Sequence record: MG589383
Strand: one strand, 5' to 3'
Length of the DNA: 64,000 bases
From: Shigella phage phi25-307
In this document: piece after piece, positions 1 through 64,000 of the stretch
How the letters are laid out: each line of letters opens with the position of its first letter
How positions within the stretch are numbered: the first letter of the stretch is position 1
Notes under the pieces: model-generated
Seen by the model: only the letters and a program-made list of their open reading frames with translations
Database searches by the model: none
Told to the model about the DNA's origin: nothing
Program-made: the position numbers and the translations under genes

Positions 1-275
1 CGTATGACGGTGATAATCAGATAACAGTTTTTGATGTAACATTTGCTTATCGCGTTATGCAATCAGGTGCTGTAAATAGACAGGCTGCTTTAGAATGGCT
101 GGAATCAGGACTTATTAGTAGTGTTTCAGGAATGTTTGGAAATAACCAGAATGATTCTGGTCTAGGAAGTGCAGTATCAAGACTTTCTAGATTAGGTGGG
201 ACCGCTGGAGGTGTGTCTAATATAAACACATTGACAGGTGTGGTGAATTCTGCGTCAAGAGTTTTAGGACTATAA
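1..275 (+). CDS. 3' end of a late structural gene, probably baseplate gene 54 (partial, 5' end outside window)
   Basis: Open frame from the window edge to TAA at 273-275; plus-strand orientation and position just upstream of alt match gene 54 in T4 order. Identity is by synteny only. Confidence 0.4.
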   Translation, partial: YDGDNQITVFDVTFAYRVMQSGAVNRQAALEWLESGLISSVSGMFGNNQNDSGLGSAVSRLSRLGGTAGGVSNINTLTGVVNSASRVLGL

Positions 276-280
276 AGAAA

Positions 281-303
281 AAAGGGAGACGTTGTCTCCC
301 TTT
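281..303. terminator. Bidirectional intrinsic terminator hairpin between convergent genes
   Basis: Perfect hairpin GGGAGAC-GTTG-GTCTCCC at 284-300, flanked by A-run on one side and T-run on the other; sits between the plus-strand stop at 275 and the minus-strand stop at 310. Confidence 0.6.
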
Positions 304-309
304 AGGGGT

Positions 310-603
310 TTATTTACGGAATGAAAGGAATGCTGGTGCTCGGAATGGAGTATCATCTTTAGAGTATTTAACTAATACGACCATTGGTACCTCTGTTTCT
401 AAATGACCCGTCACTACACCGACAAAAATTTGATCAGTGTGTTCAGGGTCACGAAAGTTTTTAAGAGGTTCCATAGCAATATGGAATGCACCTGGGAATA
501 CTCGATTCAATTCGTCAATCACAGCTTCGTTAAAAGCATCATCCGCTGGGATAACATCTTCAACTACTAGTTCTTGACCATTAAAGCGAAGCATAGATTT
601 CAT
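310..603 (-). CDS. Hypothetical protein, 97 aa (alt-downstream ORF)
   Basis: ORF-track ORF 310..675 trimmed to the ATG at 603, which follows GAGGAAAA and lies downstream of the early promoter at 634-661. Confidence 0.5.
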   Translation of the reverse strand: MKSMLRFNGQELVVEDVIPADDAFNEAVIDELNRVFPGAFHIAMEPLKNFRDPEHTDQIFVGVVTGHLETEVPMVVLVKYSKDDTPFRAPAFLSFRK

Positions 604-633
604 AACGTTTTCCTCATGTTGTTGATGGGATGA

Positions 634-661
634 TAGTATCACACATCCATGTGTTTGTAAA
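634..661 (-). promoter_or_regulatory. Early sigma70-type promoter (-35 TTTACA, 17-nt spacer, -10 TACTAT) inside a GGATG/CATCC inverted repeat
   Basis: Minus strand reads GTTTACAAACACATGGATGTGTGATACTATCATCC. Confidence 0.5.
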
Positions 662-2749
662 CTATCCTTGGACAAATTTAAACGGAACTGATTCTAAATC
701 CATTAAAGATGCTAACAATTTCAATCCTTTAGGAGCACTAGTTTTTTCTACAAATGAGGAGAACGATATCGGCTCATCTGATTCGATTTCACCCGTCATA
801 GCAACCACCTCACCTGTTTCCATGAGAACATCACCGTCGTAAATGACAGCTTCGTCCAACTGGTCCGAGGACATGACTTCAGCTTGAATAAATTTAAGGT
901 TGGATTCTAAACCTGCACCAGTGTCAGATGACGCATCTGTAATTTTATTTATCTGCAAGAGAATGCCTCTAGGCAAAATAATTTCTTGCTCATTAGGGTG
1001 ATTACTCAACTGTCCAGGATAAATCACGTTAACTTTATGGGCGCCATCAATAGCCCATCCAACGTTAACACGGATTTGGTCTGGTGCATGCATAGCTGTT
1101 CTTACTTGACTAGGAGAAATAGTAACACCTTCGTCATTATTGTCAATGTTAAGCTCTTTGCGAACTTCTTCAGGAGCAAGTCCAAGGGCAACGTTCTCTT
1201 TAAACCCACCGAAAATAATAGGAGCTAGTGAAGTGGAAACATAGTTTCTGAAGTAGAATACCTTATTTTTAACCATTGCTTCGTAAATAGGCATTCTGAT
1301 AGACTGAGCTCTATATAACGTTAGTCCTTCAGGTAAACGGTCTCCATTTAAAAACGCTGAATCAAGACCATCAATAGCGCGTTTAACTTCATCTTCATCT
1401 GCAACATCGTAAAAATCTGGTTTATAACGACCTAACAGCATATTATTGATATCGGTATACGCAGAAGAGGCATATTCACGAATAGCTCGTTTTTCAGCAA
1501 CAGAGTATTGATTAGGGACCCGATTCATTGTTATATTAAAGGTGCCTCTAGCCGATTCTCGTGCATAAGTATACATCACATTAGACAAGAACGCTGATTT
1601 ACGTTGTTTCCAAGTTTTTTCAGATACTTCAGCTAAAACGTCGTCAGCCAGTTGGAAATTATCACGTCTAAAATCTTCAAACCATTCGTCTTTAATAGAG
1701 TCTGCAATTTCATTTGCAGCTTCAACAAAAGCAGTTAATGCTTTAACAGATGTTGTTTTTTCAGTTTTAATTTTCTTAGCAAACTTTTCTAAAGTTGGCT
1801 TAATAACACTACCATAAGAAACTTCATCAGCAAATCTAAAGGATTCATCAATACGATTATAAATCTTATTTTCGATATCAGCAACTAAAGTGCCTTTTGC
1901 TGTGGACGATGCTTGGGCTAGTACGATTTCATATGCTTCAGGAAGTAATTCGGCTGTAGCTGGGCCACTAACTTCTTTAGCAGAATTTTCGTATTTCTGG
2001 AATAACTCACCTTCTTGTCGGTCAGCTTCTAAAGATTGACTTGCTGCAATAGCACGACGAGAAATTTTAGTACGAGCAATAACAGGCTTATCTTTACGTT
2101 TTTCTTCTACAGCAGCAATAGAACCAGCGATAGCCGTTTCTTTGGTGACCTTTTCGCCAGTCTTTTTACTCACATAAACTTCGCCAACATCAGAATCTAC
2201 TTTCGTGTACAACTCTGTGTTAATGTTAGGGATGCCTTTAATATCTTCAATGTTGGCATTTTTGCGAACCATCATCACATAGGTGTGTTTACCTGTGAAT
2301 TGATACATTGCCGACAATACTTTAAAACGACCACCGGTTTTAGTAGAAACTAAACGAGCAAGAAGAGTTTGAAGCTGCTGTCCGCGTCCTTTCAATTTCT
2401 TGGTAGGGAATCGGAATAGAACTGCATCCATACGAAGAGCTTTAACCTGTTCATATACTGTATTGAAAATGGTGTTGATTGCATCAATAGGAGCAGGACC
2501 AAGGCCATTTTTCAATTCAGCGAGATTGCCCTTTTCAGATAGACTCATAATAACAACATGAGCGTATTTGTCGCCAAGTTTAACTTGTTTTACAGCATCA
2601 CCTTCGGAAAGGTAAGAGAATAAGCGAACTACGATGTTTGTATCGATATCACCAATTTTCCAGACTTGTGGAACTTTAGCTTTAGGGTTCAAATTGACGA
2701 CAGGAAGACTGCCTTCAGATTCAAACACTTCATTTAATTGTTCAGACAT
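662..2749 (-). CDS. alt: Alt-like ADP-ribosyltransferase (head-packaged), 695 aa
   Basis: C-terminal ART motifs in order: R (LYRAQSIR), STS (YVSTSLAP), E-x-E (NEQEIILPRG); size close to T4 Alt (about 682 aa); position between gene 54 and ligase as in T4. Confidence 0.8.
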   Translation of the reverse strand: MSEQLNEVFESEGSLPVVNLNPKAKVPQVWKIGDIDTNIVVRLFSYLSEGDAVKQVKLGDKYAHVVIMSLSEKGNLAELKNGLGPAPIDAINTIFNTVYEQVKALRMDAVLFRFPTKKLKGRGQQLQTLLARLVSTKTGGRFKVLSAMYQFTGKHTYVMMVRKNANIEDIKGIPNINTELYTKVDSDVGEVYVSKKTGEKVTKETAIAGSIAAVEEKRKDKPVIARTKISRRAIAASQSLEADRQEGELFQKYENSAKEVSGPATAELLPEAYEIVLAQASSTAKGTLVADIENKIYNRIDESFRFADEVSYGSVIKPTLEKFAKKIKTEKTTSVKALTAFVEAANEIADSIKDEWFEDFRRDNFQLADDVLAEVSEKTWKQRKSAFLSNVMYTYARESARGTFNITMNRVPNQYSVAEKRAIREYASSAYTDINNMLLGRYKPDFYDVADEDEVKRAIDGLDSAFLNGDRLPEGLTLYRAQSIRMPIYEAMVKNKVFYFRNYVSTSLAPIIFGGFKENVALGLAPEEVRKELNIDNNDEGVTISPSQVRTAMHAPDQIRVNVGWAIDGAHKVNVIYPGQLSNHPNEQEIILPRGILLQINKITDASSDTGAGLESNLKFIQAEVMSSDQLDEAVIYDGDVLMETGEVVAMTGEIESDEPISFSSFVEKTSAPKGLKLLASLMDLESVPFKFVQG

Positions 2750-2784
2750 AGTGTTTTCCTTTTAGTAATAATTTATATTTATGC

Positions 2785-2805
2785 CAAAAAGAGCCCGAAG
2801 GCTCT
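2785..2805 (-). terminator. Intrinsic terminator (UUCG-loop hairpin plus U-run)
   Basis: AGAGCC-CGAA-GGCTCT hairpin at 2790-2805, followed on the minus strand by TTTTT; abuts the stop of ORF 2805..2993. Confidence 0.6.
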
Positions 2806-2993
2806 TAATCCACAATCGGGAGCAAAGTACGATAAACTTCAAAATTAGGGCCTTTTTCGTACCCATTAACGTTATCTACGAAAACCCGATACGAATTTTC
2901 ATTAGGAAAATCTAATATAATCTGAGAGCAAGAGGTGGAAACATCTCCACCATCCTTCTTAGCTACAATAACTGTTTCTAAATAAGCTTTCAT
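2805..2993 (-). CDS. Hypothetical protein, 62 aa
   Basis: Start trimmed to the ATG overlapping the ligase stop (TAATG at 2991-2995); ends at the terminator hairpin. Confidence 0.45.
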   Translation of the reverse strand: MKAYLETVIVAKKDGGDVSTSCSQIILDFPNENSYRVFVDNVNGYEKGPNFEVYRTLLPIVD

Positions 2994-4486
2994 TATAAAC
3001 CTGTCTGGGACCACGGTCCAAATACGTCTTCAAACGAATCCGCTTCTGTTTTATCAAAACGGAACCCTTTAATAATTGGAAGGAAAATACCTACAGTACC
3101 TTCACGGCCTTTAGAATGAACCCAACCATTACATTCACAATCAGCGATACGTCCAATTAATTTACCTTCACGAGCTTCGGTCATTAATCGTTCACGGTCT
3201 AAATCATGACGCTCGTCTAAAGGAATAAGAACCTTTACACCGTCAACTGTTTTATGAGTTGTATCTTTAAACCCTGAACCACAATCGGTTGTAATACGAC
3301 GACAACGTGATACGAGTTCGACACCACCTAATTTGTTAGGGTCTTTAGAGTGTTCATAGTATCCTACAACTTCTAAAGCGATATCAATAACTTCTTTAAA
3401 TTTAATTAGGTTCTTAGAGCGTTTGTTTTCCCAATATGAATCACGGTTTTTAAGGATAATACCTTCAAGACCTTGGTCAACATATTTTTTATAAACTACT
3501 TTAGCTTCGTCAAGATTACGAACTAACTGATTTTCAATTGGTTCAATTCGCTTAAAGCCTTCAGCCATATTTTCAAGAGCAGCAAAACGAACATCGTATT
3601 TCTGACCTTTAATTTTGCCGTCAGAATAGACTTCATCTAAAGGAACATAGTCCCAGGCTTGAAGAACCATACCTTCCGCTTCTTTAGGAGAAATAGTCCC
3701 TTGAAGAGATTTATTTGCTAAACCATTTGAAGTGCTACGGTCTGCAACTTGTACTTCTTCGGATTCTTCATTATCACCAAATAAGAACGACAGGTCATTT
3801 CCTGAGCTCACAGCCTTTTTAATATCGAATGAATGATAAACTAATTCACCGTCGATTAAAACCCCATTAGGGTGTCTTTCACGAGCTTCTTTAGTCATTT
3901 CCATTAGTTCATCCGCTAATAGAGTAAGACCATGGTATTCGTTACCAGCACGAGAAAAGAATTGAACACCATCATCGCGAACTTCAGCGAAACAACGAGC
4001 ACCATCTGCTTTTAATTGGGCAAATGCGGGCCATTTAATATTTTTAGTAATCAATTTCTCATCATATGCAGATGCTAACATCTGTGGTTGCAATTGAATA
4101 AGTCCAGGCCACACCTTATTCGCGATAGACACTGAAGCACCTACTTCAAGGTCGCGCATCATTACACGACGAAGGACTTCTACATCATCAGGTTTACCAT
4201 CAGCGATATAACCCATGAGCTCTTTAATTGCAGCATTACCGGTGAGTTTACGAGTGGCTAATGTGAACTCAATAAAATCCAACATGTCATCTAATTCAAG
4301 AAGACCATATGCTTGAGACCTTTCACCCGGTCCTGGCCATTTCTTAATATAATACTGGATACCACGTGCATATGTTAAACGATACACACGTTCAAGTAAT
4401 TTGTTGTCCTTATTTTTCTTAAGGATTTCTTGTTTTGTTTTAGTAGAACCGATCGCAGCTATTTGGTTTAAAATATCTAAAATCAT
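2993..4486 (-). CDS. 30: ATP-dependent DNA ligase, 497 aa
   Basis: Adenylation motif KADGAR; N-terminal region closely resembles T4 gp30 as remembered; size and position between alt and rIII match T4. Confidence 0.92.
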   Translation of the reverse strand: MILDILNQIAAIGSTKTKQEILKKNKDNKLLERVYRLTYARGIQYYIKKWPGPGERSQAYGLLELDDMLDFIEFTLATRKLTGNAAIKELMGYIADGKPDDVEVLRRVMMRDLEVGASVSIANKVWPGLIQLQPQMLASAYDEKLITKNIKWPAFAQLKADGARCFAEVRDDGVQFFSRAGNEYHGLTLLADELMEMTKEARERHPNGVLIDGELVYHSFDIKKAVSSGNDLSFLFGDNEESEEVQVADRSTSNGLANKSLQGTISPKEAEGMVLQAWDYVPLDEVYSDGKIKGQKYDVRFAALENMAEGFKRIEPIENQLVRNLDEAKVVYKKYVDQGLEGIILKNRDSYWENKRSKNLIKFKEVIDIALEVVGYYEHSKDPNKLGGVELVSRCRRITTDCGSGFKDTTHKTVDGVKVLIPLDERHDLDRERLMTEAREGKLIGRIADCECNGWVHSKGREGTVGIFLPIIKGFRFDKTEADSFEDVFGPWSQTGL

Positions 4487-4752
4487 TTGATGTCCTCGAT
4501 TTTGGTTACGGTTCTATTATAAGCCACTTCATCTAGAAGCGATTTCAGCGTTTTCTGATAAGTGGTAATCCATTTACCGAGACCTTCAACATAATATTCT
4601 GAAATGTAGATGAACCCTTGTTCAACACACTCTTTAAATATTTCTGCGTCTTTTACTGAACGAAACATTGGCCAGTCTCGAAAGAACATGTTAACGTGAC
4701 CGTAGTCACGCGTTGTGTTTTTGCCATCTGTAATATCATGAACTACAAACAT
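4483..4752 (-). CDS. Hypothetical protein, 89 aa (30.1 position)
   Basis: ORF with ATGA overlap onto the ligase start; no recognisable motif. Confidence 0.5.
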   Translation of the reverse strand: MFVVHDITDGKNTTRDYGHVNMFFRDWPMFRSVKDAEIFKECVEQGFIYISEYYVEGLGKWITTYQKTLKSLLDEVAYNRTVTKIEDIK

Positions 4753-4761
4753 AATTAACCC

Positions 4762-5586
4762 TTAACAATTTGTAGACCAAGTCCATTTGGACGAATCTAA
4801 AGGAAAGTTTTGAATCGTCCACCATGGCTGCATATCGGTTGGTCCTGGGGTTCGCCAGGTATATGGAGTACGTGTTGTCGAGGGGCCACCAATTTGATTA
4901 GGCCATGCACCTGGACTTGTTGTACCAGATTCTTTAAGCAAATCCGCCAATCGTTTTAAAAGGTCTTCACGATCTGAATCTGAATTATGCTCGGGTGGAA
5001 CCAAACGAGATTCAATATCATCCCACGTGTGTACACGTTGTGCAGTACGAGGAATGGCATCACGTTCACCACGAGCCAACCAATAAATCGGTACATTAAG
5101 AATTTCTGCTGCATGGTCACAATGATGAGCTAAATCGTCAACGTAACAAATCACGTTATATTTTGTTTTAGCTAGTTCGAATAATTGTTCCTTTGAAGAA
5201 TCATGACCACACATCATTACTTCAGAGAAAGCGCCTGGGAACAAAGCATTCAAATTAAATTGTCTATTCAATCGAGCATCAATTGAATCACCTAGCGCCG
5301 TCACGGCTACAAAATTATAGTCTTCTTTTAGTTTATTGATAACTCGAAGAGCATCCGAATAAGGCGCTAAGTAACGAATAAAATCAGAGCTATTATATTT
5401 TTCTATTAATTGTTTACCAAGGTTATCGTCGGTATTGAACAGTTTACCAGGAGAAATAAATTTTTCGTCCTGAATCATTTTTAAAATATGTTCTAATGGA
5501 AGATTATATTTTTGGGCAAAATAAGGAAGTCCAGATTGCCAGCTTAAACATACACCATCAATATCAGTCAAAATAGTAGGTTTCAT
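4762..5586 (-). CDS. HAD-superfamily phosphatase-like protein with a low-complexity P/T/W-rich C-terminal tail, 274 aa (30.2 position)
   Basis: HAD motif I DIDGV near the N-terminus, later VTALG and YVDDL motifs; last ~70 aa are Pro/Thr/Trp-rich; ATGA overlap with the upstream NADAR gene. Confidence 0.5.
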   Translation of the reverse strand: MKPTILTDIDGVCLSWQSGLPYFAQKYNLPLEHILKMIQDEKFISPGKLFNTDDNLGKQLIEKYNSSDFIRYLAPYSDALRVINKLKEDYNFVAVTALGDSIDARLNRQFNLNALFPGAFSEVMMCGHDSSKEQLFELAKTKYNVICYVDDLAHHCDHAAEILNVPIYWLARGERDAIPRTAQRVHTWDDIESRLVPPEHNSDSDREDLLKRLADLLKESGTTSPGAWPNQIGGPSTTRTPYTWRTPGPTDMQPWWTIQNFPLDSSKWTWSTNC

Positions 5587-6050
5587 AAAGAGTCTCTTAA
5601 TAGGTTTAACACATCAATAAATTCAGCTTCGGTTAGTATTGTATCATCTTTTGTTAGACCGCTAGCCATGCTGTGCTTCAAAATTTTTCCTTTAGAGGCT
5701 TGTAAGGCATCACGAAACCCCTTGTTTTGGATCGCGGCTTCAAAATATGCATTTGTGTATAATTCTTTCCACGCTTCGGAGTATCTTGAAAATGGAACTC
5801 CTAACCAGAAGAGAGTTCCACGGTCCTGAGCTCTTGCATAAGACCTTCCAGCTTGCTGTGCAGCCAATCCAGACATCCCAAATATGCGTCTTTGTTGTTC
5901 AACATTTTTCACCTTACATCCTTGGAGAAATCCTTCAAGTCCTCCGAATTGAATACCATCCATAACGAAAGGCCATTGAGCAAAGTTACTTAATGCACAT
6001 GACGGCCATTTGAAATTGCTTCTTATTTCTAATTCAGACATCTTTAACAC
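5583..6050 (-). CDS. NADAR / YbiA-like domain protein, 155 aa (30.3 position)
   Basis: Motif LSNFAQWPFVMDGIQF...EGFLQGCK matches the FSNFAAWP...DG...E.YFQA.KF core of E. coli YbiA as remembered. Confidence 0.6.
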   Translation of the reverse strand: MLKMSELEIRSNFKWPSCALSNFAQWPFVMDGIQFGGLEGFLQGCKVKNVEQQRRIFGMSGLAAQQAGRSYARAQDRGTLFWLGVPFSRYSEAWKELYTNAYFEAAIQNKGFRDALQASKGKILKHSMASGLTKDDTILTEAEFIDVLNLLRDSL

Positions 6051-6252
6051 TTATAATTTCAACATCAGCCCAATGGCCATATCCAGGTATACGGTCTTCG
6101 ATAGATAAATTTCCGTCATTTTTAGGCATTTTAATTGACGTAACGTATGGTTCTAAACGGTTTTCTGCATAATACGGAAAAACGTCTGTTACACGATAAG
6201 TAACTTCGATCATTTCCGTACCAAACAATTTCTGGATTAATTTATTCAACAT
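6034..6252 (-). CDS. Hypothetical protein, up to 72 aa (start uncertain)
   Basis: ORF overlaps neighbours at both ends; the true start may be the internal Met (MIEVTYR). Confidence 0.4.
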   Translation of the reverse strand: MLNKLIQKLFGTEMIEVTYRVTDVFPYYAENRLEPYVTSIKMPKNDGNLSIEDRIPGYGHWADVEIISVKDV

Positions 6253-6439
6253 GTTTCAACCCTTTAATAGGAGATAACTCTTTACCCATACGTATGTCAG
6301 AAGTCCAATCAACCCATTGAACAGCATACGCTTCATTGATAATTCCAGCGCCGGTTTTAAATTCAGGGAGAACTTTAAAAATCACCCCAGGAATTCCAAC
6401 ACCTTTTAATTGAACTGTTTGTGCTATTAAAAATTTCAT
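6242..6439 (-). CDS. Hypothetical protein, 65 aa
   Basis: ORF directly downstream of the early promoter at 6464-6493. Confidence 0.45.
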   Translation of the reverse strand: MKFLIAQTVQLKGVGIPGVIFKVLPEFKTGAGIINEAYAVQWVDWTSDIRMGKELSPIKGLKHVE

Positions 6440-6463
6440 ATTTTTCCACTTACTAAAGAAATC

Positions 6464-6493
6464 ATTATACTCTAATCCGTCCTTGGATGTAAA
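6464..6493 (-). promoter_or_regulatory. Early promoter (-35 TTTACA, -10 TATAAT)
   Basis: Minus strand reads GTTTACATCCAAGGACGGATTAGAGTATAAT. Confidence 0.5.
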
Positions 6494-7108
6494 CTACTTA
6501 ACGAAATTAATTTCTACTGGATGAACAACAGGTTGAGCAGTGATATATTGAGTAATTGCTTTCATGACTAGAGCTTCAGAACCAGGATTTTTCTCAACGA
6601 ATTCACGTGCTTGGTTATGAGCTTCAAGTTCACTTAGTAAACCACTTCGTTGGCATCCACGGTCTTGAGTACCCTGTTCAGATAAAAAGACGACGATGTA
6701 TTTTTCATCGTCATACGGTTTAGACGGTTGAGCAAATGTTCCTTTACTTCCAAAAGGAGAGTTATGACGCCACATCACGCCGTGAGGAGTTTCAACCTTC
6801 ATATATTCGTGCGGGCCATTTTTCTTAGTTTCTTGATGTGGAACTTCGTGGACCTTAGGGTTAGGACATTCAATAAAATGCTCATCTAAATCGGTCGAGA
6901 ATATTAAAGTAAAACAATTACTGAATTTACCAACACCTGCCTGATAAATTTTACCTTCAGAAGTTCTAATTTCACAAACCGAGCCGGCATCAGTAACTTC
7001 TAAAACTTCAAAAGGCTCGATAAGGTCATATGAGAACATGTTTTTAAGGCGTGGAGTAATATCCCCATTTTTAAAATTCATTTTATAAAAAGTATTAACT
7101 TTAAACAT
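6494..7108 (-). CDS. Hypothetical protein, 204 aa
   Basis: Long ORF preceded by GAGGAAA and the intercistronic hairpin at 7121-7136. Confidence 0.6.
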   Translation of the reverse strand: MFKVNTFYKMNFKNGDITPRLKNMFSYDLIEPFEVLEVTDAGSVCEIRTSEGKIYQAGVGKFSNCFTLIFSTDLDEHFIECPNPKVHEVPHQETKKNGPHEYMKVETPHGVMWRHNSPFGSKGTFAQPSKPYDDEKYIVVFLSEQGTQDRGCQRSGLLSELEAHNQAREFVEKNPGSEALVMKAITQYITAQPVVHPVEINFVK

Positions 7109-7120
7109 AATTTCCTCAGT

Positions 7121-7136
7121 GGGAGCCGAAGCTCCC
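7121..7136 (-). promoter_or_regulatory. Intercistronic UUCG-tetraloop stem-loop (no U-run) immediately upstream of an SD
   Basis: GGGAGC-CGAA-GCTCCC; on the minus strand it is followed by ACTGAGGAAATT-ATG. Confidence 0.4.
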
Positions 7137-7143
7137 AGTTAAA

Positions 7144-7509
7144 TTAGATATCGAATTCGTTAAGAACTACATCAAAGATTGCTTCGAGATGTTCAGGTTT
7201 AGCTCGGTTACTCAGGATATGACGAATCCAAGTTTTAACCAGAAGTTTACGATTATCACCGTTCCAGCAAGGATGAGTACCTAAATCACGTTGACGGAAA
7301 TCGTCATCTAATGCAATTTTGAAGTTGGAACCTTCCATCGTGATTGAAACCGTGATGCCATTTTCAAATCGCATATAAACGTAATTAGGAGTCATATACT
7401 GCTCAATTTCACATACTGAACCGTTATTATGTTTCCATAAGCAAATCGTATCAATAGAACCAGCAATACCGTTAGAAACATATTTACGTTCGAAGTTGAT
7501 GTAGTTCAT
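7144..7509 (-). CDS. Hypothetical protein, 121 aa
   Basis: ORF downstream of the promoter cassette at 7539-7578. Confidence 0.6.
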   Translation of the reverse strand: MNYINFERKYVSNGIAGSIDTICLWKHNNGSVCEIEQYMTPNYVYMRFENGITVSITMEGSNFKIALDDDFRQRDLGTHPCWNGDNRKLLVKTWIRHILSNRAKPEHLEAIFDVVLNEFDI

Positions 7510-7538
7510 TTATTCTCCAGATGTTTAAGTTGTTTGTT

Positions 7539-7578
7539 GGTACAGGTCTATAATAACAAAACCTGTACCAAAGTAAAC
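7539..7578 (-). promoter_or_regulatory. Early promoter embedded in a perfect 9-bp inverted repeat (PeSL-like cassette)
   Basis: Minus strand GTTTACTTTGGTACAGGTTTTGTTATTATAGACCTGTACC; arms GGTACAGGT / ACCTGTACC flank the -10 TATTAT. Confidence 0.55.
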
Positions 7579-7582
7579 ATTT

Positions 7583-7954
7583 TTATTTGATTTTTGTCCA
7601 CTTAGCTGAATCAATAACACCTTTTGCTTTAATCTTCTCGATTAATGACTCTGCACGATTTCTAGCATTTTCGTACCATACAACATCTTCAGAGTAACCA
7701 GTCTCTTCATCTTCGTAAGTTTTAGAACGAATACAACCATAAACTGTAGAATTCAGACGGTAAATTTCACCAGTGAAAAAGTTTTCGATTTCGATATGAT
7801 AACAAAAATCGTCTGAAGGGCCATCAGGAGTTGTACAATAAACTACATCACCTTGAACCGAACGAACCATCCACTGTAACTCGTTAACAACTTGAGATTT
7901 ATATCCATCATGGTCACGGCATTTAATTGTAGCATTTAAATTGATAGTGTTCAT
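7583..7954 (-). CDS. Hypothetical protein, 123 aa
   Basis: ORF downstream of the promoter at 7996-8024. Confidence 0.6.
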   Translation of the reverse strand: MNTINLNATIKCRDHDGYKSQVVNELQWMVRSVQGDVVYCTTPDGPSDDFCYHIEIENFFTGEIYRLNSTVYGCIRSKTYEDEETGYSEDVVWYENARNRAESLIEKIKAKGVIDSAKWTKIK

Positions 7955-7995
7955 TTTATTCTCCGGTTGTTTTATTGATTAGGTGGTACAAGTCT

Positions 7996-8024
7996 ATAGT
8001 AACACATCCTACAGGAGAGTAAAC
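7996..8024 (-). promoter_or_regulatory. Early promoter (GTTTAC, 17-nt spacer, TACTAT)
   Basis: Minus strand GTTTACTCTCCTGTAGGATGTGTTACTATAGAC. Confidence 0.5.
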
Positions 8025-8054
8025 ATCTTTTTTAAACTTTTTCTGCCCTAAACG

Positions 8055-8079
8055 CACAAAAGGGAGACCGAAGTCTCCC
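8055..8079 (-). terminator. Intrinsic terminator (GGGAGAC-UUCG-GUCUCCC plus UUUUGUG)
   Basis: Hairpin at 8062-8079, identical in sequence to the one at 23041-23058; lies just after the stop of ORF 8085..8264. Confidence 0.65.
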
Positions 8080-8084
8080 TAAAA

Positions 8085-8264
8085 TTATGCAACAACCTTT
8101 CCAAAACGAGAAGCATCATCTCGAAGAACTGCACGTGCTCTGCGCATGATCTTCTCAACGGTTTGATTAATACGAGAGTTCGACCCACGCTTGTATCCAG
8201 CGCGTTTAGAGGTACCATCAACTTTCTTTTCAACTGCTTTCTTTGCTTTAGCTTGTTTTGCCAT
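8085..8264 (-). CDS. Small basic Lys/Arg-rich protein, 59 aa (below the ORF-track size cut-off)
   Basis: Hand translation MAKQAKAKKAVEKKVDGTSKRAGYKRGSNSRINQTVEKIMRRARAVLRDDASRFGKVVA; ATG preceded by AAAGAGAA; stop is followed directly by the terminator. Preferred over track ORF 8048..8233, which is in another frame. Confidence 0.45.
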   Translation of the reverse strand: MAKQAKAKKAVEKKVDGTSKRAGYKRGSNSRINQTVEKIMRRARAVLRDDASRFGKVVA

Positions 8265-8531
8265 TATAAATTCTCTTTAAATGAAAATGCAGGACTTATT
8301 GTCATTGCCTGCTCAAGCCCTCAAGGGGAATATAGGTTTTGGATATTTAACGACAGGATAACCATAAACCCGTCATCATACCGACCACGACTTAGACAGA
8401 TAACCTTTTTCTGACGCGTGATAGTACAAAATACATTCAAGAGGTACACCGTAAAATTGTCGGGGCGGTACTTCAAAACATACCGATTCGCAAATCGATA
8501 ATCAGACAATTCGACGGCTCCTCGATTTAAC

Positions 8532-8780
8532 TTACTTCAGGGTAATAACAAAATGACGAACTGCTTTACGTGCTGCAGAAGCCAGAGGCTTAGCATATTT
8601 CAATTCATCTTTCTGGACCAGGATATCGCGAAGATCGGCTTGTGCTGGATTCAGATGTTTGAAATACTGTAAGATTTCAAGAGCTTCAGCTTCAACATCA
8701 ATAGATGCGCCGTAATTGTCATGGCCATTATTCCATGCATGGCGTTGCAGTTCAAGAGCGTGTTGTAATTGTTTAGTCAT
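8532..8780 (-). CDS. rIII: rIII lysis-inhibition accessory protein, 82 aa
   Basis: Same length as T4 rIII; sequence (QLQHALELQR...WNNGH.NYGASIDVEAEALEIL.YFKHLNPAQ) matches remembered T4 rIII; located upstream of gene 31 as in T4. Confidence 0.8.
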   Translation of the reverse strand: MTKQLQHALELQRHAWNNGHDNYGASIDVEAEALEILQYFKHLNPAQADLRDILVQKDELKYAKPLASAARKAVRHFVITLK

Positions 8781-8896
8781 TTTAAATTCTCAATTCGAGA
8801 TAATATTTAGTAGCCACGTTCTTCTGAATTTCACCTTCTTTCGACAAGTCTCTCAGTTGTAGGCTACCGCTTAGAAGAATGTTCTCTTCATATAGT

Positions 8897-8904
8897 TATT
8901 TATA
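8897..8904 (-). promoter_or_regulatory. Candidate late promoter TATAAATA upstream of rIII
   Basis: Minus strand reads GATATAAATAACT, immediately downstream of the gene 31 stop. Confidence 0.35.
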
Positions 8905-9237
8905 TCACTTATAAAGACACGGAATAGCTTTATAGTGGCATGTTACGAATTTCTGTTTAATTTCTTTAGGTTGTTTAAGTCCCAAAGCCACAAATGGATG
9001 CGGAACGTTTCGAATTTGACCAACTGGCAGAGAAGTCAAATCACCAACTTCAACAAAACCTTCAGGAACATCAGGACCTACAGAATGAACTACACATAGT
9101 TCAGGAACTTCACCTTGAACACGTTTACCAATCACAAGTCCTGATTCGGTAACTTCTTCATCACCTGCTTGAGCGGGTTCAGAAACCAGAATGACATATT
9201 CACCAACAGCACGAATTGGGAGTTGTACTTCAGACAT
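8905..9237 (-). CDS. 31: Co-chaperonin gp31 (GroES analogue), 110 aa
   Basis: Near-identical in remembered sequence to T4 gp31 ([34 protein letters not shown]...[11 protein letters not shown]). Confidence 0.9.
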
Positions 9238-9267
9238 CTTATTTCCTTGTTGTTTGACGATAGATTA

Positions 9268-9292
9268 ATAATACTATACTATTCGTAAAGCA
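9268..9292 (-). promoter_or_regulatory. MotA-dependent middle promoter for gene 31 (MotA box TGCTTTA, 12-nt spacer, -10 TATTAT)
   Basis: Minus strand ATGCTTTACGAATAGTATAGTATTAT; followed by AAGGAAAT and the gene 31 ATG. Confidence 0.45.
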
Positions 9293-9294
9293 TA

Positions 9295-9591
9295 TTACAT
9301 AAGAAGCAAACGTTCCACCGGAGTACCATCAACCGAAATTACTTTATCAAGGCGGAAAGAACGCCACTGACCTAACTTGGTGTCGAATGCTCGAACTGAT
9401 TCACGAGGTTCATAACGAACTTCTGTTGCCGGATTGTTATTTTCGTATTTGACTTCAAGTTCATCACGGGAGGCAAACATCGTACGAACATCACCGTTAG
9501 CCTTTTCAAATACAACACAATGAACGCCTACAGACAGAATAGTTTTAATACGTTCACGAAGAACCATAGTTTCTTGTTCAGTTAAAATCAT
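9295..9591 (-). CDS. Hypothetical protein, 98 aa (31.1 position)
   Basis: ORF between cd and gene 31; no recognisable motif. Confidence 0.55.
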   Translation of the reverse strand: MILTEQETMVLRERIKTILSVGVHCVVFEKANGDVRTMFASRDELEVKYENNNPATEVRYEPRESVRAFDTKLGQWRSFRLDKVISVDGTPVERLLLM

Positions 9592-9593
9592 AA

Positions 9594-10175
9594 TTATTCA
9601 CCACAAAAGTTTCGGATTTGTTCCCAATTCAGAGAACGAAGATTATTACGAGAGTACTGAATTACTTCAATACCGGCTTGTTTTAGAATGTCTGCCCAAT
9701 TTTCAGGAGATCTGTCATATAATTCTGCGTATACAACCTTTTTAATACCTGACTGCGTAATAGCTTTAGTGCAATCAGGACATGGAGAAAGTGTCGTATA
9801 CAACGTAGCACCTTCAATAGAATTACCTTTACGAGCTGCAAACAAAATGGCATTCAATTCAGCATGGATTTCGTTATTAGCAGACCATGCACTATGAGCG
9901 GCCCGATGTTCTTTAGCCAAAACAAAATTATCCACCCGTCCAAATGCTGTAGTGCCTTCTTTATGTCCGGCAACGATGACCGGGCTTGGTTTATTCTTCA
10001 ACCAACCGTTTTCGGATGCATGTTCACAACAGTTAACGCCACCTGCTGGTGAGCCATTATATCCAGTAGAGATAATGCGTCCATCTTTTTCAATGACGGC
10101 ACCAACTTTCCATGAACAACATTTTGATTCTTGAGAAATCAGATATGCAATCTGAAGGTATGTGCTAGCTTTCAT
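9594..10175 (-). CDS. cd: dCMP deaminase, 193 aa
   Basis: Zinc-binding deaminase motifs HAELNAI and PCPDCTKAI; same length as T4 Cd. Confidence 0.9.
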   Translation of the reverse strand: MKASTYLQIAYLISQESKCCSWKVGAVIEKDGRIISTGYNGSPAGGVNCCEHASENGWLKNKPSPVIVAGHKEGTTAFGRVDNFVLAKEHRAAHSAWSANNEIHAELNAILFAARKGNSIEGATLYTTLSPCPDCTKAITQSGIKKVVYAELYDRSPENWADILKQAGIEVIQYSRNNLRSLNWEQIRNFCGE

Positions 10176-11167
10176 TATTGAACCTTATTAATATAAGTTA
10201 ACAGCTCTTTAGTTTGTTCCCAACCGATGCACGCATCGGTAACGGAAACGCCATAGGACATATTATCAGAAATTTTTTGATTTCCTTCATGTAGGAATGA
10301 TTCTATCATAATTCCTTTGACCAAATCATTAGCTGCTAAATTTTTACCAATACCAATTTGATTGCTATAATACCCATCAGCGTTTGCGTGGCTACAGTCA
10401 ACCATTACATAATGATTCAGACCTAATGCACTTGCTTTGTTAGAAGCTTCTTGAATATCAGAAGAATGATAGTTCGGGCCGTTAGTCCCGCCACGCAATA
10501 CGATATGCGTATTCTGATTACCTTCAGCTTCAACAATGCCTACAGTACCATCGACGTCCATACCCATATACCGATGAGGCCAGGCGGCACTATACATCGC
10601 GTCTGTAGCTACTTTAATAGAACCATTGGTTGCGTTCTTGAAGCCTACGCACATCGGTAGACCTGAAGCAATTTCACGATGTGTCTGACTTTCAGTCGTA
10701 CGGGCGCCAATAGCAACCCATGAGAAAATACCAGAAAGATACTTAATCGTGAATGGGTCTAATACTTCAGTTGCTAATGGAAGTCCCATACGTAGAAGTT
10801 TACGACACAATGTTCGTGCAACTATAAGACCGTGGTTCATATCAAAACTTCCGTCAAGATATGGATCATTTACAAGACCTTTCCAACCTACGGTAGTTCG
10901 AGGCTTTTCAAAATAAACGCGCATCACTAACAGAACATTAGGAAGACGAGTTTGAAGTTCAGCCAGACGTTTGCCGTATTCAACAGCAGCAATAGGGTCA
11001 TGAATTGAACAAGGACCTACAACAATAAGTTTGCGTGGGTCTTCACCGTTCATAATCGAATTAACTTGTTCGCGATGAGAAGCCACTTGTGATGCGTAAG
11101 CTTCCGACAAAGGAATAATCTCAGCCAGTTCTTTTGGAGAAATAAGTTTTCTGACGATAGGTAACAT
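10175..11167 (-). CDS. 3-deoxy-D-arabino-heptulosonate-7-phosphate (DAHP) synthase, class I alpha (AroG/AroF/AroH-like), 330 aa
   Basis: Long runs shared with remembered E. coli AroG: VVGPCSIHDP, MRVYFEKPRTTVGWKGL, IGARTTESQ.HRE.ASGL, VGFKN, ILRGG, SHAN, VTDACIGWE. Stop overlaps the cd start as TAATG; own SD TAAGGA. Confidence 0.9.
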   Translation of the reverse strand: MLPIVRKLISPKELAEIIPLSEAYASQVASHREQVNSIMNGEDPRKLIVVGPCSIHDPIAAVEYGKRLAELQTRLPNVLLVMRVYFEKPRTTVGWKGLVNDPYLDGSFDMNHGLIVARTLCRKLLRMGLPLATEVLDPFTIKYLSGIFSWVAIGARTTESQTHREIASGLPMCVGFKNATNGSIKVATDAMYSAAWPHRYMGMDVDGTVGIVEAEGNQNTHIVLRGGTNGPNYHSSDIQEASNKASALGLNHYVMVDCSHANADGYYSNQIGIGKNLAANDLVKGIMIESFLHEGNQKISDNMSYGVSVTDACIGWEQTKELLTYINKVQ

Positions 11168-11287
11168 AACAATCCTTAGGAGATATAAACAGATTCTGAT
11201 TCAACAATACCTTTAACCGGATTAGACAGGCTAAGTTGGTAGTGCTCAGATTTATGACCATTCTCGATAGTAATGAGATAGCTCTCA

Positions 11288-11524
11288 TTATAGTGTTCCA
11301 TATACTCGAGTTGCTTCAACAAGACCATCACTGCCTAATTTAAGATTAGTAATTTGGTCACCATCTTTAGGATTAACGATTATGAGAAAAGAACGTGGAG
11401 ATTCTTTAATAACTCGTAATGTTGCATCTTGGAAACGTTCAGACACTTTATTGATGAGTGCTTGAGCAAATTCTTTTACTTTAATCTGAAATTCGTGTAC
11501 TGTAATTGGGTTTTCACTTAGCAT
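11288..11524 (-). CDS. Hypothetical protein, 78 aa
   Basis: ORF downstream of the promoter at 11553-11582. Confidence 0.55.
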   Translation of the reverse strand: MLSENPITVHEFQIKVKEFAQALINKVSERFQDATLRVIKESPRSFLIIVNPKDGDQITNLKLGSDGLVEATRVYGTL

Positions 11525-11552
11525 TTCTATTTCCTCATTTGTTGGTAGAGTT

Positions 11553-11582
11553 ATAGTATCACAACTCCACCATGTTGTAAAC
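11553..11582 (-). promoter_or_regulatory. Early promoter (GTTTAC, 18 nt, TACTAT) in an imperfect inverted repeat
   Basis: Minus strand GTTTACAACATGGTGGAGTTGTGATACTATAACTCTACC. Confidence 0.5.
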
Positions 11583-11584
11583 CA

Positions 11585-11860
11585 TTAAATTGCTTTGCAT
11601 TCAATTTTTTGTGTACCGAAATTGATATCACATTGGATAACTAAATCGCCGTCAAGATCAAATACCACTATGACGTGTGCAGACCCAGGGAGAAGAGTAA
11701 TAGCAATAGAATCTACTTGGTCTGGGAGCAAAGCATTGAGTACATGAGTTAGTTGAGCATGAACTCTGAGTTCGGCTGCATTATCAAGCACTTCAAACAT
11801 ATTATTAGCAATAATCTGACTGAAGACTACCTTTACAATTTCAGAATAAGTTGGGAACAT
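11585..11860 (-). CDS. Hypothetical protein, 91 aa
   Basis: ORF in the cd-pseT interval. Confidence 0.55.
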   Translation of the reverse strand: MFPTYSEIVKVVFSQIIANNMFEVLDNAAELRVHAQLTHVLNALLPDQVDSIAITLLPGSAHVIVVFDLDGDLVIQCDINFGTQKIECKAI

Positions 11861-11867
11861 AATTACC

Positions 11868-12092
11868 TCAGTGTACAGTATTTACTTTAACTCGAACAAC
11901 AAATCGCTCGGTCGGTTCACCTACAGGAACAAACTCTACATGATATTCACCTTTGTAACGAGTATTCAGATCATTACGAATTCCTGCGAGTTTGTTGATT
12001 AATGTAGGACTCATATTAAGTCCCACTAGTTTACGAAGCATTTTGTATGCTTCATCTTCGATTTCATGATGTTTATCGTACATAGTTTTCAT
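11868..12092 (-). CDS. Hypothetical protein, 74 aa
   Basis: ORF in the cd-pseT interval. Confidence 0.5.
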   Translation of the reverse strand: MKTMYDKHHEIEDEAYKMLRKLVGLNMSPTLINKLAGIRNDLNTRYKGEYHVEFVPVGEPTERFVVRVKVNTVH

Positions 12093-12263
12093 TTAACCAT
12101 TCAATTGCCTGGTCGACGTTATCAAATATACCGCCGTCCAACCATTCTTCATGTTCATAGTCCAGCACATCAATACCGAACCGTCCATTTACTAAAGGCC
12201 ATACTACAAACAAATATTCTTTATGCTGTTCGATGGCCTCAATCACTTCATATAATCGTTTCA

Positions 12264-12264
<1 letters not shown>
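12073..12264 (-). CDS. Hypothetical protein, 63 aa
   Basis: ORF whose ATG overlaps the pseT stop as TAATG. Confidence 0.5.
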
Positions 12265-13350
<1,086 letters not shown>

Positions 13351-13351
<1 letters not shown>

Positions 13352-13650
13352 TATTTTATTCCTAAGAAAATTTCAAGAATACGAATGTTATGCTCGCGCC
13401 GGTCTTTATTAATTTCAGCAACGTTTTTATTAATTGACGTACTTCTAACGTTTGAAGAAATAAATTTAATCATATGACTTTTGAGTTGTTGCAAATCCAA
13501 CCCTTTTTCTTTAGCAGCTTTACGAAGAGCTTTACCTGCTTCATCTAGTGCCTTTGCTGCATCTTTGTCATAATTGCCGAGTGACATTCCACGACAGATA
13601 TCAATATACTCATCAGACCGTTTGATGTAATTCTCTAGTAATGTTTTCAT
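13351..13650 (-). CDS. Hypothetical protein, 99 aa
   Basis: ORF downstream of the promoter at 13689-13719. Confidence 0.55.
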
Positions 13651-13688
13651 TTAGATTTCCTCAATTATCCATAGGAGCATTATACTCT

Positions 13689-13719
13689 GCTCCTGAGAGT
13701 TTGTAAACTATTTTACTAA
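13689..13719 (-). promoter_or_regulatory. Early promoter (GTTTACA, 18 nt, TATAAT) with AGGAGC/GCTCCT inverted repeat
   Basis: Minus strand GTTTACAAACTCTCAGGAGCAGAGTATAATGCTCCTATGG. Confidence 0.55.
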
Positions 13720-13932
13720 AGATTCAATATACTCGTGAAGAGCTTTAGTCGCTACTGCCCACTTATTCTGATATTCATTTTTCAGATTAGCACGAGACTG
13801 AACTAACAATCGGTCATTAGTCGGAGGCAAAGATTCTAATCGTTGAATCTGGCGCCCATAAATCATAGCCGCCATTTCAGATTCATAGATAAGCCCTTTA
13901 ATGTATTCATGTTGTTCTTTAGTCATTGGCAT
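13708..13932 (-). CDS. Hypothetical protein, 74 aa
   Basis: ORF in the pseT-alc interval. Confidence 0.5.
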   Translation of the reverse strand: MPMTKEQHEYIKGLIYESEMAAMIYGRQIQRLESLPPTNDRLLVQSRANLKNEYQNKWAVATKALHEYIESLVK

Positions 13933-14213
13933 TTTTCCTCTTTTAAACCACTACGATAATAACATATCATAGTCTTCTGGTCATGTACATATCTTTTTAC
14001 ATCGTTTAACCAGATACGAAATTCTTGAGAGTCTTCAAACGGCATTCCAACCCACGGATTACCATCAATAACCTTTACTTGCCATTTCTGGTTATATTCA
14101 ACAATAGATTCAGGCCATGGCGGATGTAAAGTTTCTTTAGGGCTTAAGGGCACATCCTGGGCACATCCAGCCAAAATACTAATAGATAATACAACTGCGG
14201 TTAATTTAATCAT
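13923..14213 (-). CDS. Predicted lipoprotein, 96 aa
   Basis: N-terminus MIKLTAVVLSISILAGCAQ: signal peptide with lipobox LAGC. Confidence 0.55.
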   Translation of the reverse strand: MIKLTAVVLSISILAGCAQDVPLSPKETLHPPWPESIVEYNQKWQVKVIDGNPWVGMPFEDSQEFRIWLNDVKRYVHDQKTMICYYRSGLKEEKCQ

Positions 14214-14566
14214 TCTGAGAGCTTCCTGAGGTCTTCTGCAAAGGAATCGAAGGACTTGTTGATTTGTTTTTCGACCAATCCTGGTTTACTTGCCACCACG
14301 TTCTTCTTCTTCGAATCCTTACGGAGCTTTTCATTTTCGGCCTTAAGTTGGTCAACTAAAACACGGTTCTTATAAGTCATTTCTTCGATTGACTGATACT
14401 GAACCTTGAAGTCGTCTAATACTTTAGCATTGTTTTTAGCGGTCTCTTTGACAGAAGCTAATTCAGTATTCAACGAATCAACTTTGTTGTTTAAGACAAC
14501 TATTGTTACCGTAGAAACTAGAGCAAAAGCTGCTACTATAGTATAAATCGGATTTACTTTAAGCAT
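14210..14566 (-). CDS. Membrane-anchored coiled-coil protein, 118 aa
   Basis: Hydrophobic N-terminal helix (IYTIVAAFALVSTVTIVVL) followed by a charged helical region. Confidence 0.55.
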   Translation of the reverse strand: MLKVNPIYTIVAAFALVSTVTIVVLNNKVDSLNTELASVKETAKNNAKVLDDFKVQYQSIEEMTYKNRVLVDQLKAENEKLRKDSKKKNVVASKPGLVEKQINKSFDSFAEDLRKLSE

Positions 14567-15054
14567 GTTTTAATAATCTCAATGATTTCATCTCGGGATA
14601 ATCCATTGATAAGAACGGTTTTCGGACCATCGCACTGGATTTTGTACGATTCAAACAATACACACAACTCTTCTGCTGTATGATACGGACTTGAAATTCC
14701 GAGGCGGTTGAATTTGTCGGTAAGAGGGTCGCAAATAATGTAGAATTTTATACCTGCGATATGTACATTTGGTTGACTAATATTAATGAACACATTAGCG
14801 TCATATTTAGTCAAATTGTTTTGAAGAAATTCTACCATGGCATTAACTGCTTCTGGCATCGCTTCACGTTTCTCTTCGGTGTAACGTGTTGAATATTCCT
14901 TTTGCTTTAACTTCTTTTTAGCATTTTTGGCCAGTGTAACACGTAGGTCAGTAAGATAACCAACTGGACGTCCTTTCTTAAAGACCCTGATTCCATCTGA
15001 AGAATCACCAAATGCTGCCACAACCATATCGTTAGTAATCAATTGCATATTCAT
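14554..15054 (-). CDS. alc: Alc-like inhibitor of host transcription, 166 aa
   Basis: Start set at ATG 15054 (MNMQLITN...), preceded by GAGGAG and the early promoter at 15085-15114; size and position (between the pseT cluster and rnlA) match T4 alc. No motif check possible. Confidence 0.55.
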   Translation of the reverse strand: MNMQLITNDMVVAAFGDSSDGIRVFKKGRPVGYLTDLRVTLAKNAKKKLKQKEYSTRYTEEKREAMPEAVNAMVEFLQNNLTKYDANVFINISQPNVHIAGIKFYIICDPLTDKFNRLGISSPYHTAEELCVLFESYKIQCDGPKTVLINGLSRDEIIEIIKTCLK

Positions 15055-15084
15055 AATTTTCTCCTCGTGATGTTGATAAAAGCC

Positions 15085-15114
15085 ATAGTAACACCATCCT
15101 TGGTGTTTGTAAAC
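15085..15114 (-). promoter_or_regulatory. Early promoter (GTTTACA, 18 nt, TACTAT)
   Basis: Minus strand GTTTACAAACACCAAGGATGGTGTTACTATGGC. Confidence 0.5.
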
Positions 15115-15116
15115 CA

Positions 15117-16250
<1,134 letters not shown>

Positions 16251-16266
16251 TCAGTTAGTTTTTTAA

Positions 16267-16296
16267 ATTGTACCACAATCCTTGTGGCGTGTAAAC
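16267..16296 (-). promoter_or_regulatory. Early promoter (TTTACA, 17 nt, TACAAT) with CCACAAGG/ATTGTGG inverted repeat, upstream of rnlA
   Basis: Minus strand GTTTACACGCCACAAGGATTGTGGTACAAT. Confidence 0.5.
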
Positions 16297-16706
16297 TACT
16301 TTTTCTTATGTTGGATATTCCAAGGCGGGTTGAACTTTTTGATAAAAAGCGGTTCTTCAAGGTCCATTGTTGCGATGGTCATTGAACCAAGTTCGTTGGT
16401 GACTGAAAGGTCAAAACATTGGCGGGCCCAGAATTCAACCTTTTTGCCTTGCATTAAGGCATCCAAAATCATAAGTGATTTTCTTGAATCTGAAGTCTGG
16501 TCTTTTCGATTTATGGCTGTTCGATAATAGTTAATGCGTTTCTTTAAATTCTTGGTTTTACCAATATACACAAGTTCGTCATCTATAGCAATAGCGTATA
16601 TGACATTTTTCTTATTAGGGACATCAACTGTTTTAATTGTTGCATCTTCTAATAGCTCCAATTCTGTATATTTAATAAAGGAATATTCGGCGGCAATATC
16701 TTTCAT
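16296..16706 (-). CDS. denA: Endonuclease II (GIY-YIG family DNA endonuclease), 136 aa
   Basis: Same length as T4 DenA and a close match to its remembered sequence (VIYAIAIDDELVYIGKTKNLKKRINYYRTAINRKD...PPWNIQHKKK). Confidence 0.92.
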   Translation of the reverse strand: MKDIAAEYSFIKYTELELLEDATIKTVDVPNKKNVIYAIAIDDELVYIGKTKNLKKRINYYRTAINRKDQTSDSRKSLMILDALMQGKKVEFWARQCFDLSVTNELGSMTIATMDLEEPLFIKKFNPPWNIQHKKK

Positions 16707-16710
16707 AATA

Positions 16711-16730
16711 AAGTGGGACCGAAGTCCCGT
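16711..16730 (-). promoter_or_regulatory. Intercistronic UUCG-loop hairpin between nrdB and denA
   Basis: GGGAC-CGAA-GTCCC, followed on the minus strand by ACTTTATT and the denA ATG. Confidence 0.4.
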
Positions 16731-16732
16731 CC

Positions 16733-17920
16733 TTAGAAATATTTTTTGTATGAATTGATTACATTTTGGTCTACATCATTATCAATTTGTGCGACAAGAT
16801 AAGAACTGATTTCAACTTCCTGAGGAGCTGCTTGAACTAAATCAGAGTTCAGATATTCACGAATCCAAGGATATGGATGCTTGGTCGGAGCATCAGTGAT
16901 TGGGCATGGTAAACCACACTGTTTCATACGAGACACAGTCAAGTAATCAACAAAAGCACACATACTCTGCGTATTGATACCTGGGCATGTACCGTTTTTA
17001 AAGAGGTGTGCAGCCCATTCCTTCTCTTGTCTATTTACTTCCATAAAAATGTCAACTGCTTCTTGTTCACATTCTTTAGCAATTTGAACCCACTCATCAC
17101 CATCAGTACCAGATTGAAGTTGACGGATAATGTACTGAGTACCCTTGAGGTGGAGTTGTTCGTCACGAGCAATGAACTTCATAATCTTTGCATTACCTTC
17201 CATAATTTCCATATTTTTATGGAAGTTGAAAGTACATGCAAATGATACGTAAAAACGAATAGCTTCTAAGGCATTGATAACATGCAAACAGAGATAAAGA
17301 GACTTCATTAAATCACGCTTGGCGTTAAACATTATTTCTTCATACATCTCAATATCATTCTGCTGGCATGAGCCTATTGAACGCTCATAATCTTCCTTAG
17401 CGTTTTCCCAATAACGAGTTTTAACCAGAACATCATCGTAATATTTACCTATTGATTCAGCTCGTTTCATGATTGCTTCGTCTAATACAATTTCATCAAA
17501 TACCTTAGATGGGTCCGTATAAAGATTTCGCATAATATGAGTATACGAACGAGAGTGAATAGTTTCACTGAATGTCCATGTTGCAACCCACGTATCTAAT
17601 GAAGGGTCAGAAATCAGTGCCATAAGTACCGCAGATGGGGCCCTGCCTTGGATAGAATCTAATAATGATTGATACTTAAGATTGTTTGTAAAGATGTCCT
17701 GTTGGAACTGAGGAAGCTTATTGAACTGCGCAGAGTCCAACATCAAGTTTACCTCTTCTGGGCGCCAAAAAAACGATAATTGCTTTTCGGTCAAATCTTC
17801 AAAAACTTTATGGCGTTGAATATCATAACGCGCAATACCAAGACCAGAACCAAAGAACATCGGTTCATTCAAAACATCAACTTGTTGTGTGTTAAAAACT
17901 GTACTCATTATATTTCTCAC
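16733..17920 (-). CDS. nrdB: Ribonucleotide reductase small (beta) subunit, 395 aa, uninterrupted
   Basis: Class Ia RNR beta-like sequence with a single continuous ORF (no intron); position denA-nrdB-nrdA as in T4. Confidence 0.88.
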   Translation of the reverse strand: MRNIMSTVFNTQQVDVLNEPMFFGSGLGIARYDIQRHKVFEDLTEKQLSFFWRPEEVNLMLDSAQFNKLPQFQQDIFTNNLKYQSLLDSIQGRAPSAVLMALISDPSLDTWVATWTFSETIHSRSYTHIMRNLYTDPSKVFDEIVLDEAIMKRAESIGKYYDDVLVKTRYWENAKEDYERSIGSCQQNDIEMYEEIMFNAKRDLMKSLYLCLHVINALEAIRFYVSFACTFNFHKNMEIMEGNAKIMKFIARDEQLHLKGTQYIIRQLQSGTDGDEWVQIAKECEQEAVDIFMEVNRQEKEWAAHLFKNGTCPGINTQSMCAFVDYLTVSRMKQCGLPCPITDAPTKHPYPWIREYLNSDLVQAAPQEVEISSYLVAQIDNDVDQNVINSYKKYF

Positions 17921-17960
17921 TTAGTTTAACTCATCCATGAGTAAATTATAATCAAAAGTC

Positions 17961-20216
17961 TTAAAGCTTACAAGCAGAACAATCTTCAGCTTTAGGTGTT
18001 TCTAATTCGTAGTCATCTGTACCTGACCCATCACGAGTGTTATGATAGTAGAGGTTTTTTCCGCCAAAGTACCAGAAGTAAAGTAGATCGTCAAGCATTA
18101 CTGACATTGGTACTTTACCTTTCTCAAATACTGCAGGGTCATAGTAAGTATTAGCAGAAGCAGATTGGCACACCCATTTCAACATGATAGCAACTTGGGT
18201 CAAATAAGGTTTATTACCTTTCTTAGCAAGTTTCCACGCGTAGTCGTAAAGACTCATGTTATGTTCTATATTAGGAACAACCTGACGGAAGTTGCCTTCT
18301 TTAGATTCTTTAATACTTACTGGACCGCGTGGGGGCTCAATCCCGTTTGTAGAGTTTGATACTTGACTGCTTGACTCACAAGGCATGAGTGCAGACAACG
18401 TTGAGTTACGAATTCCATGTTCTTTGAGTTCAGCTCGAAGTTCTTCCCAGTCACAGACGTAGTTCGGGGCTGCGATTTGGTCAATCTTTTTATTGTACCA
18501 GTCGATAGGTAATTCGCCTCTAGACCATTTAGTGTCTGAATAATACTCGCAACATCCTTTTTCTTTGGCGAGTTTGATTGAAGCTTTGATAAGGCCATAT
18601 TGCAATCTCTCAAACAATTCATGAGTCAAATCGTTAGCGTCTTCATATGAAGCAAAGTTGGAAGCTAACCATGCGGCATAGTTCGTAACACCAACACCGA
18701 GGTTTCGACGCTTTTTAGCTTTTAAAGCTTCTGGAACCGGATAATCTTGATAGTCTAACAGGTTATCAAGTGCACGTACTTGTACTTCAGCAAGTTCATT
18801 AATTTTATCTTGGTCTTGCCAATCAAATTTATCTAATACAAAAGCAGATAATGTGCATAAACCAATTTCAGCATCAGGACCATTCACATCATTAGTTGGA
18901 ATAGCGATTTCACAACATAAGTTACTCTGACGAATTGGAGCTTTTTCACGAATAAATGGAGTGTAGTTATTCGTGTTATCAACAAACTGTGGATAAATTC
19001 GAGCAGTGCCAGAACGTTCAGTCATGAACAATTCAAAGAGTTCTAGTGCTTTTATTCTTTTCTTTCTGATTGTTGGGTCTTTTTCAGCTTTCTCATAAAG
19101 CTCACGGAATTTATCTTGATCTTCAAAGAACGAGTAGTATAGTTCGCCTGACATTTCGTGAGGGCTAAATAAAGTAATATAATCATTTTTACCAAGGCGT
19201 TCCATCATAAGGTCATTAATCTGAATTCCGTAGTCCATATGACGAATACGGTTTTCATCCACGCCTTTGTTATTTTTCAGAACTAATAGGTTCTCTACTT
19301 CTAAGTGCCACATCGGATAATACGCTGTAGCAGCACCACCACGAATACCACCTTGAGAACAAGATTTTACTGCAGTTTGGAAATGTTTCCAGAATGGAAT
19401 AACACCTGTATGTCGAACTTCACCCATACCGATCTTAGAACCTTCTGCACGAAGCATACCAACGTTGATACCGATACCAGCTCGTTTAGAAATATATTCA
19501 ATAATTGATGCTGAAGTTTTGTTAATAGATTTTAACGAATCACCGGCTTCAATAACTACACAACTAGAGAACTGGCGAGTTGGAGTACGAGCACCTGCCA
19601 TAATTGGAGTAGGCAATGAAACTTGATGAGTAGAAACGGCATCATAAAAACGAATAATATGTTTCAAACGGTCGTGAGTTTCGTCTTGATGTAAGGCCAT
19701 ACCAATAGCCATGATAGCAAACTGTGGAGTTTCATAAATCTTCCCAGTTGTTTTATCTTTAACTAGATATTTTTCTTTAAGCTGCATAGCACCAGCATAA
19801 GTCAGGTCAAAGTCTCGTTCATGTTTAATCTGTGAATCGAGATAAATGATTTCTTCTGCTGAATATTGAGACAACAACTCAGGGTCATATTTGCCTTCAT
19901 TAACACAGTAAGAAATATGGTCGATAAAAGCAGGTGGTTCAAACTGTCCGTATACATCTTTACGAAGTGCAAACATTAGCCCTTTGGCGGCGACATACTG
20001 ATAATCAGGTTCTTCGACAGAAATCAAGTTAGCTGCAACTTTAATACAAATCTTCTGAATATCTTTGGTGCTCATCCCATCGACAAGATGGGTCTTAATT
20101 TCTTCGTACAATTCATATGGATCAATTTGTGTTCCTTCACATTGCCAAGTTAAGACTTGAATAATTTTCTGTGCATCAAAATTTTGGGATACACCACTGC
20201 TCTTAGTTACTTGCAT
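17961..20216 (-). CDS. nrdA: Ribonucleotide reductase large (alpha) subunit, 751 aa
   Basis: Class Ia RNR alpha features (ATP-cone-like N-terminus, CEIAIPT and conserved Cys-containing segments); size close to T4 NrdA (about 754 aa). Confidence 0.9.
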   Translation of the reverse strand: MQVTKSSGVSQNFDAQKIIQVLTWQCEGTQIDPYELYEEIKTHLVDGMSTKDIQKICIKVAANLISVEEPDYQYVAAKGLMFALRKDVYGQFEPPAFIDHISYCVNEGKYDPELLSQYSAEEIIYLDSQIKHERDFDLTYAGAMQLKEKYLVKDKTTGKIYETPQFAIMAIGMALHQDETHDRLKHIIRFYDAVSTHQVSLPTPIMAGARTPTRQFSSCVVIEAGDSLKSINKTSASIIEYISKRAGIGINVGMLRAEGSKIGMGEVRHTGVIPFWKHFQTAVKSCSQGGIRGGAATAYYPMWHLEVENLLVLKNNKGVDENRIRHMDYGIQINDLMMERLGKNDYITLFSPHEMSGELYYSFFEDQDKFRELYEKAEKDPTIRKKRIKALELFELFMTERSGTARIYPQFVDNTNNYTPFIREKAPIRQSNLCCEIAIPTNDVNGPDAEIGLCTLSAFVLDKFDWQDQDKINELAEVQVRALDNLLDYQDYPVPEALKAKKRRNLGVGVTNYAAWLASNFASYEDANDLTHELFERLQYGLIKASIKLAKEKGCCEYYSDTKWSRGELPIDWYNKKIDQIAAPNYVCDWEELRAELKEHGIRNSTLSALMPCESSSQVSNSTNGIEPPRGPVSIKESKEGNFRQVVPNIEHNMSLYDYAWKLAKKGNKPYLTQVAIMLKWVCQSASANTYYDPAVFEKGKVPMSVMLDDLLYFWYFGGKNLYYHNTRDGSGTDDYELETPKAEDCSACKL

Positions 20217-20279
20217 ATATTCCTCAGTATAGGTTGATAGACATTACTCCAAACGGGATAGTATTTATCCCGTTAATTT

Positions 20280-20304
20280 ATTATACAACTTTTAAACTGA
20301 AGCG
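20280..20304 (-). promoter_or_regulatory. Candidate middle promoter for nrdA (MotA-box-like CGCTTCA, 12 nt, TATAAT), followed by a 9-bp-stem leader hairpin
   Basis: Minus strand ACGCTTCAGTTTAAAAGTTGTATAAT, then AACGGGATA...TATCCCGTT at 20251-20273. Confidence 0.35.
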
Positions 20305-20559
20305 TTAATTATCCTCAGCAATAATTTCTTCGTATTCTTTAGGTGTCAAGACTGTGATATCGAAATAAACCAACGGTTCTTTTTCTATACCGTAACCACC
20401 ACAAAATTCACGATATTCATAAATTCGTTCATGTGAATAGCAAATGAATCGTTCACCTTTAATTGTGATTTCACTATTCGGTGAAGGGATATCCAGTTCG
20501 GTAGGATTTTTCATTTCAAAAATTGTGGTGCCATATGAATTAATAAAACGTAAAATCAT
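20305..20559 (-). CDS. Hypothetical protein, 84 aa
   Basis: ORF between td and nrdA. Confidence 0.5.
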   Translation of the reverse strand: MILRFINSYGTTIFEMKNPTELDIPSPNSEITIKGERFICYSHERIYEYREFCGGYGIEKEPLVYFDITVLTPKEYEEIIAEDN

Positions 20560-20560
20560 T

Positions 20561-21421
20561 TTATACCGCCATTTTAGCTTTGATAGCTGGATGTGATTCG
20601 TAATTTTTAAGAACGAAATCAGAATGTGTCATTGTTCCGGTAACCCAGTCCATTTGGATTTTTGTAGGCCAATTCTCAAAATTACTAGGCCAATTAATTT
20701 CAAGAGAACATAACTCTTTAGGTTCACGACGAAGAACTTCTTTGCATTGTTCTACATGATTGCTGTAGATATGCGTGTTGCCGCCTGAGAACACTAAATC
20801 ACCTGGGGTAAGGTTACACATCTTCGCTACAATATGCGTCAAGGCAGCGTACGAGGCAATGTTGAACGGCAGGCCTAAGAAAACATCTACACTGCGTTGA
20901 TACCATTGTAAATCAAGATGACCATTACGCACATTGAACTGATAGAACATATGGCAAGGAGGAAGAGCCATTTGATTTATTTCAGCTGGATTCCAGGCAG
21001 AAACAATTTGACGACGATCAGTTGGTAATTTTTTAATACGGTCGATTGTTTCAACTAATTGGTCTACACCACCAAAATCACGCCATTGCTTACCATAAAT
21101 AGGACCAAGTTCGCCACTATGATATCCAAGGTCTTTTGCCTGATTTTCATAGTTATCGTCCCAAATAGTTTTACCTTGAATAAGACTACCATGAGTACGA
21201 ATACGCAAATCATTAACATTGGTAGAACCAGACATGAACCATAATAGCTCGGCAATACAAGCTTTCCATGCTAATTTCTTAGTTGTTACCGCAGGGAATC
21301 CTTTAGTCAGATCCCAACGTAATTTAGTTCCGAACAGGGCAATAGTGCCGGTACCTGTACGGTCGTCTGTTTCGTAGCCATTTTCTAAGATATCTTTAAT
21401 TAGGTATTGGTATTGTTTCAT
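20561..21421 (-). CDS. td: Thymidylate synthase, 286 aa, uninterrupted
   Basis: Same length as T4 Td; active-site region ALPPCHMFYQF and LGLPFNIASYA; continuous ORF (no intron). Confidence 0.95.
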   Translation of the reverse strand: MKQYQYLIKDILENGYETDDRTGTGTIALFGTKLRWDLTKGFPAVTTKKLAWKACIAELLWFMSGSTNVNDLRIRTHGSLIQGKTIWDDNYENQAKDLGYHSGELGPIYGKQWRDFGGVDQLVETIDRIKKLPTDRRQIVSAWNPAEINQMALPPCHMFYQFNVRNGHLDLQWYQRSVDVFLGLPFNIASYAALTHIVAKMCNLTPGDLVFSGGNTHIYSNHVEQCKEVLRREPKELCSLEINWPSNFENWPTKIQMDWVTGTMTHSDFVLKNYESHPAIKAKMAV

Positions 21422-22005
21422 TTATAAACGCTCTCAGTAATTTCGGTGAGTTCATCGATTCTGTAGTAATGAGATTCTACCATAGAACGTTGAAGCATAA
21501 TATCTTGGACGAAATCTTTATCAAGTTGAACATCGGAATTAACACGACATTTCTTAATGATTTTAGTCATCACGATTTCATCGGCATAAGGCAGTGCTTG
21601 TTTTAATAAAGCAGGACCACCAATAACCGAGACATTAACATGTTCAGTAGAAAGTTTAAACGGTACGTCAGTTGCAGGGCTAAACAGGTTAATTTCACCA
21701 CCTGTTACCAAGGTAATAAATTCAGATTGGGTGATATAGAACCGTGCAAGTTCGTTGGTTTTAGTCCTAGGCAGTTTTCTGGCCATATCAGTGACAACCA
21801 CATGAGTGCGATCTGGTAGTAGACGAGGTAATGATGCAAAAGTCTTAGCACCCATAACCATTACAGTGTTTTTAGTGCGAGCAACAAAGTTACTCATATC
21901 TTGTTTGATATGCTTCCATGGAAGTCCATCACCTAATCCAAAAGCATATTCCAGTTTATCATCAACCGTTTTAGACGGTGCGCATGCGAATACTAATTTA
22001 AGCAT
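21418..22005 (-). CDS. frd: Dihydrofolate reductase, 195 aa
   Basis: Start trimmed to ATG 22005 (MLKLVFACAPS...); DHFR-like GLGDGLPW near the N-terminus; 4-nt overlap with the td start. Confidence 0.8.
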   Translation of the reverse strand: MLKLVFACAPSKTVDDKLEYAFGLGDGLPWKHIKQDMSNFVARTKNTVMVMGAKTFASLPRLLPDRTHVVVTDMARKLPRTKTNELARFYITQSEFITLVTGGEINLFSPATDVPFKLSTEHVNVSVIGGPALLKQALPYADEIVMTKIIKKCRVNSDVQLDKDFVQDIMLQRSMVESHYYRIDELTEITESVYK

Positions 22006-22246
22006 TTTTAAGTCCTTTAATAACTTTTTGGATTTGTGATTTAGAAGAAACCAAATCAGTCTGGATTTGACAGCCGTCGGTCGGGTCAAATGTTGTAACA
22101 CAAACACGAGGTTTTGTTGTGTATCGACCAGACAAATCAAATGCGTCACCAATGAATTCGGCTAAATCCGGATGGTCCAAATTAACTGAAGTATAAACTT
22201 CATATCCGACATCAGCGCCTTGAGAGTATTCAACAACAACATTCAT
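21998..22246 (-). CDS. Hypothetical protein, 82 aa
   Basis: ORF overlapping the frd start by 8 nt. Confidence 0.5.
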   Translation of the reverse strand: MNVVVEYSQGADVGYEVYTSVNLDHPDLAEFIGDAFDLSGRYTTKPRVCVTTFDPTDGCQIQTDLVSSKSQIQKVIKGLKNA

Positions 22247-22248
22247 AA

Positions 22249-22497
22249 TTATTTCCTCAGATTTTTCTTAACAACTTTCCAATCGGCTTTAAACGATTCA
22301 ACATCAGAGTGGTGAATCCAGAATCCTGCACTTTCACCATCTTCGTAGAGTGGACATCCATCACATTCTTCGTTCCAACCCATTTCACGTAAAGCTTCTT
22401 CGGCTTGTTCAAGGAGTTCAGCGTCTTTACCAACTATGGTAAAGTACCATTTACCTCTAACTTCTGAATCTTTGATGCTCTGGCGTTGCAATCTCAT
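22249..22497 (-). CDS. Hypothetical protein, 82 aa
   Basis: Start trimmed to ATG 22497 preceded by AAGGAG; the track start at 22512 is a GTG inside the SD. Confidence 0.5.
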   Translation of the reverse strand: MRLQRQSIKDSEVRGKWYFTIVGKDAELLEQAEEALREMGWNEECDGCPLYEDGESAGFWIHHSDVESFKADWKVVKKNLRK

Positions 22498-22520
22498 TTT
22501 ATTCTCCTTCACTTTTATTT

Positions 22521-22559
22521 GATAGGACTACTATAACATAGCCCTATCTTGTTATAAAC
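22521..22559 (-). promoter_or_regulatory. PeSL-like early promoter cassette (family B)
   Basis: Minus strand GTTTATAACAAGATAGGGCTATGTTATAGTAGTCCTATC; shares ATAGTAGTCCTA(T/C) with cassettes at 42443, 42964 and 62711. Confidence 0.55.
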
Positions 22560-22951
22560 TACTTTTTAAAAGTTTTTTGCAAAAGTTTGATGATTTCGTC
22601 GACGTTGGTTTCATCTACGATACAATGTATTTTTGTTACACCTAAAGCTATACCTTTGTTGGTAGATTGAGGCTTTACTAAATCTACCTCAGTAAAGTAT
22701 TTGAACTCGTCAGGATAAATCTCAAAATAAGTTTCAATTTCACCAGCGGCAGAACATACAGTACCGTCTTCCATAGTTACACTTACTACGTTTGGCGTAT
22801 CGTCATCATAATCAGGTTCCATTCCGTTTACAACAAAACTAGGCCCGTGGAGTTCAATCAATTTTAACATCTTAGCGTTATTGTGTGGCGCTTCTTGAAC
22901 AAAGTCGTCTTTAAACAAAGGGTTAATGATATAAGATTTTCCGATTTCCAT
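22559..22951 (-). CDS. Hypothetical protein, 130 aa
   Basis: ORF downstream of the promoter at 22981-23009. Confidence 0.55.
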   Translation of the reverse strand: MEIGKSYIINPLFKDDFVQEAPHNNAKMLKLIELHGPSFVVNGMEPDYDDDTPNVVSVTMEDGTVCSAAGEIETYFEIYPDEFKYFTEVDLVKPQSTNKGIALGVTKIHCIVDETNVDEIIKLLQKTFKK

Positions 22952-22980
22952 TTTGATTTCCTCATGTTGTTGATAGAACT

Positions 22981-23009
22981 ATAATATCACATCTAGGGAA
23001 GAAGTAAAC
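22981..23009 (-). promoter_or_regulatory. PeSL-like early promoter cassette (family A)
   Basis: Minus strand GTTTACTTCTTCCCTAGATGTGATATTATAGTTCTATC; near-identical to the cassette at 52392-52420. Confidence 0.55.
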
Positions 23010-23032
23010 AACTTTTTTGGCAATTTACAGAT

Positions 23033-23058
23033 ACTCAAAAGGGAGACCGAAGTCTCCC
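23033..23058 (-). terminator. Intrinsic terminator after gene 32
   Basis: GGGAGAC-UUCG-GUCUCCC hairpin followed by UUUUG on the minus strand. Confidence 0.7.
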
Positions 23059-23064
23059 GATTTA

Positions 23065-23964
23065 TTATAGACCAGCTAACAGGTCATCGAGGTCGCCATC
23101 GTCAGAAGACGAGGAACTCATGAAGTCATCTTCAGTTTTTGCAGAACTAAAGGCTTCCATGTCTTTATCAAAATCGTCGAGGTCAGAAGCAACTTTATCT
23201 GCAACAGAAGCTGCGGCAGCTGCTGCACCACCAAGAGCGGCAGTACCAAGAACTTGAGTAAATTTAGTATTCAATTCTTCAAACGATTTGAACTTATCTT
23301 TAGAAGTCATTTCAGAAAGGTCAACCATTTGTTCGAACAATTCTTTCTGGAAAGATTCATCATCAATGTTTGGAATCGCAGATTGATTCAGGAATTTAGA
23401 TTCGTCATAGTTACTGAAACCAGAAACCTGTTTAACTTTCAGCACAAAGTTAGCACCTTCCCATGGGCAAGTTACATCAACAGGAGTTTCACCCATTTCA
23501 GTATCGACTGCAATCATTGCATTGATTTTGTCCCAAATCTTTTTACCAAAACGGTATTTGAATACTTTACCTTCATTATCTGGAGCTTGTGGGTCTTTAA
23601 CAACCAGGATATTAGCCCAATAAGAAGTTTTACGTTTCAGTTGAGAATATTCTGTTTTGTTTGTATTGTACAGATCATTTTTACTAATGTACTGACATAC
23701 TGGACAAGAGTCATAATCGCCGTGTGTAGATGAACAGGTTTCAATATACCATTTGCCGTTTTTCTTGAACCCGTGGTTAACAAGAATTGCAAACGGAAGT
23801 GCGTCATCTGTTTTTGCCGGCAGGAAACGAATTACCGCTTGACCATTACCGGATGCATCGAGTTTCAGCTTCCATTCACCTTTATCTTCTGAAGAGAAAC
23901 CTTTGTTACCATTCAGTTTAGCCATCTGAGCTGCGAGGTCTGCGGTACTTTTACGTTTAAACAT
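23065..23964 (-). CDS. 32: Single-stranded DNA-binding protein gp32, 299 aa
   Basis: Close match to remembered T4 gp32 ([36 protein letters not shown]...), acidic C-terminal tail, size about 301 aa. Confidence 0.95.
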
Positions 23965-24035
23965 TTTATTTGCCTTTATTTAGATTAATTAAATTTTACA
24001 GTTGGTTGCTACGACACTTATACCTCGTAGCTGGT
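23965..24035 (-). promoter_or_regulatory. Gene 32 leader: AU-rich unstructured tract plus upstream hairpin (candidate autoregulatory translational operator)
   Basis: Minus strand GCTACGAGGTATAAGTGTCGTAGC hairpin (24008-24031), then AACCAACTGTAAAATTTAATTAATCTAAATAAAGG before the ATG. Confidence 0.5.
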
Positions 24036-24041
24036 ATGATT

Positions 24042-24049
24042 TATTTATA
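24042..24049 (-). promoter_or_regulatory. Candidate late promoter TATAAATA upstream of gene 32
   Basis: Minus strand TTTATAAATAAATC. Confidence 0.4.
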
Positions 24050-24078
24050 AAGTAATTTTAACACACAAGAAATAAAGC

Positions 24079-24732
24079 TTAATACTTACATGATTTGATT
24101 GTTTCTATGAACAATTTCTTAGCAGCATTTCCATCGATTTGAAGTATTTTTCGATATGCCTTTAATTTGGTAGAATAATTTTGCCAGACTAAATTGTCAG
24201 TAAGTTCGTCGTGCTTATCTATAATATTCAAAAATGAGTCCAACAATAAGAAAGTCTCAAATGAGATTATATTGCTTTGTAGCAATTTGAATATGTAGCT
24301 CGACTGAACGTTGTTATTATAATCAAATATCTCTTGAAGCGCACTAACTTCAACTTTCTTACTGAAATAGTAGATGTTACGTACGTCTTCAGCAAACGTC
24401 TCCTTGGCTTGTTTGAGACGTCCAATATATTCCCTATAGAAAACTAATGCATCAGCGTCTGATATCTCACCAATCCATGCGTCTTGGTTAGCAACTAAGT
24501 TGCTTATGAATATCAAGGTGAGTTCCTTCAATTTATATTTCTCTGCTAGTTTTTCAAAGAAATATTTATCTCGGCGTTTTTGATACGCATTATCCGAAAC
24601 ACGCATGCACCAGTTATATTTGATTACGTCATACCGACCACCAAAGTGGTTTTTGCACATCAAGTATAGTTTATATACTGATTTACCGTTAATATAACGT
24701 TCTCCGTCAGGAGGCATGCGTATTTTAATCAT
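24079..24732 (-). CDS. 59: Helicase loader gp59, 217 aa
   Basis: Same length as T4 gp59 and a close match to its remembered sequence (GERYI.GKSVYKLYLM...DVIKYNWCMRVSD.AYQKRRDKYFF). Confidence 0.9.
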   Translation of the reverse strand: MIKIRMPPDGERYINGKSVYKLYLMCKNHFGGRYDVIKYNWCMRVSDNAYQKRRDKYFFEKLAEKYKLKELTLIFISNLVANQDAWIGEISDADALVFYREYIGRLKQAKETFAEDVRNIYYFSKKVEVSALQEIFDYNNNVQSSYIFKLLQSNIISFETFLLLDSFLNIIDKHDELTDNLVWQNYSTKLKAYRKILQIDGNAAKKLFIETIKSCKY

Positions 24733-25408
24733 AGTTCCATCCAGGCCATTTTGAAGATTTAAGTCTATACGTAACTAGAGATGCAGAAATATTAAAAACA
24801 TCCGAAACTTCTGTGCATGACGAGTATTTTATACCATCAATAATTATAGGTTTTTGTTTTTTAATAGTTCTTTCTTTAGAATGCGGCTTTGAATTTGCTA
24901 TTCTAAGAGCTTCTTTGGTTGAATCAGGCATCGGCTTATTCGTTTTTCGCCCTTTTCGGACTTTACTCAAAGCTAATTTATGAGCTTCAGATAGTTTCTT
25001 ACCCTTATTAGGGGATGGTATTTTTCTTTCTAATCTGGTTTTAGATACTTTAGCCTTAGTCTCTTCAGATCTAGGTTTACCTAATTTAGAAAGTGAAATA
25101 GCCCTTTTAGCTTCATCACTTTGTTTTTTACCAGGGCCACCTTTACCACCGGGAACTAAGTTATAAGTATCAGTTCGCAAAACAAAATCTTCATTAACCA
25201 ATTCTGCTTCTTTTTTATAGGCGTCCTTGTCATTATCATATTCATAAAGAATTTCGGTATAAAAATTTTTTAGTCCATATTTAGCTTTGGCCGCTAATAT
25301 AGCGCGGCCTGATCCAATATACCAATCTTTCTCTTTATGTTTTTTGTGTACGCCTATATAAATTTTACCATTTATTTTATTGGTAGTTTTATACACAACG
25401 TATTTCAT
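24725..25408 (-). CDS. GIY-YIG homing endonuclease (Seg-like), 227 aa
   Basis: N-terminal GIY-YIG module VVYKTTNKINGKIYIGV..., basic C-terminal half with repeated K/R-rich DNA-binding-like segments; free-standing between gene 59 and gene 33. Confidence 0.8.
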   Translation of the reverse strand: MKYVVYKTTNKINGKIYIGVHKKHKEKDWYIGSGRAILAAKAKYGLKNFYTEILYEYDNDKDAYKKEAELVNEDFVLRTDTYNLVPGGKGGPGKKQSDEAKRAISLSKLGKPRSEETKAKVSKTRLERKIPSPNKGKKLSEAHKLALSKVRKGRKTNKPMPDSTKEALRIANSKPHSKERTIKKQKPIIIDGIKYSSCTEVSDVFNISASLVTYRLKSSKWPGWNYD

Positions 25409-25743
25409 AATAAGAAATCTAACGTATTAGTTTTTTCACCACGAGCAACTGATGGGCGAAGCATGTTTTCGTCAATTGCTTCGCTTGTAATTTTTTCAAC
25501 AATTCCTGTAGGAATAAATTTAGCAAATTGTGTTTCTGGAATAGAATTTTCTTCCAAGAAAGCAGTTGTTGCTTCTAAATAAGACATACCAAATCGTTCA
25601 ACCATGGATTCGATAATGAATCCGTTTTCTTGTCGGTCAAGTAATTTAGCGATATCATCTTTATCGTGTTTTACTGCTAATTCTTGTTCAGATAAACCGG
25701 CCTCATCAACCGGTTTAATATCACTTAGTGAAAACTGTGTCAT
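25405..25743 (-). CDS. 33: Late transcription accessory protein gp33, 112 aa
   Basis: Same length as T4 gp33 and close match to remembered sequence (FSL.DIKPVDE.GLSE.EL...LLDRQENGFIIE.MVE.FGMSYLEATTAFLEENSIPETQFAKFIP). Confidence 0.9.
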   Translation of the reverse strand: MTQFSLSDIKPVDEAGLSEQELAVKHDKDDIAKLLDRQENGFIIESMVERFGMSYLEATTAFLEENSIPETQFAKFIPTGIVEKITSEAIDENMLRPSVARGEKTNTLDFLL

Positions 25744-25990
25744 AAAGCTCGACTACCTCTTCGTTTTCAGCTTCAAATTGATCACGAGCGTCTTTATGAT
25801 AAAGAGCTAACAAACGATTAAACATTTTTCCATCGACGCCAAGCTCTTCTTTAGCACGAGTACGAATGTCTTTAATCAGTTCATTATAACCAGAAATTTT
25901 AAGTTTGTTATCGGAAGCTTCTTTGACTAGTTTAGCCAGTTCTTCACCATGCACATCTTGATTAAATTCAACTGCTTCTTTCTTAGCCAT
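25721..25990 (-). CDS. dsbA: Double-stranded DNA-binding protein DsbA, 89 aa
   Basis: Start trimmed to ATG 25990 (preceded by GAGG), giving the T4 DsbA length of 89 aa; position between 33 and rnh. Confidence 0.75.
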   Translation of the reverse strand: MAKKEAVEFNQDVHGEELAKLVKEASDNKLKISGYNELIKDIRTRAKEELGVDGKMFNRLLALYHKDARDQFEAENEEVVELYDTVFTK

Positions 25991-25997
25991 GTTTACC

Positions 25998-26915
25998 TCA
26001 GAATTCATTAATTACACTTGTTAATTTAGAAAGACCAGATTTTACAAAGTATGAATAAATCTTGCCTTTAGGTTGTGGTTTATATGAGTTATAATACTCT
26101 ATAATGGTTGAAGCAATATTATCAGGGATATAATCAAAATCAATGAGAACCAAATTTTCTTGATACCGTTTATATTCTTCTGCACTTAATAATACTTCGG
26201 CTTGAGAACGGTCATTGGCAATTGCTTCAATAATCGTTGTTTTCATGCTCGGAGTTCGTTCACCATCAACTCGAGTAAACCAGAAGTCACCACGAACTCG
26301 AACAGATGCAACGCCATCTTTACGGTCACCTTTAAGAATTTTAGTCATGCAATCAATTTCAGCAGAACCGTTCTTAATTTTAACCCATTTTTTCTGTGGT
26401 GGCGACCACTGTTTAACGTTAGGATATTTGTGTAATTGTGTAAAGTCACCATCTGATGCAACAATACATACCTTATGACCAGCTAATGACAAATATTTAG
26501 TTAATACACCGATATGGTCATCCGCTTCATACTTGTCAATATCCATTACAACGTATGGCATGTATTTCTTAATCTCATCAACAACTTGATGGAGTGCAGT
26601 AAAATATCCTTCCCAATCCCACTTTGAAGCTTCACGATCGGTTTTACGATTTTTCTTGTAATAGTAAGCAAAGTCACGACGCCAATAACCTGAAGTAGCA
26701 TTATCCATACACAATACAAATTTTGTATAGCCTTGCTTACGGAACATCACCACGTTTTTACGAATTGAATTCAAGATTACATGGCGAACCATCGGAACAG
26801 TAATTTTATCGCCGTCTTCAAAGTTGTTTAATGCGGCTGCCAATGCAATGTTACTAAAGTCGGCAAGTGCAATACCTTCTTTGTAATCTTCATCCAACAT
26901 CATTTCTAAATCCAT
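25998..26915 (-). CDS. rnh: RNase H (5'-3' exonuclease, FEN-1 family), 305 aa
   Basis: Same length as T4 RNase H and a close match to its remembered sequence (YKEGI...VRH.ILNSI..., DIDKYEADDHI.VL, SSDGDFTQLHKYPNVKQWSP). Confidence 0.92.
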   Translation of the reverse strand: MDLEMMLDEDYKEGIALADFSNIALAAALNNFEDGDKITVPMVRHVILNSIRKNVVMFRKQGYTKFVLCMDNATSGYWRRDFAYYYKKNRKTDREASKWDWEGYFTALHQVVDEIKKYMPYVVMDIDKYEADDHIGVLTKYLSLAGHKVCIVASDGDFTQLHKYPNVKQWSPPQKKWVKIKNGSAEIDCMTKILKGDRKDGVASVRVRGDFWFTRVDGERTPSMKTTIIEAIANDRSQAEVLLSAEEYKRYQENLVLIDFDYIPDNIASTIIEYYNSYKPQPKGKIYSYFVKSGLSKLTSVINEF

Positions 26916-26947
26916 ATGAACCTCTTGTTCAGTTAGTCAACTTGACT

Positions 26948-26977
26948 ATAGTAACATACTCATTTGAAAGCGTAAAC
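26948..26977 (-). promoter_or_regulatory. Early promoter for rnh (GTTTAC, 18 nt, TACTAT)
   Basis: Minus strand GTTTACGCTTTCAAATGAGTATGTTACTATAG. Confidence 0.45.
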
Positions 26978-26980
26978 TGG

Positions 26981-26988
26981 TATAAATA
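26981..26988 (+). promoter_or_regulatory. Late promoter TATAAATA for gene 34
   Basis: Exact TATAAATA 31 nt upstream of the gene 34 ATG, in the divergent rnh/34 intergenic region. Confidence 0.6.
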
Positions 26989-27018
26989 AGTATTATTGAA
27001 ACAATAAAGGAAAAACGA

Positions 27019-30000
27019 ATGGCCGACATCAAACGTAAGTTCAGAGCCGAAGACGGTCTGGACGCCGGTGGCGACAAGATTGTTAACGTAGCATTAGCCG
27101 ACCGTACAGTAGGTACTGATGGCGTAAACGTTGACTTCCTGGTACAAGAAAACACCGTTCAAGTATATGATTCTACGCGTGGATATAACAAAGGATTTGT
27201 TGTTCTTTATGACAACCGTTTATATCAAGCAATAAATGATATCGTGTCTCCTTCCGGGGCATTTAACCTTTTACAATGGCGCACAGTTCGTACCGATGCA
27301 CAATGGATAACTGTCGCTTCTGGGACTTATCAACTTTCTTCAGGTGAATCGATTTCGGTTAACACTGCTGCCGGCAATGATATGGTTTTCACATTGCCAA
27401 GTACGCCGGTTGATGGTGATACTGTTGTTTTGGCTGATATCGGTGGAAGAACCGGGACAGTTAAAGTACAGATTAACGCGTCTGTGCAGAGTATTTTAAA
27501 CTTTAGAGGTGAACAAGTTCGTTCAGTTTTAATGACGCGACCACGTTCACAACTAGTGTTTGTGTTTAGTAATCGTTTGTGGCAGATGTATATCATTGAT
27601 TACGGTAAAGAATCAATCACTGTTACACCAGCGGCACCATATCAAGCACAAGCAAATGATTTTATCGTTCGTCGTTTTACTAGTGCAGCACCAATCAACA
27701 TTACACTTCCACGTAATGCTAACAATGGTGATATAATCAGCCTAGTCGATTTAGATAAATTAAACCCACTGTATCATACAATTGTTAAAACATTTGATGA
27801 TACAACGTCTATTGGTGAAGTCGGGACTCATATTGCCGAAGGCAGAAATGACTCTGACGCGTTTTTTGTTTTTGATGCTGCAAATAGTTTATGGCGTATA
27901 TGGGAAGGCGACCAGAAATCGCGTCTTCGTATTATCCGTGCGGATTCAAATATTCGTCCAAATGAAGAAGTTCTTATTTTTGGCACAAATAACGCTGCAA
28001 CCGGAACTATTAATCTTACGCTGCCTACCGGAATTTTGAGTGGTGACACTGTTAAAATTTCAATGAACTACATGCGTAAAGGCCAAACAGTAAAAATTAA
28101 AGCTGCCGAAGGTGATACAATTGCTTCTTCTGTTGCGTTGCTTCAGTTCCCTAAACGTTCTGAGTATCCACCTGATGCTCAATGGGTCTCTGTTACTGAA
28201 CTAGAATTCAATGGCACTACTTCATATGTTCCTGTATTAGAATTATCGTATATCGAAGACACCGTTGCTGGTACACGTTATTGGGTTGTGCAACAAAACG
28301 TCCCAACTGTAGAACGTGTTGATGCTGGAACTGATGCTACACGAGCTCGTTTAGGTGTTATTGCTCTTGCTACTCAAGCGCAAGCAAACGTTGATTTTGA
28401 AAATTCTCCGGCTAAAGAAGTTGCTATTACTCCTGAAACGTTGGCAAATCGTACAGCAACTGAAGCTCGACGTGGTATCGCTAAAATTGCTACAACAGCA
28501 CAAGTTAACCAGAATTCCACAGCATCATTTGTGGACGATACTATTGTTACGCCTAAAAAACTAAATGAGCGTACAGCAACTGAAACTCGTCGTGGTCTTG
28601 CTGAAATTGCTACTCAGGCTGAAACAGATGCTGGTCTTGATGACACAACGATTATTACACCTAAGAAATTGCAGGCACGTCAGGGTTCTGAAACACTATC
28701 TGGTATAGTTAAATATGTATCAACTACTTCTGCTACTCCTGCTGAAACTCGTGGGGCTGCAGGCACTAATGTTTATAATAAAACCGTAAATAATTTAACT
28801 ATTTCTCCTAAAGCCCTTGACCAATATAAAGCAACTTACGCCCAACAAGGTGCAGTAATTTTAGCTATTGATAGTGAAGTAATTGCTGGACAATCTCAGT
28901 CTGGATACTCTCATGCTGTAGTAACTCCTGAAACACTACATAAGAAAACTTCTACTGATGGACGTATTGGTTTAATTGAAATTGCTACGCAAGCAGAAAC
29001 TAATGCTGGGACTGATTATACACGTGCAGTAACGCCTAAGACGTTAAATGATAGGAGAGCGACGGAAGGATTATCCGGCATAGCCGAAATTGCTACGCAA
29101 GTTGAATTTGATACTGGAACTGATGATACTCGTATCTCGACTCCACTGAAAATTAAAACTCATTTTGATTCTTCTGACCGTACCAGTGTTAATTCTGATT
29201 CCGGACTTATTGAAGAAGGAACCTTGTGGAACCATTATACTCTTGATATTTCTAAAGCAAATGAAACACAACGTGGTACACTTCGCGTAGCGACCCAGGC
29301 AGAATCTAATGCAGGAACTTTAGATGATGTTCTTATTACTCCTAAAAAGCTTTTAGGGACTAAGTCCACTGAAACGTCTGAAGGTGTAATCAAGGTTGCA
29401 ACCCAGTCTGAAACTGTGACTGGAACGTCAGCGAACACTGCTGTATCTCCTAAGAATTTAAAATGGATTGTGCAGAGTGAACCAACATGGGCTGCTACTA
29501 CAGCAATTCGCGGATTCGTTAAAACTTCATCCGGTTCTATTACATTCGTTGGTAATGATACAGTCGGTTCTACACAAAACTTAGAGCTATACGAGAAAAA
29601 TAGCTATGCAGTATCACCGTATGAATTAAACCGTGTATTGGCAAATTACTTGCCATTAAAAGCAAAAGCTGCTGACGCAAATTTATTAGATGGCCTAGAT
29701 TCATCTCAGTTCATTCGTAGGGACATTGCACAGACGGTTAATGGTTCACTAACCTTAACCCAACAAACGAATCTGAGTGCCCCTCTTGTATCATCTAGTA
29801 CGGCTACGTTTGGTGGTTCGGTATCTGCTAATAGTACATTAACTATTTCTAATACAGGTGCTTCAACTCGCTTAATATTTGAAAAAGGTCCACAAACTGG
29901 AAACAACCCTGCTCAGGCGATGAATATCCGTGTATGGGGTAACCAATTCGCCGGCGGTTCTGATACATCTCGTGCTACGATATTTGAAGTTGGTGATGAA

Positions 30001-30894
30001 ACATCTAACCACTTTTATTCACAACGGGATAACCTTGGTAATATTACTTTCAGCATCAACGGTACAGTTCGGCCGATTAATGTTAATGCATCCGGAACAT
30101 TGAATGCTAATGGTGCGGCAACATTTGGACGTTCGGTGACAGCACAGGGTGAATTTATAACCTATAGTGCAAACGCATTCAGAGCAATTAGTGGTAATTA
30201 CGGATTCTTTATTCGTAATGATGCTGCTAATACCTATTTTATGCTTACTGCATCAGGTGATCAGACTGGCGGATTTAATGGATTACGTCCTTTAGCTATT
30301 AATAATGCATCCGGCCAAGTAACGATTGGTGAAGGCTTAATCATTGCCAAAGGTGCTACTATAAATTCAGGTGGTTTAACTGTTAACTCGAGAATTCGTT
30401 CTCATGGTTCTAAAACTGCTGATTTATACACTCGTGCTCCTACTGCTGATACAGTCGGATTCTGGTCAATCGATATTAACGATTCAGCCACTTATAACCA
30501 GTTCCCGGGTTATTTTAAAATGGTTGAAAAAACTAATGAAGTGACTGGACTTCCATACTTAGAACGTGGCGAAGAAGTTAAATCTCCTGGTACACTGACT
30601 CAGTTTGGTAACACACTTGATTCGCTTTACCAAGATTGGATTACTTATCCAACAACTCCAGAAGCACGTACAACCCGTTGGACACGTACATGGCAGAAAA
30701 CTAAAAATTCTTGGTCGAGTTTTGTTCAGGTATTTGATGGTGGAAACCCTCCTCAACCTTCTGATATTGGTGCTTTACCTTCTGATAATGCAACAATCGG
30801 AAACTTGACAATAAGAGATTTCTTAAGGATTGGTAACGTCCGCATTATTCCAGACCCTGTGAATAAATCTGTTAAATTCGAGTGGATTGAATAA
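27019..30894 (+). CDS. 34: Long tail fibre proximal subunit gp34, 1291 aa
   Basis: First gene of the plus-strand late operon; size close to T4 gp34 (about 1289 aa); repeated ...TPKKL/TPETL... motifs in the shaft region. Confidence 0.9.
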   Translation: MADIKRKFRAEDGLDAGGDKIVNVALADRTVGTDGVNVDFLVQENTVQVYDSTRGYNKGFVVLYDNRLYQAINDIVSPSGAFNLLQWRTVRTDAQWITVASGTYQLSSGESISVNTAAGNDMVFTLPSTPVDGDTVVLADIGGRTGTVKVQINASVQSILNFRGEQVRSVLMTRPRSQLVFVFSNRLWQMYIIDYGKESITVTPAAPYQAQANDFIVRRFTSAAPINITLPRNANNGDIISLVDLDKLNPLYHTIVKTFDDTTSIGEVGTHIAEGRNDSDAFFVFDAANSLWRIWEGDQKSRLRIIRADSNIRPNEEVLIFGTNNAATGTINLTLPTGILSGDTVKISMNYMRKGQTVKIKAAEGDTIASSVALLQFPKRSEYPPDAQWVSVTELEFNGTTSYVPVLELSYIEDTVAGTRYWVVQQNVPTVERVDAGTDATRARLGVIALATQAQANVDFENSPAKEVAITPETLANRTATEARRGIAKIATTAQVNQNSTASFVDDTIVTPKKLNERTATETRRGLAEIATQAETDAGLDDTTIITPKKLQARQGSETLSGIVKYVSTTSATPAETRGAAGTNVYNKTVNNLTISPKALDQYKATYAQQGAVILAIDSEVIAGQSQSGYSHAVVTPETLHKKTSTDGRIGLIEIATQAETNAGTDYTRAVTPKTLNDRRATEGLSGIAEIATQVEFDTGTDDTRISTPLKIKTHFDSSDRTSVNSDSGLIEEGTLWNHYTLDISKANETQRGTLRVATQAESNAGTLDDVLITPKKLLGTKSTETSEGVIKVATQSETVTGTSANTAVSPKNLKWIVQSEPTWAATTAIRGFVKTSSGSITFVGNDTVGSTQNLELYEKNSYAVSPYELNRVLANYLPLKAKAADANLLDGLDSSQFIRRDIAQTVNGSLTLTQQTNLSAPLVSSSTATFGGSVSANSTLTISNTGASTRLIFEKGPQTGNNPAQAMNIRVWGNQFAGGSDTSRATIFEVGDETSNHFYSQRDNLGNITFSINGTVRPINVNASGTLNANGAATFGRSVTAQGEFITYSANAFRAISGNYGFFIRNDAANTYFMLTASGDQTGGFNGLRPLAINNASGQVTIGEGLIIAKGATINSGGLTVNSRIRSHGSKTADLYTRAPTADTVGFWSIDINDSATYNQFPGYFKMVEKTNEVTGLPYLERGEEVKSPGTLTQFGNTLDSLYQDWITYPTTPEARTTRWTRTWQKTKNSWSSFVQVFDGGNPPQPSDIGALPSDNATIGNLTIRDFLRIGNVRIIPDPVNKSVKFEWIE

Positions 30895-30902
30895 GAGGTA
30901 TT

Positions 30903-32030
30903 ATGGAAAAATTTATGGCTAAGTTTGGACAAGGATACGTCCAAACGCCATTTTTATCGGAAAGCAATTCAGTACGATTTAAATTAAGCATAGCGGGCTC
31001 TTGCCCGCTATCAACATCTCCTGCTTATATTAAGTTCCAGGATAATCCACTTGGGTCCCAGGTTTTTTCTGTTGGATTAAACGTTCGTGTAATAAATCCT
31101 ACAACAGGTGCAGTAGTTGAATCTAAGTCATATAATTTCTCTACTGAAAACGACACAACGTCAAGTGCATTTGTTACTTTCATGGACACATATGCTTCAA
31201 ATTTTATATTTGCTCTTGTTACTAACGCTAAAACAAACTTTCCGCCTGAAGTTCTTACATGGTTTAATAAAGCCGGAAGTTCTGCTATTCCATTAGCTCA
31301 ACAAGTTTTAAATATAGTGGACATTTCTTATTCGGCATTTTATATTTCTGGTAAGAATGCTATAGCACTAGAACATATTAAGTATAGTAATAAGAAAACT
31401 TCAACCGACTATAGTACACCACTTGATGTTGTGTATGACACGATCGACGATATTGGTGCTACCGGCTTCCCTAGTCGTACGTATGAATCGACAGACACAT
31501 TTTTATCTGCCGTTGGAGGTACTAATAATGAAATTAAAAGGATGCCTACAACATCCCTTATTACACCTCTCGCTGGGTATAAATTGAAGCCTGGAGATTT
31601 CCTTTATATGAAATTCCAACTAATGGCTGATGCCGATTTGTTAGCACAAGGGACGACACGACTTTCTATTCGTTTCTTTAAATCTCCTTCTACTTCACCT
31701 ATTTCATTTAAGGATACAAACTTTGATGGGGCTGCAGGTGAATGGAAGATATATGAAGACTACATAGAAATTCCTGCTGGTGCTGACGGGTTCACGATTT
31801 ATTGTTATCGTACAGCTCCAGTCGGGCAAGGTGGATTAAGAAACGTTATATTCACTGAAGTATCATGTAATGGAAGCGTTTCAAAACCTGCTGAGTTTGG
31901 TGTAAATGGTATTCGTGTAAATTATGTTTCAGAATCTTTAAGTGCCCCAGACATAATGACATTACCTACTCAATCTTCAACTGATACTGGTAAGGTATTT
32001 GGTCAAGAATTTAAAGAAGCATCAGAATAA
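30903..32030 (+). CDS. 35: Long tail fibre hinge protein gp35, 375 aa
   Basis: Position and size match T4 gp35 (about 372 aa); SD GAGG before the ATG. Confidence 0.8.
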   Translation: MEKFMAKFGQGYVQTPFLSESNSVRFKLSIAGSCPLSTSPAYIKFQDNPLGSQVFSVGLNVRVINPTTGAVVESKSYNFSTENDTTSSAFVTFMDTYASNFIFALVTNAKTNFPPEVLTWFNKAGSSAIPLAQQVLNIVDISYSAFYISGKNAIALEHIKYSNKKTSTDYSTPLDVVYDTIDDIGATGFPSRTYESTDTFLSAVGGTNNEIKRMPTTSLITPLAGYKLKPGDFLYMKFQLMADADLLAQGTTRLSIRFFKSPSTSPISFKDTNFDGAAGEWKIYEDYIEIPAGADGFTIYCYRTAPVGQGGLRNVIFTEVSCNGSVSKPAEFGVNGIRVNYVSESLSAPDIMTLPTQSSTDTGKVFGQEFKEASE

Positions 32031-32035
32031 ATTTA

Positions 32036-32060
32036 GGGAGACTTCAGTCTCCCATTTTTG
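32036..32060 (+). terminator. Intrinsic terminator after gene 35
   Basis: GGGAGAC-TTCA-GTCTCCC hairpin followed by ATTTTTG. Confidence 0.7.
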
Positions 32061-32068
32061 TATAAATA
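32061..32068 (+). promoter_or_regulatory. Late promoter TATAAATA for genes 36-37-38-t
   Basis: Exact TATAAATA directly after the terminator, 25 nt upstream of the gene 36 ATG. Confidence 0.6.
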
Positions 32069-32092
32069 TGGTATACATATAAGGAGACAACT

Positions 32093-32758
32093 ATGGCCGA
32101 TTTAAAAGCTGGTAGTACAACTGGCGGCGCCGTTATATGGCATCAAGGTAATTTCCCTTTAATGCCAGCAGGTGATGACGTCCTGTATAAAACGTTTAAA
32201 CTCTATTCAGAATATAATAAACCACAAGCGGCTGATAACGATTTCGTTTCTAAAGCTAATGGTGGTACGTATGCCGCTCGAGTAACATTTAATAATGGTG
32301 TGCAAGTACCTTATGCCGTAAATAACACAAATCAAAGTGGTATTTATCCTGGCAATGGCGATGCTGCTACTTTTGATACAGCAAATATTGATATTGTTTC
32401 ATGGTATGGCATTGGTTTTAAATCATCACAAGGATCTGCAGGTAGAACTGTTGTTGTTAACACTCGTACTGGTGATATCAGCACTAAAGGTGGTATTTAT
32501 GCAACTGGTCCTGTCCGTTCTAACGCTACTGCTCCGGTTGCAGCAAATGATCTCACAAGAAAAGATTACGTTGATGGACGAATAAATATTGTTACAGATA
32601 ACGCAAATTCCCGTGTATTGCGTTCTGGCGATACCATGGCTGGTACTTTAACAGCACCAAACTTTTTCTCACAGAATCCGGCGTCTGAGGCTAATCATGT
32701 TCCTCGTTTCGACCAGATTGTAATTAAAGATTCTGTTCAAGATTTCGGCTATTATTAA
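32093..32758 (+). CDS. 36: Long tail fibre distal connector gp36, 221 aa
   Basis: Same length as T4 gp36; position between 35 and 37. Confidence 0.8.
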
Positions 32759-32766
32759 GAGGACTT

Positions 32767-35700
32767 ATGGCTACATTAAAACAGATACAATTTAAAAGAA
32801 GCAAAGTAGCAGGAGTTAATCCTACTGCAGCACAATTAGCCGAAGGCGAATTAGCGATAAACTTAAAAGATCGAACTCTTTTTACTAAAGATGACCTCGG
32901 TAATATTATTAGCCTAGGCTTTGCTAAGGGCGGGGATATTAACGGTAATGTAACTCAAAATGGAGATTATTTACAGAACGGTACATATAATCTCAATGGA
33001 AACCAGTTTGTTTATGCAGGAAAATATATTGAATTTTTACCTAAAACTGCAGGCAATGGTGCTTGGGCTAACCAACATTTGAATAAAGCCCCTATCTTTA
33101 CAGATTTAAGTTCAACTACTTCTGTTTCAGAATACCATCCGCTGATTAAACAACGCTATAAAGATGGAACTTTTTCTGCTGGTACATTAGTAAACGAAGG
33201 TAGTTTTAAATTCCATTATATTGATGAAACCAGGACTTCAAAATACTGGACTTTTAATCGAAACGGTAATTTTCAAGTTGATTCCGGAAGTTTATTAGTA
33301 TCTAATGGATATTTAGTTACTCAAAGTAATATTGAAACTAAAGCTGGTTCTTTAATTGGTCCTAAAGTTATTACCAAAAATATCAATGTGAGCACTAAAT
33401 CTTGGGACACTAATATTGATACTGCATATGATTTAGTTTCATTACCTACTTGGCAGTATACTCCAACCGAAACGGATTTGGATACTAATGGTATAAACTA
33501 CCTTCGTAAATTCCGCGGACATGTTTCTTCTGCTATTTTCCATGAAGTTGCTGATGCTCGTTCAGGTAAACCACAGAATATTTCGTATTGGACGGGACGT
33601 AATGCTGAAGTTTATCAATGGTCTTATACCACAGATGGGCGTATGTCTGTTGCTAATTCGATAGGTATAGGTCTTGCTGATGTTGGTGACCAAGGACGTT
33701 ATCCATTGGTTTCGTTTGGTAAAGGTATTGCAATTGGTGACAATGATACTGGTATTAAATGGGTTCGTGACGGGGTTATCGATTTAGTTGCGAATGGTAT
33801 TTCTGCCGGCACTATTCTTAATAACGGTATTAACAGTACTAAAAAATTGATGGTCGGTTATAGCCGCGATTCTGGTACTACTTGGGATTTCCCAAATAAC
33901 AACCAAGCAATGTTTACCGCACGCACCGATGTTGATGGTAATAATAACGGCGATGGTCAGACTCATATCGGTTATAACAGTAATTCTAAAATGTATCACT
34001 ATTTCCGTGGTACAGGTCGTATGGCTGTTGGTATGTCCCAAGGTCTCCTTGTTGAACCAGGAATTTTAGATATTAGCACTGGTTCAAATACATTAAGTTT
34101 GCGTGCTGACGGTACTGTTGCTTCTGTTCAAACGTTAAAGCTTAATAATGGATTATATTTTAATGGTGATGGAACTAATGCTTCTTTAGTTTTTAAAGCA
34201 GCTTCAGGTATTGATGGCACTAAGCAAATTATGTGGGAAGGTGGTAAGCGTGCTGGTCAAAATAAAAGTTATGTGACAGCTAAAGCTTGGGGTAATTCAT
34301 TTAACGCATCTGGCGATCGTAATCGTGAAACAGTTTTTGAAGTAGCTGACGGACAAGGTTATTACTTTTATGCGCAGCGTGTAGCTCCCGCTTCAGGATC
34401 TACTGTCGGACCAATTCAATTTAGAATTGCTGGAGCATTATTAACCGGTGGTGGTATTACATCATCCGGCTCGATTGTTACAGAATCAAGTTTAGTTGCT
34501 AATAACGGATTATCTGTAAATGGCCAGGCTAAATTTGGCGGAACAGCTGATGCATTAAGAATTTGGGATGCCGAATATGGCGCTATTTTCCGTCGTTCAG
34601 AAACAGCATTACATATTATCCCGACCAATAAAGATGCTGGTGAATCTGGTGGAATAAGCAATCTGCGCCCATTGAGCATCGCACTTAACAACGGTATGGT
34701 TCAAATGCGTCATTCTGTCACGTTAGGTGATGATGGTGCAGGCGGTAATATGATTACTGTGGACAACGATAACAAACTTGTTGTTGTTACTAGTCATAGT
34801 CGTATTTCTCCTAATTACCGTATGCAGGTAGGACAAGCAGCTTATATTGATGCTGAATGTACTGACACCGTTCGCCCGGCTGGTGCAGGGTCTTTTGCTT
34901 CACAAAATAATGAAAACGTTCGTGCTCCGTTCTATATGAATATTAATCGCACAGATACAAGTACTTACGTTCCTATTTTAAAACAACGTTATGTTCAAGG
35001 AAATAGCTGTTATTCTTTAGGTACTTTAATAAATGGCGGTAACTTCAGAGTTCATTATCATGAAGGTGGAGACGGAAGTTCAACAGGCGCAACTATAAAA
35101 GATTTAGGCTGGGAATTTACACGTTCTGGTGATTTTATATCTCCTAAGCGCATTTCTGCTGGGGGTTCAGTTTATTTAGGCACAGACGGTAACATTACTG
35201 GTGGTTCTGGTAATTTTGCCAACTTAAATAGTACAATTGAATCACTTAAAACTGATATTGTTTCAAGTTATCCTATTGGAGCTCCGATTCCTTGGCCTAC
35301 TGATACACCTCCTGAAGGTTACGCCATAATGGAAGGTCAAACATTTGATGCTGGCTTGTATCCTAAGTTAGCTGCTGTGTATCCTTCCGGCTCTCTGCCT
35401 GATATGCGTGGTCAAACTATCAAGGGTAAACCATCTGGGCGTGCTGTATTAAGTACAGAAGCAGACGGTGTTAAGTCACATAGCCATAGTGCAAGTGCAT
35501 CAAACACGGATTTGGGTACTAAAACCACTTCTAGTTTTGATTACGGTAGCAAAACGACTTCAAGCTTTGATTATGGTACTAAGACCAGTAATACCACTGG
35601 CAACCATAACCATACAGTGAGTGGTAATACTAGTTCCGCTGGTGCTCACCGACACGCGCGTTCAGGCCCTCAGATTCAATACGGCGTACACACTAGCATA

Positions 35701-36024
35701 TTCTATGATGGATACAATAGTGCTGGTCCAAATGGCAACGCTAAAATCACTGGAACCGTGAGTGGTGCTACTGCATCGTCGAATATGGCCAAAACTTCTT
35801 CAGACGGTGCCCACACCCATAGTTGGTCTGGTACTACTAGCACCACAGGTAACCATGCCCACACCGTAGGTATTGGCGCCCATACTCACACCGTAGGTAT
35901 TGGCGCTCACACCCATTCGGTTGCAATTGGTTCACATGGTCATACAATAACTGTAAATGCCACAGGAAATACAGAAAACACAGTTAAAAACGTTGCTTTT
36001 AACTATATCGTTCGTTTAGCATAA
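32767..36024 (+). CDS. 37: Long tail fibre distal subunit / receptor-binding protein gp37, 1085 aa
   Basis: Large Gly/Ser/Thr-rich fibre protein ending in a His-box tip (GNHNHT, GAHRHA, GAHTHS, GNHAHT, GAHTHT, GAHTHS, GSHGHT) and the T4-like C-terminus NYIVRLA. Confidence 0.9.
35515..35592 (+). repeat. In-frame tandem 30-nt coding repeat in the gp37 tip ([11 protein letters not shown])
   Basis: GGTACTAAAACCACTTCTAGTTTTGATTAC / GGTAGCAAAACGACTTCAAGCTTTGATTAT, then a partial third copy. Confidence 0.7.
35866..35919 (+). repeat. In-frame tandem 27-nt coding repeat in the gp37 tip ([10 protein letters not shown], His-box)
   Basis: GTAGGTATTGGCGCCCATACTCACACC / GTAGGTATTGGCGCTCACACCCATTCG. Confidence 0.7.
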
Positions 36025-36057
36025 GGAGAAGGGACTTCTGTCCCTTTTTATAATATG
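36023..36057 (+). promoter_or_regulatory. Gene 38 translation initiation region with SD and AUG separated by a hairpin (split ribosome-binding site)
   Basis: AAGGAG at 36023-36028, hairpin GGGAC-TTCT-GTCCC at 36031-36044 plus T-run, ATG at 36055; the hairpin would bring the SD close to the AUG and may also terminate some gene 37 transcripts. Confidence 0.5.
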
Positions 36058-36606
36058 AAACTCTATCACTATTATTTTGACACTAAAGAATTTTACAAAG
36101 AAGAAAATTATAAACCATTAAAAGGCGTAGGATTTCCAGCTCATTCGACACCAAAAAAACCTTTAGACCCTAAAGAAGGCTATGCTGTTGTATTTGATGA
36201 ACGCGAACAAGAATGGGTATATGTTGAAGACCATCGTGGAAAAACAGTATGGACTTATGATAAGCAAAAAATTGTTATTGACACTCCAGGTGCTCTTCAA
36301 AATGTTACTACAGAAGAACCTGGTGAATTTGACATTTGGACCGGCGACGGGTGGAAGGAAGATGAAGCATATAAACGCGTAGTTCAACGTGATAAGAAAA
36401 TTCATGAACTCTATAAATTATTCAGTGTTTTAAGTTCTCTTATTGACGCAGAGGTTGCTAATAGAGAAGAAAAACGAAAATTTAAAGAGCTCAAAAAATT
36501 CTTTGCCCTTTTAGAAAAACATGAACATCTTGGTGGTGAATTCCCTAAATTCCCTGACCTTGAAAACAAATCTATTGTCAAAGCGATTATAAATATCTTT
36601 AAGTAA
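36055..36606 (+). CDS. 38: Tail fibre assembly chaperone gp38 (T4 type, not the T2-type adhesin), 183 aa
   Basis: Same length as T4 gp38 and close match to remembered sequence (YHYYFDTKEFYKEENYKP.KG.G.PAHST.KKPL.PKEGYAVVFDE...FALLEKHEHLGGEFP). Confidence 0.9.
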   Translation: MKLYHYYFDTKEFYKEENYKPLKGVGFPAHSTPKKPLDPKEGYAVVFDEREQEWVYVEDHRGKTVWTYDKQKIVIDTPGALQNVTTEEPGEFDIWTGDGWKEDEAYKRVVQRDKKIHELYKLFSVLSSLIDAEVANREEKRKFKELKKFFALLEKHEHLGGEFPKFPDLENKSIVKAIINIFK

Positions 36607-36615
36607 GGAGGTATT

Positions 36616-37275
36616 ATGGCAACACCAAAAGTATCATTTTCGCCTAGTGATATTCTATTTGGGTTGCTAGATCGTATTTTCAAAGATAACGCTACTGGAA
36701 AGGTTTTAATGTCTCGAGTAGCGGTAATTATTCTTTTGTTCCTAATGGCACTAATATGGTACAAAGGAAGTATTTTGCTGGATTATTATGTAAGAGCTAA
36801 GTATGATACTTATACTGAAATAATCCAAAAAGAACGAGCTTTACGTTTTGAATCTGCGGCTCTAGAACAACTGCAAATAGTTCATATCTCATCTGGTGCA
36901 GATTTTAGTGCTGTGTATTCTTTCAGACCTAAAAACTTAAATTATTTCGTCGACCTTATAGCTTATGAAGGCAAACTACCTAGCACAATTTCTGAAAAGT
37001 CCCTTGGCGGATTTCCGGTGGATAAAACGGCCAATGAATATATAATTCATTTAAGTGGCCGTCATTTCTCATCTAAATCAGAATTTGCATTTTTGCCTAC
37101 AAAATCTAAGACCGCCGAACTTTCTTATATGTATAGTTGCCCATACTTTAATTTGGATAACATCTATGCTGGGACTGTGACGATGTATTGGTATAAGGGG
37201 AGTAATATACTTGAGGAGGATCGCTTAGCGGCTATATGCAACCAAGCGATCCGAATACTAGGAAGGGCTAAATAA
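36616..37275 (+). CDS. t: Holin T, 219 aa
   Basis: Close match to remembered T4 holin (SFSPSDILFG.LDR.FKDNATGKVL.SRVAV..LLF.MA..WY...), single N-terminal TM segment and large periplasmic domain; SD AAGGAGG. Confidence 0.92.
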   Translation: MATPKVSFSPSDILFGLLDRIFKDNATGKVLMSRVAVIILLFLMALIWYKGSILLDYYVRAKYDTYTEIIQKERALRFESAALEQLQIVHISSGADFSAVYSFRPKNLNYFVDLIAYEGKLPSTISEKSLGGFPVDKTANEYIIHLSGRHFSSKSEFAFLPTKSKTAELSYMYSCPYFNLDNIYAGTVTMYWYKGSNILEEDRLAAICNQAIRILGRAK

Positions 37276-37548
37276 TTAGTTGTTAGAATACATCGCTAAA
37301 TGACGATAAATATTTTCAAAACCTTCATTGAATTCACTAATCAGTGTTTTCTTTTCTTCGGCAGTTAAATTTGTAATTAGTTTTCTGAACGAATTCTGAT
37401 TTAGCTGCCGACCATCTTTTTTAATTCCAATCTCATTCAAGAAACCGATGAAACTTGCTCGGTCTTCAACAATATCTTCCCTAGAGAATTTAATCAAAAT
37501 AGAAGCAATAGTAATAATTTCACGTACGATTTCAATGTCTTTATTCAT
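37276..37548 (-). CDS. asiA: Anti-sigma70 factor AsiA, 90 aa
   Basis: Same length as T4 AsiA and close match to remembered sequence (REIIT.ASILIKFSREDIVE.RA.FI.FLNEIG...NQNSFRK). Confidence 0.92.
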   Translation of the reverse strand: MNKDIEIVREIITIASILIKFSREDIVEDRASFIGFLNEIGIKKDGRQLNQNSFRKLITNLTAEEKKTLISEFNEGFENIYRHLAMYSNN

Positions 37549-37582
37549 AACGTTTTATTCATTCCACTTAATTGATAGGAGT

Positions 37583-37612
37583 ATAGTACCACTATCAGTG
37601 TTGATTGTAAAC
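37583..37612 (-). promoter_or_regulatory. Early promoter for asiA (TTTACA, 17 nt, TACTAT)
   Basis: Minus strand GTTTACAATCAACACTGATAGTGGTACTATACTCC. Confidence 0.5.
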
Positions 37613-37756
37613 GGCTTTTTCTACGCTTTTAACGTAATTGGTGTAGTCTTCCTGTTCGTACGAGTGTAAGGCCAAGAACGGAGCTAATAGTTCATTATAG
37701 ACTAAAGCCTCACGCTCACGTTCGGCCTCTACTACGTTCTGAAGATTATGACTCAT
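37595..37756 (-). CDS. Hypothetical protein, 53 aa
   Basis: Track ORF 37595..37810 trimmed to the ATG that overlaps the upstream stop (ATGAGTCATAA). Confidence 0.4.
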   Translation of the reverse strand: MSHNLQNVVEAEREREALVYNELLAPFLALHSYEQEDYTNYVKSVEKAVYNQH

Positions 37757-38132
37757 ACTGTTCCTTATAACTATCAATGTAGTCCTGTATGTCGAAGAAT
37801 GATATTTCATATTCTAAGGCATTAAGAGCCTGTTCTTCAGTGTAGTCAGAACCAAATACAATAGTGATTTCACCAGGTTTAGAATGACTGAAATCAACAC
37901 TAAACTCAAGTCGAGAGCAGACTTCATCTTCCATATCTATGATAACACTACGATACACTTCTCGGTTAACCTGATAAAGCTCTGCAAGTTCTTCGCATCG
38001 AATAACAAGTTCAGTGGCAGGATTTTCTTTGATTTTAGTAAGCATAGTCTTTACCCTTATGTTTTTGTTTGCGTTTAGATTGAAGTTCTGATTTCTTCTT
38101 GTCCTTATGGACGGAAGCCTTATTGAAATCAT
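37746..38132 (-). CDS. Hypothetical protein, 128 aa (start uncertain)
   Basis: ORF with ATGA overlap onto the upstream gene; an internal Met at 38045 is an alternative start. Confidence 0.5.
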   Translation of the reverse strand: MISIRLPSIRTRRNQNFNLNANKNIRVKTMLTKIKENPATELVIRCEELAELYQVNREVYRSVIIDMEDEVCSRLEFSVDFSHSKPGEITIVFGSDYTEEQALNALEYEISFFDIQDYIDSYKEQYES

Positions 38133-38347
38133 GTTTTGCTACAAAATTGTTCATAATGCTTTATAACCTCGTTTAAACATTTGTCTGTGAAAGAAAACTT
38201 TTTAGCCACAGAACATTCGATAATGTGCTCTTTCAAATCTTTAGAGTCAGTATAACCCATCTCAGTAATAAAGTGGCGAATTAAAGCTTTATTCTTATCA
38301 TTAACAGAATTAAAATAATCTGCTTTAGAATCAATTATTCTCATCAT
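38129..38347 (-). CDS. Hypothetical protein, 72 aa
   Basis: ORF in the asiA-motA interval. Confidence 0.5.
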   Translation of the reverse strand: MMRIIDSKADYFNSVNDKNKALIRHFITEMGYTDSKDLKEHIIECSVAKKFSFTDKCLNEVIKHYEQFCSKT

Positions 38348-38612
38348 CTAATTTCCTTAATTGATATTGCAACGAGCCAATAATTTCTTCGTTCATTTTA
38401 ATATACATGTCGCGCAAGAAAGGTTTTAACCCATCACGAATAATTGCTAATGTATCACCTTTACATAAATTAACCAAATAAGGATGGTCTAAAGCATCCC
38501 AACCAGGCTGATTAGCATACATACCATAATTTTCTTCCATCATATGATTAAGACGTTTGATATCTTGGATACGTGATTCAATAGCATCTTTCTGGAGTTG
38601 TTTAATATTCAT
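38331..38612 (-). CDS. Hypothetical protein, 93 aa
   Basis: ORF in the asiA-motA interval. Confidence 0.5.
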
Positions 38613-38874
38613 TAATAAAGGTCCTCTGAATAAAGTTCTTTCTCGCTTCCGCCACGTTCAATTTAAACCTATTAGCTGCACATACTATAACACGTTGAAC
38701 TTTTTGGTCATTATTCCAATAGCACGTTTGCCAACAGATTTCAGGAACTTCATTCATTATATCATCAGCAGAATAATTATAACCGTAGGACTGGAATTTT
38801 TCTGCTAGACTTTCAGGAGTCTCACGAGACAAGGCCAAATCTAATAGCTCTAAACGTTCTTTAAATGATTTCAT
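38602..38874 (-). CDS. Hypothetical protein, 90 aa
   Basis: ORF in the asiA-motA interval. Confidence 0.5.
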
Positions 38875-39200
38875 TTAAACCATTCCTTAATACGTTGCCA
38901 AATAGATTTTTGTGCTTGTTTATTTACACCAATCGAACGAATAACTGGTTGTGACTGCTGATATTCTTTATAATCTTCTTTATAGATTTCGTAAGCGGCA
39001 TCAACAAATGAACTGATCGCTGCCATGTAGTTTTTACGAAGGCCGAATGGTGCGTCATTATTTTCACGAATAACCATATATTGGCCTGCTTTAATCTTTA
39101 CAATTGTCCCTAAATAAGCCCCGTGGTACCAAATATCCCATCCTTCCTGAGTAGGTTCTGCACATTTACGAAGTTCGTTAATAATATTCAGCTTATTCAT
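38871..39200 (-). CDS. Hypothetical protein, 109 aa
   Basis: ORF immediately downstream of motA. Confidence 0.55.
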
Positions 39201-39210
39201 TATGTATTCC

Positions 39211-39843
39211 TCACAGTACGTTAGTTACAAGGGTAATGATTTCTTTGGACACATTAGGGAAGTCAATGTAAGTATATTTACCACCGATCTTAATCTTAAC
39301 ATCATTTTCAAGAGAAGTAAACAGCTTTGATTCAGTTTCTGACATGTTATATGCAAATATTCTAAGACAACCGTCTCGACGAATTTCGATCTGACGAATA
39401 CCTAGAACTCGTTTTGCAAATCGAACTTCCAAGTTACTACGGTTTTCACCAATTTCTTTAACTTCAACTTTATCTTTAATATTTTCAAAAACAAAGTTTG
39501 CTAATTCATGCATTTCGGGAGTAACTCCACGTGCTTTTCTAGTGTTACGTTTCTGAAGAAGTTCTGGAGCATTTTCTTGGGCAAAGAGGTCTGCAGCTTT
39601 TTGGATAATATCCATTGCTTCGCCTGTTGCTATAAGTCCATCACCAGATTTTTCGACTAAACCTTTCTTAATCAATACACCAATGTTAGAGTTAACAACC
39701 GATGCATTGTATTCCGCTTCCAGAGCTTCACGGACATTGGCAGCAGTGGTGAAGTTGTTCTTAATGATATAAACCATTATTGCAGCAGTTTTTTCATTCA
39801 GAGCGTTTTCGGAAGCTTTGATGATGTAAGCAACTTTAGACAT
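39211..39843 (-). CDS. motA: Middle transcription activator MotA, 210 aa
   Basis: Size close to T4 MotA (211 aa); close match to remembered sequence (IIKAS...LNEKTA, NSNIGVLIKKGLVEKSGDGLI.TGEA.DII, QENAPELL.KR.TRKAR). Confidence 0.9.
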   Translation of the reverse strand: MSKVAYIIKASENALNEKTAAIMVYIIKNNFTTAANVREALEAEYNASVVNSNIGVLIKKGLVEKSGDGLIATGEAMDIIQKAADLFAQENAPELLQKRNTRKARGVTPEMHELANFVFENIKDKVEVKEIGENRSNLEVRFAKRVLGIRQIEIRRDGCLRIFAYNMSETESKLFTSLENDVKIKIGGKYTYIDFPNVSKEIITLVTNVL

Positions 39844-39882
39844 TTTATTTCTCCAATTTGGTTGTTTTGTTTTGATAGGTCT

Positions 39883-39911
39883 ATAATATCATGTTTGAAG
39901 CACATGTAAAC
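39883..39911 (-). promoter_or_regulatory. Early promoter for motA (GTTTAC, 17 nt, TATTAT)
   Basis: Minus strand GTTTACATGTGCTTCAAACATGATATTATAGACC. Confidence 0.5.
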
Positions 39912-39929
39912 TGTTTTGTGAGAAAAATG

Positions 39930-39952
39930 CACAAAAGGGAGCCGAAGCTCCC
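39930..39952 (-). terminator. Intrinsic terminator downstream of gene 52
   Basis: GGGAGC-UUCG-GCUCCC hairpin followed by UUUUGUG on the minus strand. Confidence 0.6.
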
Positions 39953-40028
39953 TAATCGTGTTTGTCCAACCAATACAGCCAAATCACTAGTGCAGCTATT
40001 GCACCGAGAAATCCTAAGGCTAGGGCAC

Positions 40029-41354
40029 TCAAAGTGCCTCCAAGTCTTTAGTGTACTCTGTCACAACATCAGTAGACTTCCAATACTCATTTTCTTCTTT
40101 CTTAGCTTTAGCTTCTTCTGCCAGTTTACGTGCTTCGTCGGAAGTGATATGGAAGATGTTAAGGCCTACCAGTTTATCGACATGTTCTTTATACATTTCG
40201 ATTTGTGCTAGCTCTTCAGTCAAAGCTTTACGAGTCTTGCCCTGAATCACAATTTCGCCACTGATAACTTTTTTGATGAAGTGTGCCTTAGCAAAAGCCA
40301 GTTTAAATGCTTTTTCAGATTCAAGGATTTTGTTGTCAATACGTTTCTGAACGTAAGTCTTACGGACTTCAACAAAATCTTTGATTAAGTCCACTACGTT
40401 ATCATAGACGGCTAATTTACCCTTTTCATTAATCACTGTGATGTTTTGTGAACGACGTTCGATGAGACTAAAATCTTTCATGATTTTTTCATGACGTAGC
40501 TCTTCATCATCAGGAAGCGAGTACTCTTTACGGAACTTCACCTTAAACCCAAAGCCGTGTTCACCACAATCATCTTCCCATGAGATTAGACCTTTGTCTT
40601 CCAATGGGTCAAGAACCTTACTCACATACGTTTCACGGTCGAATTTATATGGGATTTCAGTTATCTGCATTTGAGTGCGAGATGTGAACTTATATGTTCC
40701 GTGAATCTCATAACGCCCATCAACTTCGTGTACTTCACCACGGAATTCCGGGAATTCAACTTTTGGCTTAGTGACATTTTTACCTTGAAGAGCTTGTAAT
40801 ACGGCCTTTTTTACCGATTTAAAACTATGAGGCAGAATATTTGTTGCGTAACCGGTTGCAATACCAGAGACACCATTCAAAAGAACTGTCGGAATAATAG
40901 GAAGATAGAATTTTGGTGGAATGTGTTCTTTATCTTCATGGGCTGGAGCATATTCAGTATCTTTATATACGTTATAGAAATTTTTACTTACACGAGCAAA
41001 AATATAACGAGATGCTGCAGCTTTTTGGACTGTTCGAGAACCAAAGTTGCCTTGGCCATCTAACAGTGGATAGTTGTTGTTCCATGTGTTAGCCATCAAT
41101 GCACCTGCATCTTGTGCAGAAGATTCACCATGGTGATAACCTAAATCTGCAACACCGCCTGCAATTGACGCAAGTTTATGAAATTTTTCTTTATTACCAC
41201 GAGCCAAATCTAACGCACGATGAACCACAAAACGTTGAACCGGCTTAAATCCATCAATCATGTTTGGGATTGCACGGTTTTCAACGGTGTACATCGCGTA
41301 TGCTAAGGCTTCGTTATCAATAATACTTTTTAGATTACGAGAATTCAATTGCAT
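40029..41354 (-). CDS. 52: DNA topoisomerase II medium subunit gp52, 441 aa
   Basis: Size close to T4 gp52 (442 aa); GyrA-like N-terminal region with near-identity to remembered T4 gp52 (IDNEALAYAMYTVENRAIPNMIDGFKPVQRF). Confidence 0.95.
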   Translation of the reverse strand: MQLNSRNLKSIIDNEALAYAMYTVENRAIPNMIDGFKPVQRFVVHRALDLARGNKEKFHKLASIAGGVADLGYHHGESSAQDAGALMANTWNNNYPLLDGQGNFGSRTVQKAAASRYIFARVSKNFYNVYKDTEYAPAHEDKEHIPPKFYLPIIPTVLLNGVSGIATGYATNILPHSFKSVKKAVLQALQGKNVTKPKVEFPEFRGEVHEVDGRYEIHGTYKFTSRTQMQITEIPYKFDRETYVSKVLDPLEDKGLISWEDDCGEHGFGFKVKFRKEYSLPDDEELRHEKIMKDFSLIERRSQNITVINEKGKLAVYDNVVDLIKDFVEVRKTYVQKRIDNKILESEKAFKLAFAKAHFIKKVISGEIVIQGKTRKALTEELAQIEMYKEHVDKLVGLNIFHITSDEARKLAEEAKAKKEENEYWKSTDVVTEYTKDLEAL

Positions 41355-41358
41355 ATTT

Positions 41359-41499
41359 TCACCATATTAATGAACGAATAGCCATTATAACATCTGAAAT
41401 GAAAAGCACTACTTGGATTAGCCCAAACATCACACCATAGTACAGAACCGTAAGCAACAACAAGAGCCCGAAGGCTCCTGCTAAGATTTTCTTAATCAT
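41359..41499 (-). CDS. Small hydrophobic protein, 46 aa (52.1 position; uncertain)
   Basis: Hand translation MIKKILAGAFGLLLLLTVLYYGVMFGLIQVVLFISDVIMAIRSLIW; a UUCG hairpin (41463-41478) lies inside it, so it may be a terminator region rather than a gene. Confidence 0.3.
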   Translation of the reverse strand: MIKKILAGAFGLLLLLTVLYYGVMFGLIQVVLFISDVIMAIRSLIW

Positions 41500-41644
41500 T
41501 ACTCGCCTTTAATACGTTAAAAAGAGCTAAGACCGCTAAGGTACCTTGTGACACAGCCTGTTGAAATACTGTTGTTTCGCCTGTAACTAAAGTGTTAACG
41601 AATAAAAACGACCAACACAGCAATGCAATAATCCATGCTACCAT
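41492..41644 (-). CDS. ac: Ac-like small membrane protein, 50 aa
   Basis: Hand translation MVAWIIALLCWSFLFVNTLVTGETTVFQQAVSQGTLAVLALFNVLKASND; SD GAGGT; size and position (between ndd and 52) match T4 ac (51 aa). Confidence 0.5.
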   Translation of the reverse strand: MVAWIIALLCWSFLFVNTLVTGETTVFQQAVSQGTLAVLALFNVLKASND

Positions 41645-41670
41645 TTTAATTACCTCAAAAATAAATTAAA

Positions 41671-41689
41671 GGCCTAGCTTAATAGGCCT
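41671..41689 (-). terminator. Stem-loop after ndd (AGGCCUA...UAGGCCU) followed by AU-rich run
   Basis: 7-bp stem; minus strand continues TTAATTTATTTTT. Confidence 0.45.
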
Positions 41690-41696
41690 GTATAAA

Positions 41697-42143
41697 TTAG
41701 TAACTCTGCAGAATGAATTTGAAGTTATCAGCCAGAAGACGGTTCATTTCAGTGAGTGTTTGATATTCTGATGTATGGTTGCGAGTGAATGCCAGAGCCA
41801 ATTGACCTTTACCGTAACCAGTAGTCAGGGGTTTCATGTTCTTAGCTGCAACAAAGATTACATCATATTCAATATTGTTAGTGCCCATGGTACGGGCTAG
41901 TTGCGAACGGCCTTGACGAATGTGAGAAAGAATTGCATCTAACCCTTGTTTAGAACGTTGACGTCCTACAAAGAATCGTGCTGCTACTTGACGCCAATCA
42001 GATGAACCTTTAACAAAGAAGTAAAAACCTTCACGAGAACGAAACTCTTTAGAAACTTCAGAACCGTATTCGCCATTACGAACTACTGCAACAACTTCAC
42101 CGCCAACTGCCAGAAGGTCTTTACGAGTTAAATATTTGGACAT
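41697..42143 (-). CDS. ndd: Nucleoid disruption protein Ndd, 148 aa
   Basis: Close match to remembered T4 Ndd ([63 protein letters not shown]). Confidence 0.9.
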
Positions 42144-42188
42144 GCTAATTTCCTCAATTGATTAATGATTTTATTATCCAATGAGAGC

Positions 42189-42218
42189 ATTATACTCTGC
42201 TCTCAAGAGTTTGTACAA
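42189..42218 (-). promoter_or_regulatory. Early promoter for ndd (TTGTACA, 18 nt, TATAAT) with GAGAGCA/TGCTCTC inverted repeat
   Basis: Minus strand TTGTACAAACTCTTGAGAGCAGAGTATAATGCTCTCA. Confidence 0.55.
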
Positions 42219-42220
42219 TT

Positions 42221-42421
42221 TTATTCGGCTATATCAGAACGTTCAAAAAGCTCTTCAACAGTTAAACATTCGGTGTCGTCCTCAATAAAGAATCGAGTCC
42301 AACACGTTGGGGCGATACAGTTATGAGTTTGTCCGGCGATAGAAGCTACACGAATAAGCTGCTGACCATTATTCAGAACAAATTTTTCACCAATTTCAAC
42401 ATCTTTAAAAAGCTTAGCCAT
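42221..42421 (-). CDS. Hypothetical protein, 66 aa
   Basis: ORF downstream of the cassette at 42443-42479. Confidence 0.5.
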   Translation of the reverse strand: MAKLFKDVEIGEKFVLNNGQQLIRVASIAGQTHNCIAPTCWTRFFIEDDTECLTVEELFERSDIAE

Positions 42422-42442
42422 TTTGTGTTCCTCATGTTTCAG

Positions 42443-42479
42443 TAGGACTACTATACCATAATCCTACCTTGATGTAAAC
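42443..42479 (-). promoter_or_regulatory. PeSL-like early promoter cassette (family B)
   Basis: Minus strand GTTTACATCAAGGTAGGATTATGGTATAGTAGTCCTACTG. Confidence 0.55.
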
Positions 42480-42481
42480 AA

Positions 42482-42592
42482 TTAAATTACATTAAAATAT
42501 GTTAAAGCCAACCATGTTCCAGTGAACGAACATACGATGTAAAAACCCGTATCACAAATTGTTCTTAGTACAATAAGAAGCGCATTTTTCAT
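42482..42592 (-). CDS. Hydrophobic micro-protein, 36 aa (below ORF-track cut-off)
   Basis: Hand translation MKNALLIVLRTICDTGFYIVCSFTGTWLALTYFNVI; ATG overlaps the stop of the preceding micro-ORF (ATGA). Confidence 0.3.
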   Translation of the reverse strand: MKNALLIVLRTICDTGFYIVCSFTGTWLALTYFNVI

Positions 42593-42675
42593 AAGTACCT
42601 CAATGCAATTGAAAATATTATACAAATCATAGGGATACTAAGCAACCATATTCCGATCCACATTTTAGAGCTCAT
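42589..42675 (-). CDS. Hydrophobic micro-protein, 28 aa (below ORF-track cut-off)
   Basis: Hand translation MSSKMWIGIWLLSIPMICIIFSIALRYL; ATG overlaps the stop of ORF 42672..42935 (ATGA). Confidence 0.3.
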   Translation of the reverse strand: MSSKMWIGIWLLSIPMICIIFSIALRYL

Positions 42676-42935
42676 ATCTCAACTTCCGCGAGTTCCATAT
42701 ATCCTTTGTTGATAACCTCTTTAAGGTCTTTAGAAAGAATAACACTAAAATGGTCGTTCATATGTCCATTAACTAAACGAGTTATTTCTGCTTCAGATGA
42801 CATATAAGGCACGTCTGAGTCCCAATGAGATAGACTCAAATGGGTATAAATCATCCCTTCGTCATCTGCGGTGTTGTACATTGAAACAAATTCGCCTGTT
42901 ACTTTATGTTTTGCGTAGAAAAATTTAAATTTCAT
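42672..42935 (-). CDS. Hypothetical protein, 87 aa
   Basis: ORF downstream of the cassette at 42964-43001. Confidence 0.55.
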   Translation of the reverse strand: MKFKFFYAKHKVTGEFVSMYNTADDEGMIYTHLSLSHWDSDVPYMSSEAEITRLVNGHMNDHFSVILSKDLKEVINKGYMELAEVEI

Positions 42936-42963
42936 GATGTTATCCTCTTTTAGATAGGACTAC

Positions 42964-43001
42964 TATATCATAGTCCTACTTAGTTGTAAACACTTTTATG
43001 A
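42964..43001 (-). promoter_or_regulatory. PeSL-like early promoter cassette (family B) with perfect 8-bp inverted repeat
   Basis: Minus strand GTTTACAACTAAGTAGGACTATGATATAGTAGTCCTATC. Confidence 0.55.
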
Positions 43002-43003
43002 AA

Positions 43004-43480
43004 TTAAAGATGAAGATACCACCCGTTGTAGTTGCTCTTGCGGACGATTTTCTTTAGGTCTTCATGGTCTCCCACGAACTTTATAGAATAAGAGAAGACG
43101 TCAGGTGAGGTTTCTTTGACATCTAATATAATAATGCAATCTGCGACTCGATGGTTCAAGAAGGGCCCTATATTGATTCCATTACCACCCGGATAATCAC
43201 CACTGTATCCTGTGGTAACCGAAATCCATTTAGAATCTATCTGGTGTGTCTTGACTTCTACACGAATTCCACAATACTTGGGATGGGCTAACACGTCCCA
43301 TGCATACGTGTACGGGTCTTCTACGTCTTCAATACCTTTATTAACATATCCGTCTAGCCAATTTGCTACTACATACTCTGCAAAGACCGCAACCTTACAA
43401 CGTCGAACTACGTCTTCTTTTATTTGACCTGGATCTTGTTTCAACGAGTACCGAGCAGTGTCAGCAATCTTCACCTTCAT
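43004..43480 (-). CDS. Putative PD-(D/E)xK-like nuclease, 158 aa (possibly DenB / endonuclease IV by position; start uncertain)
   Basis: D...EVK and LDVKE motifs; position between rIIB and ndd; the track ORF extends to 43624 (206 aa) and an internal Met would give 185 aa. Identity is not established. Confidence 0.35.
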   Translation of the reverse strand: MKVKIADTARYSLKQDPGQIKEDVVRRCKVAVFAEYVVANWLDGYVNKGIEDVEDPYTYAWDVLAHPKYCGIRVEVKTHQIDSKWISVTTGYSGDYPGGNGINIGPFLNHRVADCIIILDVKETSPDVFSYSIKFVGDHEDLKKIVRKSNYNGWYLHL

Positions 43481-43496
43481 TTCACTAGTCAAAAAC

Positions 43497-43784
43497 TCAT
43501 TCGACAGGATAAATGTCGGAAGATTCTTCAGTCTCAACAGTCCCAAGTTCGTCTTTACCATAGATACCTCTGATGTGTAGTTCGCCAAAATAAATGCGGT
43601 CACCTTCTTCAAGATATTCTGCATCTACAGGCGGAATTTCAATAACAACTTCGTCACATTCTAACCAGCCGTAGTGTGCATCGCCAGGATGTTTTACCAA
43701 TTTAGCACAATAAACTGATTTACACTTATGATGACCACGAAGATTAGCAATTTTGGATTCTGATACGTCAAATGGATGAATCAT
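43497..43784 (-). CDS. Hypothetical Cys/His-containing protein, 95 aa
   Basis: Start trimmed to ATG 43784, which follows the rIIB terminator and AGGGG; contains HHKCKSVYC. Confidence 0.5.
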   Translation of the reverse strand: MIHPFDVSESKIANLRGHHKCKSVYCAKLVKHPGDAHYGWLECDEVVIEIPPVDAEYLEEGDRIYFGELHIRGIYGKDELGTVETEESSDIYPVE

Positions 43785-43796
43785 AATTACCCCTAA

Positions 43797-43822
43797 AGAA
43801 AAAAAAGGGGACCGAAGTCCCC
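43797..43822 (-). terminator. Intrinsic terminator after rIIB
   Basis: GGGGAC-UUCG-GUCCCC hairpin followed by UUUUUUUU on the minus strand. Confidence 0.7.
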
Positions 43823-43827
43823 AATTA

Positions 43828-44763
43828 TTATTCTGCAAATAATTCAGTAACGTCTGAAATTACTTCATAACGACAAGTACGCATCTTAGCATCACCATAG
43901 TCAACTGGGATAGATACAACATCACGTGGATGAACTTTAACCTTAACAACTTTATCTGAGCTAGAACCAAAGTAACGAATATATGATTTAGCACAAACAT
44001 GTAGACCACGGGAACAAGTTTGTGTATCATCATCGTTAACACGAGTACGAGGCATTGAAACAACTTTACCAGGCGAGTTATCAAATGTGCCACTATAGCA
44101 ATCTAAATAGTCTTTACGAACTACTTTCCACGCATAGAAATGCCCATCTTCAGTGATTTCAATATCGTTTGCAACCAAGAAGTCGAATAAACGTTGTACA
44201 GCTTTTTCGCTTGGGTTTTCTAACAGGTTTTCAAGGAACGGCAGATAGAATTTAAAGTCTTCGCCTTTTTCCATGGAATCAATAATACGATTAACCAGTC
44301 CTGAACGAATTTCTATACCTTGATAAAATAAACTACCACCTTCAATAGTAACATTACCGTCAACAAACTTAGTAATAGCTTTCTTGATGTTAATAAGTTC
44401 GACAGCTTTACTAAGGTTTCCTGCGACCAAATTGGCTTTAATTTCTTCAAAATTTGCATGACTTGTTGGGGTCGCATTGTATGCTACGCGTCCTTCAATG
44501 ATTGAAATAAATTTAGATGACGCGTTCCATACGATTTCTGGACGATGACCTGTAATAATAGGTTCATTATTTTCTGGGACCTGTTCTTCGTCTTCAAATT
44601 CAGCTGCTTTCTCTTCAGCTTTAAAATTCTTAACAATCTTACGAAGAGTATCTGTTGAAATGCCGAAGTAATCGGCAATTTCTTTACGAGTCCATTTGCC
44701 TGATTCAACCAGGCCGTAAGCTTCTAACTGTTCTTCTTGGGACAAGCATTTAATATTGTACAT
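43828..44763 (-). CDS. rIIB: rIIB protein, 311 aa
   Basis: Size close to T4 rIIB (312 aa); extensive identity to remembered sequence (FYLPFLENLLENPS.KAV.RLFDFLVANDIEITEDG.FYAWKVVR, KVKVHPRDVVSIP). Confidence 0.95.
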   Translation of the reverse strand: MYNIKCLSQEEQLEAYGLVESGKWTRKEIADYFGISTDTLRKIVKNFKAEEKAAEFEDEEQVPENNEPIITGHRPEIVWNASSKFISIIEGRVAYNATPTSHANFEEIKANLVAGNLSKAVELINIKKAITKFVDGNVTIEGGSLFYQGIEIRSGLVNRIIDSMEKGEDFKFYLPFLENLLENPSEKAVQRLFDFLVANDIEITEDGHFYAWKVVRKDYLDCYSGTFDNSPGKVVSMPRTRVNDDDTQTCSRGLHVCAKSYIRYFGSSSDKVVKVKVHPRDVVSIPVDYGDAKMRTCRYEVISDVTELFAE

Positions 44764-44772
44764 AATGTTTCC

Positions 44773-46986
44773 TTATTTGGCCGCTTCCACGGCCTTCATG
44801 AATTTAACGATTTGAGCGACCTGTTCTTTGGAAAGAGTACCACGTCGTCCCATGTATTCTGACACAATATGATAATTGGTTTCGAATTCAATAACCATTT
44901 TATCATCATTATCGTAAGCATTATCTTTAAGCTTATCGAAAATTTTAGCACACAATTCTAACTTCTTATTCAGGTCTGTATTAGTAGCACCTGCGAATCG
45001 ATTCCATCCCCAACGATTATTTACTGTTGAGAGTTTTGCAAAGTCTTTACTGATTTCTTTGTTCTTAGAGCTAAAATACTTACTAAGGAAGTTAAGCTCT
45101 TCGTTACGAGTAATATGATTCAAATAAGGCTGTGCTCTACGACTTGGTGATACATACTCATCATAATCCACTTTGTCAATTAGCGTAATATAGTCATTAA
45201 TTGATTTTTCGAACAAGCATTCTACTTCACCAAGTTTACGAACTTTCTTAGCAATCTGTGGACGGACTACAGTGAACTCTTTAATACCTGACAAATCAGC
45301 AATACGAGTCAAGAAACTAGAATCATAGTTCAACCAACCTTTATCTGCGTCAAGACATTCGGCGTTAGAACGATTACGAATTACAACATAACCTTGAATC
45401 TCATCGGCTTTACCGGCCGGAATAAAGAGATCTTCTGATACCCAAACATCGTTTTCATTCTTAAAGAACCGATGAGCACTTGGGGATTTAGGACGAGGCT
45501 GCGATGAACGTTCTTTAACTTCAATCCACGGTTTAACTAATGCAAGAATTTCAGAGGTCTTATAAAATTTAAGGCTATCACCAGCGAAAATAACCTTTAA
45601 TCGTTCTAGAAGTTTCATTGCAACTTCATCTTCCGGATTAACGAATAATACGCTACTACCCCATCCGGAAGGAACCTTATCAACGAGTGTTGATGCATCG
45701 GTGGAAGTCAAAGCATCGTTCAGAGCACGCATCATTGGTACGCGGCCTTTCACATCGTCAATAACAATATCAATATGCTTACGACTAATACCTAGCAGGC
45801 TATTAATTGAAATAGTTGAAGACGAGCTTCCGCTTTCACGAATACGACGAAGTCGTGGATCTGAAACGATATCGTATACAACACCAAGGTTGCACCATTC
45901 AGGTCCCATTTTAAACCGTTTGTACAACTCAGAATAAGTTAGCTGTTCTTTAGAATATTTCAGTGATTCAATATTAGAACCGGCTTTTTCCATGTATTTA
46001 CGAGCAGAGTAACCAAGAGAATCGATTTCACGGAATACATGACGTGGATATTCACAATCAATCCATTTCTTAGAATCTTCAGCAAATAATTTTGCATCGA
46101 TTTCTGCAACACGTTTATGGATATTTGCTACTGTACGTTTATCAAATGACAATGCTTCACGAGACGGGGCTACATCTAGTTCACCCATAGGGAATTTAAT
46201 ATAAGCTGTAGTGCATCGCGTCATCATCCATGTTTGTTCTTTAATAACACTTCCGATTGGATATACAATACCACCATAAACAGCCATGATATTACCACGT
46301 TCACCCCATGGAGCTTCCTTGGCTAAATAAACATCATCGAATTCCGGGAAGTATTTGATATCTTTAACACCACGAACTTCTGCAATATCGCCGAGAGGAC
46401 GCATAACATATGCAATTTCAGATGCGAACTTTTCAAAATCTTCTGGGTTAACCGGTACAACTACTTCTACACCCGTACGGTCATCAGGGCCCATCTTATC
46501 TACAAAGGTTGGCTTAATCTGTGGACCGCTGTCATCTTGATAAATTACATAACCACGAACTTCACCGTTGTGATAAGACGTAAGGTTAAACGTATCGGTA
46601 TACGCTAGTGGAGCTTTAGAGCCGAGTCCGAATCCACCAATGAAATCGTTACTCGATGTTTTAGTTGAAGCAAAATATGAATTATAGATTCCTGGCTCTT
46701 CGTCATTACCTCGAATGGTGAAATCACTCATACCAGGACCAAAGTCTCGAACTACAAAACGTGGGTCTAAACGACCTGGAGCCTGAACAATAAACTTATC
46801 AGTGCAACCATTAAGAATTTGACCATCGATACAGTTTGTGATTAATTCGCGTACACAAGCCAATTCTTTGTTTGTATAAAGGTCATTAGACAAAATCTTA
46901 TAAACTTTGCTATTGCCTTGAATAGTAAATGCTGTGCTCTTATCGCCTGAACCAATAATCGTTTCTTTAGCCGTTTCAATAATCAT
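44773..46986 (-). CDS. rIIA: rIIA protein, 737 aa
   Basis: Size close to T4 rIIA (about 725 aa); N-terminal GHKL-ATPase-like region matching remembered T4 rIIA (ELITN.ID...FGPGMSDF, YNSYF.S.K..SNDFIGGFGLGSK). Confidence 0.95.
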   Translation of the reverse strand: MIIETAKETIIGSGDKSTAFTIQGNSKVYKILSNDLYTNKELACVRELITNCIDGQILNGCTDKFIVQAPGRLDPRFVVRDFGPGMSDFTIRGNDEEPGIYNSYFASTKTSSNDFIGGFGLGSKAPLAYTDTFNLTSYHNGEVRGYVIYQDDSGPQIKPTFVDKMGPDDRTGVEVVVPVNPEDFEKFASEIAYVMRPLGDIAEVRGVKDIKYFPEFDDVYLAKEAPWGERGNIMAVYGGIVYPIGSVIKEQTWMMTRCTTAYIKFPMGELDVAPSREALSFDKRTVANIHKRVAEIDAKLFAEDSKKWIDCEYPRHVFREIDSLGYSARKYMEKAGSNIESLKYSKEQLTYSELYKRFKMGPEWCNLGVVYDIVSDPRLRRIRESGSSSSTISINSLLGISRKHIDIVIDDVKGRVPMMRALNDALTSTDASTLVDKVPSGWGSSVLFVNPEDEVAMKLLERLKVIFAGDSLKFYKTSEILALVKPWIEVKERSSQPRPKSPSAHRFFKNENDVWVSEDLFIPAGKADEIQGYVVIRNRSNAECLDADKGWLNYDSSFLTRIADLSGIKEFTVVRPQIAKKVRKLGEVECLFEKSINDYITLIDKVDYDEYVSPSRRAQPYLNHITRNEELNFLSKYFSSKNKEISKDFAKLSTVNNRWGWNRFAGATNTDLNKKLELCAKIFDKLKDNAYDNDDKMVIEFETNYHIVSEYMGRRGTLSKEQVAQIVKFMKAVEAAK

Positions 46987-46998
46987 ATTTTTCTCTCA

Positions 46999-47199
46999 TC
47001 ACAAGTTACGTTTAAAAATTTCTGCTACTTCAAGAAGTTCTTCTTTAGTAGCTGTATCGGTTTGTATTTTATATCGAATTTCCTTAAAGCGTTCTTTAAA
47101 GGCTTCAGCTGATTCGATATCAAAAAATCTTTGGATAAGCCGGAATTCCCGGAGCACAGCTTTATCAAAAAGTTCCAAGTCCACGTTATATGTTCTCAT
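46999..47199 (-). CDS. Hypothetical protein, 66 aa (rIIA.1 position)
   Basis: ORF directly upstream of rIIA. Confidence 0.5.
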   Translation of the reverse strand: MRTYNVDLELFDKAVLREFRLIQRFFDIESAEAFKERFKEIRYKIQTDTATKEELLEVAEIFKRNL

Positions 47200-47224
47200 A
47201 ATATTCTCTTCAGTAGATTCCTAG

Positions 47225-47275
47225 GGCACTATTACTAAAGACCATATAATCTATCATCTTATGTGTAATAGTGCC
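47225..47275. repeat. 11-bp inverted repeat (GGCACTATTAC / GTAATAGTGCC) around a 29-nt AT-rich loop containing TATAAT
   Basis: Perfect arms at 47225-47235 and 47265-47275. Confidence 0.6.
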
Positions 47276-47291
47276 TCAGGCTATTCAGGAT

Positions 47292-48392
47292 TTACGCTGT
47301 GAAGATTTTATCCCACATCGCAACAACTGCATCTCGGTTATACTTCTTCCATACTGCTTCAGCACGTTTAACTCGAGCTTCGTATGTATCAGTGAATTCT
47401 AATACAGCTTTTGTGTAAAGCGCAACTACTTCTTTCTTAGGAGTAGAGGAATCAATTTCTACACGCACAGTATCTGGGTCGTATTCAAATGTCGCATGAG
47501 GATAATCCTTAAAAACTAACTGGATTACAGGGACACCTTTAGAGATGGCTTCAATAGAACTATTCTCTACCGTACCTGTGTCAGGACATGTATTAATAAG
47601 TGCTTTAGCTGTTTTAAGACGTTCCATGATTTCACTGTGTGGAGCATCAATAATAACAGGATATTTAGCTGGTGGTGCCCATTTGCTTGGACAGTATCCT
47701 ACACCATTTTCGCCTAGTGCTTTAATCGCTTCAAGAGCAACATCAGTACGACGCATTTTAGTGTCATAACGTTGTGCACTAATAATCAGATCAGTCGCCG
47801 GAAGAACTTCAGGTTTCTCATTCAAACAAATAACCGGATAATCTTCGGCTTCAAACAACGGATTTGCTCGCCAATAATCATAATCAATTTTGTCAGTCAG
47901 AGCTGAAGTCATATGGCAATATTTACGTTCAAATTCACGGAAGGCTTTAGTAGGAGCATAACTCTTACCGCCATTCTTATGAATTTGAATAGTCTGGTCC
48001 CAAATTTGAACAATGCCACGAGATACCGGTTCAAATGGTGTTGCCATAAAATTCTTATGAACTTTAGAGAGACCTGCGTCTTTAATTGCCTGAACGGTTA
48101 GTTTAGTCGGTTCCATAGTAACAACAAAATCGTATTCATGGATGCCGGCTAGTTCAACAATCTTACGAGCCATAGTATAACTCATACCTAGACTGAATTT
48201 AGTCAGATGACCAACAGGATGGTGTGTAACTTTCCAGTCACCAAACGTGTCATTATCAAAGCCGATATAATCAATATCAGCACCAATGGACACAAGATAT
48301 TTCAACACATTTAAATGTACTGCTTCAAGGCCACCTTGTACACGGTCAGGATTAAATGGGACTGCACGAGATGGGATAAACATAACTTTCAT
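47292..48392 (-). CDS. GT-B fold glycosyltransferase-like protein (GT4-like motifs), 366 aa
   Basis: N-terminal Rossmann start MKVMFIPS...GGLEAVHLNVLKYLVSIG.DIDYIGF and C-terminal E-x7-E-like segment TGTVENSSIEAISKGVPVIQL resemble retaining GT-B glycosyltransferases; no obvious match to remembered T4 alpha- or beta-glucosyltransferase N-termini. Confidence 0.55.
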   Translation of the reverse strand: MKVMFIPSRAVPFNPDRVQGGLEAVHLNVLKYLVSIGADIDYIGFDNDTFGDWKVTHHPVGHLTKFSLGMSYTMARKIVELAGIHEYDFVVTMEPTKLTVQAIKDAGLSKVHKNFMATPFEPVSRGIVQIWDQTIQIHKNGGKSYAPTKAFREFERKYCHMTSALTDKIDYDYWRANPLFEAEDYPVICLNEKPEVLPATDLIISAQRYDTKMRRTDVALEAIKALGENGVGYCPSKWAPPAKYPVIIDAPHSEIMERLKTAKALINTCPDTGTVENSSIEAISKGVPVIQLVFKDYPHATFEYDPDTVRVEIDSSTPKKEVVALYTKAVLEFTDTYEARVKRAEAVWKKYNRDAVVAMWDKIFTA

Positions 48393-48404
48393 AATTAAGC
48401 CTTA

Positions 48405-48436
48405 TTAAAATTAAAATGAAGCTCCCGAAGGAGCTT
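48405..48436 (-). terminator. Intrinsic terminator overlapping the HNH endonuclease stop codon
   Basis: AAGCUCC-UUCG-GGAGCUU hairpin (48419-48436) followed by CAUUUUAAUUUU on the minus strand. Confidence 0.6.
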
Positions 48437-49232
48437 AGGACATCCAACACATTTTATAACCTTTGCAGGTTCTGTTAGGATTATTTAATGCTTTCAATAT
48501 ATTAGAAGACCCTATATCTAAATACTCCCTTAATTCATAAAGATAGTTAAAATCAATAGTTTCACCTGTTTTTACACTTGTGATTCTTATAGGCCTTCTT
48601 TCATATTTAGATTTATACAACTCTCTAGTCTTAGCTTTAGTTTCTTCTGACCTAGGAGTGTATGGTTTAAATCCTTTTGTTTTAAATGTTTCCATTCTTG
48701 ATTTAGTTATTTTATCCTGGTGTTCTTTTGTTTTTACAGGTGCTTTTCGCCCATTCTCCCAAGATAACTTGTTGGCCTGTATTATTTTATCTATTGCTTC
48801 TTGCGTATGAGTTTTACCATAAAATGGATTTAATTCGCCTATACGTTGTGAAGCAATATGTGACATTAATTCTCTTGTTGCTTTAGTATGTTTTTTACCT
48901 TTAAATGGGTTGCCATTTTTAGCAATCCATTCTTTCATAAATCTAGAGTGCTCTTTAGAGAATTCTTGTTTAAGCCAATCATAATCTCTAGAATTTCTAG
49001 CTCCCATGTAAAAAGCTCTAATAGCCATAAGCATAGAACGGTTCTTATGAATTTTATAAAGCAATAAATGGGCGATAAAATGCTCTCTAGGGGTCATTTT
49101 AACTAGATTTGATTTAGCATTACTCCCACCCATAGATTTAGGCAAAATATGGTGAGTTTCAGTATAATTAGGAATAGTGCTGCGGTTTTTAGCCGCAGCG
49201 ATAAGTTTATCATAAATTTTACGATAATTCAT
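48435..49232 (-). CDS. HNH homing endonuclease (Mob-like), 265 aa
   Basis: HNH motif TETHHILPKSMGGSN...NLVKMTPREHFIAH and repeated NPF(K/Y)GK.HT NUMOD-like motifs; start overlaps the gene 39 stop (TAATG). Confidence 0.8.
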   Translation of the reverse strand: MNYRKIYDKLIAAAKNRSTIPNYTETHHILPKSMGGSNAKSNLVKMTPREHFIAHLLLYKIHKNRSMLMAIRAFYMGARNSRDYDWLKQEFSKEHSRFMKEWIAKNGNPFKGKKHTKATRELMSHIASQRIGELNPFYGKTHTQEAIDKIIQANKLSWENGRKAPVKTKEHQDKITKSRMETFKTKGFKPYTPRSEETKAKTRELYKSKYERRPIRITSVKTGETIDFNYLYELREYLDIGSSNILKALNNPNRTCKGYKMCWMS

Positions 49233-51052
49233 TATCCTAGCATCCAATCTTTACGGAGTTCAGGGTCGTTACCCATGAGCATTTCAAATAGTTCTTTCCA
49301 ATTTTCAGGAAGTTTAACTACGTCGTACACAGGGTTTTGAATCATTTCTTTATATTCATCCCGCTGAAGTGAGCCCAATCCCTTGATGTATCGAATACTA
49401 TGCTTAGGCAGTGTATCTTTGGCTTCTTCATACTCAGCTACAGTATAAAACCATTTTTGAGTTTTGCCAATTTGTGCAATAATTACAGGCGTTTTAACAA
49501 AGCGAATACGTCCTTGTTCAAACAATTCAGGCCAATTACTAAAGAAAGCAAGCAAAGCCGGATAAATACTTCCAAGACCGTCATGATCGGCATCGGTCAT
49601 AATTGCAATATTACGATAGTTCGTATTCTCTGCCTTTTCACCAAGAATAAGACCTGTGATAGCACAGATATCAAAGAGCTCTTTGTTCTTCATCATATCA
49701 GCATATGACATACCCCAGCTATTCATCACCTTACCACGTAATGGGAATCCACCGTGTAGTTCACGGTCACGAACATCAATGAGATAACCAATTGCCGAAT
49801 CACCTTCTGTTAAAAACAATGTCGTATCTGCATCTTTACCACATTGGTTAGCTTTAATATGCTTATGAACCTTAGCTTTAGTTGCCTTTTTAGCTGCTTT
49901 AGTTTCTGCAGCCTTTTCTGCTGCCAATTTACGAGCTAATGCTGCTTCAACAATAGGCATAATCAAAGCTTCATTTTTAAGAAGTGCCTGAGCAATTTTC
50001 TTAGCATCTAATTGGATATGATTACGAATATCACCATACGTTGACGTTAAACGTTCTTTAGTCTGAGAATCAAAACGCATGTTGCTCATGTCTCTAATAA
50101 ACATCAACATTGTGAGGCATTCTTTAACACGAGCTTTAGTGACTTCAATACCCTTATATTTCTTTTTAATACCGGGCAAAAGATGTTCGCAGATATCATC
50201 CATTACACATTCAACATGATGACCACCATTTTTAGTATGGATGTTATTCACATAAGTTAAATGACGGAAGCCATCTGGTGATGTTGTGAATGCTATAGAG
50301 ACTTTATCATTTTCTTGAATGATGTTATCTTCGCCAAATTGTTTAGCAAATCGTTTAAAATTACCATCAACCTTTTTACCATTAAATGTGAACTTGATAT
50401 CAGGATAAACGACTGCCAATGTTTGAAGACGGTCTAAAGTAATATCTAAATAAATTTGAGATAAATTATGCTCTTCAAATGAAGAGAAATCAGGAGTGAA
50501 GATTACTTTAGTGCCTTTACCTTTAGATTTCTTAGAAGACCATGATTTGTTTTCCATTCCGTTTGAACAGTTAACAGTGATTTCATTTTCGCCATCTGAC
50601 GTGATGCCTGTAAACAACGTAGAGAAGATATTAGTTAAACTACTCCCGACGCCGTTCATACCACCAGTCTTGCGTTCAGAGTCATCACCAAAGTTACCAC
50701 CGGCCTTTGGAATAGTCCAGGCCGCTACAGGCCCAGGAATTTGTTCACCTGTTTGGTCGGTAACTAAACCTTGAGGAATACCACGTCCGTTATCTTCCAC
50801 TGAGACTTGATTATTTTTAATTTGCACATCAATTTTATTTGCAAACTTAAATGATGTACGAATAGCTTCATCAACCGAGTTGTCAATAATCTCATCGATT
50901 AATTTAACAAGACCAGGAACATATTCAACTTGTTGATATTTACCAAACAAAAAACGCTCATGGGCTTCTTTAGCCGAAGAACCAATATACATGCCACTGC
51001 GTTTCTTAATATGTTCTACATCTGACAATACCTTAATTTCATTTTTAATCAT
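49232..51052 (-). CDS. 39: DNA topoisomerase II large subunit, single fused ORF equivalent to T4 39 plus 60, 606 aa
   Basis: GyrB-like ATPase N-terminus (HIKKRSGMYIGS, VDEAIR...DNGRGIP) and TOPRIM region in one continuous frame. Confidence 0.92.
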   Translation of the reverse strand: MIKNEIKVLSDVEHIKKRSGMYIGSSAKEAHERFLFGKYQQVEYVPGLVKLIDEIIDNSVDEAIRTSFKFANKIDVQIKNNQVSVEDNGRGIPQGLVTDQTGEQIPGPVAAWTIPKAGGNFGDDSERKTGGMNGVGSSLTNIFSTLFTGITSDGENEITVNCSNGMENKSWSSKKSKGKGTKVIFTPDFSSFEEHNLSQIYLDITLDRLQTLAVVYPDIKFTFNGKKVDGNFKRFAKQFGEDNIIQENDKVSIAFTTSPDGFRHLTYVNNIHTKNGGHHVECVMDDICEHLLPGIKKKYKGIEVTKARVKECLTMLMFIRDMSNMRFDSQTKERLTSTYGDIRNHIQLDAKKIAQALLKNEALIMPIVEAALARKLAAEKAAETKAAKKATKAKVHKHIKANQCGKDADTTLFLTEGDSAIGYLIDVRDRELHGGFPLRGKVMNSWGMSYADMMKNKELFDICAITGLILGEKAENTNYRNIAIMTDADHDGLGSIYPALLAFFSNWPELFEQGRIRFVKTPVIIAQIGKTQKWFYTVAEYEEAKDTLPKHSIRYIKGLGSLQRDEYKEMIQNPVYDVVKLPENWKELFEMLMGNDPELRKDWMLG

Positions 51053-51074
51053 GTTGTCTCCTCGTTATGAAGGT

Positions 51075-51099
51075 ATTCTATCATCCGAAATCTAAAGCA
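51075..51099 (-). promoter_or_regulatory. MotA-dependent middle promoter for gene 39 (TGCTTTA, 12 nt, TAGAAT)
   Basis: Minus strand TTTGCTTTAGATTTCGGATGATAGAAT, just downstream of the UUCG hairpin terminator at 51104-51115. Confidence 0.45.
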
Positions 51100-51100
51100 A

Positions 51101-51115
51101 AAAGGGCCGAAGCCC
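51101..51115 (-). terminator. Intrinsic terminator (GGGC-UUCG-GCCC plus UUUUUG)
   Basis: Short GC hairpin with UUCG loop directly after the stop of ORF 51116..51541. Confidence 0.5.
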
Positions 51116-51541
51116 TTATTTAAATTTAATTTTCTGAAGTGCATCAATTGCAGCCAAACGCCCTTGTTCACTTTTAACTGTAATGACCACATCGCCTGAT
51201 ACGATCACCGAACCATCAACAAATTCTATAGAGCCTTTTTTGAAATCGACAGATGTATCTGGTTCCGGAACTTCTTCAAAGAATTTAAATTCTGCACCAT
51301 AAAGCAGAATATCACCTTGCATACTATGAATAGTTCGGCCATAATCGCCTACGGCTTCTACAGCAATCACAGAAACGCCGTAACCAATCATCTCTTCCAC
51401 AATAAAATCTTTGGACAATAAAGTAGTATGCAGATTAGTATTAAGACGTTTACCAGTCGTATTAAGAATTCTCAAGAAATTATCTTCCTGTCCTTTGATA
51501 ATACGATATTTCTTACCAACTTCAAAACCTTTAAAAGCCAT
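51116..51541 (-). CDS. Hypothetical protein, 141 aa
   Basis: ORF upstream of gene 39. Confidence 0.55.
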   Translation of the reverse strand: MAFKGFEVGKKYRIIKGQEDNFLRILNTTGKRLNTNLHTTLLSKDFIVEEMIGYGVSVIAVEAVGDYGRTIHSMQGDILLYGAEFKFFEEVPEPDTSVDFKKGSIEFVDGSVIVSGDVVITVKSEQGRLAAIDALQKIKFK

Positions 51542-51543
51542 AA

Positions 51544-51723
51544 TTAACCCTTCTTAAGTAAGTCGTAAAAACCACCGTTCACATGTTTAGGAGCAGAAAC
51601 CCGACGAGTAGACAAACGATGACATTCAGGGCAAACATCGTTTTCTCGTTCAGAAATTCTTTTAATTTTTTCATATTCATGACCACAATCTTCAGATTGG
51701 CATTTATAGTCGTATAACGGCAT
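51544..51723 (-). CDS. Zinc-ribbon protein (FmdB-like CxxC...CxxC), 59 aa (below ORF-track cut-off)
   Basis: Hand translation MPLYDYKCQSEDCGHEYEKIKRISERENDVCPECHRLSTRRVSAPKHVNGGFYDLLKKG; fills the gap between flanking genes with 2-nt spacers. Confidence 0.65.
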   Translation of the reverse strand: MPLYDYKCQSEDCGHEYEKIKRISERENDVCPECHRLSTRRVSAPKHVNGGFYDLLKKG

Positions 51724-51725
51724 TA

Positions 51726-52136
51726 TTATTCCTTAAAATGTGCTTTCAACATTTGATACAAAGACCATGCCTGGTCGTTATTTTCGATAGTAATCGTCAT
51801 CACCGGAAATTCAGACAATTCGTCAAGTTCACCAGAATCTTGCTCTTCGGACGCTTGATATGGATTTTCAACTTCGTCAAAGAACTCTGCTTCATTCGTG
51901 GAGAGCCAGATAAAGTTTTCATCAAGGATATCACCGCCTGTTGCGTATCCAACCGTGCCAGTAGATGTCACAATTTTAGTAGGACGGCCAAGATGGTCAA
52001 CATCTAATACTTTAAATGGTTCCATGCCAAGACGTCGTGCATAAATCCCATTATCAGTGTGGTCTTTAATAAACTCTTCTTGGGCACGTTTATCTATAAA
52101 TTGGTACCATGAGTTAACGCGGAATTTATTAGCCAT
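51726..52136 (-). CDS. Hypothetical acidic protein, 136 aa
   Basis: Start trimmed to the ATG overlapping the upstream stop (TAATG); begins [10 protein letters not shown]. Confidence 0.5.
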
Positions 52137-52363
52137 TAGTAAGTTTCCTTCCAATAAGTTGTACCGTTTTCAGTGATTTCACGGAAGATACCATAGATAG
52201 GCATTTCATCACCGAGTTTTTCGTAAACGTAAATCACTTCTGTGTAGCATAAAAATTCGGTCCAGTTTTTCTGTACAACAACTAAATCAGGATTAAACAG
52301 AACATCTTCAAACTCATCGATGTTTGAATCAGTAGTTACGTTTTTAATGATTTGGCGTTTCAT
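52136..52363 (-). CDS. Hypothetical protein, 75 aa
   Basis: Start trimmed to ATG 52363, preceded by GAGGAG and the promoter at 52392-52420. Confidence 0.5.
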
Positions 52364-52391
52364 AATATTCTCCTCTTGTTTTGATAGGTCT

Positions 52392-52420
52392 ATAGTAACA
52401 CATCTAGAGGAGAAGTAAAC
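52392..52420 (-). promoter_or_regulatory. PeSL-like early promoter cassette (family A)
   Basis: Minus strand GTTTACTTCTCCTCTAGATGTGTTACTATAGACCTATC. Confidence 0.55.
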
Positions 52421-52424
52421 AACT

Positions 52425-52844
52425 TTATGCAAAAGATGCTGGACAATATTTTTTGATTTGGAACTCAGGAACTACCATGAACTGTCCAGCGAAAACGATG
52501 TTATAAAGCTTAACACCATCTTCTACCCAACGGTCGCTAATAAATCCGGCGATTTGCTTAGTTTTCCACGGCGTTCCATCGGTTCCCGCAGCAATAGTGA
52601 ATTCATGGTCTTTTACAACTAAAACAGACCTGCACAGTTTCCATTTGAACGCTTTTTCTTCTGGCTCAATGAATTGGCTTGAGACGTAGCCAATGTTGCC
52701 ATCGGCGTCACGAACTTTAACTTGATGTGGACTAAAGAGTCCACAACTTACAGAAAGAACTTCAACCAACTTCCCGGCAACTTTAGAGCGAGAAGCAACA
52801 GATACATATACGTAATCACCTGTAGAGAGATTTACAATATTCAT
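52425..52844 (-). CDS. Hypothetical protein, 139 aa; paralog of 52854..53309
   Basis: Shares VSVASRSKVAGKLVEV and FISDRWVEDGVKLYNIVFAGQF with its upstream neighbour. Confidence 0.6.
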   Translation of the reverse strand: MNIVNLSTGDYVYVSVASRSKVAGKLVEVLSVSCGLFSPHQVKVRDADGNIGYVSSQFIEPEEKAFKWKLCRSVLVVKDHEFTIAAGTDGTPWKTKQIAGFISDRWVEDGVKLYNIVFAGQFMVVPEFQIKKYCPASFA

Positions 52845-52853
52845 AATAATTCC

Positions 52854-53309
52854 TTAAGCTTTACGAGGAGACACATAGCGAGTGATTTCAGATTCTTTAA
52901 CAACTCGGAAGTCACCTAAGAATACGATATTGTATAACTTTTCACCATCTTCAACCCATTGGTCACTAATGAAGCCACACATAGTATCAGTTTTGCTTGG
53001 ATAACCGTATTCGTCGATGTAATCAAATTCTTTATCGGTTATAAATTCAACGCCTTTGCAAAGGGCCCATTTGAACTGTACATTAGGTTCAGTAGAAGCA
53101 AAATGAGCACTCACATGAGTTTCCAGGAATTTAGGACTTACGTAAGCGTACTGAGTATCCTGACGTCCAAAACTAGGAATGATTCGAACTTTAACTTCTT
53201 TAATACGTCCCATGCCATTTGTGCGAAGTCCGACAACTTCAACCAGACGACCTGCGGCTTTAGACCGGGATGCAGTTGATACACGCTTAATTTCACCAAT
53301 AGTAATCAT
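52854..53309 (-). CDS. Hypothetical protein, 151 aa; paralog of 52425..52844
   Basis: Start trimmed to ATG 53309 (the track start lies inside the -10 element); shares STASRSKAAGRLVEV and FISDQWVEDGEKLYNIVFLGDF with its neighbour. Confidence 0.6.
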   Translation of the reverse strand: MITIGEIKRVSTASRSKAAGRLVEVVGLRTNGMGRIKEVKVRIIPSFGRQDTQYAYVSPKFLETHVSAHFASTEPNVQFKWALCKGVEFITDKEFDYIDEYGYPSKTDTMCGFISDQWVEDGEKLYNIVFLGDFRVVKESEITRYVSPRKA

Positions 53310-53339
53310 AATTTTTCTCTCTTTGTTTAAGTTGAATTC

Positions 53340-53369
53340 ATTATACTCCATCCATCCTTGGATGTAAAC
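53340..53369 (-). promoter_or_regulatory. Early promoter (GTTTAC, 18 nt, TATAAT)
   Basis: Minus strand GTTTACATCCAAGGATGGATGGAGTATAAT. Confidence 0.5.
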
Positions 53370-53374
53370 TGGTT

Positions 53375-54052
53375 TTATCGCTGTTTTACACTTAACGGGT
53401 CAGGATTTTCAGGGACATCTTCAAGGCCAAGCGCATAACGCTGAGCATATTTTAACATCAAAATATCTTTAGCACAATCATGAATACTATCATGGGCAAC
53501 GAATCCTTTTAACGTACCCAACGGTAATGGACACATACTTAATCCTCGTGTCAACGAGTAAGCTTCGATTGCCGTACGAATATCGCGTTGAGCCCAGAAT
53601 TTAACCGGTTCTAATTTATCAGTATCAATCTCTGGTTCAGGAACACCTTCATCACGATAGAGGTCACGAATCAAATCGACTAATATCGGGAAGTCAAAGC
53701 TCATACCACGGCACCACATCTGTGATTTCCATTGGTCAACTTTATTAGCTCGACAATAATCTAAAAAGATTTTAATGCCTTCAAGCGTAGTGACATCGTC
53801 TTCAGACGGAGCCAAGTTTTTACGTGCTTCAGCCGATTGTTCTTTCCACCATTTCATAGTGGATTTAGCGAAAACTCGCTTCCCTTTCTGAGAAGCTAAA
53901 TTAAATTTAATTCGTTTACCTCGTTGAACAAGTTCTTCAAATGATTCAACAACTTCAGGGTCGGAATTATATGCAATAACCGCAAGGTCAATAACAGCCG
54001 CTTTTGATGTATTGCCGAATGTTTCAAAATCTATAATAACATCAGTGCTCAT
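53375..54052 (-). CDS. dexA: Exonuclease A (DnaQ-like 3'-5' exonuclease), 225 aa
   Basis: N-terminal DnaQ Exo I motif VIIDFETFG; size close to T4 DexA (227 aa); position upstream of dda as in T4. Confidence 0.75.
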   Translation of the reverse strand: MSTDVIIDFETFGNTSKAAVIDLAVIAYNSDPEVVESFEELVQRGKRIKFNLASQKGKRVFAKSTMKWWKEQSAEARKNLAPSEDDVTTLEGIKIFLDYCRANKVDQWKSQMWCRGMSFDFPILVDLIRDLYRDEGVPEPEIDTDKLEPVKFWAQRDIRTAIEAYSLTRGLSMCPLPLGTLKGFVAHDSIHDCAKDILMLKYAQRYALGLEDVPENPDPLSVKQR

Positions 54053-54061
54053 AATTTTCTC

Positions 54062-55375
54062 TCAAATAAAATGGACGTCAAACCGGCCACGAGTTGTGCC
54101 GACATACAATAACTGTTTAGCTAATTCTGAATCGGCATAATGGATACACGGTGTATAAACAAAGGCCGTGTCAACAGACATACCCTGGGCCTTATGGAAG
54201 GTTGATACTGGTAGTGCCTTCACCTTAGTGAACATACGTTTAGCATCCCAGAATTCGCTCCATGGAGCTTTACCACCTTTATTCCAAAATTTGTATGTTT
54301 CTGCGGTCTTAGCCAAAAACAAATTGAATTTATAAAGCTCTTCTTCAGAAGAAATAACCTTTATATCTTCGCGGATGTATTCTTCATCATCCCCATATGT
54401 TTCTACTGTAAGATTCCAGTATCGTATCATATATTCGCCCGAAACACCACGTGCTTTAACGAATGTAGACGTTTCTACAGCATCTCTAATACGAACGAAT
54501 TGGCCGTTATTGAAAAGCATTTCGGTAATATTTTTACCATCTAGCTTATATGTCTTAGTAAATGGCTCCTGTAGAACAATGACTTCGTCTTTAATAAATG
54601 GTTTTTCTGTTTCAAGAAGTTTTCGTCGAATAATTGAATTTAACTTGTCCACCGACTTATTTGTGAATGCCATCATTCGATTTTCGAAAAGGTCTTCAGG
54701 AGTTTTAACGACGTTAAAATAGTTCATCATATACGATTTAAGGTCTGTATATCCGTGAACACCATGTCCATCAACTACTTTATCGTAAATCCATTTGCCA
54801 TTACGAATATCAGTAGCAACATCAATAATTGGTGCATTGCTACGTTTAACTTCTGTAAGGTTGCATTGCACGAAGTCTTTGTGAGTGAAGAAAGGACTTA
54901 GATACGCAGTTGATTCGCCTGGGTCTACCGGACGAATCTGGCATCGGTCGCCGATGCCAATTACTGTACACCATTTAGGGATACTAGCTAACATTATTTT
55001 AAACAGAGAACGGTCGCACATTGACGCTTCATCAAATAACAGTACACGGCACAAGGCTAGGTCTGGAACCTTTTTCTGTTCAAACAATACGTTTTCTTCG
55101 TATGTAGTTGGGTTGATTTTAAGAATGCTATGAATAGTCGATGCTTCTTGTCCCGCAAGTTTACTTAGAACCTTTTTAGCGGCATGTGTAGGGGCTGCTA
55201 AAATAATACCTGATTCTCCAGAAGAAATAAGGGCTTCAACGATGAATCTAGTAAGGGTTGTTTTACCTGTACCAGCAGGCCCATTAATAGTTACGTGATG
55301 TTTCTTTTCTTTAATAGCGTTCATAACAACGTTGAAGGCGTTTTTCTGGCCTTCAGTCAAATCATCAAATGTCAT
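54062..55375 (-). CDS. dda: Dda DNA helicase (SF1B), 437 aa
   Basis: Walker A INGPAGTGKTTL, Walker B LLFDEASM; size close to T4 Dda (439 aa). Confidence 0.9.
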   Translation of the reverse strand: MTFDDLTEGQKNAFNVVMNAIKEKKHHVTINGPAGTGKTTLTRFIVEALISSGESGIILAAPTHAAKKVLSKLAGQEASTIHSILKINPTTYEENVLFEQKKVPDLALCRVLLFDEASMCDRSLFKIMLASIPKWCTVIGIGDRCQIRPVDPGESTAYLSPFFTHKDFVQCNLTEVKRSNAPIIDVATDIRNGKWIYDKVVDGHGVHGYTDLKSYMMNYFNVVKTPEDLFENRMMAFTNKSVDKLNSIIRRKLLETEKPFIKDEVIVLQEPFTKTYKLDGKNITEMLFNNGQFVRIRDAVETSTFVKARGVSGEYMIRYWNLTVETYGDDEEYIREDIKVISSEEELYKFNLFLAKTAETYKFWNKGGKAPWSEFWDAKRMFTKVKALPVSTFHKAQGMSVDTAFVYTPCIHYADSELAKQLLYVGTTRGRFDVHFI

Positions 55376-55683
55376 CGTAAAGTCCCTGCAATTGGAATAC
55401 TAACAATACGGCCTGTATCCAGGATTCGTTGATACAATTTTTGCGTCTCCGCATCTAGTTTAACGTGTTTCATTTCAAGCTTATTAAACCAGAACTTACG
55501 CGGAGTTTCGACCATTCTTAGAACTCCCATTTTTAAATCTGTTTTATACTGTGTTTTCAAAGTATCGAAAACTTTATCTGCAATATCCTTTCTAAAAAAT
55601 ACTGCAGGACGATGCTCATCAAGTGGAACCGGGACAGTAAATCCTTCCATATCTCGATAAACTATTGCATATACATAAACCAT
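55372..55683 (-). CDS. Hypothetical protein, 103 aa (dda.1 position)
   Basis: ORF with 4-nt overlap onto the dda start. Confidence 0.5.
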   Translation of the reverse strand: MVYVYAIVYRDMEGFTVPVPLDEHRPAVFFRKDIADKVFDTLKTQYKTDLKMGVLRMVETPRKFWFNKLEMKHVKLDAETQKLYQRILDTGRIVSIPIAGTLR

Positions 55684-55685
55684 AA

Positions 55686-56432
55686 TTAACCTTTAATCAG
55701 TTGGAATAATGATGCGCTAAGTGGTAAGCCACGTTTCAATTTTAATTTACCAATGAAACCGATCTTTTCAAAACGTTGCAGACCTTGGATAACTTTATCA
55801 TATGTATCGAAAAGCGATTCAGCGTCAGTTAATTTAGTTTTAGTTTTCCAGTCAGAGCCTTTAAGAAGAACGTTGAGTTTAGTAAGTTCATGGCCTTCTG
55901 CTTGATGCGAGCCATTAATGCGTGCTTTCAAAGCAACAATTCTAAGTTTAGCTTCGTCAGATAAAGGTTGATTTTTCATCATGTTCGCCATATGCTTAAC
56001 ACGATTTTCACGTTTTGCTCGGATTTTTAAAATGGTATCATAAACCTTTTTAATTTGGGCCCATTTCTTCTCGTCGAGATTAAGTTTCTCTACTTTACGG
56101 GCGGAAGGATTAGCGATACGTCTTGCAATAGCGTCACGTTTCTCAATAAGTTCTTCTAATGTTAAATCAGAACGAGCCGTGTTATATTTTTTCTTAACTG
56201 GGATAACATTACCTTTAATGTAACCGATATCGTTATTAAAACGTTCTAAGGATAATTTCTCACCTTCAACAGAGTTATTGAAAGATTCACCTGAGTAAGC
56301 GCAGACCTTTTGATCAAGAATGTTTTTAAGGTAATTAAAGTCTAAGTTAAAATCCTTAGAGCGTCTCTTCGCAGAAGCTCTGGTGTGGTCAAGACGACGA
56401 TTGATTTTGTTAATTTTATTATTTGATAACAT
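55686..56432 (-). CDS. srd: Srd-like protein, 248 aa
   Basis: Size and position (between dda and modA) match T4 srd; no motif check possible. Confidence 0.45.
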   Translation of the reverse strand: MLSNNKINKINRRLDHTRASAKRRSKDFNLDFNYLKNILDQKVCAYSGESFNNSVEGEKLSLERFNNDIGYIKGNVIPVKKKYNTARSDLTLEELIEKRDAIARRIANPSARKVEKLNLDEKKWAQIKKVYDTILKIRAKRENRVKHMANMMKNQPLSDEAKLRIVALKARINGSHQAEGHELTKLNVLLKGSDWKTKTKLTDAESLFDTYDKVIQGLQRFEKIGFIGKLKLKRGLPLSASLFQLIKG

Positions 56433-56585
56433 AATATTTTCCTCTGTCTTACGGACGTTAGGTCATTTAGCTGATATGTCCTATAATATCATGCCCTCAG
56501 GTAGTGTACACTCTTTTTTCGTAAAATGCTTTAATTTTTTATGTGTTATAATGGTTCTGAGTTCCATCCGGTTATTCCAATCCAG

Positions 56586-57194
56586 TCAGTAACCGACAAT
56601 AGACAGATTCCAGATTGTATAACGTCCATCTTGAATAATAGAATCTACACGCAGTGTAGTCCCTATAGGGAGCATAAATTCACATTCGTCAGATATAAGT
56701 CTAGCATTAGACCGTCTTGTCGCTTCAGGGAAAGCTCCATTGAACTCACAAGATGGTGCAGCCAGAATCATATTAAGCATATGTTCACGGAAGTTGAAAG
56801 CAAATGGTGCATCTTTGATGCAGAACATATTAAATGTTCCGTAAAAATTATATGAAGCGAAGTTACGTGCTACACCAAACACCGGACTAAAGCTCATTAC
56901 TCTATCAAATTTAATAATACTACCAACGCCTTTATCATCGAGTGTGGCCATAGTTTTCTTAGAGATTCCACGATACATTGTCTCAGGAACAGAAGACGTC
57001 CAATTTCTACGAACGATTGAACTTAAATCTTTTTGGATGCTGTCTGGCTTGTTTTCCATACATTGCCACAGTACACTTTGTTCAATGTCGCTGAATTGCT
57101 CATCGATTTTGTACTGAAGCATATCTTGATAATCCGGGCATTGAGCACGACGAACCATTTCTTCAATTTCACACTCGTTATACGGCATAAACAT
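56586..57194 (-). CDS. modA: ModA/ModB-family ADP-ribosyltransferase, 202 aa
   Basis: ART triad in order: R (TMYRGIS), S-x-S (VMSFSP), E-x-E (DECEFMLP); size close to T4 ModA (200 aa). Only one mod paralog is present. Confidence 0.6.
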   Translation of the reverse strand: MFMPYNECEIEEMVRRAQCPDYQDMLQYKIDEQFSDIEQSVLWQCMENKPDSIQKDLSSIVRRNWTSSVPETMYRGISKKTMATLDDKGVGSIIKFDRVMSFSPVFGVARNFASYNFYGTFNMFCIKDAPFAFNFREHMLNMILAAPSCEFNGAFPEATRRSNARLISDECEFMLPIGTTLRVDSIIQDGRYTIWNLSIVGY

Positions 57195-57222
57195 TTAGGT
57201 TTCTCCTCTGGTTGATAAAAGT

Positions 57223-57251
57223 ATAGTATCATCGTCGGTAGAGTTTGTACA
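57223..57251 (-). promoter_or_regulatory. Early promoter for modA (TGTACA, 17 nt, TACTAT)
   Basis: Minus strand GTGTACAAACTCTACCGACGATGATACTATAC, followed by GAGGAG and the ATG. Confidence 0.5.
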
Positions 57252-57380
57252 CTAAAAATTCAACATTTTTAAATGAATGATTTTGTTAGGTATTCGCGTT
57301 CTTGAAGTTCAGATTGACATGTCATGATAGACCTCCATTTAAAGATAAGCCTATCATAACACGAGAGGAGGGAATGTAAA

Positions 57381-57545
57381 CTACTTTTTAAGCTTTCCTA
57401 CTAAAGGTCCATCAGGTCCAGGTTGTTCTAACATGAATAAGGATGCTTTAAAAAGCAATGCCAACCCTTTCACCATTCGATACCATGTCTCAAAGTCTTT
57501 TTCCTTGATTTCTAGTAAGAATTTCTCTTTAAATTTCTCTTTCAT
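57381..57545 (-). CDS. Hypothetical protein, 54 aa (below ORF-track cut-off)
   Basis: Hand translation MKEKFKEKFLLEIKEKDFETWYRMVKGLALLFKASLFMLEQPGPDGPLVGKLKK; ATG overlaps the upstream stop (ATGA). Confidence 0.4.
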   Translation of the reverse strand: MKEKFKEKFLLEIKEKDFETWYRMVKGLALLFKASLFMLEQPGPDGPLVGKLKK

Positions 57546-57730
57546 TTCCAAGGACTCCATGGTGGAGGGTCGTCATAATAAGAGGCAAGGTCTTTCAGGG
57601 CTTCAACAGGTAAACTACAGCCGTGACGTTGTATAATACTATCTAGTTCATCAACAAGTTCACTACGATGCACTTTAGGAGCCTCAACTTCGGGCTCATC
57701 AAACATACTCATCAAGTCCATATTATTCAC
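57542..57730 (-). CDS. Hypothetical acidic protein, 62 aa
   Basis: ORF with 8-nt overlap onto the upstream gene. Confidence 0.5.
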   Translation of the reverse strand: MNNMDLMSMFDEPEVEAPKVHRSELVDELDSIIQRHGCSLPVEALKDLASYYDDPPPWSPWK

Positions 57731-58187
57731 CGAGATAAAAACTAGCAGGTTCAGAGAATGTTTCTAGCGCTACACCTTTTGTCTTAAAAAATTTCCAAAT
57801 AGCTCGTTGCAAATGGATTAAATCTGCTAATGATGTAATAAAGTATTTTTTGGCAAAATACTTATGGTCTCGCTTTTCAAACAGGTCTAAACGCTTTTCT
57901 GGATTCACATAAACGGCATTTTCCGTAGATTCATAACCTAAGTCCTTTATGCCTTCTTCAAGACTAAACGGAGAATTTTTAGAATGAGTAATAGCTCCAA
58001 CTCGCTCTACACGAATTTTGTAACCTTTAGGAATCTGCAATTTACAGAATTCTTCTACGATATATTGCGGATTATTTAGACTTTTGTTAATGAGAATAGC
58101 TATTTCTAGTGGAGTCTTATCTTCTACTGGTATATGTTTAAACGACTTGGCTTCAAGCAAATACATTTTAAATAACATAGCATCCAT
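57723..58187 (-). CDS. Hypothetical protein, 154 aa
   Basis: ORF in the modA-soc interval. Confidence 0.55.
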   Translation of the reverse strand: MDAMLFKMYLLEAKSFKHIPVEDKTPLEIAILINKSLNNPQYIVEEFCKLQIPKGYKIRVERVGAITHSKNSPFSLEEGIKDLGYESTENAVYVNPEKRLDLFEKRDHKYFAKKYFITSLADLIHLQRAIWKFFKTKGVALETFSEPASFYLGE

Positions 58188-58393
58188 TATAATTTCCTCG
58201 ATGGTTCACCCATATAAAGTTTTACAATACGTTCGCCTTCATCTTCGATGAGCTTCTCTTCATGTTTCTGGAATTCTTTAGCCATATTCTCTTCAAGAAC
58301 ATCCAGCCAATCTTCTGGACCGACACCATCGTCCCAGCTTTTAAACCATTTAACTATCTTGTTCATTCGCAGCTCCCTGAGCTTGAACCACAA
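58187..58393 (-). CDS. Hypothetical protein, 68 aa
   Basis: ORF whose ATG overlaps the downstream gene start region. Confidence 0.5.
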   Translation of the reverse strand: MWFKLRELRMNKIVKWFKSWDDGVGPEDWLDVLEENMAKEFQKHEEKLIEDEGERIVKLYMGEPSRKL

Positions 58394-58563
58394 TCAGAAT
58401 AACTTGACCCAGAATCACCAGGCCAAGACGATACGTATGAATGATTATAATCGGAAGAGCTTGAAGCATTAACCTGTTTTGTTTTTGGACGAACAACTTC
58501 TTCCATCATTCCGTCACCGATATATTCCCAACTTTTTTCGTGTGTATCAGGAATAGGCATCAT
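58363..58563 (-). CDS. Hypothetical Ser-rich protein, 66 aa
   Basis: Track ORF 58363..58686 trimmed to the first ATG after the upstream stop, preceded by AAGG. Confidence 0.4.
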   Translation of the reverse strand: MMPIPDTHEKSWEYIGDGMMEEVVRPKTKQVNASSSSDYNHSYVSSWPGDSGSSYSDCGSSSGSCE

Positions 58564-58576
58564 ACCTTCGCCTGGA

Positions 58577-58804
58577 TTAACAGCAAACAACTTCTTCAGC
58601 ATCGTAAGCATTAATTGTTCCTCGAACAAAACGAACACCACCGTCATCCCAACGGATTTCGGCATTAAATTTGACGTCTTCACCATCCATCATGAACGAG
58701 TGTACGACTACATCATCATAATATCCAAGGCCGTATTTCAATGAAACTTCTTGAGCAATCAAAGCACCTAATGTGTTATTAGGTTTAATCCAACGATTTA
58801 ACAT
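58577..58804 (-). CDS. Hypothetical protein, 75 aa
   Basis: Start trimmed to ATG 58804, preceded by AAGAGGAGAA and the promoter at 58833-58862. Confidence 0.5.
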   Translation of the reverse strand: MLNRWIKPNNTLGALIAQEVSLKYGLGYYDDVVVHSFMMDGEDVKFNAEIRWDDGGVRFVRGTINAYDAEEVVCC

Positions 58805-58832
58805 ATTGTTCTCCTCTTGAGTAAGTAAGAAT

Positions 58833-58862
58833 ATCTTAACACAGTTTTTAGCGGTTGTAAAC
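58833..58862 (-). promoter_or_regulatory. Early promoter (TTTACA, 17 nt, TAAGAT)
   Basis: Minus strand GTTTACAACCGCTAAAAACTGTGTTAAGAT. Confidence 0.45.
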
Positions 58863-58871
58863 TGTAGAAAC

Positions 58872-58899
58872 AAAAAAAAAGGAATCCCGAAGGATTCCT
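58872..58899 (-). terminator. Intrinsic terminator after soc
   Basis: GGAAUCC-UUCG-GGAUUCC hairpin followed by a 9-nt U-run on the minus strand. Confidence 0.75.
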
Positions 58900-58907
58900 T
58901 AAATTAT

Positions 58908-59144
58908 TTAACCGCTTACTGGTGTAGGCGTGAACATTGCTGCGTTCTTGGTCTTCCAGTCAGCAGCATCAGTTACTACCGTTGTATAAGCAGCTTTTTC
59001 AGACGGGAAAGTCTGATAATGAGAATCTGCAATACGATGTTCGTTTGAATAAATCTCAAACGGTACAGAAACTTCCATACCTTTAACTTCTTTACCTTCA
59101 CCTGCAGGATGCGTAAAGGTTTTGATGTTTACATAACCACCCAT
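58908..59144 (-). CDS. soc: Small outer capsid protein Soc, 78 aa
   Basis: Close match to remembered T4 Soc (GYVNIKTF, HYQTFPSEKAAY.TV); size about 80 aa; late promoter upstream. Confidence 0.85.
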   Translation of the reverse strand: MGGYVNIKTFTHPAGEGKEVKGMEVSVPFEIYSNEHRIADSHYQTFPSEKAAYTTVVTDAADWKTKNAAMFTPTPVSG

Positions 59145-59175
59145 AATTAACTCCTTTGTTGTTTAATTACAGGTG

Positions 59176-59183
59176 TATTTATA
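59176..59183 (-). promoter_or_regulatory. Late promoter TATAAATA for soc
   Basis: Minus strand AGTTATAAATACACC, about 32 nt upstream of the soc ATG. Confidence 0.55.
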
Positions 59184-59189
59184 ACTTAA

Positions 59190-59708
59190 TCAGTAACCAT
59201 TATCCTGGCGTTCAAAGTTGTGTTGGTTTTTCAGGTAATACAGTTTGAAGATTTCTTCAGCAGAAAGTCCTAGACCTTGGAACATATTTAGAACGAAATG
59301 TAGGATATCAATCATCTCGAATTTAATTTCAAGCTGGTCTTCAGGAGACAGTTCATCGATACGACGATTTCGATATTCAGCATGTTGTGCCTTCCACGGC
59401 TTCCATACAGAGCTAGCGGCTTTTTCACCATTGCTCATACCACCAAGTGAAGTCAGCAGTTCACGGAATTCATCATCAATATAATCTTTCTGATTACGCA
59501 GCCAATCAACAACATCACCAGCAGTAGCCAATTCATCAGGATGTTTGTTATGTTCAGGCTTGTCATTTGCCAGACGAACCTGTAAAGATTTCTGCATATC
59601 AAGCATTACCTGCAGAGGGTCTTTATCTTCGTGAATCAGGGCATTAAAATAAGCTTCTTCTGCTTTATCAACACCAGAAATAAGTTGTGAACATTCGTTA
59701 AAGTGCGC
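59190..59708 (-). CDS. 56: dCTP pyrophosphatase (dCTPase/dUTPase) gp56, 172 aa
   Basis: Start trimmed to MAHFNEC; close match to remembered T4 gp56 (DPLQVMLDMQ, FRELLTSLG, SPEDQLEIKFE..D..HFVLNMF.GLG, EEIFKLYYLKN); position between soc and 61. Confidence 0.75.
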   Translation of the reverse strand, partial: AHFNECSQLISGVDKAEEAYFNALIHEDKDPLQVMLDMQKSLQVRLANDKPEHNKHPDELATAGDVVDWLRNQKDYIDDEFRELLTSLGGMSNGEKAASSVWKPWKAQHAEYRNRRIDELSPEDQLEIKFEMIDILHFVLNMFQGLGLSAEEIFKLYYLKNQHNFERQDNGY

Positions 59709-59801
59709 CATTATTTTTCCTTTCAATTCAGTATAAGAGAGTTTAATTCTAACATTAATTTTATAAAGCGTAATAAATAATAAGGTAACTAAGGAGATAT
59801 T

Positions 59802-59999
59802 ATGTTTAAACTTCCATCGTTAATCAACGCTATTAAAGGCAATAAAAAGAAAACTGCTATCGCTGCAATAGTTGTAGGTGGCATTATTTCATGGAACTTC
59901 GGGATTGCACCATTGTTAGTTGCCCATGGTGTTATAGTTCCTTCTGTTCCATTGGATACTGTAGTTGATTTGGCCTTTGCTATTATAGGGCTTGTTTAA
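59802..59999 (+). CDS. Small membrane protein, 65 aa, plus strand inside a minus-strand early block
   Basis: Strong SD AAGGAGA 8 nt before the ATG; two hydrophobic segments (IAAIVVGGIISW, VVDLAFAIIGLV). Confidence 0.5.
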   Translation: MFKLPSLINAIKGNKKKTAIAAIVVGGIISWNFGIAPLLVAHGVIVPSVPLDTVVDLAFAIIGLV

Positions 60000-61018
60000 A
60001 TCTTAGAATAACGAGATAATCTCATTTTAGCATGCAACCCACTTGAAATATTCTGTTTCATATATTCTAAAATTTCTTGTGGTGTTGCATTTTCTTTCAT
60101 TACCATATCATTCACATCCTTTGAACTCCATGGAGCTCTATCCCAGAACATAACACGTTCGCCTGCATCTACTAATCGCTTCATACGAGCTATAGTATCC
60201 GGATGCCTAGGTTCATTATCCATCACCCATACCCGACGTTCTTTAAATGGTACCACATCTAAATCTATTGAGCCGCCTGTAATAGCGATTGCATTGGGTA
60301 TGAATAAACTATCAATAGGGCCTTCCATTACCCAGACGTCTCCTTCCTTAACACGTTCAACACCATAAATTTTTGTTGCAGACTCAAACGCTTTAATAGT
60401 GATATATTTCTGAGGAGCATCTTTACGAAGTGCACGTCCTTGGAATGACTCGGCCTTCCCGTCTTTATTAAAAATAGGAATCACTAAACGTGGTTCGGGA
60501 ATCTCTTTCTTATACGTACCAGGTTGAATCTTGTTGACCAATTTAGGCCATTCTAATGTGAACCATAATCTGTTCCATGATTCTTTAGGAATGCATCGAG
60601 ACTTAACATATTTCACAATAGGATGCTCTTCAGGCAGCTTGTCCAGACGAGAACAAGACGGCAAAGAATTTATAGTCTTTTTCTCCGGTTCTGGTTTATG
60701 TTCAGGAACCTTTTCAATCTTTGGTCCCATTCTAGCTTTTTCTTTACGAACTTCCATTAGATATTCGCGGTAAAGCTCTTCATCATACTCTTTTAAGTAT
60801 CCGGAAATTGTATTGTGGTATTGACAATTATAGCAATGTACATTACCAGGAGTACCGCCATAATACCAACCGCGAGCTTTCATTGCATCTGTCTGGGAGT
60901 CGCCACAAACTGGACAACGAAATGTTAATTTAAATGTGCTTGAATTATTGATTTGTCTAAAACGAGGTAGGTGAGAAAACGCACGATAAGCAAATTCATT
61001 ATCTATCCATTCAGCCAT
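59996..61018 (-). CDS. 61: DNA primase gp61, 340 aa
   Basis: N-terminal zinc ribbon CPVCGDS...CYNCQYH followed by a TOPRIM-like region; size close to T4 gp61 (342 aa). Confidence 0.9.
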   Translation of the reverse strand: MAEWIDNEFAYRAFSHLPRFRQINNSSTFKLTFRCPVCGDSQTDAMKARGWYYGGTPGNVHCYNCQYHNTISGYLKEYDEELYREYLMEVRKEKARMGPKIEKVPEHKPEPEKKTINSLPSCSRLDKLPEEHPIVKYVKSRCIPKESWNRLWFTLEWPKLVNKIQPGTYKKEIPEPRLVIPIFNKDGKAESFQGRALRKDAPQKYITIKAFESATKIYGVERVKEGDVWVMEGPIDSLFIPNAIAITGGSIDLDVVPFKERRVWVMDNEPRHPDTIARMKRLVDAGERVMFWDRAPWSSKDVNDMVMKENATPQEILEYMKQNISSGLHAKMRLSRYSKI

Positions 61019-61057
61019 AGTATTCTCCAGAGGCCTTAAATTAATAAGGCCATCATA

Positions 61058-61552
61058 TCACAACTTATTAATATTTACTTTAATTCGCTTTCTTTTCTTG
61101 GAAGGAATTTGTTCTGGACCTTTATTTACGACTGCACCTGTAGTTGTTCCTGATGCAATAGCTTGAGGACTACCGCCTGAATCACCAGCAACCATATCCT
61201 CAAATAAAGGGAGTTCTTTAAATATTTCTTTCTGTTGTTCTTCTGTAATGTTATAGCGTGAAGCTACAGCACTCCAGGCAGACATCATTGAGGCCATTCC
61301 ATTAAGACCTGGAACAGTGCTCATCATTCGCTTCATTGAACGAACTGAAGCATGAAAAGGTGTATACGCAGCTTTCTCTTCGGGAGTAGAAGGACGTTTA
61401 AGAACACTTCCACGTTCATCGATGATTTTGGCTTCGTATGCTTTCCATTCGGTAAAAGGTTTTTGCATTAGTCGAATAAACTTATATGCATAAACAGAAT
61501 CTATTGCAGTGTTAATAATACCCATAGGTACCTCCTGAGTATATTTAATCAA
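61058..61552 (-). CDS. Hypothetical protein, 164 aa (61.1 position)
   Basis: ORF upstream of gene 61. Confidence 0.55.
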   Translation of the reverse strand: MIKYTQEVPMGIINTAIDSVYAYKFIRLMQKPFTEWKAYEAKIIDERGSVLKRPSTPEEKAAYTPFHASVRSMKRMMSTVPGLNGMASMMSAWSAVASRYNITEEQQKEIFKELPLFEDMVAGDSGGSPQAIASGTTTGAVVNKGPEQIPSKKRKRIKVNINKL

Positions 61553-61742
61553 TTACAAAGATTGCTTTGTCACCATTTACATCTGTGACTTCATATGTAG
61601 TGCCTTCATACTGTGGAATATTCCAAATTACACCATCATTAGCTTTTACGCTAATATGGCATTGGTGTTTTGAAACAACTTCATAATCTTCAAAACTTGT
61701 AAAAACACTAATTTTAGAACCAGTGCAAATTGCAGTAGTCAT
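61545..61742 (-). CDS. Hypothetical protein, 65 aa
   Basis: ORF in the 61-sp interval. Confidence 0.5.
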   Translation of the reverse strand: MTTAICTGSKISVFTSFEDYEVVSKHQCHISVKANDGVIWNIPQYEGTTYEVTDVNGDKAIFVID

Positions 61743-61743
61743 T

Positions 61744-62403
61744 TTAACCTCGATTCATAAATGCATTAAATATTTGGTCATCAACAGAAATTTCTAATTC
61801 GACTTCAATTGCTTCAGCCTTTTCTTCAGGTGGTAATTCGTATCCACACACTACAATTTTTTCATCAATATCAAAATATACAGAAGCAATATGATTAATG
61901 TTATTTTCGGTTAAGTCTAAATCAACATCAACATCTTTTTGACCTACACTTAAAGGATAACTAATACGGGTTATTTTATTATCTTTAACAAAGAGTCCAC
62001 CGACATACTCTGTACTACGTTTGAAGTTTACACGTTTCCGAAATGAAAGATATGATGCATCTTTACCATGAGCTCGGCTCATAGGACATAATGAATAGCT
62101 AGAATAAGAGATGTCAAATCCTACACCTTCAATATGAGCCAACGTGTCATGATTAAACCAATTATAATCATATGCCAAATCCATTATATTGTAATATGTG
62201 AAAGGCACCGGATTAACATCATACGTTGTACCTTTAAAATCTGCCCAGGCAACGATTTCGTTATCTTTAACAATTACAAAAATTACACCAATATGGTATC
62301 CGTTATTATTTTCATTCGGCGTTATATTATAACATTGTGCATTAGGAAATTTACCATATTTAAACGGCGCGTTTTTGTGCATGTAATAAATCATATTATT
62401 CAC
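61744..62403 (-). CDS. Hypothetical protein, 219 aa
   Basis: ORF in the 61-sp interval. Confidence 0.55.
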   Translation of the reverse strand: MNNMIYYMHKNAPFKYGKFPNAQCYNITPNENNNGYHIGVIFVIVKDNEIVAWADFKGTTYDVNPVPFTYYNIMDLAYDYNWFNHDTLAHIEGVGFDISYSSYSLCPMSRAHGKDASYLSFRKRVNFKRSTEYVGGLFVKDNKITRISYPLSVGQKDVDVDLDLTENNINHIASVYFDIDEKIVVCGYELPPEEKAEAIEVELEISVDDQIFNAFMNRG

Positions 62404-62689
62404 CTGTGATTTCGGTTACGATATCTTTGTTATCGAAATTAGGGTCACAATACAAAACATAATTGTACTGCATGATACCGCCAGACTTAAGTTGTTCAAC
62501 AACTTTATTAACCATATTAGGACGATCTCGTTTAGTGATGTTCATGATATCAGAGAAGATTTGTTGTTCAACATCTTCTTGATTTGCAGTCATTGACCAC
62601 TCACAGAGGTCTTTATCATAACCTGCCGTAACTGGAGCTGGTGCGCATGATACTGCAAGTAAGATTGCTGCCAATGATAACTTTTTCAT
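62396..62689 (-). CDS. sp: Spackle (Sp) periplasmic superinfection-exclusion protein, 97 aa
   Basis: Signal peptide MKKLSLAAILLAVSCAPAPVTA, then AGYDKDLCEWSMTA and MQYNYVLYCD matching remembered T4 Sp; same length (97 aa). Confidence 0.85.
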   Translation of the reverse strand: MKKLSLAAILLAVSCAPAPVTAGYDKDLCEWSMTANQEDVEQQIFSDIMNITKRDRPNMVNKVVEQLKSGGIMQYNYVLYCDPNFDNKDIVTEITGE

Positions 62690-62710
62690 TTTAACTCCTT
62701 AGTTGATTTG

Positions 62711-62748
62711 ATAGGACTACTATACTATAGTCCATCTATAATGTAAAC
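62711..62748 (-). promoter_or_regulatory. PeSL-like early promoter cassette (family B)
   Basis: Minus strand GTTTACATTATAGATGGACTATAGTATAGTAGTCCTATC. Confidence 0.55.
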
Positions 62749-62752
62749 AAGT

Positions 62753-63001
62753 TTATTCTTTTTCGCGAATAATAATTACTTGTTGAGGCTGCTGAGCAGA
62801 TTTCTTTTCGGCAACGATAGACCAAATTAAAGTTCCAATCCAACCAACCATCGTCCAGTTAAAGAGTAAAGATACAAAGAAGATTGCTGTTGTGCTTTTT
62901 GTGCCACGAATAAGTGCGATTACCCAAGGCAACATGTAAATGATGATTGAACCAATACCTGCGATTAAAACTGCTACTGAACTAGCTACGAATAATTCCA
63001 T
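62753..63001 (-). CDS. Small inner-membrane protein with two predicted TM helices, 82 aa
   Basis: Hydrophobic segments LFVASSVAVLIAGIGSIIIYMLPWVIALI and AIFFVSLLFNWTMVGWIGTLIWSIV; has its own promoter (63029-63058) and SD. Confidence 0.6.
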   Translation of the reverse strand: MELFVASSVAVLIAGIGSIIIYMLPWVIALIRGTKSTTAIFFVSLLFNWTMVGWIGTLIWSIVAEKKSAQQPQQVIIIREKE

Positions 63002-63028
63002 GTTAATTTCCTCTTGATTTGTTATGTT

Positions 63029-63058
63029 TATAGTATCTTGGTTTAACTTTAGTGTAAA
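63029..63058 (-). promoter_or_regulatory. Early promoter (TTTACA, 17 nt, TACTAT) within TGGTTTA/TAAACCA inverted repeat
   Basis: Minus strand TGGTTTACACTAAAGTTAAACCAAGATACTAT. Confidence 0.5.
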
Positions 63059-63062
63059 CCAA

Positions 63063-63431
63063 TTAATTAAATTTGTTTAAACGTTCAATACACTGGATGT
63101 AGTTATTCGCGATTTGTTTCTGGGTAGGCTCTTTACCAGTTGTTTCAACATAGCGAATGAATGCGATTTCAGTAGCCTGTAAGCAATGTTCTTTAACGCG
63201 CTGTTCTTTTGACATAGCTACAGTATCAGAATCACGATAACGTTGAGCATGAGCATCAGCTTGAATCATTCGATTACCTACAGTAACCGGGTCTTCCACT
63301 TCAACTTTAGGTTGTTCATACTGTTTAACATTCGGATTGTAAATCAGTTGGCCGACGTTATTAGGAATAAAGCCATGGGCACCACATCCTGTTAATCCAA
63401 ATACCATTGCTAAAGCGATTAATTTTTTCAT
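63063..63431 (-). CDS. Predicted lipoprotein, 122 aa
   Basis: N-terminus MKKLIALAMVFGLTGCGAHG: signal peptide with lipobox LTGC. Confidence 0.6.
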   Translation of the reverse strand: MKKLIALAMVFGLTGCGAHGFIPNNVGQLIYNPNVKQYEQPKVEVEDPVTVGNRMIQADAHAQRYRDSDTVAMSKEQRVKEHCLQATEIAFIRYVETTGKEPTQKQIANNYIQCIERLNKFN

Positions 63432-63459
63432 TTCAATTTCCTCTGTAGTTGATAGAAAG

Positions 63460-63489
63460 ATAGTAACACAGTATGTGGTGCTTGTAAAC
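63460..63489 (-). promoter_or_regulatory. Early promoter (GTTTACA, 18 nt, TACTAT)
   Basis: Minus strand GTTTACAAGCACCACATACTGTGTTACTATC. Confidence 0.5.
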
Positions 63490-63491
63490 AG

Positions 63492-63704
63492 CTATTTTAA
63501 ACTTTTGCGAAATTTGCGTTTTTCTTGACGAATCTGTCGTTTAGTCGGACGTACAGCAAATTTAACGAAGTCCACTTTGCCGTGTGGAAACTTTTCAGAT
63601 GCTTCACAGTCCATCATTAGTTCCCATCCTTCCAGAATAAGAGCTTTCCATTGTGTAGTTGATGCAAATTCGTATGTTGATGGTTTAAACACAGTTGAAT
63701 ACAT
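63492..63704 (-). CDS. Hypothetical basic protein, 70 aa
   Basis: Track ORF 63492..63749 trimmed to the first ATG after the dmd stop. Confidence 0.45.
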   Translation of the reverse strand: MYSTVFKPSTYEFASTTQWKALILEGWELMMDCEASEKFPHGKVDFVKFAVRPTKRQIRQEKRKFRKSLK

Positions 63705-63705
63705 A

Positions 63706-63897
63706 TTATCCTCTGAAATCAGCTTCAAAAACTTTCTCGTCATTAACAAATGCTTTAACTAATGCTTTGTTCACTTCAGCAAGTTGTACCGCAACCCACT
63801 CGATTTCTTCACGGTCACCTGATAACATGATATCTTTAGTGAACGTATTATCATTTTTAAACCAGCCAATAAAAGTAACTTTAGTTAATTTGCTCAT
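63706..63897 (-). CDS. dmd: Dmd antitoxin-like protein (inhibitor of RnlA/LsoA-type toxins), 63 aa
   Basis: Start trimmed to MSKLTKV; FIGWFKN...FTK and AEVNKALVKAF match remembered T4 Dmd (60 aa). Confidence 0.8.
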   Translation of the reverse strand: MSKLTKVTFIGWFKNDNTFTKDIMLSGDREEIEWVAVQLAEVNKALVKAFVNDEKVFEADFRG

Positions 63898-64000
63898 ATT
63901 TCCTCGCAAAATGCCCATTCAGCGTGATAAACTGTAGCACCTTTAGTATTATTCATTTGAACTACGTCTACCGGAGAAATTACTCGATAGAGACGTGGTT
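63894..64000 (-). CDS. 3' end of an upstream minus-strand gene (partial, 5' end outside window)
   Basis: Open frame from the window edge ending ...HAEWAFCEEI with TGA overlapping the dmd ATG (ATGA); identity unknown. Confidence 0.35.
   Translation of the reverse strand, partial: PRLYRVISPVDVVQMNNTKGATVYHAEWAFCEEI

Follow-up and report, generated by a model that had tools for sequence, protein, structure and literature searches.

Two micro-ORFs between denB and ndd of Shigella phage phi25-307: a T4 Ndd.6 ortholog and a probable gene restricted to Mosigvirus

In the genome of Shigella phage phi25-307 (sequence record MG589383), the ORF track leaves a 190-nt gap empty, and the locus raises the question of whether the two much shorter ORFs found there, ORF A and ORF B, are genes and, if so, what their products might do. 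We analyzed them within a 64,000-nt stretch of the genome (hereafter, the window). A first-pass annotation of the window, made from the sequence alone, had given coordinates and peptides for both ORFs that proved exact; the strand, which it left unstated, is the minus strand, and the plus strand of the interval contains no ORF of ≥20 aa. Its description of the interval as empty of ORFs of ≥60 aa was borne out, as was its report that start codons overlap the preceding stop as ATGA, which applies at both junctions. The implication that the feature had gone unrecognized was wrong: these are T4 ndd.6-type genes that are already present in RefSeq records of relatives and in PHROGs, and the two micro-ORFs are known and annotated in related phages.

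In the RefSeq annotation of HX01, gp199 (GenBank protein id: YP_010247046), named “outer membrane protein,” is ORF A, and gp200 (GenBank protein id: YP_010247047), a hypothetical protein, is ORF B. In phage 55, the pair (Phage55_121/122) is annotated with ribosome-binding sites, and both products are listed as “putative transmembrane protein.” The HX01 and phage 55 pairs are the same two genes as in the window, with each peptide differing by one or two residues in the aligned region, and ORF B is annotated in most records. The gap is empty in the RefSeq records of RB69, phiC120 and SF and in the GenBank record of NBG1, and it seemed unoccupied because these records omit both ORFs. As T4-type “ndd.x” micro-genes have long been catalogued, the discovery value is small, and the use of the analysis lies in curation and context.

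Layout of the locus

Window positions 41300-43700 have 97-98% DNA identity to many Mosigvirus genomes, and by sequence the window is classified here as Mosigvirus, an RB69/HX01-like T-even phage. The flanking ORFs, all on the minus strand, are those for the gp52 topoisomerase subunit, 52.1, ac, ndd, ndd.1, a DenB-like endonuclease and rIIB. Two ATGA overlaps chain three cistrons (Table 1), one between the ORF87 stop and the ORF A start and the other between the ORF A stop and the ORF B start.

Table 1. Features of the locus, in window coordinates.
Feature	Coordinates	Strand	Remarks
ORF87, 87 codons	42935..42672	minus	First cistron of module; PHROG 2390
ORF A, 28 aa, MSSKMWIGIWLLSIPMICIIFSIALRYL	42675..42589	minus	Second cistron; T4 Ndd.6 ortholog; PHROG 8851
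ORF B, 36 aa, MKNALLIVLRTICDTGFYIVCSFTGTWLALTYFNVI	42592..42482	minus	Third cistron; PHROG 18561; apparently Mosigvirus-restricted
GAGGT Shine-Dalgarno of ORF B	42597..42601	minus	Within ORF A codons for L-R-Y, 5 nt before ATG
Upstream early-promoter cassette, copy 2 of 54-nt direct repeat	42955..43008	minus	Predicted to drive ORF87, ORF A and ORF B
Downstream early-promoter cassette, copy 1 of repeat	42443..42496	minus	Predicted to drive ndd.1 and ndd; 3' boundary of module

The first-pass annotation had placed the interval between two promoter cassettes. Both cassettes are real, but they bracket ORF87 too and not merely the 190-nt gap. The two copies of the direct repeat are 81% identical and 512 bp apart, and each contains a TTTACA-N17-TATAGT promoter on the minus strand, matching TTTACW-N17-TAYWAT, the consensus of T4-type early promoters/PeSLs (PMC4122927). 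The upstream cassette has its -35 TTTACA from 42990 and an extended -10 TATAGT to 42962, with an inverted repeat (TAGGACTA...TAGTCCTA) overlapping the -10; in the downstream cassette, the -35 TTTACA runs from 42478 and the -10 TATAGT to 42450. This layout resembles PeSL-bounded modules (Arbiol 2010; Comeau 2014), in which small ORFans lie between repeated early-promoter cassettes in a hyperplastic region, and, as in PeSL-type regions, the denB-ndd gene content varies by genus. It differs from them in that the inverted repeat of the window overlaps the -10 and there is no separate upstream terminator hairpin.

By itself, the ATGA-chained pattern is not beyond chance: Markov-simulated sequence is expected to contain approximately 8.5 such pairs of small ORFs in every 64 kb, compared with 14 in the window. 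We regard the finding as real because of evolutionary conservation, not because of the ATGA pattern. Other ATGA-chained pairs (25-60 codons in each ORF) on the minus strand start near 59431, 58509, 57721, 49431 and 4825; some may be real micro-gene pairs and others internal ATGs of longer genes. A codon-usage log-odds score trained on the window’s long ORFs could separate neither micro-ORF from random small ORFs, and it was discarded either way because the composition of membrane peptides differs from that of soluble proteins.

The first cistron, ORF87, is preceded by the Shine-Dalgarno sequence AGAGGA, and its ratio of synonymous to nonsynonymous changes is 25:12 (P = 8.5e-8). Homologs occur before ndd.6 in Tequatrovirus and Dhakavirus. 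ORF87 had no match in Pfam or NCBIfam. AlphaFold2 returned a confident model (pLDDT 91), yet this model matched no solved structure and, in BFVD, only uncharacterised proteins of T4-like phages, and the structure was dropped as a clue to function.

In T4 (NC_000866, ~166997-167020, minus strand), an unannotated mini-ORF of eight codons, which encodes MKIAEIEL and has a GGAG Shine-Dalgarno sequence, lies just upstream of ndd.6, and its stop overlaps the ndd.6 ATG as ATGA. The encoded peptide corresponds exactly to the C terminus of the 87-aa homolog of ORF87 that other Tequatroviruses retain (ESh18, G8 and metagenome contigs; the homologs end in ...NSNEMKIAEIEL and a stop); thus, T4 lost ORF87 by deletion and kept a coupling-competent remnant.

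Elsewhere in the neighborhood, the 52-nt gap between ac and ndd (window 41645-41696) is without stp, where T4 has the 26-aa Stp, and contains only a terminator-like hairpin (41689..41670, minus strand). The DenB-like ORF (window 43004-43624) is 206 aa in its longest version, and the denB start differs among the records of relatives, which annotate 471, 477, 558 or 621 nt. At window 42128-42218 (minus strand), NHEP11 and NicPhage have a CDS of 29 aa overlapping both the start of ndd and the early promoter at 42217..42189. Just a 20-aa ATG ORF is open at these window positions, and the 29-aa CDS is probably a gene-caller artefact.

ORF A and the Ndd.6 family

The BLASTP alignment of ORF A with T4 Ndd.6 (T4p275; GenBank protein id: NP_049886) covers both peptides over their full length, with 14 of 28 residues identical (50%; E = 2e-9). 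The score was not reached in a shuffle test (P = 0 of 3000), and hmmscan matched ORF A to PHROG 8851 over residues 1-28 of 28 (E = 1.9e-10). ORF A also has the synteny of Ndd.6: it occupies the denB-ndd position on the same strand, and its start overlaps the stop of an ORF87-family gene (in T4, of the remnant). We identify ORF A, by sequence and synteny, as an ortholog of T4 Ndd.6. The two share a length of 28 aa, the invariant motif, the denB-ndd position and strand and the early-promoter context, and in both an ATGA overlap and a GAGGT Shine-Dalgarno sequence lead onto a downstream micro-ORF. They differ in that T4 keeps ORF87 as an 8-codon remnant, whereas ORF87 is intact in the window and in Tequatroviruses other than T4. 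A comparison of ORF A with Ac gave P = 0.006, which is not significant after 16 tests.

The family consists of peptides of 27-29 aa with one hydrophobic helix. It is conserved in at least four Tevenvirinae genera, and TBLASTN analysis identified it in ~750 T-even records. Homologs were read from the sequences of Tequatrovirus (T4, ESh18 and four metagenome contigs), Dhakavirus (VR5, KIT01, MX01 and B-01) and Gelderlandvirus (UTK0003). Every one of these sits between denB and ndd, with the strand also the same in T4, ESh18, VR5, KIT01, MX01 and UTK0003, and in UTK0003 the Ndd.6 gene is alone there. The VR5 and UTK0003 proteins have 79% aa identity, and their genes are 86% identical at codon positions 1 and 2 and 38% identical at position 3, a pattern that reads as a textbook signature of purifying selection. 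All 23 Mosigvirus sequences examined have an intact ORF A, in which I20V, A24V and L11F are the only changes, and its variable-site density (0.069) is the lowest in the region. Conservation of the frames in relatives was the check that the first-pass annotation had proposed; it was found for ORF A in Mosigvirus and across the four genera, and also for ORF B (see below).

Ten residues (M1, S2, S3, W6, W10, I14, P15, I17, C18 and F21) are invariant among seven Ndd.6 sequences from four genera. Those in the hydrophobic stretch of ORF A are grouped on one face of the helix (resultant 0.59, P = 0.023), which suggests a specific helix-helix interface. The first-pass annotation called both peptides strongly hydrophobic. 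This holds to an extreme degree for ORF A, with a GRAVY of 1.53 and a best 19-residue Kyte-Doolittle window of 2.49, values that rank in the top 1-3% (top 1% for the best window) of the 204 small ORFs in the window; however, ORF B is only moderately hydrophobic, with a GRAVY of 1.14 and a rank in the top 10-13%. The Shine-Dalgarno sequence of ORF A is a weak GAG alone, and its translation therefore probably depends on coupling. Early expression of ORF A is predicted from the consensus early-promoter match upstream.

Outer-membrane proteins are beta-barrels or lipoproteins with signal peptides. Because ORF A would form a 28-residue helix and has neither a lipobox nor a signal peptide that could be cleaved, the “outer membrane protein” label in HX01 is almost certainly wrong, a misleading legacy guess at localisation. 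ORF A deserves the label of Ndd.6 homolog; the gene itself is absent from the RB69 reference and from several other RefSeq annotations of Mosigvirus, Dhakavirus and Gelderlandvirus. Ndd.6 is the sole denB-ndd micro-protein kept across four genera and is therefore the region’s most sensible candidate for studies of what small early membrane proteins of phages do.

Unannotated Ndd.6 homologs lie at 1501-1590 in VR5, KIT01 and UTK0003 and at 401-490 in MX01 (coordinates of the loci extracted). The start codon is TTG in VR5, KIT01 and MX01, with a TTGA overlap with the upstream stop and a GAGGTG Shine-Dalgarno sequence; B-01, the fourth Dhakavirus read, has ATG.

ORF B and the position of T4 ndd.5

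We consider ORF B a probable gene, although the coding evidence is suggestive and not conclusive. Using hmmscan, ORF B matched PHROG 18561 over residues 1-36 of 36 (E = 2e-28). TBLASTN analysis identified it in 151 phage records, all Mosigvirus-like, with full-length alignments at ≥88.9% identity in ~149 of the 151. When ORF B was searched exhaustively with HMMER against 1.84 billion cluster representatives, only its own cluster was returned (a 36-aa representative with 94% identity). Judging from these searches, ORF B is restricted to Mosigvirus.

Orphan status of this kind is what would be seen if ORF A were the sole gene and ORF B an open frame without function, lying in the spacer that separates ndd.6 from the next early promoter, an alternative that we regard as unlikely. 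The genomes compared are just 2-5% diverged and the sequence is AT-rich, so the frame could be open by default. Among the 22 sequences that extend over ORF B, the frame is unbroken in 20. Its indels comprise an in-frame 3-nt deletion in four genomes and frameshifts in KAW3E185 and F2. The frameshifts favor a non-functional frame; however, both genomes were picked as outliers, and the sole indel in the unbiased sample is the in-frame one. Moreover, both frameshifts occur at homopolymer runs, as is typical of sequencing error, and the well-conserved ndd.6 of phage G8 contains a comparable frameshift; the ORF B frameshifts are therefore within deposit noise. The F2 record (MN864145) contains apparent annotation errors: the ndd homolog is named “naphthalene 1,2-dioxygenase,” and the record is classed as Tequatrovirus, yet the locus is 97% identical to Mosigvirus.

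Substitutions likewise bear on both readings of ORF B. In frame, synonymous and nonsynonymous changes number 9:10, compared with 3:16 and 4:15 for the alternative frames, and none of the 19 substitution events gained a stop. The synonymous excess is not significant for ORF B alone (P = 0.07), whereas it is for ORF A and ORF B combined (P = 0.014). On the other side, the variable-site density of ORF B is high at 0.16, near the 0.24 of the adjoining intergenic stretch; substitution density is higher in ORF B than in either of the other two ORFs, and radical changes occur at G16 (to V or W). Scans of IMG/VR and metagenomes added only three and six further loci, respectively, so the within-genus dN/dS is underpowered.

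The translation signals argue for a gene. The GAGGT Shine-Dalgarno sequence of ORF B is strong and lies 5 nt from the ATG, at optimal spacing, and the junction is built as in T4 ndd.6/ndd.5. An upstream TTG is an alternative start that would give a product of 47 aa; relatives annotate the ATG. Against a gene, the last five codons of ORF B are within the downstream promoter-cassette repeat, small ORFs chained by ATGA arise by chance at the rate given above, and the hydrophobicity of the peptide is unremarkable for the genome. Its best hydrophobic window (1.68) is borderline for a transmembrane helix and includes R10 and D14.

A comparison with T4 places ORF B in an occupied slot. T4-type phages have the order ORF87, ATGA, ndd.6, GAGGT-N5-ATGA, ndd.5 and the next early promoter, and the design in the window is identical. 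Where the window has ORF B, T4-type phages thus have a different peptide gene of essentially equal size, which also argues against a mere spacer. T4 Ndd.5 (T4p274; PHROG 5011) resembles ORF B in following ndd.6 directly, in its ATGA coupling, its MK start and its hydrophobicity and in ending before the next early promoter; it differs in size (32 aa versus 36 aa) and in PHROG, and the two have no detectable homology. BLASTP at E ≤ 100 gave no alignment between them, a shuffle test of the global alignment gave P = 0.14, and hmmscan with ORF B returned phrog_18561 alone. At the DNA level, similarity between ORF B and ndd.5 is limited to the common junction and the 3' end (interior, P = 0.76). On the BLASTP, shuffle and DNA tests, we rejected ORF B as a recognizable homolog of any of the T4 ndd.x, 52.1 and Ac peptides. 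Based on position and sequence, ORF B may be either a positional analog of Ndd.5 or an ortholog that has diverged beyond recognition.

Proposed role of the micro-proteins

We think it likely that ORF A and ORF B encode coupled, immediate-early, single-pass inner-membrane accessory micro-proteins within a three-gene module of the hyperplastic denB-ndd region. The first-pass annotation had proposed coupled hydrophobic micro-proteins, possibly of the membrane, and the kept frames, the GAGGT Shine-Dalgarno sequence and the ATGA/ATGA design of T4-type phages support this reading, with the membrane as the probable location. We infer membrane insertion, topology, coupling and host target from these features. 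Host sigma-70 RNA polymerase would transcribe the module from TTTACA-N17-TATAGT within the first minutes of infection. Ribosomes ending ORF87 would re-initiate at the overlapping ATGA on ORF A, and a second re-initiation at the ORF B ATGA would be aided by the GAGGT Shine-Dalgarno sequence, so that the three products would be made together. Each micro-protein would then enter the inner membrane as a single helix, and the ORF A face formed by W6, W10, I14, P15, I17, C18 and F21 could contact itself, its module partners or a host membrane protein. The micro-proteins would be dispensable accessories of the “monkey-wrench” kind that modulate the physiology of the host envelope, and not structural or lysis proteins.

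Bacterial small inner-membrane regulators, such as those of the AcrZ, MgtS and SgrT class, are <50 aa and form a single helix. The micro-proteins are like them in size and in having one helix, of which one face is conserved, as if to bind a larger protein of the membrane; they differ in that there is no sequence relationship, and the analogy is one of mechanism only.

T4 provides the closest experimental context. Its annotation contains six or seven micro-genes (ndd.2 to ndd.6) between ndd.1 and denB. Hydrophobic peptides of 3-4 kDa are nearly invisible to shotgun proteomics. In a dual-omics study of T4, the ndd.2-ndd.6 transcripts were classified as “early,” and the Ndd.2-Ndd.6 proteins were not detected by mass spectrometry (Class_P = NA; PMC9697503 Table S2). 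Kutter et al. 2018 describe the ndd.1-ndd.6 products as of unknown function and inside the sa-delta-9 deletion, which extends from 52.1 to denB (PMC6071114). The deletion abolishes the post-infection stimulation of phospholipid synthesis, especially that of phosphatidylglycerol, and the gene responsible is unmapped (PMC6071114). Our literature search found no ribosome profiling of T4 and no functional work on ndd.5 or ndd.6.

The first-pass annotation had also suggested modulators of lysis or exclusion, or small toxins. A role for the peptides in lysis timing (as holin/antiholin-like modulators), in superinfection exclusion or as small membrane toxins is, in our judgment, quite unlikely. Both peptides are predicted to form single hydrophobic helices, and the membrane-related accessory genes rIIB, ac and 52.1 are neighbors; furthermore, many T4 immediate-early small genes are lethal to the host when cloned (PMC6071114). 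However, neither peptide had any match in Pfam or NCBIfam, and no holin/antiholin, spanin, Imm/Sp or toxin family was matched in Pfam, NCBIfam or PHROGs. The early sigma-70-type promoter and the location in the host-takeover region, away from the lysis genes, argue against lysis. CRISPRi-ART knock-downs of T4 ndd.5 and ndd.6 were scored “Not Fit,” that is, without an effect on fitness or plaques (PMC11879866), and phage with the whole-region deletion sa-delta-9 is viable, with a 50% burst (PMC6071114). With regard to a toxin, the interval contains no convincing antisense-RNA or antitoxin partner: the Rfam search returned no antitoxin RNA, and the sole promoter-like match on the plus strand (9/12) is within chance expectation.

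That the interval works as RNA or DNA and not as protein (a structured leader, a small RNA or a recombination-cassette spacer) is scarcely credible, even though it is flanked by repeated promoter cassettes of the type proposed for modular shuffling, as no Rfam family was matched (best E = 0.72, irrelevant), RNA folding at the two ATGA junctions was not significant relative to shuffles (z = 0.23 and 1.33), and ORF A is conserved as amino acids with third positions saturated across genera and is therefore unlike an RNA or DNA element.

The membrane micro-protein reading can be extended to the whole module, in a form that we offer as speculation and consider very unlikely. ORF87, Ndd.6 and a fast-turnover third peptide (Ndd.5 in Tequatrovirus, ORF B in Mosigvirus) would make up an ancestral early membrane complex of Tevenvirinae, co-translated stoichiometrically. 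Ndd.6 would tether the soluble domain of ORF87 to the inner membrane, and the third peptide would be exchanged as the host or defence background requires. If this were true, a membrane phenotype of the 52-rIIB region whose determinant is unmapped, for example the phosphatidylglycerol stimulation lost in sa-delta-9, could be due to the module.

Two variants concern ORF87 and its neighbors. In a contig of Logan assembly SRR25011005 (801-1148; protein P0005), one +1 G insertion (gagattGgaactATGagt) joins an ORF87 homolog in frame to Ndd.6, giving a fusion product of 115 aa. It was met once and is either a real variant or an assembly error; as a single insertion in one assembly, it was set aside as too anecdotal to serve as Rosetta-stone evidence for ORF87 and Ndd.6. 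In the Mosigvirus metagenome contig OBCQ01000004.1, codon 38 of ORF87 has become an amber codon (TGG to TAG, W38 to stop), and ORF A and ORF B are intact.

Follow-up and report, generated by a model that had tools for sequence, protein, structure and literature searches.

A T4-type denB gene and the DUF7418 gene overlapping its start downstream of rIIB in Shigella phage phi25-307

Introduction

The closest described relative of the nuclease analyzed here is DenB (endonuclease IV) of phage T4, a protein of 185 residues and 21.1 kDa that requires Mg2+ and cleaves single-stranded DNA (ssDNA) 5' of dC (PMC1635256). DNA containing glucosylated hydroxymethylcytosine (glucosyl-hmC) is left uncut by the T4 enzyme (PMC1635256). 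Two of its residues have been linked to function by mutation, with W88R abolishing activity and S176N altering the polarity of cleavage and removing toxicity (PMC2175332).

Renewed attention to DenB comes from its role as the trigger, on the phage side, of retron Eco2/Ec67. DenB of phage T2 triggers Eco2, and the T2 mutants that escape this retron map to DenB residues G71, G180, and W181, and DenB in purified form introduces nicks upstream of dC into the msDNA of the retron (PMC12916289). Both T4 and T2 DenB are active alone when purified (PMC1635256, PMC12916289). Bas46 and Bas47 are the only reported exceptions to Eco2 triggering among the Straboviridae that carry denB (PMC12916289), and both are Mosigviruses (bioRxiv 2024.04.04.588119). 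As for the fold of the enzyme, a conserved PD_D/ExK motif in DenB was stated in a 2025 paper on the basis of AlphaFold (PMC12405507). A 2012 census of the PD-(D/E)XK superfamily, which assigns DUF3883 to it, contains no mention of DenB (PMC3424549).

Here, we report on the genes downstream of rIIB in Shigella phage phi25-307, within a window that is the whole stretch of DNA analyzed (64,000 nucleotides of sequence record MG589383). Our main result corrects a doubt at the level of annotation: the nuclease gene in this interval is denB, it encodes 185 residues from position 43561, and its PD-(D/E)xK-type motif is intact. A modestly new result, comparative in nature, is that the DUF7418 gene stays beside denB across T-even genera, almost always overlapping it.

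Results

The locus belongs to a Mosigvirus and keeps the T4 gene order

Between positions 42600 and 44000, the DNA shares 99% identity with Escherichia phage vB_EcoM_SQ17, a Mosigvirus, and 97-98% with ~150 further phages, including PhAPEC2 (classified as a Mosigvirus) and Bas46. This similarity identifies phi25-307 as a Mosigvirus, belonging to the RB69-like T-even relatives of T4. Every gene in the stretch from rIIA to gene 52 lies on the minus strand, and the gene order (rIIA, rIIB, a small ORF, denB, then further on ndd and gp52) matches that of T4 and T6. The following features frame the locus.

44773-46986, minus strand: rIIA (ORF list)
43828-44763, minus strand: rIIB (Pfam and PHROG searches)
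43797-43822, minus strand: GC-rich hairpin with a UUCG loop (stem-loop GGGGACTTCGGTCCCC, 43822-43807), then a T-run (terminator scan and sequence)
43497-43784, minus strand: 95-residue gene, RB69ORF272c, DUF7418 (PF24193), phrog_2237 (Pfam, PHROG, and PhAPEC2 annotation)
43004-43561, minus strand: denB, T4-type endonuclease IV, 185 residues, 21.1 kDa (phrog_1360, alignment to T4 and T6, tblastn, and PF26887 homologues)
41697-42143, minus strand: ndd (Pfam and PHROG searches)
40029-41354, minus strand: gene 52 (gp52 identified near denB)

Three small ORFs are listed between the nuclease ORF and ndd. Small ORFs otherwise vary in this region, with denB.1 and ndd.1-ndd.6 differing among T4, T6, RB33, and the window.

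The UUCG hairpin sits between the rIIB stop codon and the 95-residue gene. From its sequence, the hairpin with its T-run looks like a terminator or an RNA-stability element; a terminator is annotated at the equivalent site in the PhAPEC2 record, and T6 and T4 have a comparable GGGCTTCGGCCC hairpin ahead of the DUF7418 start. Neither a sigma-70-like nor a MotA-box promoter was found between the 3' part of rIIB and the 95-residue ORF. Since the pair of genes has no promoter in this interval and has the hairpin just upstream, transcripts of DUF7418 and denB probably arise by read-through of the hairpin from rIIA-rIIB. An Rfam scan of positions 42400-44400 returned a single chance match to TarB, far below threshold.

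The nuclease gene is an ortholog of T4 denB

At its maximal extent, the nuclease ORF spans 43004-43624 on the minus strand (206 residues) and carries the motifs WD(89)VL...RVE(102)VK(104)TH and LDVKE. The 206-residue ORF matches phrog_1360, "DenB-like DNA endonuclease IV," with an E-value of 8.6e-88 in an alignment that starts from residue 22. When aligned with T4 DenB (NP_049887), the 185-residue protein is 72% identical over 185/185 residues without a single gap, and the identity to T6 DenB is likewise 72%. A tblastn search with the nuclease retrieved 1090 phage records, routinely labelled denB or endonuclease IV, with an E-value of 1e-88 to denB of T6 and RB-series phages. Database homologues of the protein are labelled PF26887 (Phage_T4_End_IV), and the equivalent 185-residue CDS in the PhAPEC2 record is annotated as "similar to DenB ... 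T4." By these sequence comparisons, the gene at 43004-43561 is an ortholog of T4 denB, an assignment that goes beyond occupancy of the slot. The initial annotation had proposed a candidate nuclease in the position that denB holds in T4. The nuclease and the slot both stand, but the occupant is more than a candidate, and the lack of DenB homology that would have undone the proposal is contradicted outright by the full-length, gapless alignment.

An uncharacterised PD-(D/E)xK nuclease might instead have displaced denB non-orthologously, together with a zinc-binding Cys/His partner. Such a replacement would fit the D...EVK motif in the nuclease, the several Cys and His residues of the 95-residue protein, and the fact that the nuclease ORF found no match in the Pfam and NCBIfam libraries searched locally. 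However, it is refuted by the DenB homology just described, and the Cys/His ligands of the 95-residue protein vary across DUF7418 (see below), so that we give it practically no credence. The empty Pfam result has a simple cause, namely that PF26887, which we saw only as a precomputed label, is newer than the Pfam copy searched.

The orthology with T4 DenB thus includes the length of the protein and its position downstream of rIIB. The two proteins differ in 28% of their residues, and the window denB overlaps an intact DUF7418 gene whereas T4 denB does not. The phages also differ in that Mosigviruses, the group of the window phage, are reported to have arabinosyl-hmC instead of glucosyl-hmC (bioRxiv 2024.04.04.588119). 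Both denB and DUF7418 are already catalogued in RB69-like phages, and we hold the identities of the two genes, together with the 185-residue start of denB, with high confidence.

In the alignment to T4, the window protein retains all of the residues known from mutants (W88, S176, G71, G180, and W181). Judging from its T4 and T2 homologues, the window DenB would be a divalent-cation-dependent endonuclease, predicted to cleave ssDNA at the phosphodiester bond 5' of dC, with a preference for TCA. It would help to fragment cytosine-containing host DNA and would block replication of dC-DNA, while the modified hydroxymethylcytosine DNA of the phage itself would be spared.

Translation of denB starts at the ATG at 43561

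The start codon of denB had been left uncertain between forms of 158 and 185 residues. This doubt was genuine, because GenBank records conflict, with 185 residues in PhAPEC2 and 158 in Bas46/ChristianSchoenbein. The 185- and 158-residue forms correspond to in-frame ATGs at 43561 and 43480, respectively. The first of these is preceded by a clear translation signal.

43567-43571, minus strand: ribosome-binding site AGAGG of denB, 5 nt before the ATG (sequence)

No comparable ribosome-binding site precedes the ATGs at 43624 and 43480. M22 of the 206-residue ORF, which is the first residue of the 185-residue form, is precisely where the alignments with the phrog_1360 profile and with the T4 and T6 proteins start, and for distant DenB homologues, among them proteins of Acinetobacter phages, the alignment begins at residue 1-2. 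The first 27 residues of the 185-residue protein are kept in comparison with T4, T6, and distant homologues, L11 and F17 being invariant in 16 homologues. In an AlphaFold2 (AF2) model of DenB, residues 11-30 are predicted with a pLDDT of 91-95, which indicates that these N-terminal residues belong to the fold of the protein.

These findings bear directly on the shorter form. A start at 43480 is used in the Bas46 GenBank annotation, one clustered database protein has 158 residues (P0016), and the resulting gene would avoid the 65-nt overlap with the 95-residue gene. Yet this start would have no good ribosome-binding site before it and would discard 27 conserved residues, the invariant L11 and F17 and a confidently modelled part of the fold among them, and the T4 enzyme that was studied biochemically is the 185-residue form (PMC1635256). 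A 158-residue DenB is therefore very improbable, the question resolves to translation from the ATG at 43561-43559 (185 residues), and the 158-residue start in the Bas46/ChristianSchoenbein record is considered a mis-annotation. Knowing the exact DenB protein made by Mosigviruses has some practical value, since these phages evade retron Eco2.

DenB carries a conserved PD-(D/E)xK-type motif

As for the catalytic site, conservation points to four codons.

43250-43378, minus strand: putative PD-(D/E)xK active-site codons of DenB (conservation), E62 at 43378-43376, D89 at 43297-43295, E102 at 43258-43256, and K104 at 43252-43250

Across 16 DenB homologues, the most distant of them at 45% identity, residues E62, D89, E102, and K104, as well as D141, never vary, and the E62/D89/E102-x-K104 motif is also kept in T4 DenB. 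The D...ExK nuclease signature that had been noticed in this gene is thus borne out, E102-V-K104 and D89 being part of the invariant set. The second motif put forward at the time, LDVKE, is present in the sequence. It is not conserved, since T4 has FNTKE at this place, and it was rejected as a catalytic motif.

The AF2 model of DenB (pLDDT 75, with two low-confidence loops) places E62 in a helix (residues 48-68), D89 in a strand (residues 89-91), and E102 and K104 in another strand (residues 100-107). This predicted order, helix-E, strand-D, strand-ExK, is as expected for the PD-(D/E)xK signature. Weak support at the family level comes from PF13020 (NOV_C/DUF3883), to which five of the 16 homologues show sub-threshold matches, always over residues 62-117 and with a best E-value of 0.015; the window DenB itself has no Pfam match. 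When the AF2 model was compared with the PDB using Foldseek, nothing scored below an E-value of 1, the top entry being the PD-(D/E)xK enzyme HincII (E-value 1.1, probability 0.08). Searches of PDB sequences with DenB, with a DenB profile, and with the 95-residue protein gave chance matches only (DHFR, the FRB domain of mTOR, and pyruvate kinase). In view of the lack of a significant PDB match, the case for a PD-(D/E)xK fold is made by the motif, the sub-threshold Pfam matches, and the published AlphaFold-based statement.

DenB resembles the superfamily in its predicted helix-strand-strand-strand order and in the metal dependence of the T4 enzyme. It differs in that neither its sequence nor its model significantly matched a solved member, and in residues 110-126, following the ExK strand, which are modelled at low confidence. 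Judging from the conserved motif, catalysis is most likely carried out by a PD-(D/E)xK-type site composed of E62, D89, E102, and K104.

The gene between rIIB and denB encodes a DUF7418 protein

The gene following rIIB had been described as encoding 95 residues with the motif HHKCKSVYC, and we confirmed it on the minus strand, with an ATG at 43784-43782 and a TGA at 43499-43497. It has a translation signal of its own.

43790-43794, minus strand: ribosome-binding site AGGGG of the 95-residue gene, 5 nt ahead of the ATG (sequence)

The protein matches Pfam DUF7418 over virtually its entire length (residues 1-94, profile positions 1-99 of 101) with an E-value of 1.2e-37 and 128.8 bits for a cut-off of 27, and it matches phrog_2237 with an E-value of 1e-35. 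In the PhAPEC2 record, the gene is annotated as similar to RB69ORF272c. By tblastn, the protein has relatives in 699 phage records covering many genera, and it is 97% identical to its counterparts in other Mosigviruses. From 34 homologues, we obtained an alignment of 35 sequences. Outside the overlap with denB, pN is 0.14-0.30 versus a pS of 0.52-0.85.

The AF2 model of the protein (pLDDT 76) consists of an all-β core (residues 1-78) and a disordered acidic tail (residues 79-95), and the overall pI is 4.8. A Foldseek search of the PDB with this model found nothing similar, and a search of BFVD returned DUF7418 members only, with TM scores of 0.6-0.74. Of 1.8 billion representative proteins, just 11 match the family profile, and one of these, a 5745-residue repeat protein (P0057), appears to be an artefact of its repeats. 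Matches of DUF7418 members to other Pfam families are weak and inconsistent. Within its family, the window protein has a full-length match and the same position directly 5' of denB, and nothing sets it apart.

We found no literature on DUF7418 or RB69ORF272c. This, along with the lack of structural relatives and of a known function, is what could be expected if the ORF ahead of denB were open merely by chance, but a chance frame would account neither for the DUF7418 match and the relatives in 699 records, nor for the excess of pS over pN, the dedicated ribosome-binding site, and the agreement between the AF2 model and the BFVD models of the family. The odds of a chance frame are negligible, and the 95-residue ORF is a genuine gene that evolves under purifying selection.

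The gene is also distinct from the one that occupies the same rIIB-denB interval in T4. T4 DenB.1 (NP_049888, 64 residues) was considered and rejected as a homolog because it has no significant identity to the 95-residue protein and is helical rather than β. Both RB33 and T6 carry denB.1 plus a DUF7418 gene.

The 95-residue protein had further been proposed to be a Cys/His-rich partner of the nuclease. Cys and His residues are indeed present, but their pattern is partly clade-specific. In the 35-sequence alignment, H19 and C43 are the only invariant Cys/His residues. C22 of the HHKCK motif is found in one clade and replaced by Ala in nearly all relatives, while C26, although nearly invariant, is Ala in distant members, in which H32 and H37 are replaced as well. 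A zinc-binding Cys/His protein would call for four family-wide ligands, and this candidate was rejected. A clade-specific metal site is conceivable. The role of partner is unproven, T4 having lost the gene and its DenB nonetheless being active alone.

DUF7418 accompanies denB across T-even genera

With denB starting at 43561, the two genes overlap out of frame.

43497-43561, minus strand: out-of-frame overlap of 65 nt between DUF7418 and denB (coordinates from the 185-residue start)

The final 21 codons of DUF7418, along with its stop codon, cover the same DNA as codons 1-22 of denB, a gene read in the +1 frame. This arrangement is widespread. Among the first-pass loci, which represent at least six genera and cover Mosigvirus, Tequatrovirus, Dhakavirus, Jiaodavirus, Tegunavirus, and other contigs, 27/27 have DUF7418 immediately 5' of denB. 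The overlap spans 17-80 nt, mostly 65-68, and denB is always in the +1 frame. This neighbourhood is shared by further contigs, the sole exception being Serratia phage 4S, in which another ORF lies between the two genes. At most loci (at least 20, in several genera), the ribosome-binding site and ATG of denB are located inside the DUF7418 codons for a conserved HIRGIYG motif. A DIYP motif in the DUF7418 tail coincides with the codons for LPTF in DenB, which suggests that part of the apparent conservation of this tail is probably imposed by denB.

T6 has an intact DUF7418 ORF of 109 residues that is unannotated in its RefSeq record. T4 has lost 213 + 3 nt in frame, between short repeats, which leaves a 37-residue ORF that overlaps denB. 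Since T4 has only this remnant and its DenB nevertheless works both in vivo and in vitro, DUF7418 is not required for DenB activity.

The overlap suggests how the two genes could be linked. Ribosomes translating the last 21 codons of DUF7418 would cross the ribosome-binding site and the start codon of denB, and expression of the toxic nuclease might be tied to DUF7418 translation, whether coupled or damped, with both proteins being made together. Translational coupling of denB to DUF7418 is possible, although we regard it as doubtful.

We lean slightly toward another reading, in which DUF7418 is an independent early protein, for example one involved in host takeover or anti-defence, and the overlap reflects only genome compaction inherited in Tevenvirinae. 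The deletion in T4, where denB still works, is consistent with independence, as are the ORF that separates the genes in phage 4S and the Acinetobacter T4-like phages, in which DenB is present and DUF7418 was undetected by tblastn. Across loci, DUF7418 and DenB do not diverge in step with each other (Spearman rho of -0.24). At one locus (L013), identity is 65% for DUF7418 versus 39% for DenB, while at T6-type loci it is 33-35% versus 72%. Furthermore, when 105 nt surrounding the denB start were folded at each of 10 loci, no conserved RNA hairpin that would hide the denB ribosome-binding site or ATG was found (z between -1.7 and +1.9), and hence no RNA structure points to regulated coupling. What speaks against independence is that, phage 4S apart, DUF7418 sits immediately 5' of denB at all loci examined although other small ORFs vary, that all first-pass loci place the denB ribosome-binding site and ATG within the DUF7418 coding sequence, and that DUF7418 was never found away from denB in the loci examined. 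Adjacency alone is weak evidence of a link between the two proteins, because synteny is generally conserved in T4-like phages.

DUF7418 as a long-shot candidate in the evasion of retron Eco2

At the denB locus, Bas46 is 98% identical to the window. For the unrestricted Bas46 and Bas47, either non-activating DenB variants or inhibitors have been suggested in the literature, and the known functional residues of DenB are all intact in the window protein. One could imagine that DUF7418 is a co-translated modulator of DenB that restrains or redirects its cutting of ssDNA, in which case the Mosigvirus type could explain why Bas46 and Bas47 do not trigger Eco2. The Mosigvirus-type protein (95 residues) is only ~34% identical to the T6 type. 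We judge this scenario to be very improbable, and DUF7418 is at best a long-shot candidate for the cause of Eco2 evasion. It is nevertheless a cheap and well-defined target for knockout or co-expression work. Tequatroviruses with the 109-residue type of DUF7418 appear to be sensitive to Eco2, and AugustSocin carries this distant 109-residue type.

Discordant histories of the overlapping genes DUF7418 and denB

The two genes of the pair do not tell the same evolutionary story. When compared with the window, the loci L013, L017 and L019 share 63-65% identity in DUF7418 and only 36-39% in DenB, while Tequatroviruses (L024 and L002, the latter being T6) show the reverse, with 33-35% identity in DUF7418 and 72% in DenB. 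This conflict suggests recombination at or near the DUF7418-denB junction.

DUF7418 at three phage loci
T6 (L002, NC_054907), 1213-1542: intact DUF7418 ORF, 109 aa
T4 (L003, NC_000866), 4094-4207 (record 167593-167706), minus strand: remnant DUF7418 ORF, 37 aa (MIYMNIGDSDIKESLNAENESWVTETISDSDIYPIEQ)
Serratia phage 4S (L030, MW082584), 2501-3903: DUF7418 gene (86 aa), next a further ORF of 94 aa, then a longer DenB (233 aa)

The T6 ORF, which overlaps denB by 68 nt, is unannotated and sits in what the RefSeq record presents as a 297-nt "intergenic" gap. Relative to T6, the T4 remnant has a 213-nt in-frame deletion, apparently flanked by short AAAGRAA repeats, and a 3-nt deletion. This remnant, which is missing from the T4 reference annotation, still overlaps the denB start. 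Among the loci seen, a direct DUF7418-denB overlap is absent only in Serratia phage 4S, the rIIB of which is 421 aa long.

A giant 5745-aa protein with YD/RHS-like repeats from the representative library (P0057) matched the DUF7418 profile with an E value of 5.5e-20. However, its score comes from a 30-residue stretch present in seven copies, and the match looks more like an artefact of these repeats than like homology.

Hairpin and promoter-like sites around the pair

Elements in the window
43797-43822, minus strand: C(UUCG)G-type hairpin and T-run, directly 3' of rIIB
42962-42990, minus strand: promoter-like site (TTTACA, 17 nt, TG-TATAGT) preceding RB69ORF270c (42672-42935)
42955-42978: inverted repeat overlapping the preceding site
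42450-42478, minus strand: promoter-like site (TTTACA, 17 nt, TG-TATAGT) preceding the region upstream of ndd.1

Only about 12 nt separate the UUCG hairpin in the window from the ribosome-binding site belonging to the gene that follows, and in T4 and T6 a hairpin of this kind likewise precedes the start of DUF7418. The search for promoters found none between the window's hairpin and the DUF7418-denB pair, which is therefore probably transcribed through it. The two promoter-like sites are near-identical to each other.

DenB, retron Eco2 and start annotation

Although T2 DenB triggers retron Eco2, the Mosigviruses Bas46 and Bas47 carry denB and yet evade this system (PMC12916289). The DenB encoded in the window, at a locus (43004-43784) related to theirs, keeps every residue known to matter, and the cause of Eco2 evasion therefore probably lies elsewhere. 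The annotated denB start varies between records. In Bas46 (ChristianSchoenbein, a BASEL phage; L031, MZ501056), a downstream start gives 158 aa (905-1381), in contrast to the 185 aa used in other Mosigvirus records, while several database clusters use a 177-aa start (MRLK...).

Follow-up and report, generated by a model that had tools for sequence, protein, structure and literature searches.

The 92-nt spacer between a glycosyltransferase gene and rIIA.1 in Shigella phage phi25-307 (sequence record MG589383) holds a hairpin that is real, conserved and lineage-specific, and of a fairly ordinary kind. From its predicted fold and its distribution we infer, tentatively, that it is transcribed as a stable intercistronic mRNA hairpin, that it serves in the stability or processing of the message, and that it was acquired together with the glycosyltransferase gene. 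Judged by its sequence and its relatives, the hairpin is neither a promoter cassette nor a terminator nor a junction of recombination; a processing site is our best guess from the modeled structure. In the following, the window denotes the whole stretch of phi25-307 DNA that was analysed (64,000 nt). All large ORFs in the neighbourhood are encoded on the - strand, and the order of transcription is gp39, HNH endonuclease, UUCG terminator, glycosyltransferase, hairpin, rIIA.1 and rIIA. The features are, in this direction:

52392..52419, - strand: nearest upstream early promoter, TTTACT-N16-TACTAT, with the top PWM score in the window (RB69 Pe:6863)
51070..51099, - strand: MotA-type middle-promoter match TGCTTTA-N12-TAGAAT upstream of gp39 (RB69 Pm:5538)
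51052..49232, - strand: gp39 topoisomerase subunit, fused, 606 aa
48435..49247, - strand: homing-endonuclease gene (HNH/NUMOD3), inserted between gp39 and the terminator as a separate, variable element
48419..48436, - strand: intrinsic terminator with canonical UUCG tetraloop, upstream of the glycosyltransferase gene
47292..48392, - strand: glycosyltransferase gene, 366 aa, orthologue of RB69 ORF003c; the hairpin is its 3' UTR
47200..47291, - strand: complete intercistronic spacer, 92 nt, at least 96% identical in 153 Mosigvirus records
47220..47280, - strand: whole hairpin in its sense-transcript form, 61 nt; pair probabilities of at least 0.9 in all contexts tested, z = -4.3
47265..47280, - strand: 5' arm on the transcribed strand, CCUGAGGCACUAUUAC, with its perfect 11-nt core at 47265-47275
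47236..47264, - strand: 29-nt 'loop' with predicted inner folding
47245..47250, + strand: TATAAT hexamer on the non-coding strand, a match at the level of chance without a -35 partner
47220..47235, - strand: 3' arm on the transcribed strand, GUAAUAGUGCCCUAGG, with its perfect 11-nt core at 47225-47235
47206..47211, - strand: Shine-Dalgarno-like GAAGAG of rIIA.1, 8 nt 3' of the hairpin foot and predicted to be mostly unpaired
46999..47199, - strand: rIIA.1, the cistron downstream of the hairpin (Pfam T4_RIIA1, E=4e-30)
46986..44773, - strand: rIIA

On the + strand, the perfect 11-bp arms read GGCACTATTAC (47225-47235) and its exact reverse complement GTAATAGTGCC (47265-47275), separated by 29 nt of 24% G+C that include TATAAT at 47245-47250. 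Letters and coordinates agree with the first-pass annotation, which had described such arms around an AT-rich loop with TATAAT and had correctly placed the repeat between a glycosyltransferase-like and an rIIA.1-like gene; it lies in the 92-nt gap (47200..47291) from the stop of the glycosyltransferase ORF to the start of the rIIA.1 ORF. The arms can be extended to 16 nt (+ strand: CCTAGGGCACTATTAC at 47220-47235, 29 nt, then GTAATAGTGCCTCAGG at 47265-47280), which are 88% complementary in the repeat search (14/16). At the RNA level the 16 arm positions form 15 pairs, including one G.U wobble, and a single A.C mismatch interrupts the stem. The arm sequence has no second copy in the 64-kb window.

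The 11-bp arms alone are no more than expected by chance. The window contains two perfect inverted repeats of at least 11 bp with a loop of 3-60 nt, compared to 1.62 +/- 1.62 in dinucleotide shuffles, and 45% of the shuffles hold two or more. The complete predicted fold is unusual, with a minimum free energy (MFE) of -28.6 kcal/mol on the - strand (z = -4.3; none of 200 shuffles is as stable) and -27.8 kcal/mol on the + strand. According to the prediction, the 29-nt loop is itself folded into a 5-bp helix (47256-47260 / 47238-47242) and a 3-bp helix (47252-47254 / 47244-47246) that end in an apical GAUUA pentaloop (47247-47251). The hairpin would thus comprise 16 + 5 + 3 pairs, or about 24 stacked base pairs with small internal loops, and in all contexts tested between 111 and 301 nt its pairs are predicted with probabilities of 0.9-1.0. 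It ranks sixth among the non-overlapping 80-nt windows on either strand of the 64-kb window, and its gap has the most negative energy per nucleotide among 42 intergenic gaps. On the - strand, the 80-nt windows 54911-54990, 35851-35930 and 42791-42870 fold at least as stably (-34.8, -30.7 and -28.7 kcal/mol). The window carries no tRNA genes. The Rfam 15 covariance models return no match over the hairpin at E<=10 (46000-49500 searched) and no gathering-level match anywhere in the 64-kb window.

The phi25-307 window belongs to Mosigvirus (RB69/JS09/HX01 group): a 1.2-kb query centred on the spacer retrieves 153 phage records with 90-99.4% identity. A 106-nt hairpin query likewise retrieves only Mosigvirus records from the phage collection, 153 in number and all with at least 96% identity. 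A search of 5,426 E. coli genomes for the spacer gave no match, the rIIA.1 relatives in IMG/VR come without it, and a flank-anchored pattern search added four metagenome and two viral contigs with known variants only. The records found with the 106-nt query have one hairpin place per genome, except for two JK45 records with a tandem duplication. Throughout the 153 Mosigvirus records the hairpin is restricted to genomes with the glycosyltransferase gene at the locus. Thirteen T4-like genomes from other genera have neither spacer nor glycosyltransferase, and in them gp39/60 runs right up to the start of rIIA.1 or overlaps it. The 54-nt spacer between gene 60 and rIIA.1 of T4 is a textbook early promoter (GTTTACT-N17-TATAAT, PWM +12.5), and the Tequatroviruses fPS-90 and F1 keep a T4-type early promoter and have no hairpin. 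The hairpin is absent both where gp39/60 abuts rIIA.1 and in T4, fPS-90 and F1. The T4 promoter and the hairpin share one genomic slot, directly before the rIIA.1 ribosome-binding site, but the T4 slot carries TTTACT-N17-TATAAT (PWM +12.5) whereas the Mosigvirus spacer has no promoter match. Upstream of rIIA.1, homology between Mosigvirus and T4-type sequences extends to about 9 nt from the ATG. The genome comparison therefore suggests that the hairpin came in on the same DNA as the glycosyltransferase gene and replaces the T4 promoter.

The identity of glycosyltransferase homologues drops from 98% to 43% with none between, and those outside the genus are 41-43% identical. The homologues of Acinetobacter phages stand in a different operon and are followed by ordinary UUCG terminators, and the Tegunavirus phiR1-RT has no glycosyltransferase at the locus. 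The RB69 orthologue, ORF003c, has been proposed to be a hydroxymethylcytosine (hmC) arabinosyltransferase, in a paper on RB69 arabinosylation that does not mention the spacer (PMC6024577). The view that the repeat marks the edge of an accessory island holds in the weak sense that the hairpin occurs only with the glycosyltransferase gene. The supposed island itself falls apart into two separate things: by genome comparison, the glycosyltransferase is fixed in the genus and the HNH gene is a separate mobile insert, complete in 26 of 164 matching records and missing at the locus in RB69, SA79RD and HX01.

Within the genus the spacer appears to be constrained. Nine relatives that were not chosen for spacer divergence differ from the window, taken as reference, at 1.3% of spacer positions, 0.4% of first and second codon positions of the flanking genes and 6.6% of their third codon positions, a roughly five-fold difference between spacer and third positions that local mosaicism makes a rough measure. 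The pooled contrast gives a Fisher p of 7e-11 for sequences that are not independent, and ESCO47, the most divergent genome, shows 4/92 changes in the spacer against 59/266 at third positions (p = 3e-5). Not only the stem but also the loop sequence is conserved. There is no covariation signal among 13 distinct variants, which are very similar to one another (mean identity 98%; 424 of 500 shuffles score as high).

In the variant analysis, whose sequences were partly picked for low identity, 5 of 44 Watson-Crick paired positions vary compared to 7 of 17 unpaired or mismatched positions (p = 0.026); without the mismatch positions the contrast is not significant (p = 0.19). Three of the four stem transitions (47226, 47273 and 47252) retain a G.U pair in the - strand RNA, and the fourth, at 47228 in RB69, breaks the - strand RNA pair and leaves a G.U on the + strand only. 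The A.C mismatch has been repaired twice independently, by an AG>GA change in AV115/AV118 that yields a perfect 16-bp stem and by a T to C change in Shf125875. This pattern of variation hints at selection for base pairing within the sense transcript. The AV115/AV118 change (window-equivalent 47223-47224) also opens a 5' extension of rIIA.1 that starts with GTG and is annotated in AV115, and as a double change it resembles templated quasi-palindrome correction.

The hairpin might instead be a functionless leftover, a quasi-palindromic piece of DNA that arrived with the glycosyltransferase gene. Its conservation would then be only apparent, in a genus that is young and recombining, and templated (hairpin-directed) correction would sometimes perfect the repeat, a mechanism reportedly described in Ripley's T4 rII work. 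Arms of this size are expected by chance, covariation is lacking, the element is single-copy and found in a single lineage, and the adjacent AG>GA changes of AV115/AV118 perfect the palindrome as quasi-palindrome correction would. A divergence five-fold below that of adjacent third codon positions, ESCO47 included, and a loop sequence conserved like the stem speak against it, and we consider a leftover rather unlikely.

A promoter is far less probable still. The idea of a promoter stem-loop cassette in the first-pass annotation does not survive: the TATAAT is on the + strand and the local genes are all on the - strand, no -35 element accompanies it, and no PWM score exceeds zero. TATAAT occurs 82 times in the window versus 81.7 expected. 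The T4-group early consensus TTTACW-N16-18-TAYWAT has 16 matches in the window compared to 1.06 expected, 15 of them on the - strand and none at the hairpin. In a PWM built from the window's own 15 consensus early promoters on the - strand, these score +28 to +45 and further promoter-like sites reach down to about +13. The best scores in or around the hairpin are -10.2 (- strand) and -11.6 (+ strand), with no positive score, a level that about 0.5% of random positions attain. Neither a generic sigma70 scan nor the MotA-box pattern gives a match at the hairpin, and the late box TATAAATA occurs six times in the window and not once near 47200-47300. In the published RB69 tables the early promoters begin at 6863, middle promoters are placed at 156 and 5538, and the terminators are those of 3649-3662 and 5535-5546; there is no promoter or terminator entry at 2448-2508, the position of the RB69 hairpin.

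A promoter inside the stem-loop could still be conceived as antisense, using the + strand TATAAT, or as a weak sense promoter, ATTACA-N17-TATGGT. Apart from the presence of TATAAT, it might be argued for by the early promoter of T4 at the equivalent position and by the inverted repeats that often straddle the -10 box in the window's real early promoters. Against this stand a best PWM score of -10.2 compared to +28 to +45 for consensus-matching promoters and +12.5 for the T4 promoter, a + strand that has TAGGGC in the -35 position and TATAAT at chance frequency, the lack of a MotA box and a late box, and the absence from the RB69 promoter tables. A promoter in the stem-loop is thus largely refuted in silico, and we regard it as scarcely credible.

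Inverted repeats across the -10 box are a common trait of the phi25-307 early promoters, in which half of the repeat, in the spacer, pairs with the first transcribed bases. Perfect -10-straddling arms of at least 6 nt are present in 8 of 25 promoters versus 1.2 expected (maximum 5 in 200 shuffles). They are located on the - strand at 7537-7571, 11553-11581, 13679-13707, 22498-22558, 42144-42220, 42422-42478, 42936-43003 and 62690-62752, and one has 11-nt arms (TTGGTACAGGT...ACCTGTACCAA). These repeats can fold in read-through transcripts only.

Another promoter-associated element with which the hairpin might be compared is the PeSL (promoter-early stem-loop) cassette of T4-type phages (Arbiol 2010; Comeau 2014, PMC4122927), which by definition has a stem-loop of terminator type directly before an early promoter and is present in repeated copies (PMC4122927). 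Like a PeSL, the hairpin is an intergenic stem-loop followed by a Shine-Dalgarno sequence and a start codon, and the adjoining gene varies between relatives. However, no TTTACW-N17-TAYWAT promoter follows the stem, which is long, A+U-rich and without a U-tail and is not of the terminator type. The hairpin is also single-copy in the window and therefore offers no repeated homology for cassette shuffling. It is not a PeSL cassette by the published definition.

The MotA-type match at 51070..51099 is the nearest promoter-like site able to drive transcription through the hairpin. As no promoter lies between this middle promoter of gp39 and rIIA.1, read-through should carry transcription across the spacer, within a polycistronic delayed-early/middle mRNA that would run from gp39 through the HNH gene, where present, the glycosyltransferase gene and the hairpin to rIIA.1 and rIIA. 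Likewise, as there is no early promoter before rIIA.1, the expression of rIIA.1 and rIIA should depend on read-through and on middle promoters. Inside rIIA.1, the sequence GCTT-N13-TATAAA (window 47066-47090, - strand), whose counterpart in SA79RD is annotated as a T4-type middle promoter, would provide rIIA with a promoter of its own downstream of the hairpin.

In such a transcript the hairpin might pause or attenuate transcription, as a factor-dependent terminator that lacks a U-tract and reduces read-through into rIIA.1-rIIA. A strong hairpin right behind a stop codon fits this role, as does the middle-promoter-like site that rIIA has inside rIIA.1 according to the annotation of a relative. 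However, no T-run follows the stem on either strand, the terminator scan is blank at the hairpin and TransTerm makes no call there in RB69. The phage's real terminators are short G+C-rich UUCG hairpins with T-tails. The canonical ones (e.g., 48419-48436) resemble the hairpin in being RNA hairpins just behind a stop codon, but have a G+C-rich stem of 6-8 bp, a 4-nt loop and a T-run, whereas the hairpin has an A+U-rich stem of 16+8 bp and no T-run. It is not a Rho-independent terminator, and a pause or attenuation site seems improbable to us.

The hairpin might also control the translation of rIIA.1, if an outer helix masked the Shine-Dalgarno sequence and AUG until the ribosome terminates upstream (translational coupling). 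In this arrangement the hairpin would draw the stop-codon region of the glycosyltransferase gene beside the rIIA.1 ribosome-binding site. The Shine-Dalgarno sequence GAAGAG and then the ATG follow, the ATG 20 nt past the stem. An outer helix over both (CGUAA.UCCU / AG.GA...UUAUG) is indeed predicted by MFE folding and RNAalifold in contexts of 96-111 nt. It is worth only about 2 kcal/mol and is lost in longer contexts: at 161 nt or more the Shine-Dalgarno sequence is unpaired with a probability of 0.5-0.86 and the predicted pairing of the AUG varies with context. Moreover, the main stem stops 8 nt before the Shine-Dalgarno sequence. Masking of the ribosome-binding site is thus, as modeled, context-dependent and weak, and we attach little weight to translational control. 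The hairpins that mask ribosome-binding sites in T4 (e, soc, 49 and I-TevI; PMC3014915) are similarly located upstream of a gene in a read-through transcript and contain an internal late promoter. Here, the Shine-Dalgarno sequence and AUG are outside the helix and mostly unpaired in the prediction, and TATAAATA is missing from the 5' arm and its surroundings. Two candidates for translation in the spacer itself were rejected: small ORFs (15 and 13 codons by eye) lack a Shine-Dalgarno sequence and have mostly non-synonymous substitutions in a hand translation, and read-through of the glycosyltransferase stop codon would meet an in-frame stop 10 codons on.

This leads back to a role of the hairpin in mRNA stability or processing, the account towards which we lean. 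The hairpin pairs with a predicted probability of at least 0.9 in contexts of 111-301 nt (z = -4.3), and it is co-inherited with the glycosyltransferase gene and not found elsewhere. Having entered the Mosigvirus lineage along with this gene, it would sit in the slot of T4's rIIA.1 early promoter. It may block 3'-to-5' exonucleases and so stabilise the glycosyltransferase message, or it may be a double-strand-specific (RNase III-type) processing site that splits the glycosyltransferase message from the rIIA.1-rIIA message, and both options may apply. RNase III-type processing is proposed because the approximately 24 stacked pairs with small internal loops resemble the sites of other phages, whose size range is similar. 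By prediction only, about two turns of interrupted double helix lie between the two cistrons.

Known hairpins of this kind include the T7 R1.1-type RNase III hairpins in phage early mRNAs and, as an intercistronic 3'-stabiliser, the REP hairpin in malE-malF. The phi25-307 hairpin resembles them in its length of about 60 nt, its approximately 24 stacked pairs with small internal loops, its intercistronic position and the lack of a U-tract. It differs in having no sequence similarity and no Rfam match, and in being known from a predicted fold. RNase III is not known as a major player in T4 mRNA decay, nor are T4-type phages known to rely on it; a T4 review makes no mention of RNase III. In the literature we found no transcript mapping of any Mosigvirus.

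A more specific role would be that of a dedicated cis-regulatory RNA carried with the arabinosyltransferase gene, in which the 61-nt element including its conserved 29-nt inner part serves as an operator or as the precursor of a processed small RNA. Either the operator, through a phage or host protein that binds it, or the small RNA would then set the level or timing of ara-hmC modification relative to rIIA.1/rIIA, and the element would functionally replace the T4 early promoter at this slot. We consider this a long shot.

For the RB69-type phages, which form a model group in structural biology and phage therapy, the hairpin is a modest gain, namely a refined transcription map in which an arabinosyltransferase gene and a conserved RNA hairpin stand in place of T4's rIIA.1 early promoter. 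The hairpin is a sensible boundary when the DNA-modification gene is deleted or swapped. It is also a candidate portable mRNA-stabilising or processing element, although it opens no new mechanism.

Finally, the repeat might act at the level of DNA, where it could be bound by a dimeric protein, form a cruciform or hairpin that signals recombination, or be the target of a homing endonuclease at the island border. Its symmetry is equal on both strands and the mobile HNH gene is 1.2 kb away. On the other hand, the half-sites are 40 bp apart, the same repeat is found in genomes with and without the HNH gene, the DNA fold is weak (-10.7 kcal/mol, z = -2.7) and the known rearrangement junctions nearby fall outside the repeat. 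The last two points make a role at the DNA level less likely, and we judge it very improbable. The suggestion that the repeat is a recombination junction fails likewise, as T4-type homology stops short of the hairpin, about 9 nt before the rIIA.1 ATG, and the junctions of the JK45 duplication and of the HNH transfer are both outside it as well.

Shigella phage JK45 carries a perfect 503-bp tandem duplication (JK45 sequence 513-1518; equivalent window 47184-47686) that takes in the hairpin spacer in full, together with 16 nt from the start of rIIA.1 on one side and about 395 nt from the 3' end of the glycosyltransferase gene on the other. It creates a second hairpin and a truncated glycosyltransferase copy, with junctions outside the hairpin, and could be a real recent event or an assembly artefact. 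Two Mosigvirus records, EP32B (465 nt) and LH01 (177 nt and a second ORF), are annotated with a truncated or split arabinosyltransferase orthologue. These may be frameshifts or sequencing errors; if they are real, the modification may be lacking in these phages. The HNH/NUMOD3 cassette (window 48344-49400) is 99.8% identical in the Tequatroviruses fPS-90 (a Yersinia phage; 2508-3564), F1 and FN. In these phages the cassette is accompanied by two further Mosigvirus pieces, the terminator and the initial 48 nt of the glycosyltransferase gene (MKVMFIPSRAVPFNPD), and their fusion with the final 27 nt of the T4-type gp60/39 gene lies at a CTGAC microhomology. The arrangement points to a recent transfer between genera with one illegitimate junction.

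Follow-up and report, generated by a model that had tools for sequence, protein, structure and literature searches.

The window, by which we mean the whole stretch of DNA analysed, is 64,000 nucleotides from Shigella phage phi25-307 (sequence record MG589383). Its positions 40000-64000 are 95-97.6% identical to the Mosigvirus (RB69-like) coliphages AV111, a20, F2 and phiC120, and 44773-64000 is collinear with RB69 coordinates 1-20258. The locus treated here runs from rIIA to gene 39 and holds the following features:

44773-46986: rIIA
46999-47199: rIIA.1 (Pfam T4_RIIA1)
47292..48392, minus strand: probable DNA arabinosyltransferase gene, GT-B fold; ortholog of RB69 ORF003c/gp3 (RB69p003) and of the phage HY126 glycosyltransferase (PDB 9iqz/9ir0)
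48400..48405, minus strand: putative ribosome-binding site TAAGGC, 7-12 nt before the ATG, read from the sequence and the same in RB69
48419..48436, minus strand: UUCG-tetraloop hairpin AAGCTCC-TTCG-GGAGCTT followed by a T-rich run, found by scan and identical in RB69 (3621..3662)
48435..49247, minus strand: free-standing HNH/NUMOD3 homing endonuclease gene (Pfam NUMOD3, E=5e-9; HNH_4, weak)
49232-51052: gene 39

The transferase open reading frame (ORF) starts with ATG, encodes 366 amino acids and was located exactly at 47292..48392. The G+C content of the gene region (0.38-0.40) is ordinary for its surroundings. That this is a real gene, as the initial annotation had it, is borne out by matches to a phage protein family (PHROG 8302), to a PDB chain and to about 154 phage genomes. 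A tblastn search with the window protein hit 210 phage records, and in 154 of these the identity was 95% or above.

The locus in related phages and its HNH insertion

The gene order rIIA, rIIA.1, transferase, HNH insertion, gene 39 is that of the Mosigvirus locus. Apart from the HNH gene, the same order is found in RB69, where the transferase is RB69p003 (ORF003c), and in Bas46; the order in SQ17 also matches. The initial annotation was right that T4 has no such gene here: Tequatrovirus fPS-90 has rIIA.1, the HNH gene and gene 39, with no transferase. Its further suggestion that the transferase belongs to accessory, shuffled content does not hold, since RB69, Bas46, SQ17 and about 150 more Mosigvirus genomes all carry the gene at this position. 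The transferase is a fixed feature of the genus, and only the adjoining HNH gene is mobile.

Relative to RB69, the HNH insertion is 794 bp long (48447..49240) and lies in the last codons of gene 39, which it has replaced: RB69 gp39 ends KEWMS*, the gp39 of this phage ends KDWMLG*, and the HNH ORF ends CWMS*. The insertion is present in only 29 phage records (99.6-99.9% identical), including Tequatrovirus fPS-90, where it also sits beside gene 39, and is absent from RB69 and Bas46. By these comparisons the HNH gene is a recently mobile, putative homing endonuclease gene targeting gene 39, and its nearness to the transferase is coincidental; it has no part in the modification system. Arrival of the transferase together with the HNH element was considered and rejected, because RB69 and Bas46 have the transferase without the HNH gene while Tequatrovirus fPS-90 has the HNH gene without the transferase.

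Seen along the minus strand, the hairpin follows the HNH stop codon and precedes the transferase start, so that it is upstream of the transferase. The scan gave no other terminator-like site in the region, where chance alone would give 1.7; statistically this is weak, and conservation carries the argument. RB69, without the HNH gene, has an identical hairpin directly after gene 39, which assigns the hairpin to the 3′ end of gene 39. Its likely function is to terminate the gene 39 transcript in part, or to stabilise that RNA, and it has no connection with the HNH gene. The terminator hairpin and mobile HNH gene that were noted at the outset as flanking the transferase therefore both exist, and the HNH gene is indeed mobile, but the hairpin is a part of gene 39 and neither element makes the transferase shuffled content.

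Identity, fold and conserved residues of the protein

The window protein matches PHROG 8302 (annotated ‘unknown function’) over residues 1-366 with E=2.5e-222. It is identical at 361 of 366 positions to RB69 ORF003c/gp3 (RB69p003, NP_861693.1), which has the same length, fold and locus and differs by the remaining five substitutions. Identity to the PDB chains 9iqz and 9ir0 is 365/366, the one difference being S314 in the window protein where the crystallised protein has F. The fold-library titles of these entries are ‘phage HY126 glycosyltransferase’ and the same ‘with UDP’, 9iqz being the apo form and 9ir0 the UDP form; both were released on 2025-07-16. The Bas46 protein bas46_0103 is 98% identical and lies at the same locus. 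Judged by sequence, the window gene is thus RB69 ORF003c/gp3, the DNA arabinosyltransferase already described in RB69-like coliphages. The DNA sugar transferase supposed in the initial annotation to be novel was predicted as ORF003c in 2018 and crystallised with UDP (9ir0), and its pathway was published in 2025-2026. He et al. 2026 (Nat Chem Biol) are reported to have studied phage HY126 and to have determined structures of enzymes of the pathway; their study is likely the source of 9iqz and 9ir0.

A single-sequence AlphaFold model of the window protein had a pLDDT of 37.9 and was replaced by a model built from a 13-sequence family alignment (pLDDT 91.4, pTM 0.88). The latter has two Rossmann-like beta/alpha/beta domains with a cleft between them, i.e. 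the GT-B fold, and shows no apparent signal peptide or membrane segment. Foldseek aligns it to 9iqz/9ir0 with TM 0.95-0.97. The next matches are GT4-type GT-B enzymes at TM ~0.6 and 10-15% identity, namely tetrahydrobiopterin glucosyltransferase, BshA, LmbT, PimA, MshA and WaaG. All close structural neighbours are retaining enzymes. UDP donor binding by the window protein is indicated indirectly, through 9ir0, deposited with UDP and 365/366 identical. Structure prediction against GT-B folds and the T4 glucosyltransferases AGT and BGT, the check that had been proposed initially, therefore gives a GT-B enzyme to which neither AGT nor BGT is as close as the cellular GT4-like enzymes.

The family is isolated in sequence. 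A Pfam scan of the window protein returned no family even at E<=10, and only one or two divergent family members gave sub-threshold matches (E 0.003-0.05) to GT4-conflict, Glyco_trans_1_4 and Glycos_transf_1. A family profile searched against PDB sequences found 9iqz/9ir0 only, with no sequence bridge to GT4 or to T4 a-gt. Five clusters came from a word-indexed search of 5.8 billion non-redundant sequences, and among 1.84 billion cluster representatives searched exhaustively with an HMMER profile, 11 proteins had E<=1e-3. The most divergent members lie on metagenomic contigs of 1.5-4.5 kb that carry a T4-like ligase and DsbA and, within those contigs, no modification genes.

T4 a-gt (GT72, PDB 1xv5/1y6f) and b-gt (GT63) are likewise phage GT-B enzymes that use a UDP-sugar and glycosylate modified cytosine in replicated DNA, evading restriction. 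The initial annotation saw no obvious resemblance to either, and the sequence comparisons agree: BLASTP against T4 a-gt gave E>=5 only, and hhalign of our shallow family profile against a-gt and b-gt gave a probability of 0.2% each. Sequence homology to a-gt was not found in these comparisons, nor was sequence or close structural homology to b-gt. Thomas et al. relied on much deeper HHpred profiles to detect the a-gt relationship (PMC6024577).

Two motifs had been named as signs of a GT4-like GT-B enzyme. The GGLE near the N-terminus is present at residues 20-23. The C-terminal segment described as E-x7-E-like, TGTVENSSIEAISKGVPVIQL (residues 272-292), has the spacing E276-x4-E281 instead, although its second glutamate and the EAxxxGxPV context do match the GT4 signature. 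The residue eight positions before E281, where the E-x7-E motif of GT4 would have its first glutamate, is G273, itself nearly invariant in the family. The acidic pair maps as follows:

47556..47570, minus strand: codons E276-E281, conserved acidic pair of the C-terminal nucleotide-sugar-binding domain (T-G-T-V-E276-N-S-S-I-E281-A-I-S-K-G-V-P-V), from family alignments

Across the gp3 family E281 is invariant and E276 nearly so. Also invariant or nearly so in the alignments are G20-G21, E94, T118-P119, R125, G142, Q207-R208, D210, R214, N267-T268-C269, G273-T274, S279, A282 (next to E281), G286, H299-A300-T301, E303, P306, R340 and R343. The likeness to the E-x7-E region of GT4 suggests a corresponding role for E276 and E281. 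By analogy with GT4 enzymes, R208, R214 and the G20-G21 loop would bind the diphosphate, and E281 the ribose. Cellular retaining GT-B enzymes of the GT4 type (PimA, MshA, BshA, WaaG, sucrose-phosphate synthase) are only 10-15% identical to the window protein, which differs from them in having no Pfam GT4 match, in its E-x4-E in place of E-x7-E and in its proposed acceptor, a DNA-borne sugar. A further difference from these retaining enzymes is that the product assigned to gp3 in the literature has a beta linkage.

Published DNA chemistry and family distribution

Publications of 2018, 2025 and 2026 already cover this gene, the fold of its product, the pathway and the biological role. Thomas et al. 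2018 reported arabinose in RB69 DNA, nominated ORF003c as the arabinosyltransferase with a GT-B fold predicted by HHpred, and noted homologues in JS09, Shfl125875 and the Acinetobacter phages Acj61 and Acj9 (PMC6024577). Lee et al. (NAR 2026) used MS/MS and NMR to show that RB69 cytosines become alpha-D-Araf-O5-(5-hydroxy-dC) and beta-D-Araf-(1->3)-alpha-D-Araf-O5-(5-hydroxy-dC), the base being 5-hydroxycytosine and not hydroxymethylcytosine (PMC13326640). RB69 gp48, a thymidylate-synthase homologue of the ‘gene 42-like’ type, has been identified as a flavin-dependent 5-hydroxy-dCMP synthase (PMC13326640, PMC13390438). UDP-arabinofuranose is made by RB69 gp55, gp52:53 and gp51; gp46:47 is the proposed first transferase, and gp3 is named ‘beta-arabinosyltransferase 2’, a role marked there as proposed and not confirmed (PMC13326640). 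The structural neighbours reported for gp46:47 are of the same kind as those of gp3 (PMC13326640). Acinetobacter phage DLP3 has two homologues of gp3, gp76 and gp77, which together placed a third Araf on RB69 virion DNA from UDP-Araf in vitro; singly they were inactive, and only the gp76+gp77 pair worked (PMC13326640). Independently, the Durham Collection paper reported mono- and di-arabinosyl-dC in Mosigvirus NP (PMC13390438), and Bas46 and Bas47 have been described as doubly arabinosylated (PMC12923530). PMC13216743, citing Mahler et al. 2025, states that deletion of the Bas46 arabinosyltransferase Aat, which may be the ortholog of this gene, made the phage susceptible to a plasmid-encoded defence system.

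The hmC substrate supposed in the initial annotation is therefore not the right one: the modified base of Mosigvirus DNA is 5-hydroxycytosine bearing arabinose, and the product of the gene 42 homologue is the 5-hydroxy-dCMP synthase (PMC13326640, PMC13390438). The common assumption of an hmC pathway in RB69-like phages is wrong in the same way. More broadly, it was right in kind to suppose a DNA sugar transferase with a bearing on restriction evasion, as the gene belongs to a DNA-glycosylating pathway (PMC6024577, PMC13326640). The dCTPase gene that had been noted elsewhere in the window was also found:

59190..59711, minus strand: gene 56 dCTPase, homologue of RB69p028 (168/173 identical, 97%), listed in Table 1 of PMC13326640

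Of the components listed for the published cytosine-replacement pathway, gene 56 alone accompanies the transferase inside the window, which ends at about 20.3 kb on the RB69 map. Beyond that end lie the gene 42 homologue and the main arabinose/5-hydroxycytosine (5hoC) cluster (RB69 24.0-30.6 kb). SQ17, the closest complete genome with an identical transferase, has the full cluster at 24.0-30.6 kb and the same HNH insertion. Judged from its relatives, which are 96-97% identical, this phage very probably has the full pathway.

We compared the distribution of the two transferase families by tblastn. With the intact SQ17 protein as query, the gp46:47-type transferase was found in 347 phage records (Escherichia 177, Acinetobacter 57, Klebsiella 26, Serratia 14, plus Yersinia, Edwardsiella, Kosakonia, Proteus, Providencia and others). 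With the window protein and a divergent member as queries, the gp3 family was found in ~210 phage records, at one place per record in Mosigvirus-type Escherichia/Shigella phages and at two places per record in T4-like Acinetobacter phages; one record outside these two groups is named ‘Tegunavirus’. In the same search the gp3 family was absent from Klebsiella, Serratia, Yersinia, Edwardsiella and Kosakonia phages that carry the 5hoC/arabinose cluster. In the sampled lineages the gp3 family always came with the gp46:47 family, whereas the latter also occurs without the former. Moreover, one versus two gp3-type copies track the reported di-arabinosyl (RB69) versus tri-arabinosyl (DLP3) DNA, and mono-arabinosylated Thanatos is reported with a gp46:47-type enzyme only (PMC13326640). 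Nesting of the gp3 family within the gp46:47 range, together with the tracking of copy number, fits an enzyme that extends the sugar chain and not one that joins sugar to the base.

In the Acinetobacter phages Maestro and DLP3 the cluster order is isomerase, bifunctional kinase/uridylyltransferase, phosphatase, 5-hydroxy-dCMP (5hodCMP) synthase, first transferase, kinase, gp77, gp76, so that the two copies close the cluster. Over its full length the window protein shares 43% identity with DLP3 gp77 and 40% with gp76, and these homologues (also Maestro gp078/gp077) have in common with it the invariant G20-G21, R208, R214, E276, E281, H299-A-T and E303. Their substrate is 5-hydroxycytosine DNA that already bears arabinose, with UDP-Araf as the donor. 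The arrangement differs: in DLP3 they are tandem paralogues inside the main cluster and the DNA is tri-arabinosylated, whereas Mosigvirus has one gp3 gene, ~21 kb away from the cluster, and no more than two sugars in the chain on its DNA. Since gp76 and gp77 are closer to each other (58% identical) than to gp3 (40-43%), they point to a duplication within the Acinetobacter lineage, which makes gp3 a co-ortholog of both. Which of their steps gp3 matches therefore cannot be read from sequence, and the published pairing of gp3 with gp77 is not settled by it.

The proposed base-proximal alpha-arabinosyltransferase (RB69 gp46:47, DLP3 gp79) works in the same pathway, also has a GT-B fold with GT4-like neighbours and presumably uses the same UDP-Araf donor. 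It differs from gp3 in belonging to a separate family (299 aa, with no BLAST relationship reported, in 347 versus ~210 records), in being syntenic with the 5hodCMP synthase, and in its proposed reaction, the joining of a sugar to the base and not to another sugar.

Proposed role and alternative readings

We consider it very likely that the window gene is the Mosigvirus DNA arabinosyltransferase gp3 and that it adds the second arabinose. In the pathway of these phages, the gp56 dCTPase destroys dCTP, and the thymidylate-synthase homologue hydroxylates dCMP to 5-hydroxy-dCMP for incorporation into DNA. The sugar donor is phage-made UDP-D-arabinofuranose. The first transferase, RB69 gp46:47, encoded in the main cluster outside the window, would put an alpha-arabinofuranose onto the 5-hydroxyl of cytosine. 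The window enzyme, presumably a soluble, UDP-sugar-dependent GT-B protein, would act next, on the DNA polymer, linking a second arabinofuranose beta-(1->3) to the first to give the di-arabinosyl-5-hydroxycytosine of virion DNA. The longer glycan would widen protection against DNA-targeting host defences. Use of UDP-D-Araf by the window protein, and the second addition in duplex DNA, are suggested by its homologues and its place in the pathway. Given the requirement for a pair in DLP3, gp3, being single, may depend on a partner or work in another way.

The main competitor is the 2018 proposal for ORF003c, in which this enzyme is itself base-proximal and places the first arabinose directly on the modified cytosine. 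The nomination rested on HHpred matches to GT-B enzymes including T4 a-gt (PMC6024577), and the BASEL annotation of the Bas46 ortholog, ‘putative hmC-arabinosyltransferase’, reads the same way. That proposal, however, was made when gp46:47 had been overlooked, its gene having been split by a sequencing error (PMC13326640). The gp46:47 gene sits in the conserved 5hoC/arabinose cluster beside the 5hodCMP synthase and is present in every arabinosylating lineage sampled, including the Klebsiella, Serratia, Yersinia, Edwardsiella and Kosakonia phages from which the gp3 family is absent, and the single sugar of Thanatos is reported with the gp46:47-type enzyme as its only transferase of the two kinds. 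We regard base-proximal action of the window protein as improbable. An acceptor other than DNA (a lipid, a cell-envelope component or a small molecule) is what the closest structural neighbours would suggest, and this we hold to be very improbable. The homologues DLP3 gp76/gp77, at 40-43% identity, act on DNA in vitro (PMC13326640), and the family is confined to phages with the cytosine-arabinosylation cluster, lying inside that cluster in Acinetobacter phages. The tracking of DNA glycan length by copy number and the soluble appearance of the model, with neither signal peptide nor membrane segment apparent, also speak for DNA. Some GenBank records carry the label ‘DNA alpha-glucosyltransferase’, as for a divergent T4-like hmC glucosyltransferase, but the protein has no sequence similarity to T4 a-gt or b-gt and is structurally nearer to cellular GT4 enzymes than to a-gt, and published nucleoside chemistry gives Mosigvirus DNA arabinose on 5-hydroxycytosine, without glucose or hmC. 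We give this last reading hardly any credence.

Returning to addition of the second arabinose by gp3, the linkages bear on mechanism. With an alpha linkage for the first sugar, a beta linkage for the second and one donor, one of the two enzymes must retain configuration and the other invert it. If gp3 is the inverting one, it would be a beta-(1->3)-D-arabinofuranosyltransferase on a retaining GT4/GT5-like scaffold, with an E-x4-E centre and a DNA-attached sugar as acceptor, and would represent a mechanistically distinct, sequence-orphan GT-B family. We think this unlikely, though less so than any of the alternative roles above.

Most GenBank records of the gene are labelled ‘hypothetical’, and others carry ‘DNA alpha-glucosyltransferase’, ‘ATP-binding protein’ or a phosphatidylinositol mannosyltransferase name. 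Presence of the gene predicts di-arabinosylated DNA, which affects restriction enzymes, type IV systems (BrxU/GmrSD), CRISPR-Cas sensitivity and nanopore base-calling, and is relevant to the use of these phages in therapy, to their CRISPR editing and to their sequencing.

The transferase family and its annotation

The transferase, a GT-B DNA arabinosyltransferase proposed to add the second arabinose, belongs to an extremely small family, with 11 cluster representatives among 1.84 billion proteins. Acinetobacter phage DLP3 has two tandem homologues, gp76 and gp77, which are 58% identical to each other; with the Mosigvirus protein they share only 40-43%. Since the pair are closer to one another than to the Mosigvirus protein, their duplication is, by sequence identity, specific to the Acinetobacter phage lineage. 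The published one-to-one pairing of RB69 gp3 with gp77 is given no support by sequence alone. In Shigella phage JK45 (MK962757.1, 2529..4120) the family match falls in two pieces over ~1.6 kb, in a region annotated as two hypothetical proteins, which suggests either an internal insertion of ~0.5 kb or a disruption of the transferase gene. Should either prove genuine, JK45 could be a naturally occurring mutant whose DNA is only mono-arabinosylated.

Naming is inconsistent across public records, the commonest label being ‘hypothetical protein’. Others are ‘DNA alpha-glucosyltransferase’ (HX01 and several Acinetobacter phages), ‘ATP-binding protein’ (vB_EcoM_JQD51), ‘putative GDP-mannose-dependent alpha-(1-2)-phosphatidylinositol…’ (308Ecol101PP) and ‘putative hmC-arabinosyltransferase’ (Bas46). 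In the light of the DNA chemistry reported in the literature, none of these names is accurate.

Stereochemistry of arabinose addition

According to the literature, Mosigvirus DNA carries two arabinoses that differ in anomeric configuration, the first being alpha and the second beta. It follows that one of the two putative transferases (this one and the RB69 gp46:47 type, proposed to act next to the base) must be inverting, provided that they share a donor. Yet for each of them the closest structures are retaining GT-B enzymes, a stereochemical puzzle when set against the alpha-then-beta linkages.

Stretches absent relative to RB69 and SQ17

Three stretches of ~0.5 kb each, present in both of these Mosigvirus relatives, are absent from the window; they hold motB.2, the motB.1/RB69p012 region and nearly the whole of modB (ADP-ribosyltransferase).

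~52397/52361, ~53369/53303, ~57286/57282: junctions of the absent stretches, relative to RB69 and SQ17
56586..57194: modA, present in the window

No modB-sized ORF follows modA in the window. These absences are ordinary accessory-gene plasticity, among which the loss of modB is notable.

Sequences flanking the transferase gene

47225..47275, minus strand: perfect 11-bp inverted repeat (GGCACTATTAC … GTAATAGTGCC), loop ~29 nt, read by eye
48435..49247, minus strand: free-standing HNH/NUMOD3 homing endonuclease gene (insertion boundaries 48447..49240)

The inverted repeat lies a short way downstream of the transferase stop codon, before rIIA.1. No T-run follows it in the sequence as read by eye, which rules out a canonical intrinsic terminator here.

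The endonuclease gene has inserted within the final codons of gene 39, which encodes the large subunit of topoisomerase II; the original C-terminal codons of gene 39 (…WMS*) and its hairpin now belong to the endonuclease ORF. It occurs in just 29 phage records at 99.6-99.9% identity, from Tequatrovirus (fPS-90, vB_EcoM_F1) as well as Mosigvirus; this near-identity across genera implies that the gene moved between them very recently. As its annotated length in SQ17 and fPS-90 is 798 bp, the listed TTG start appears too far upstream, and the true start probably lies downstream of it.
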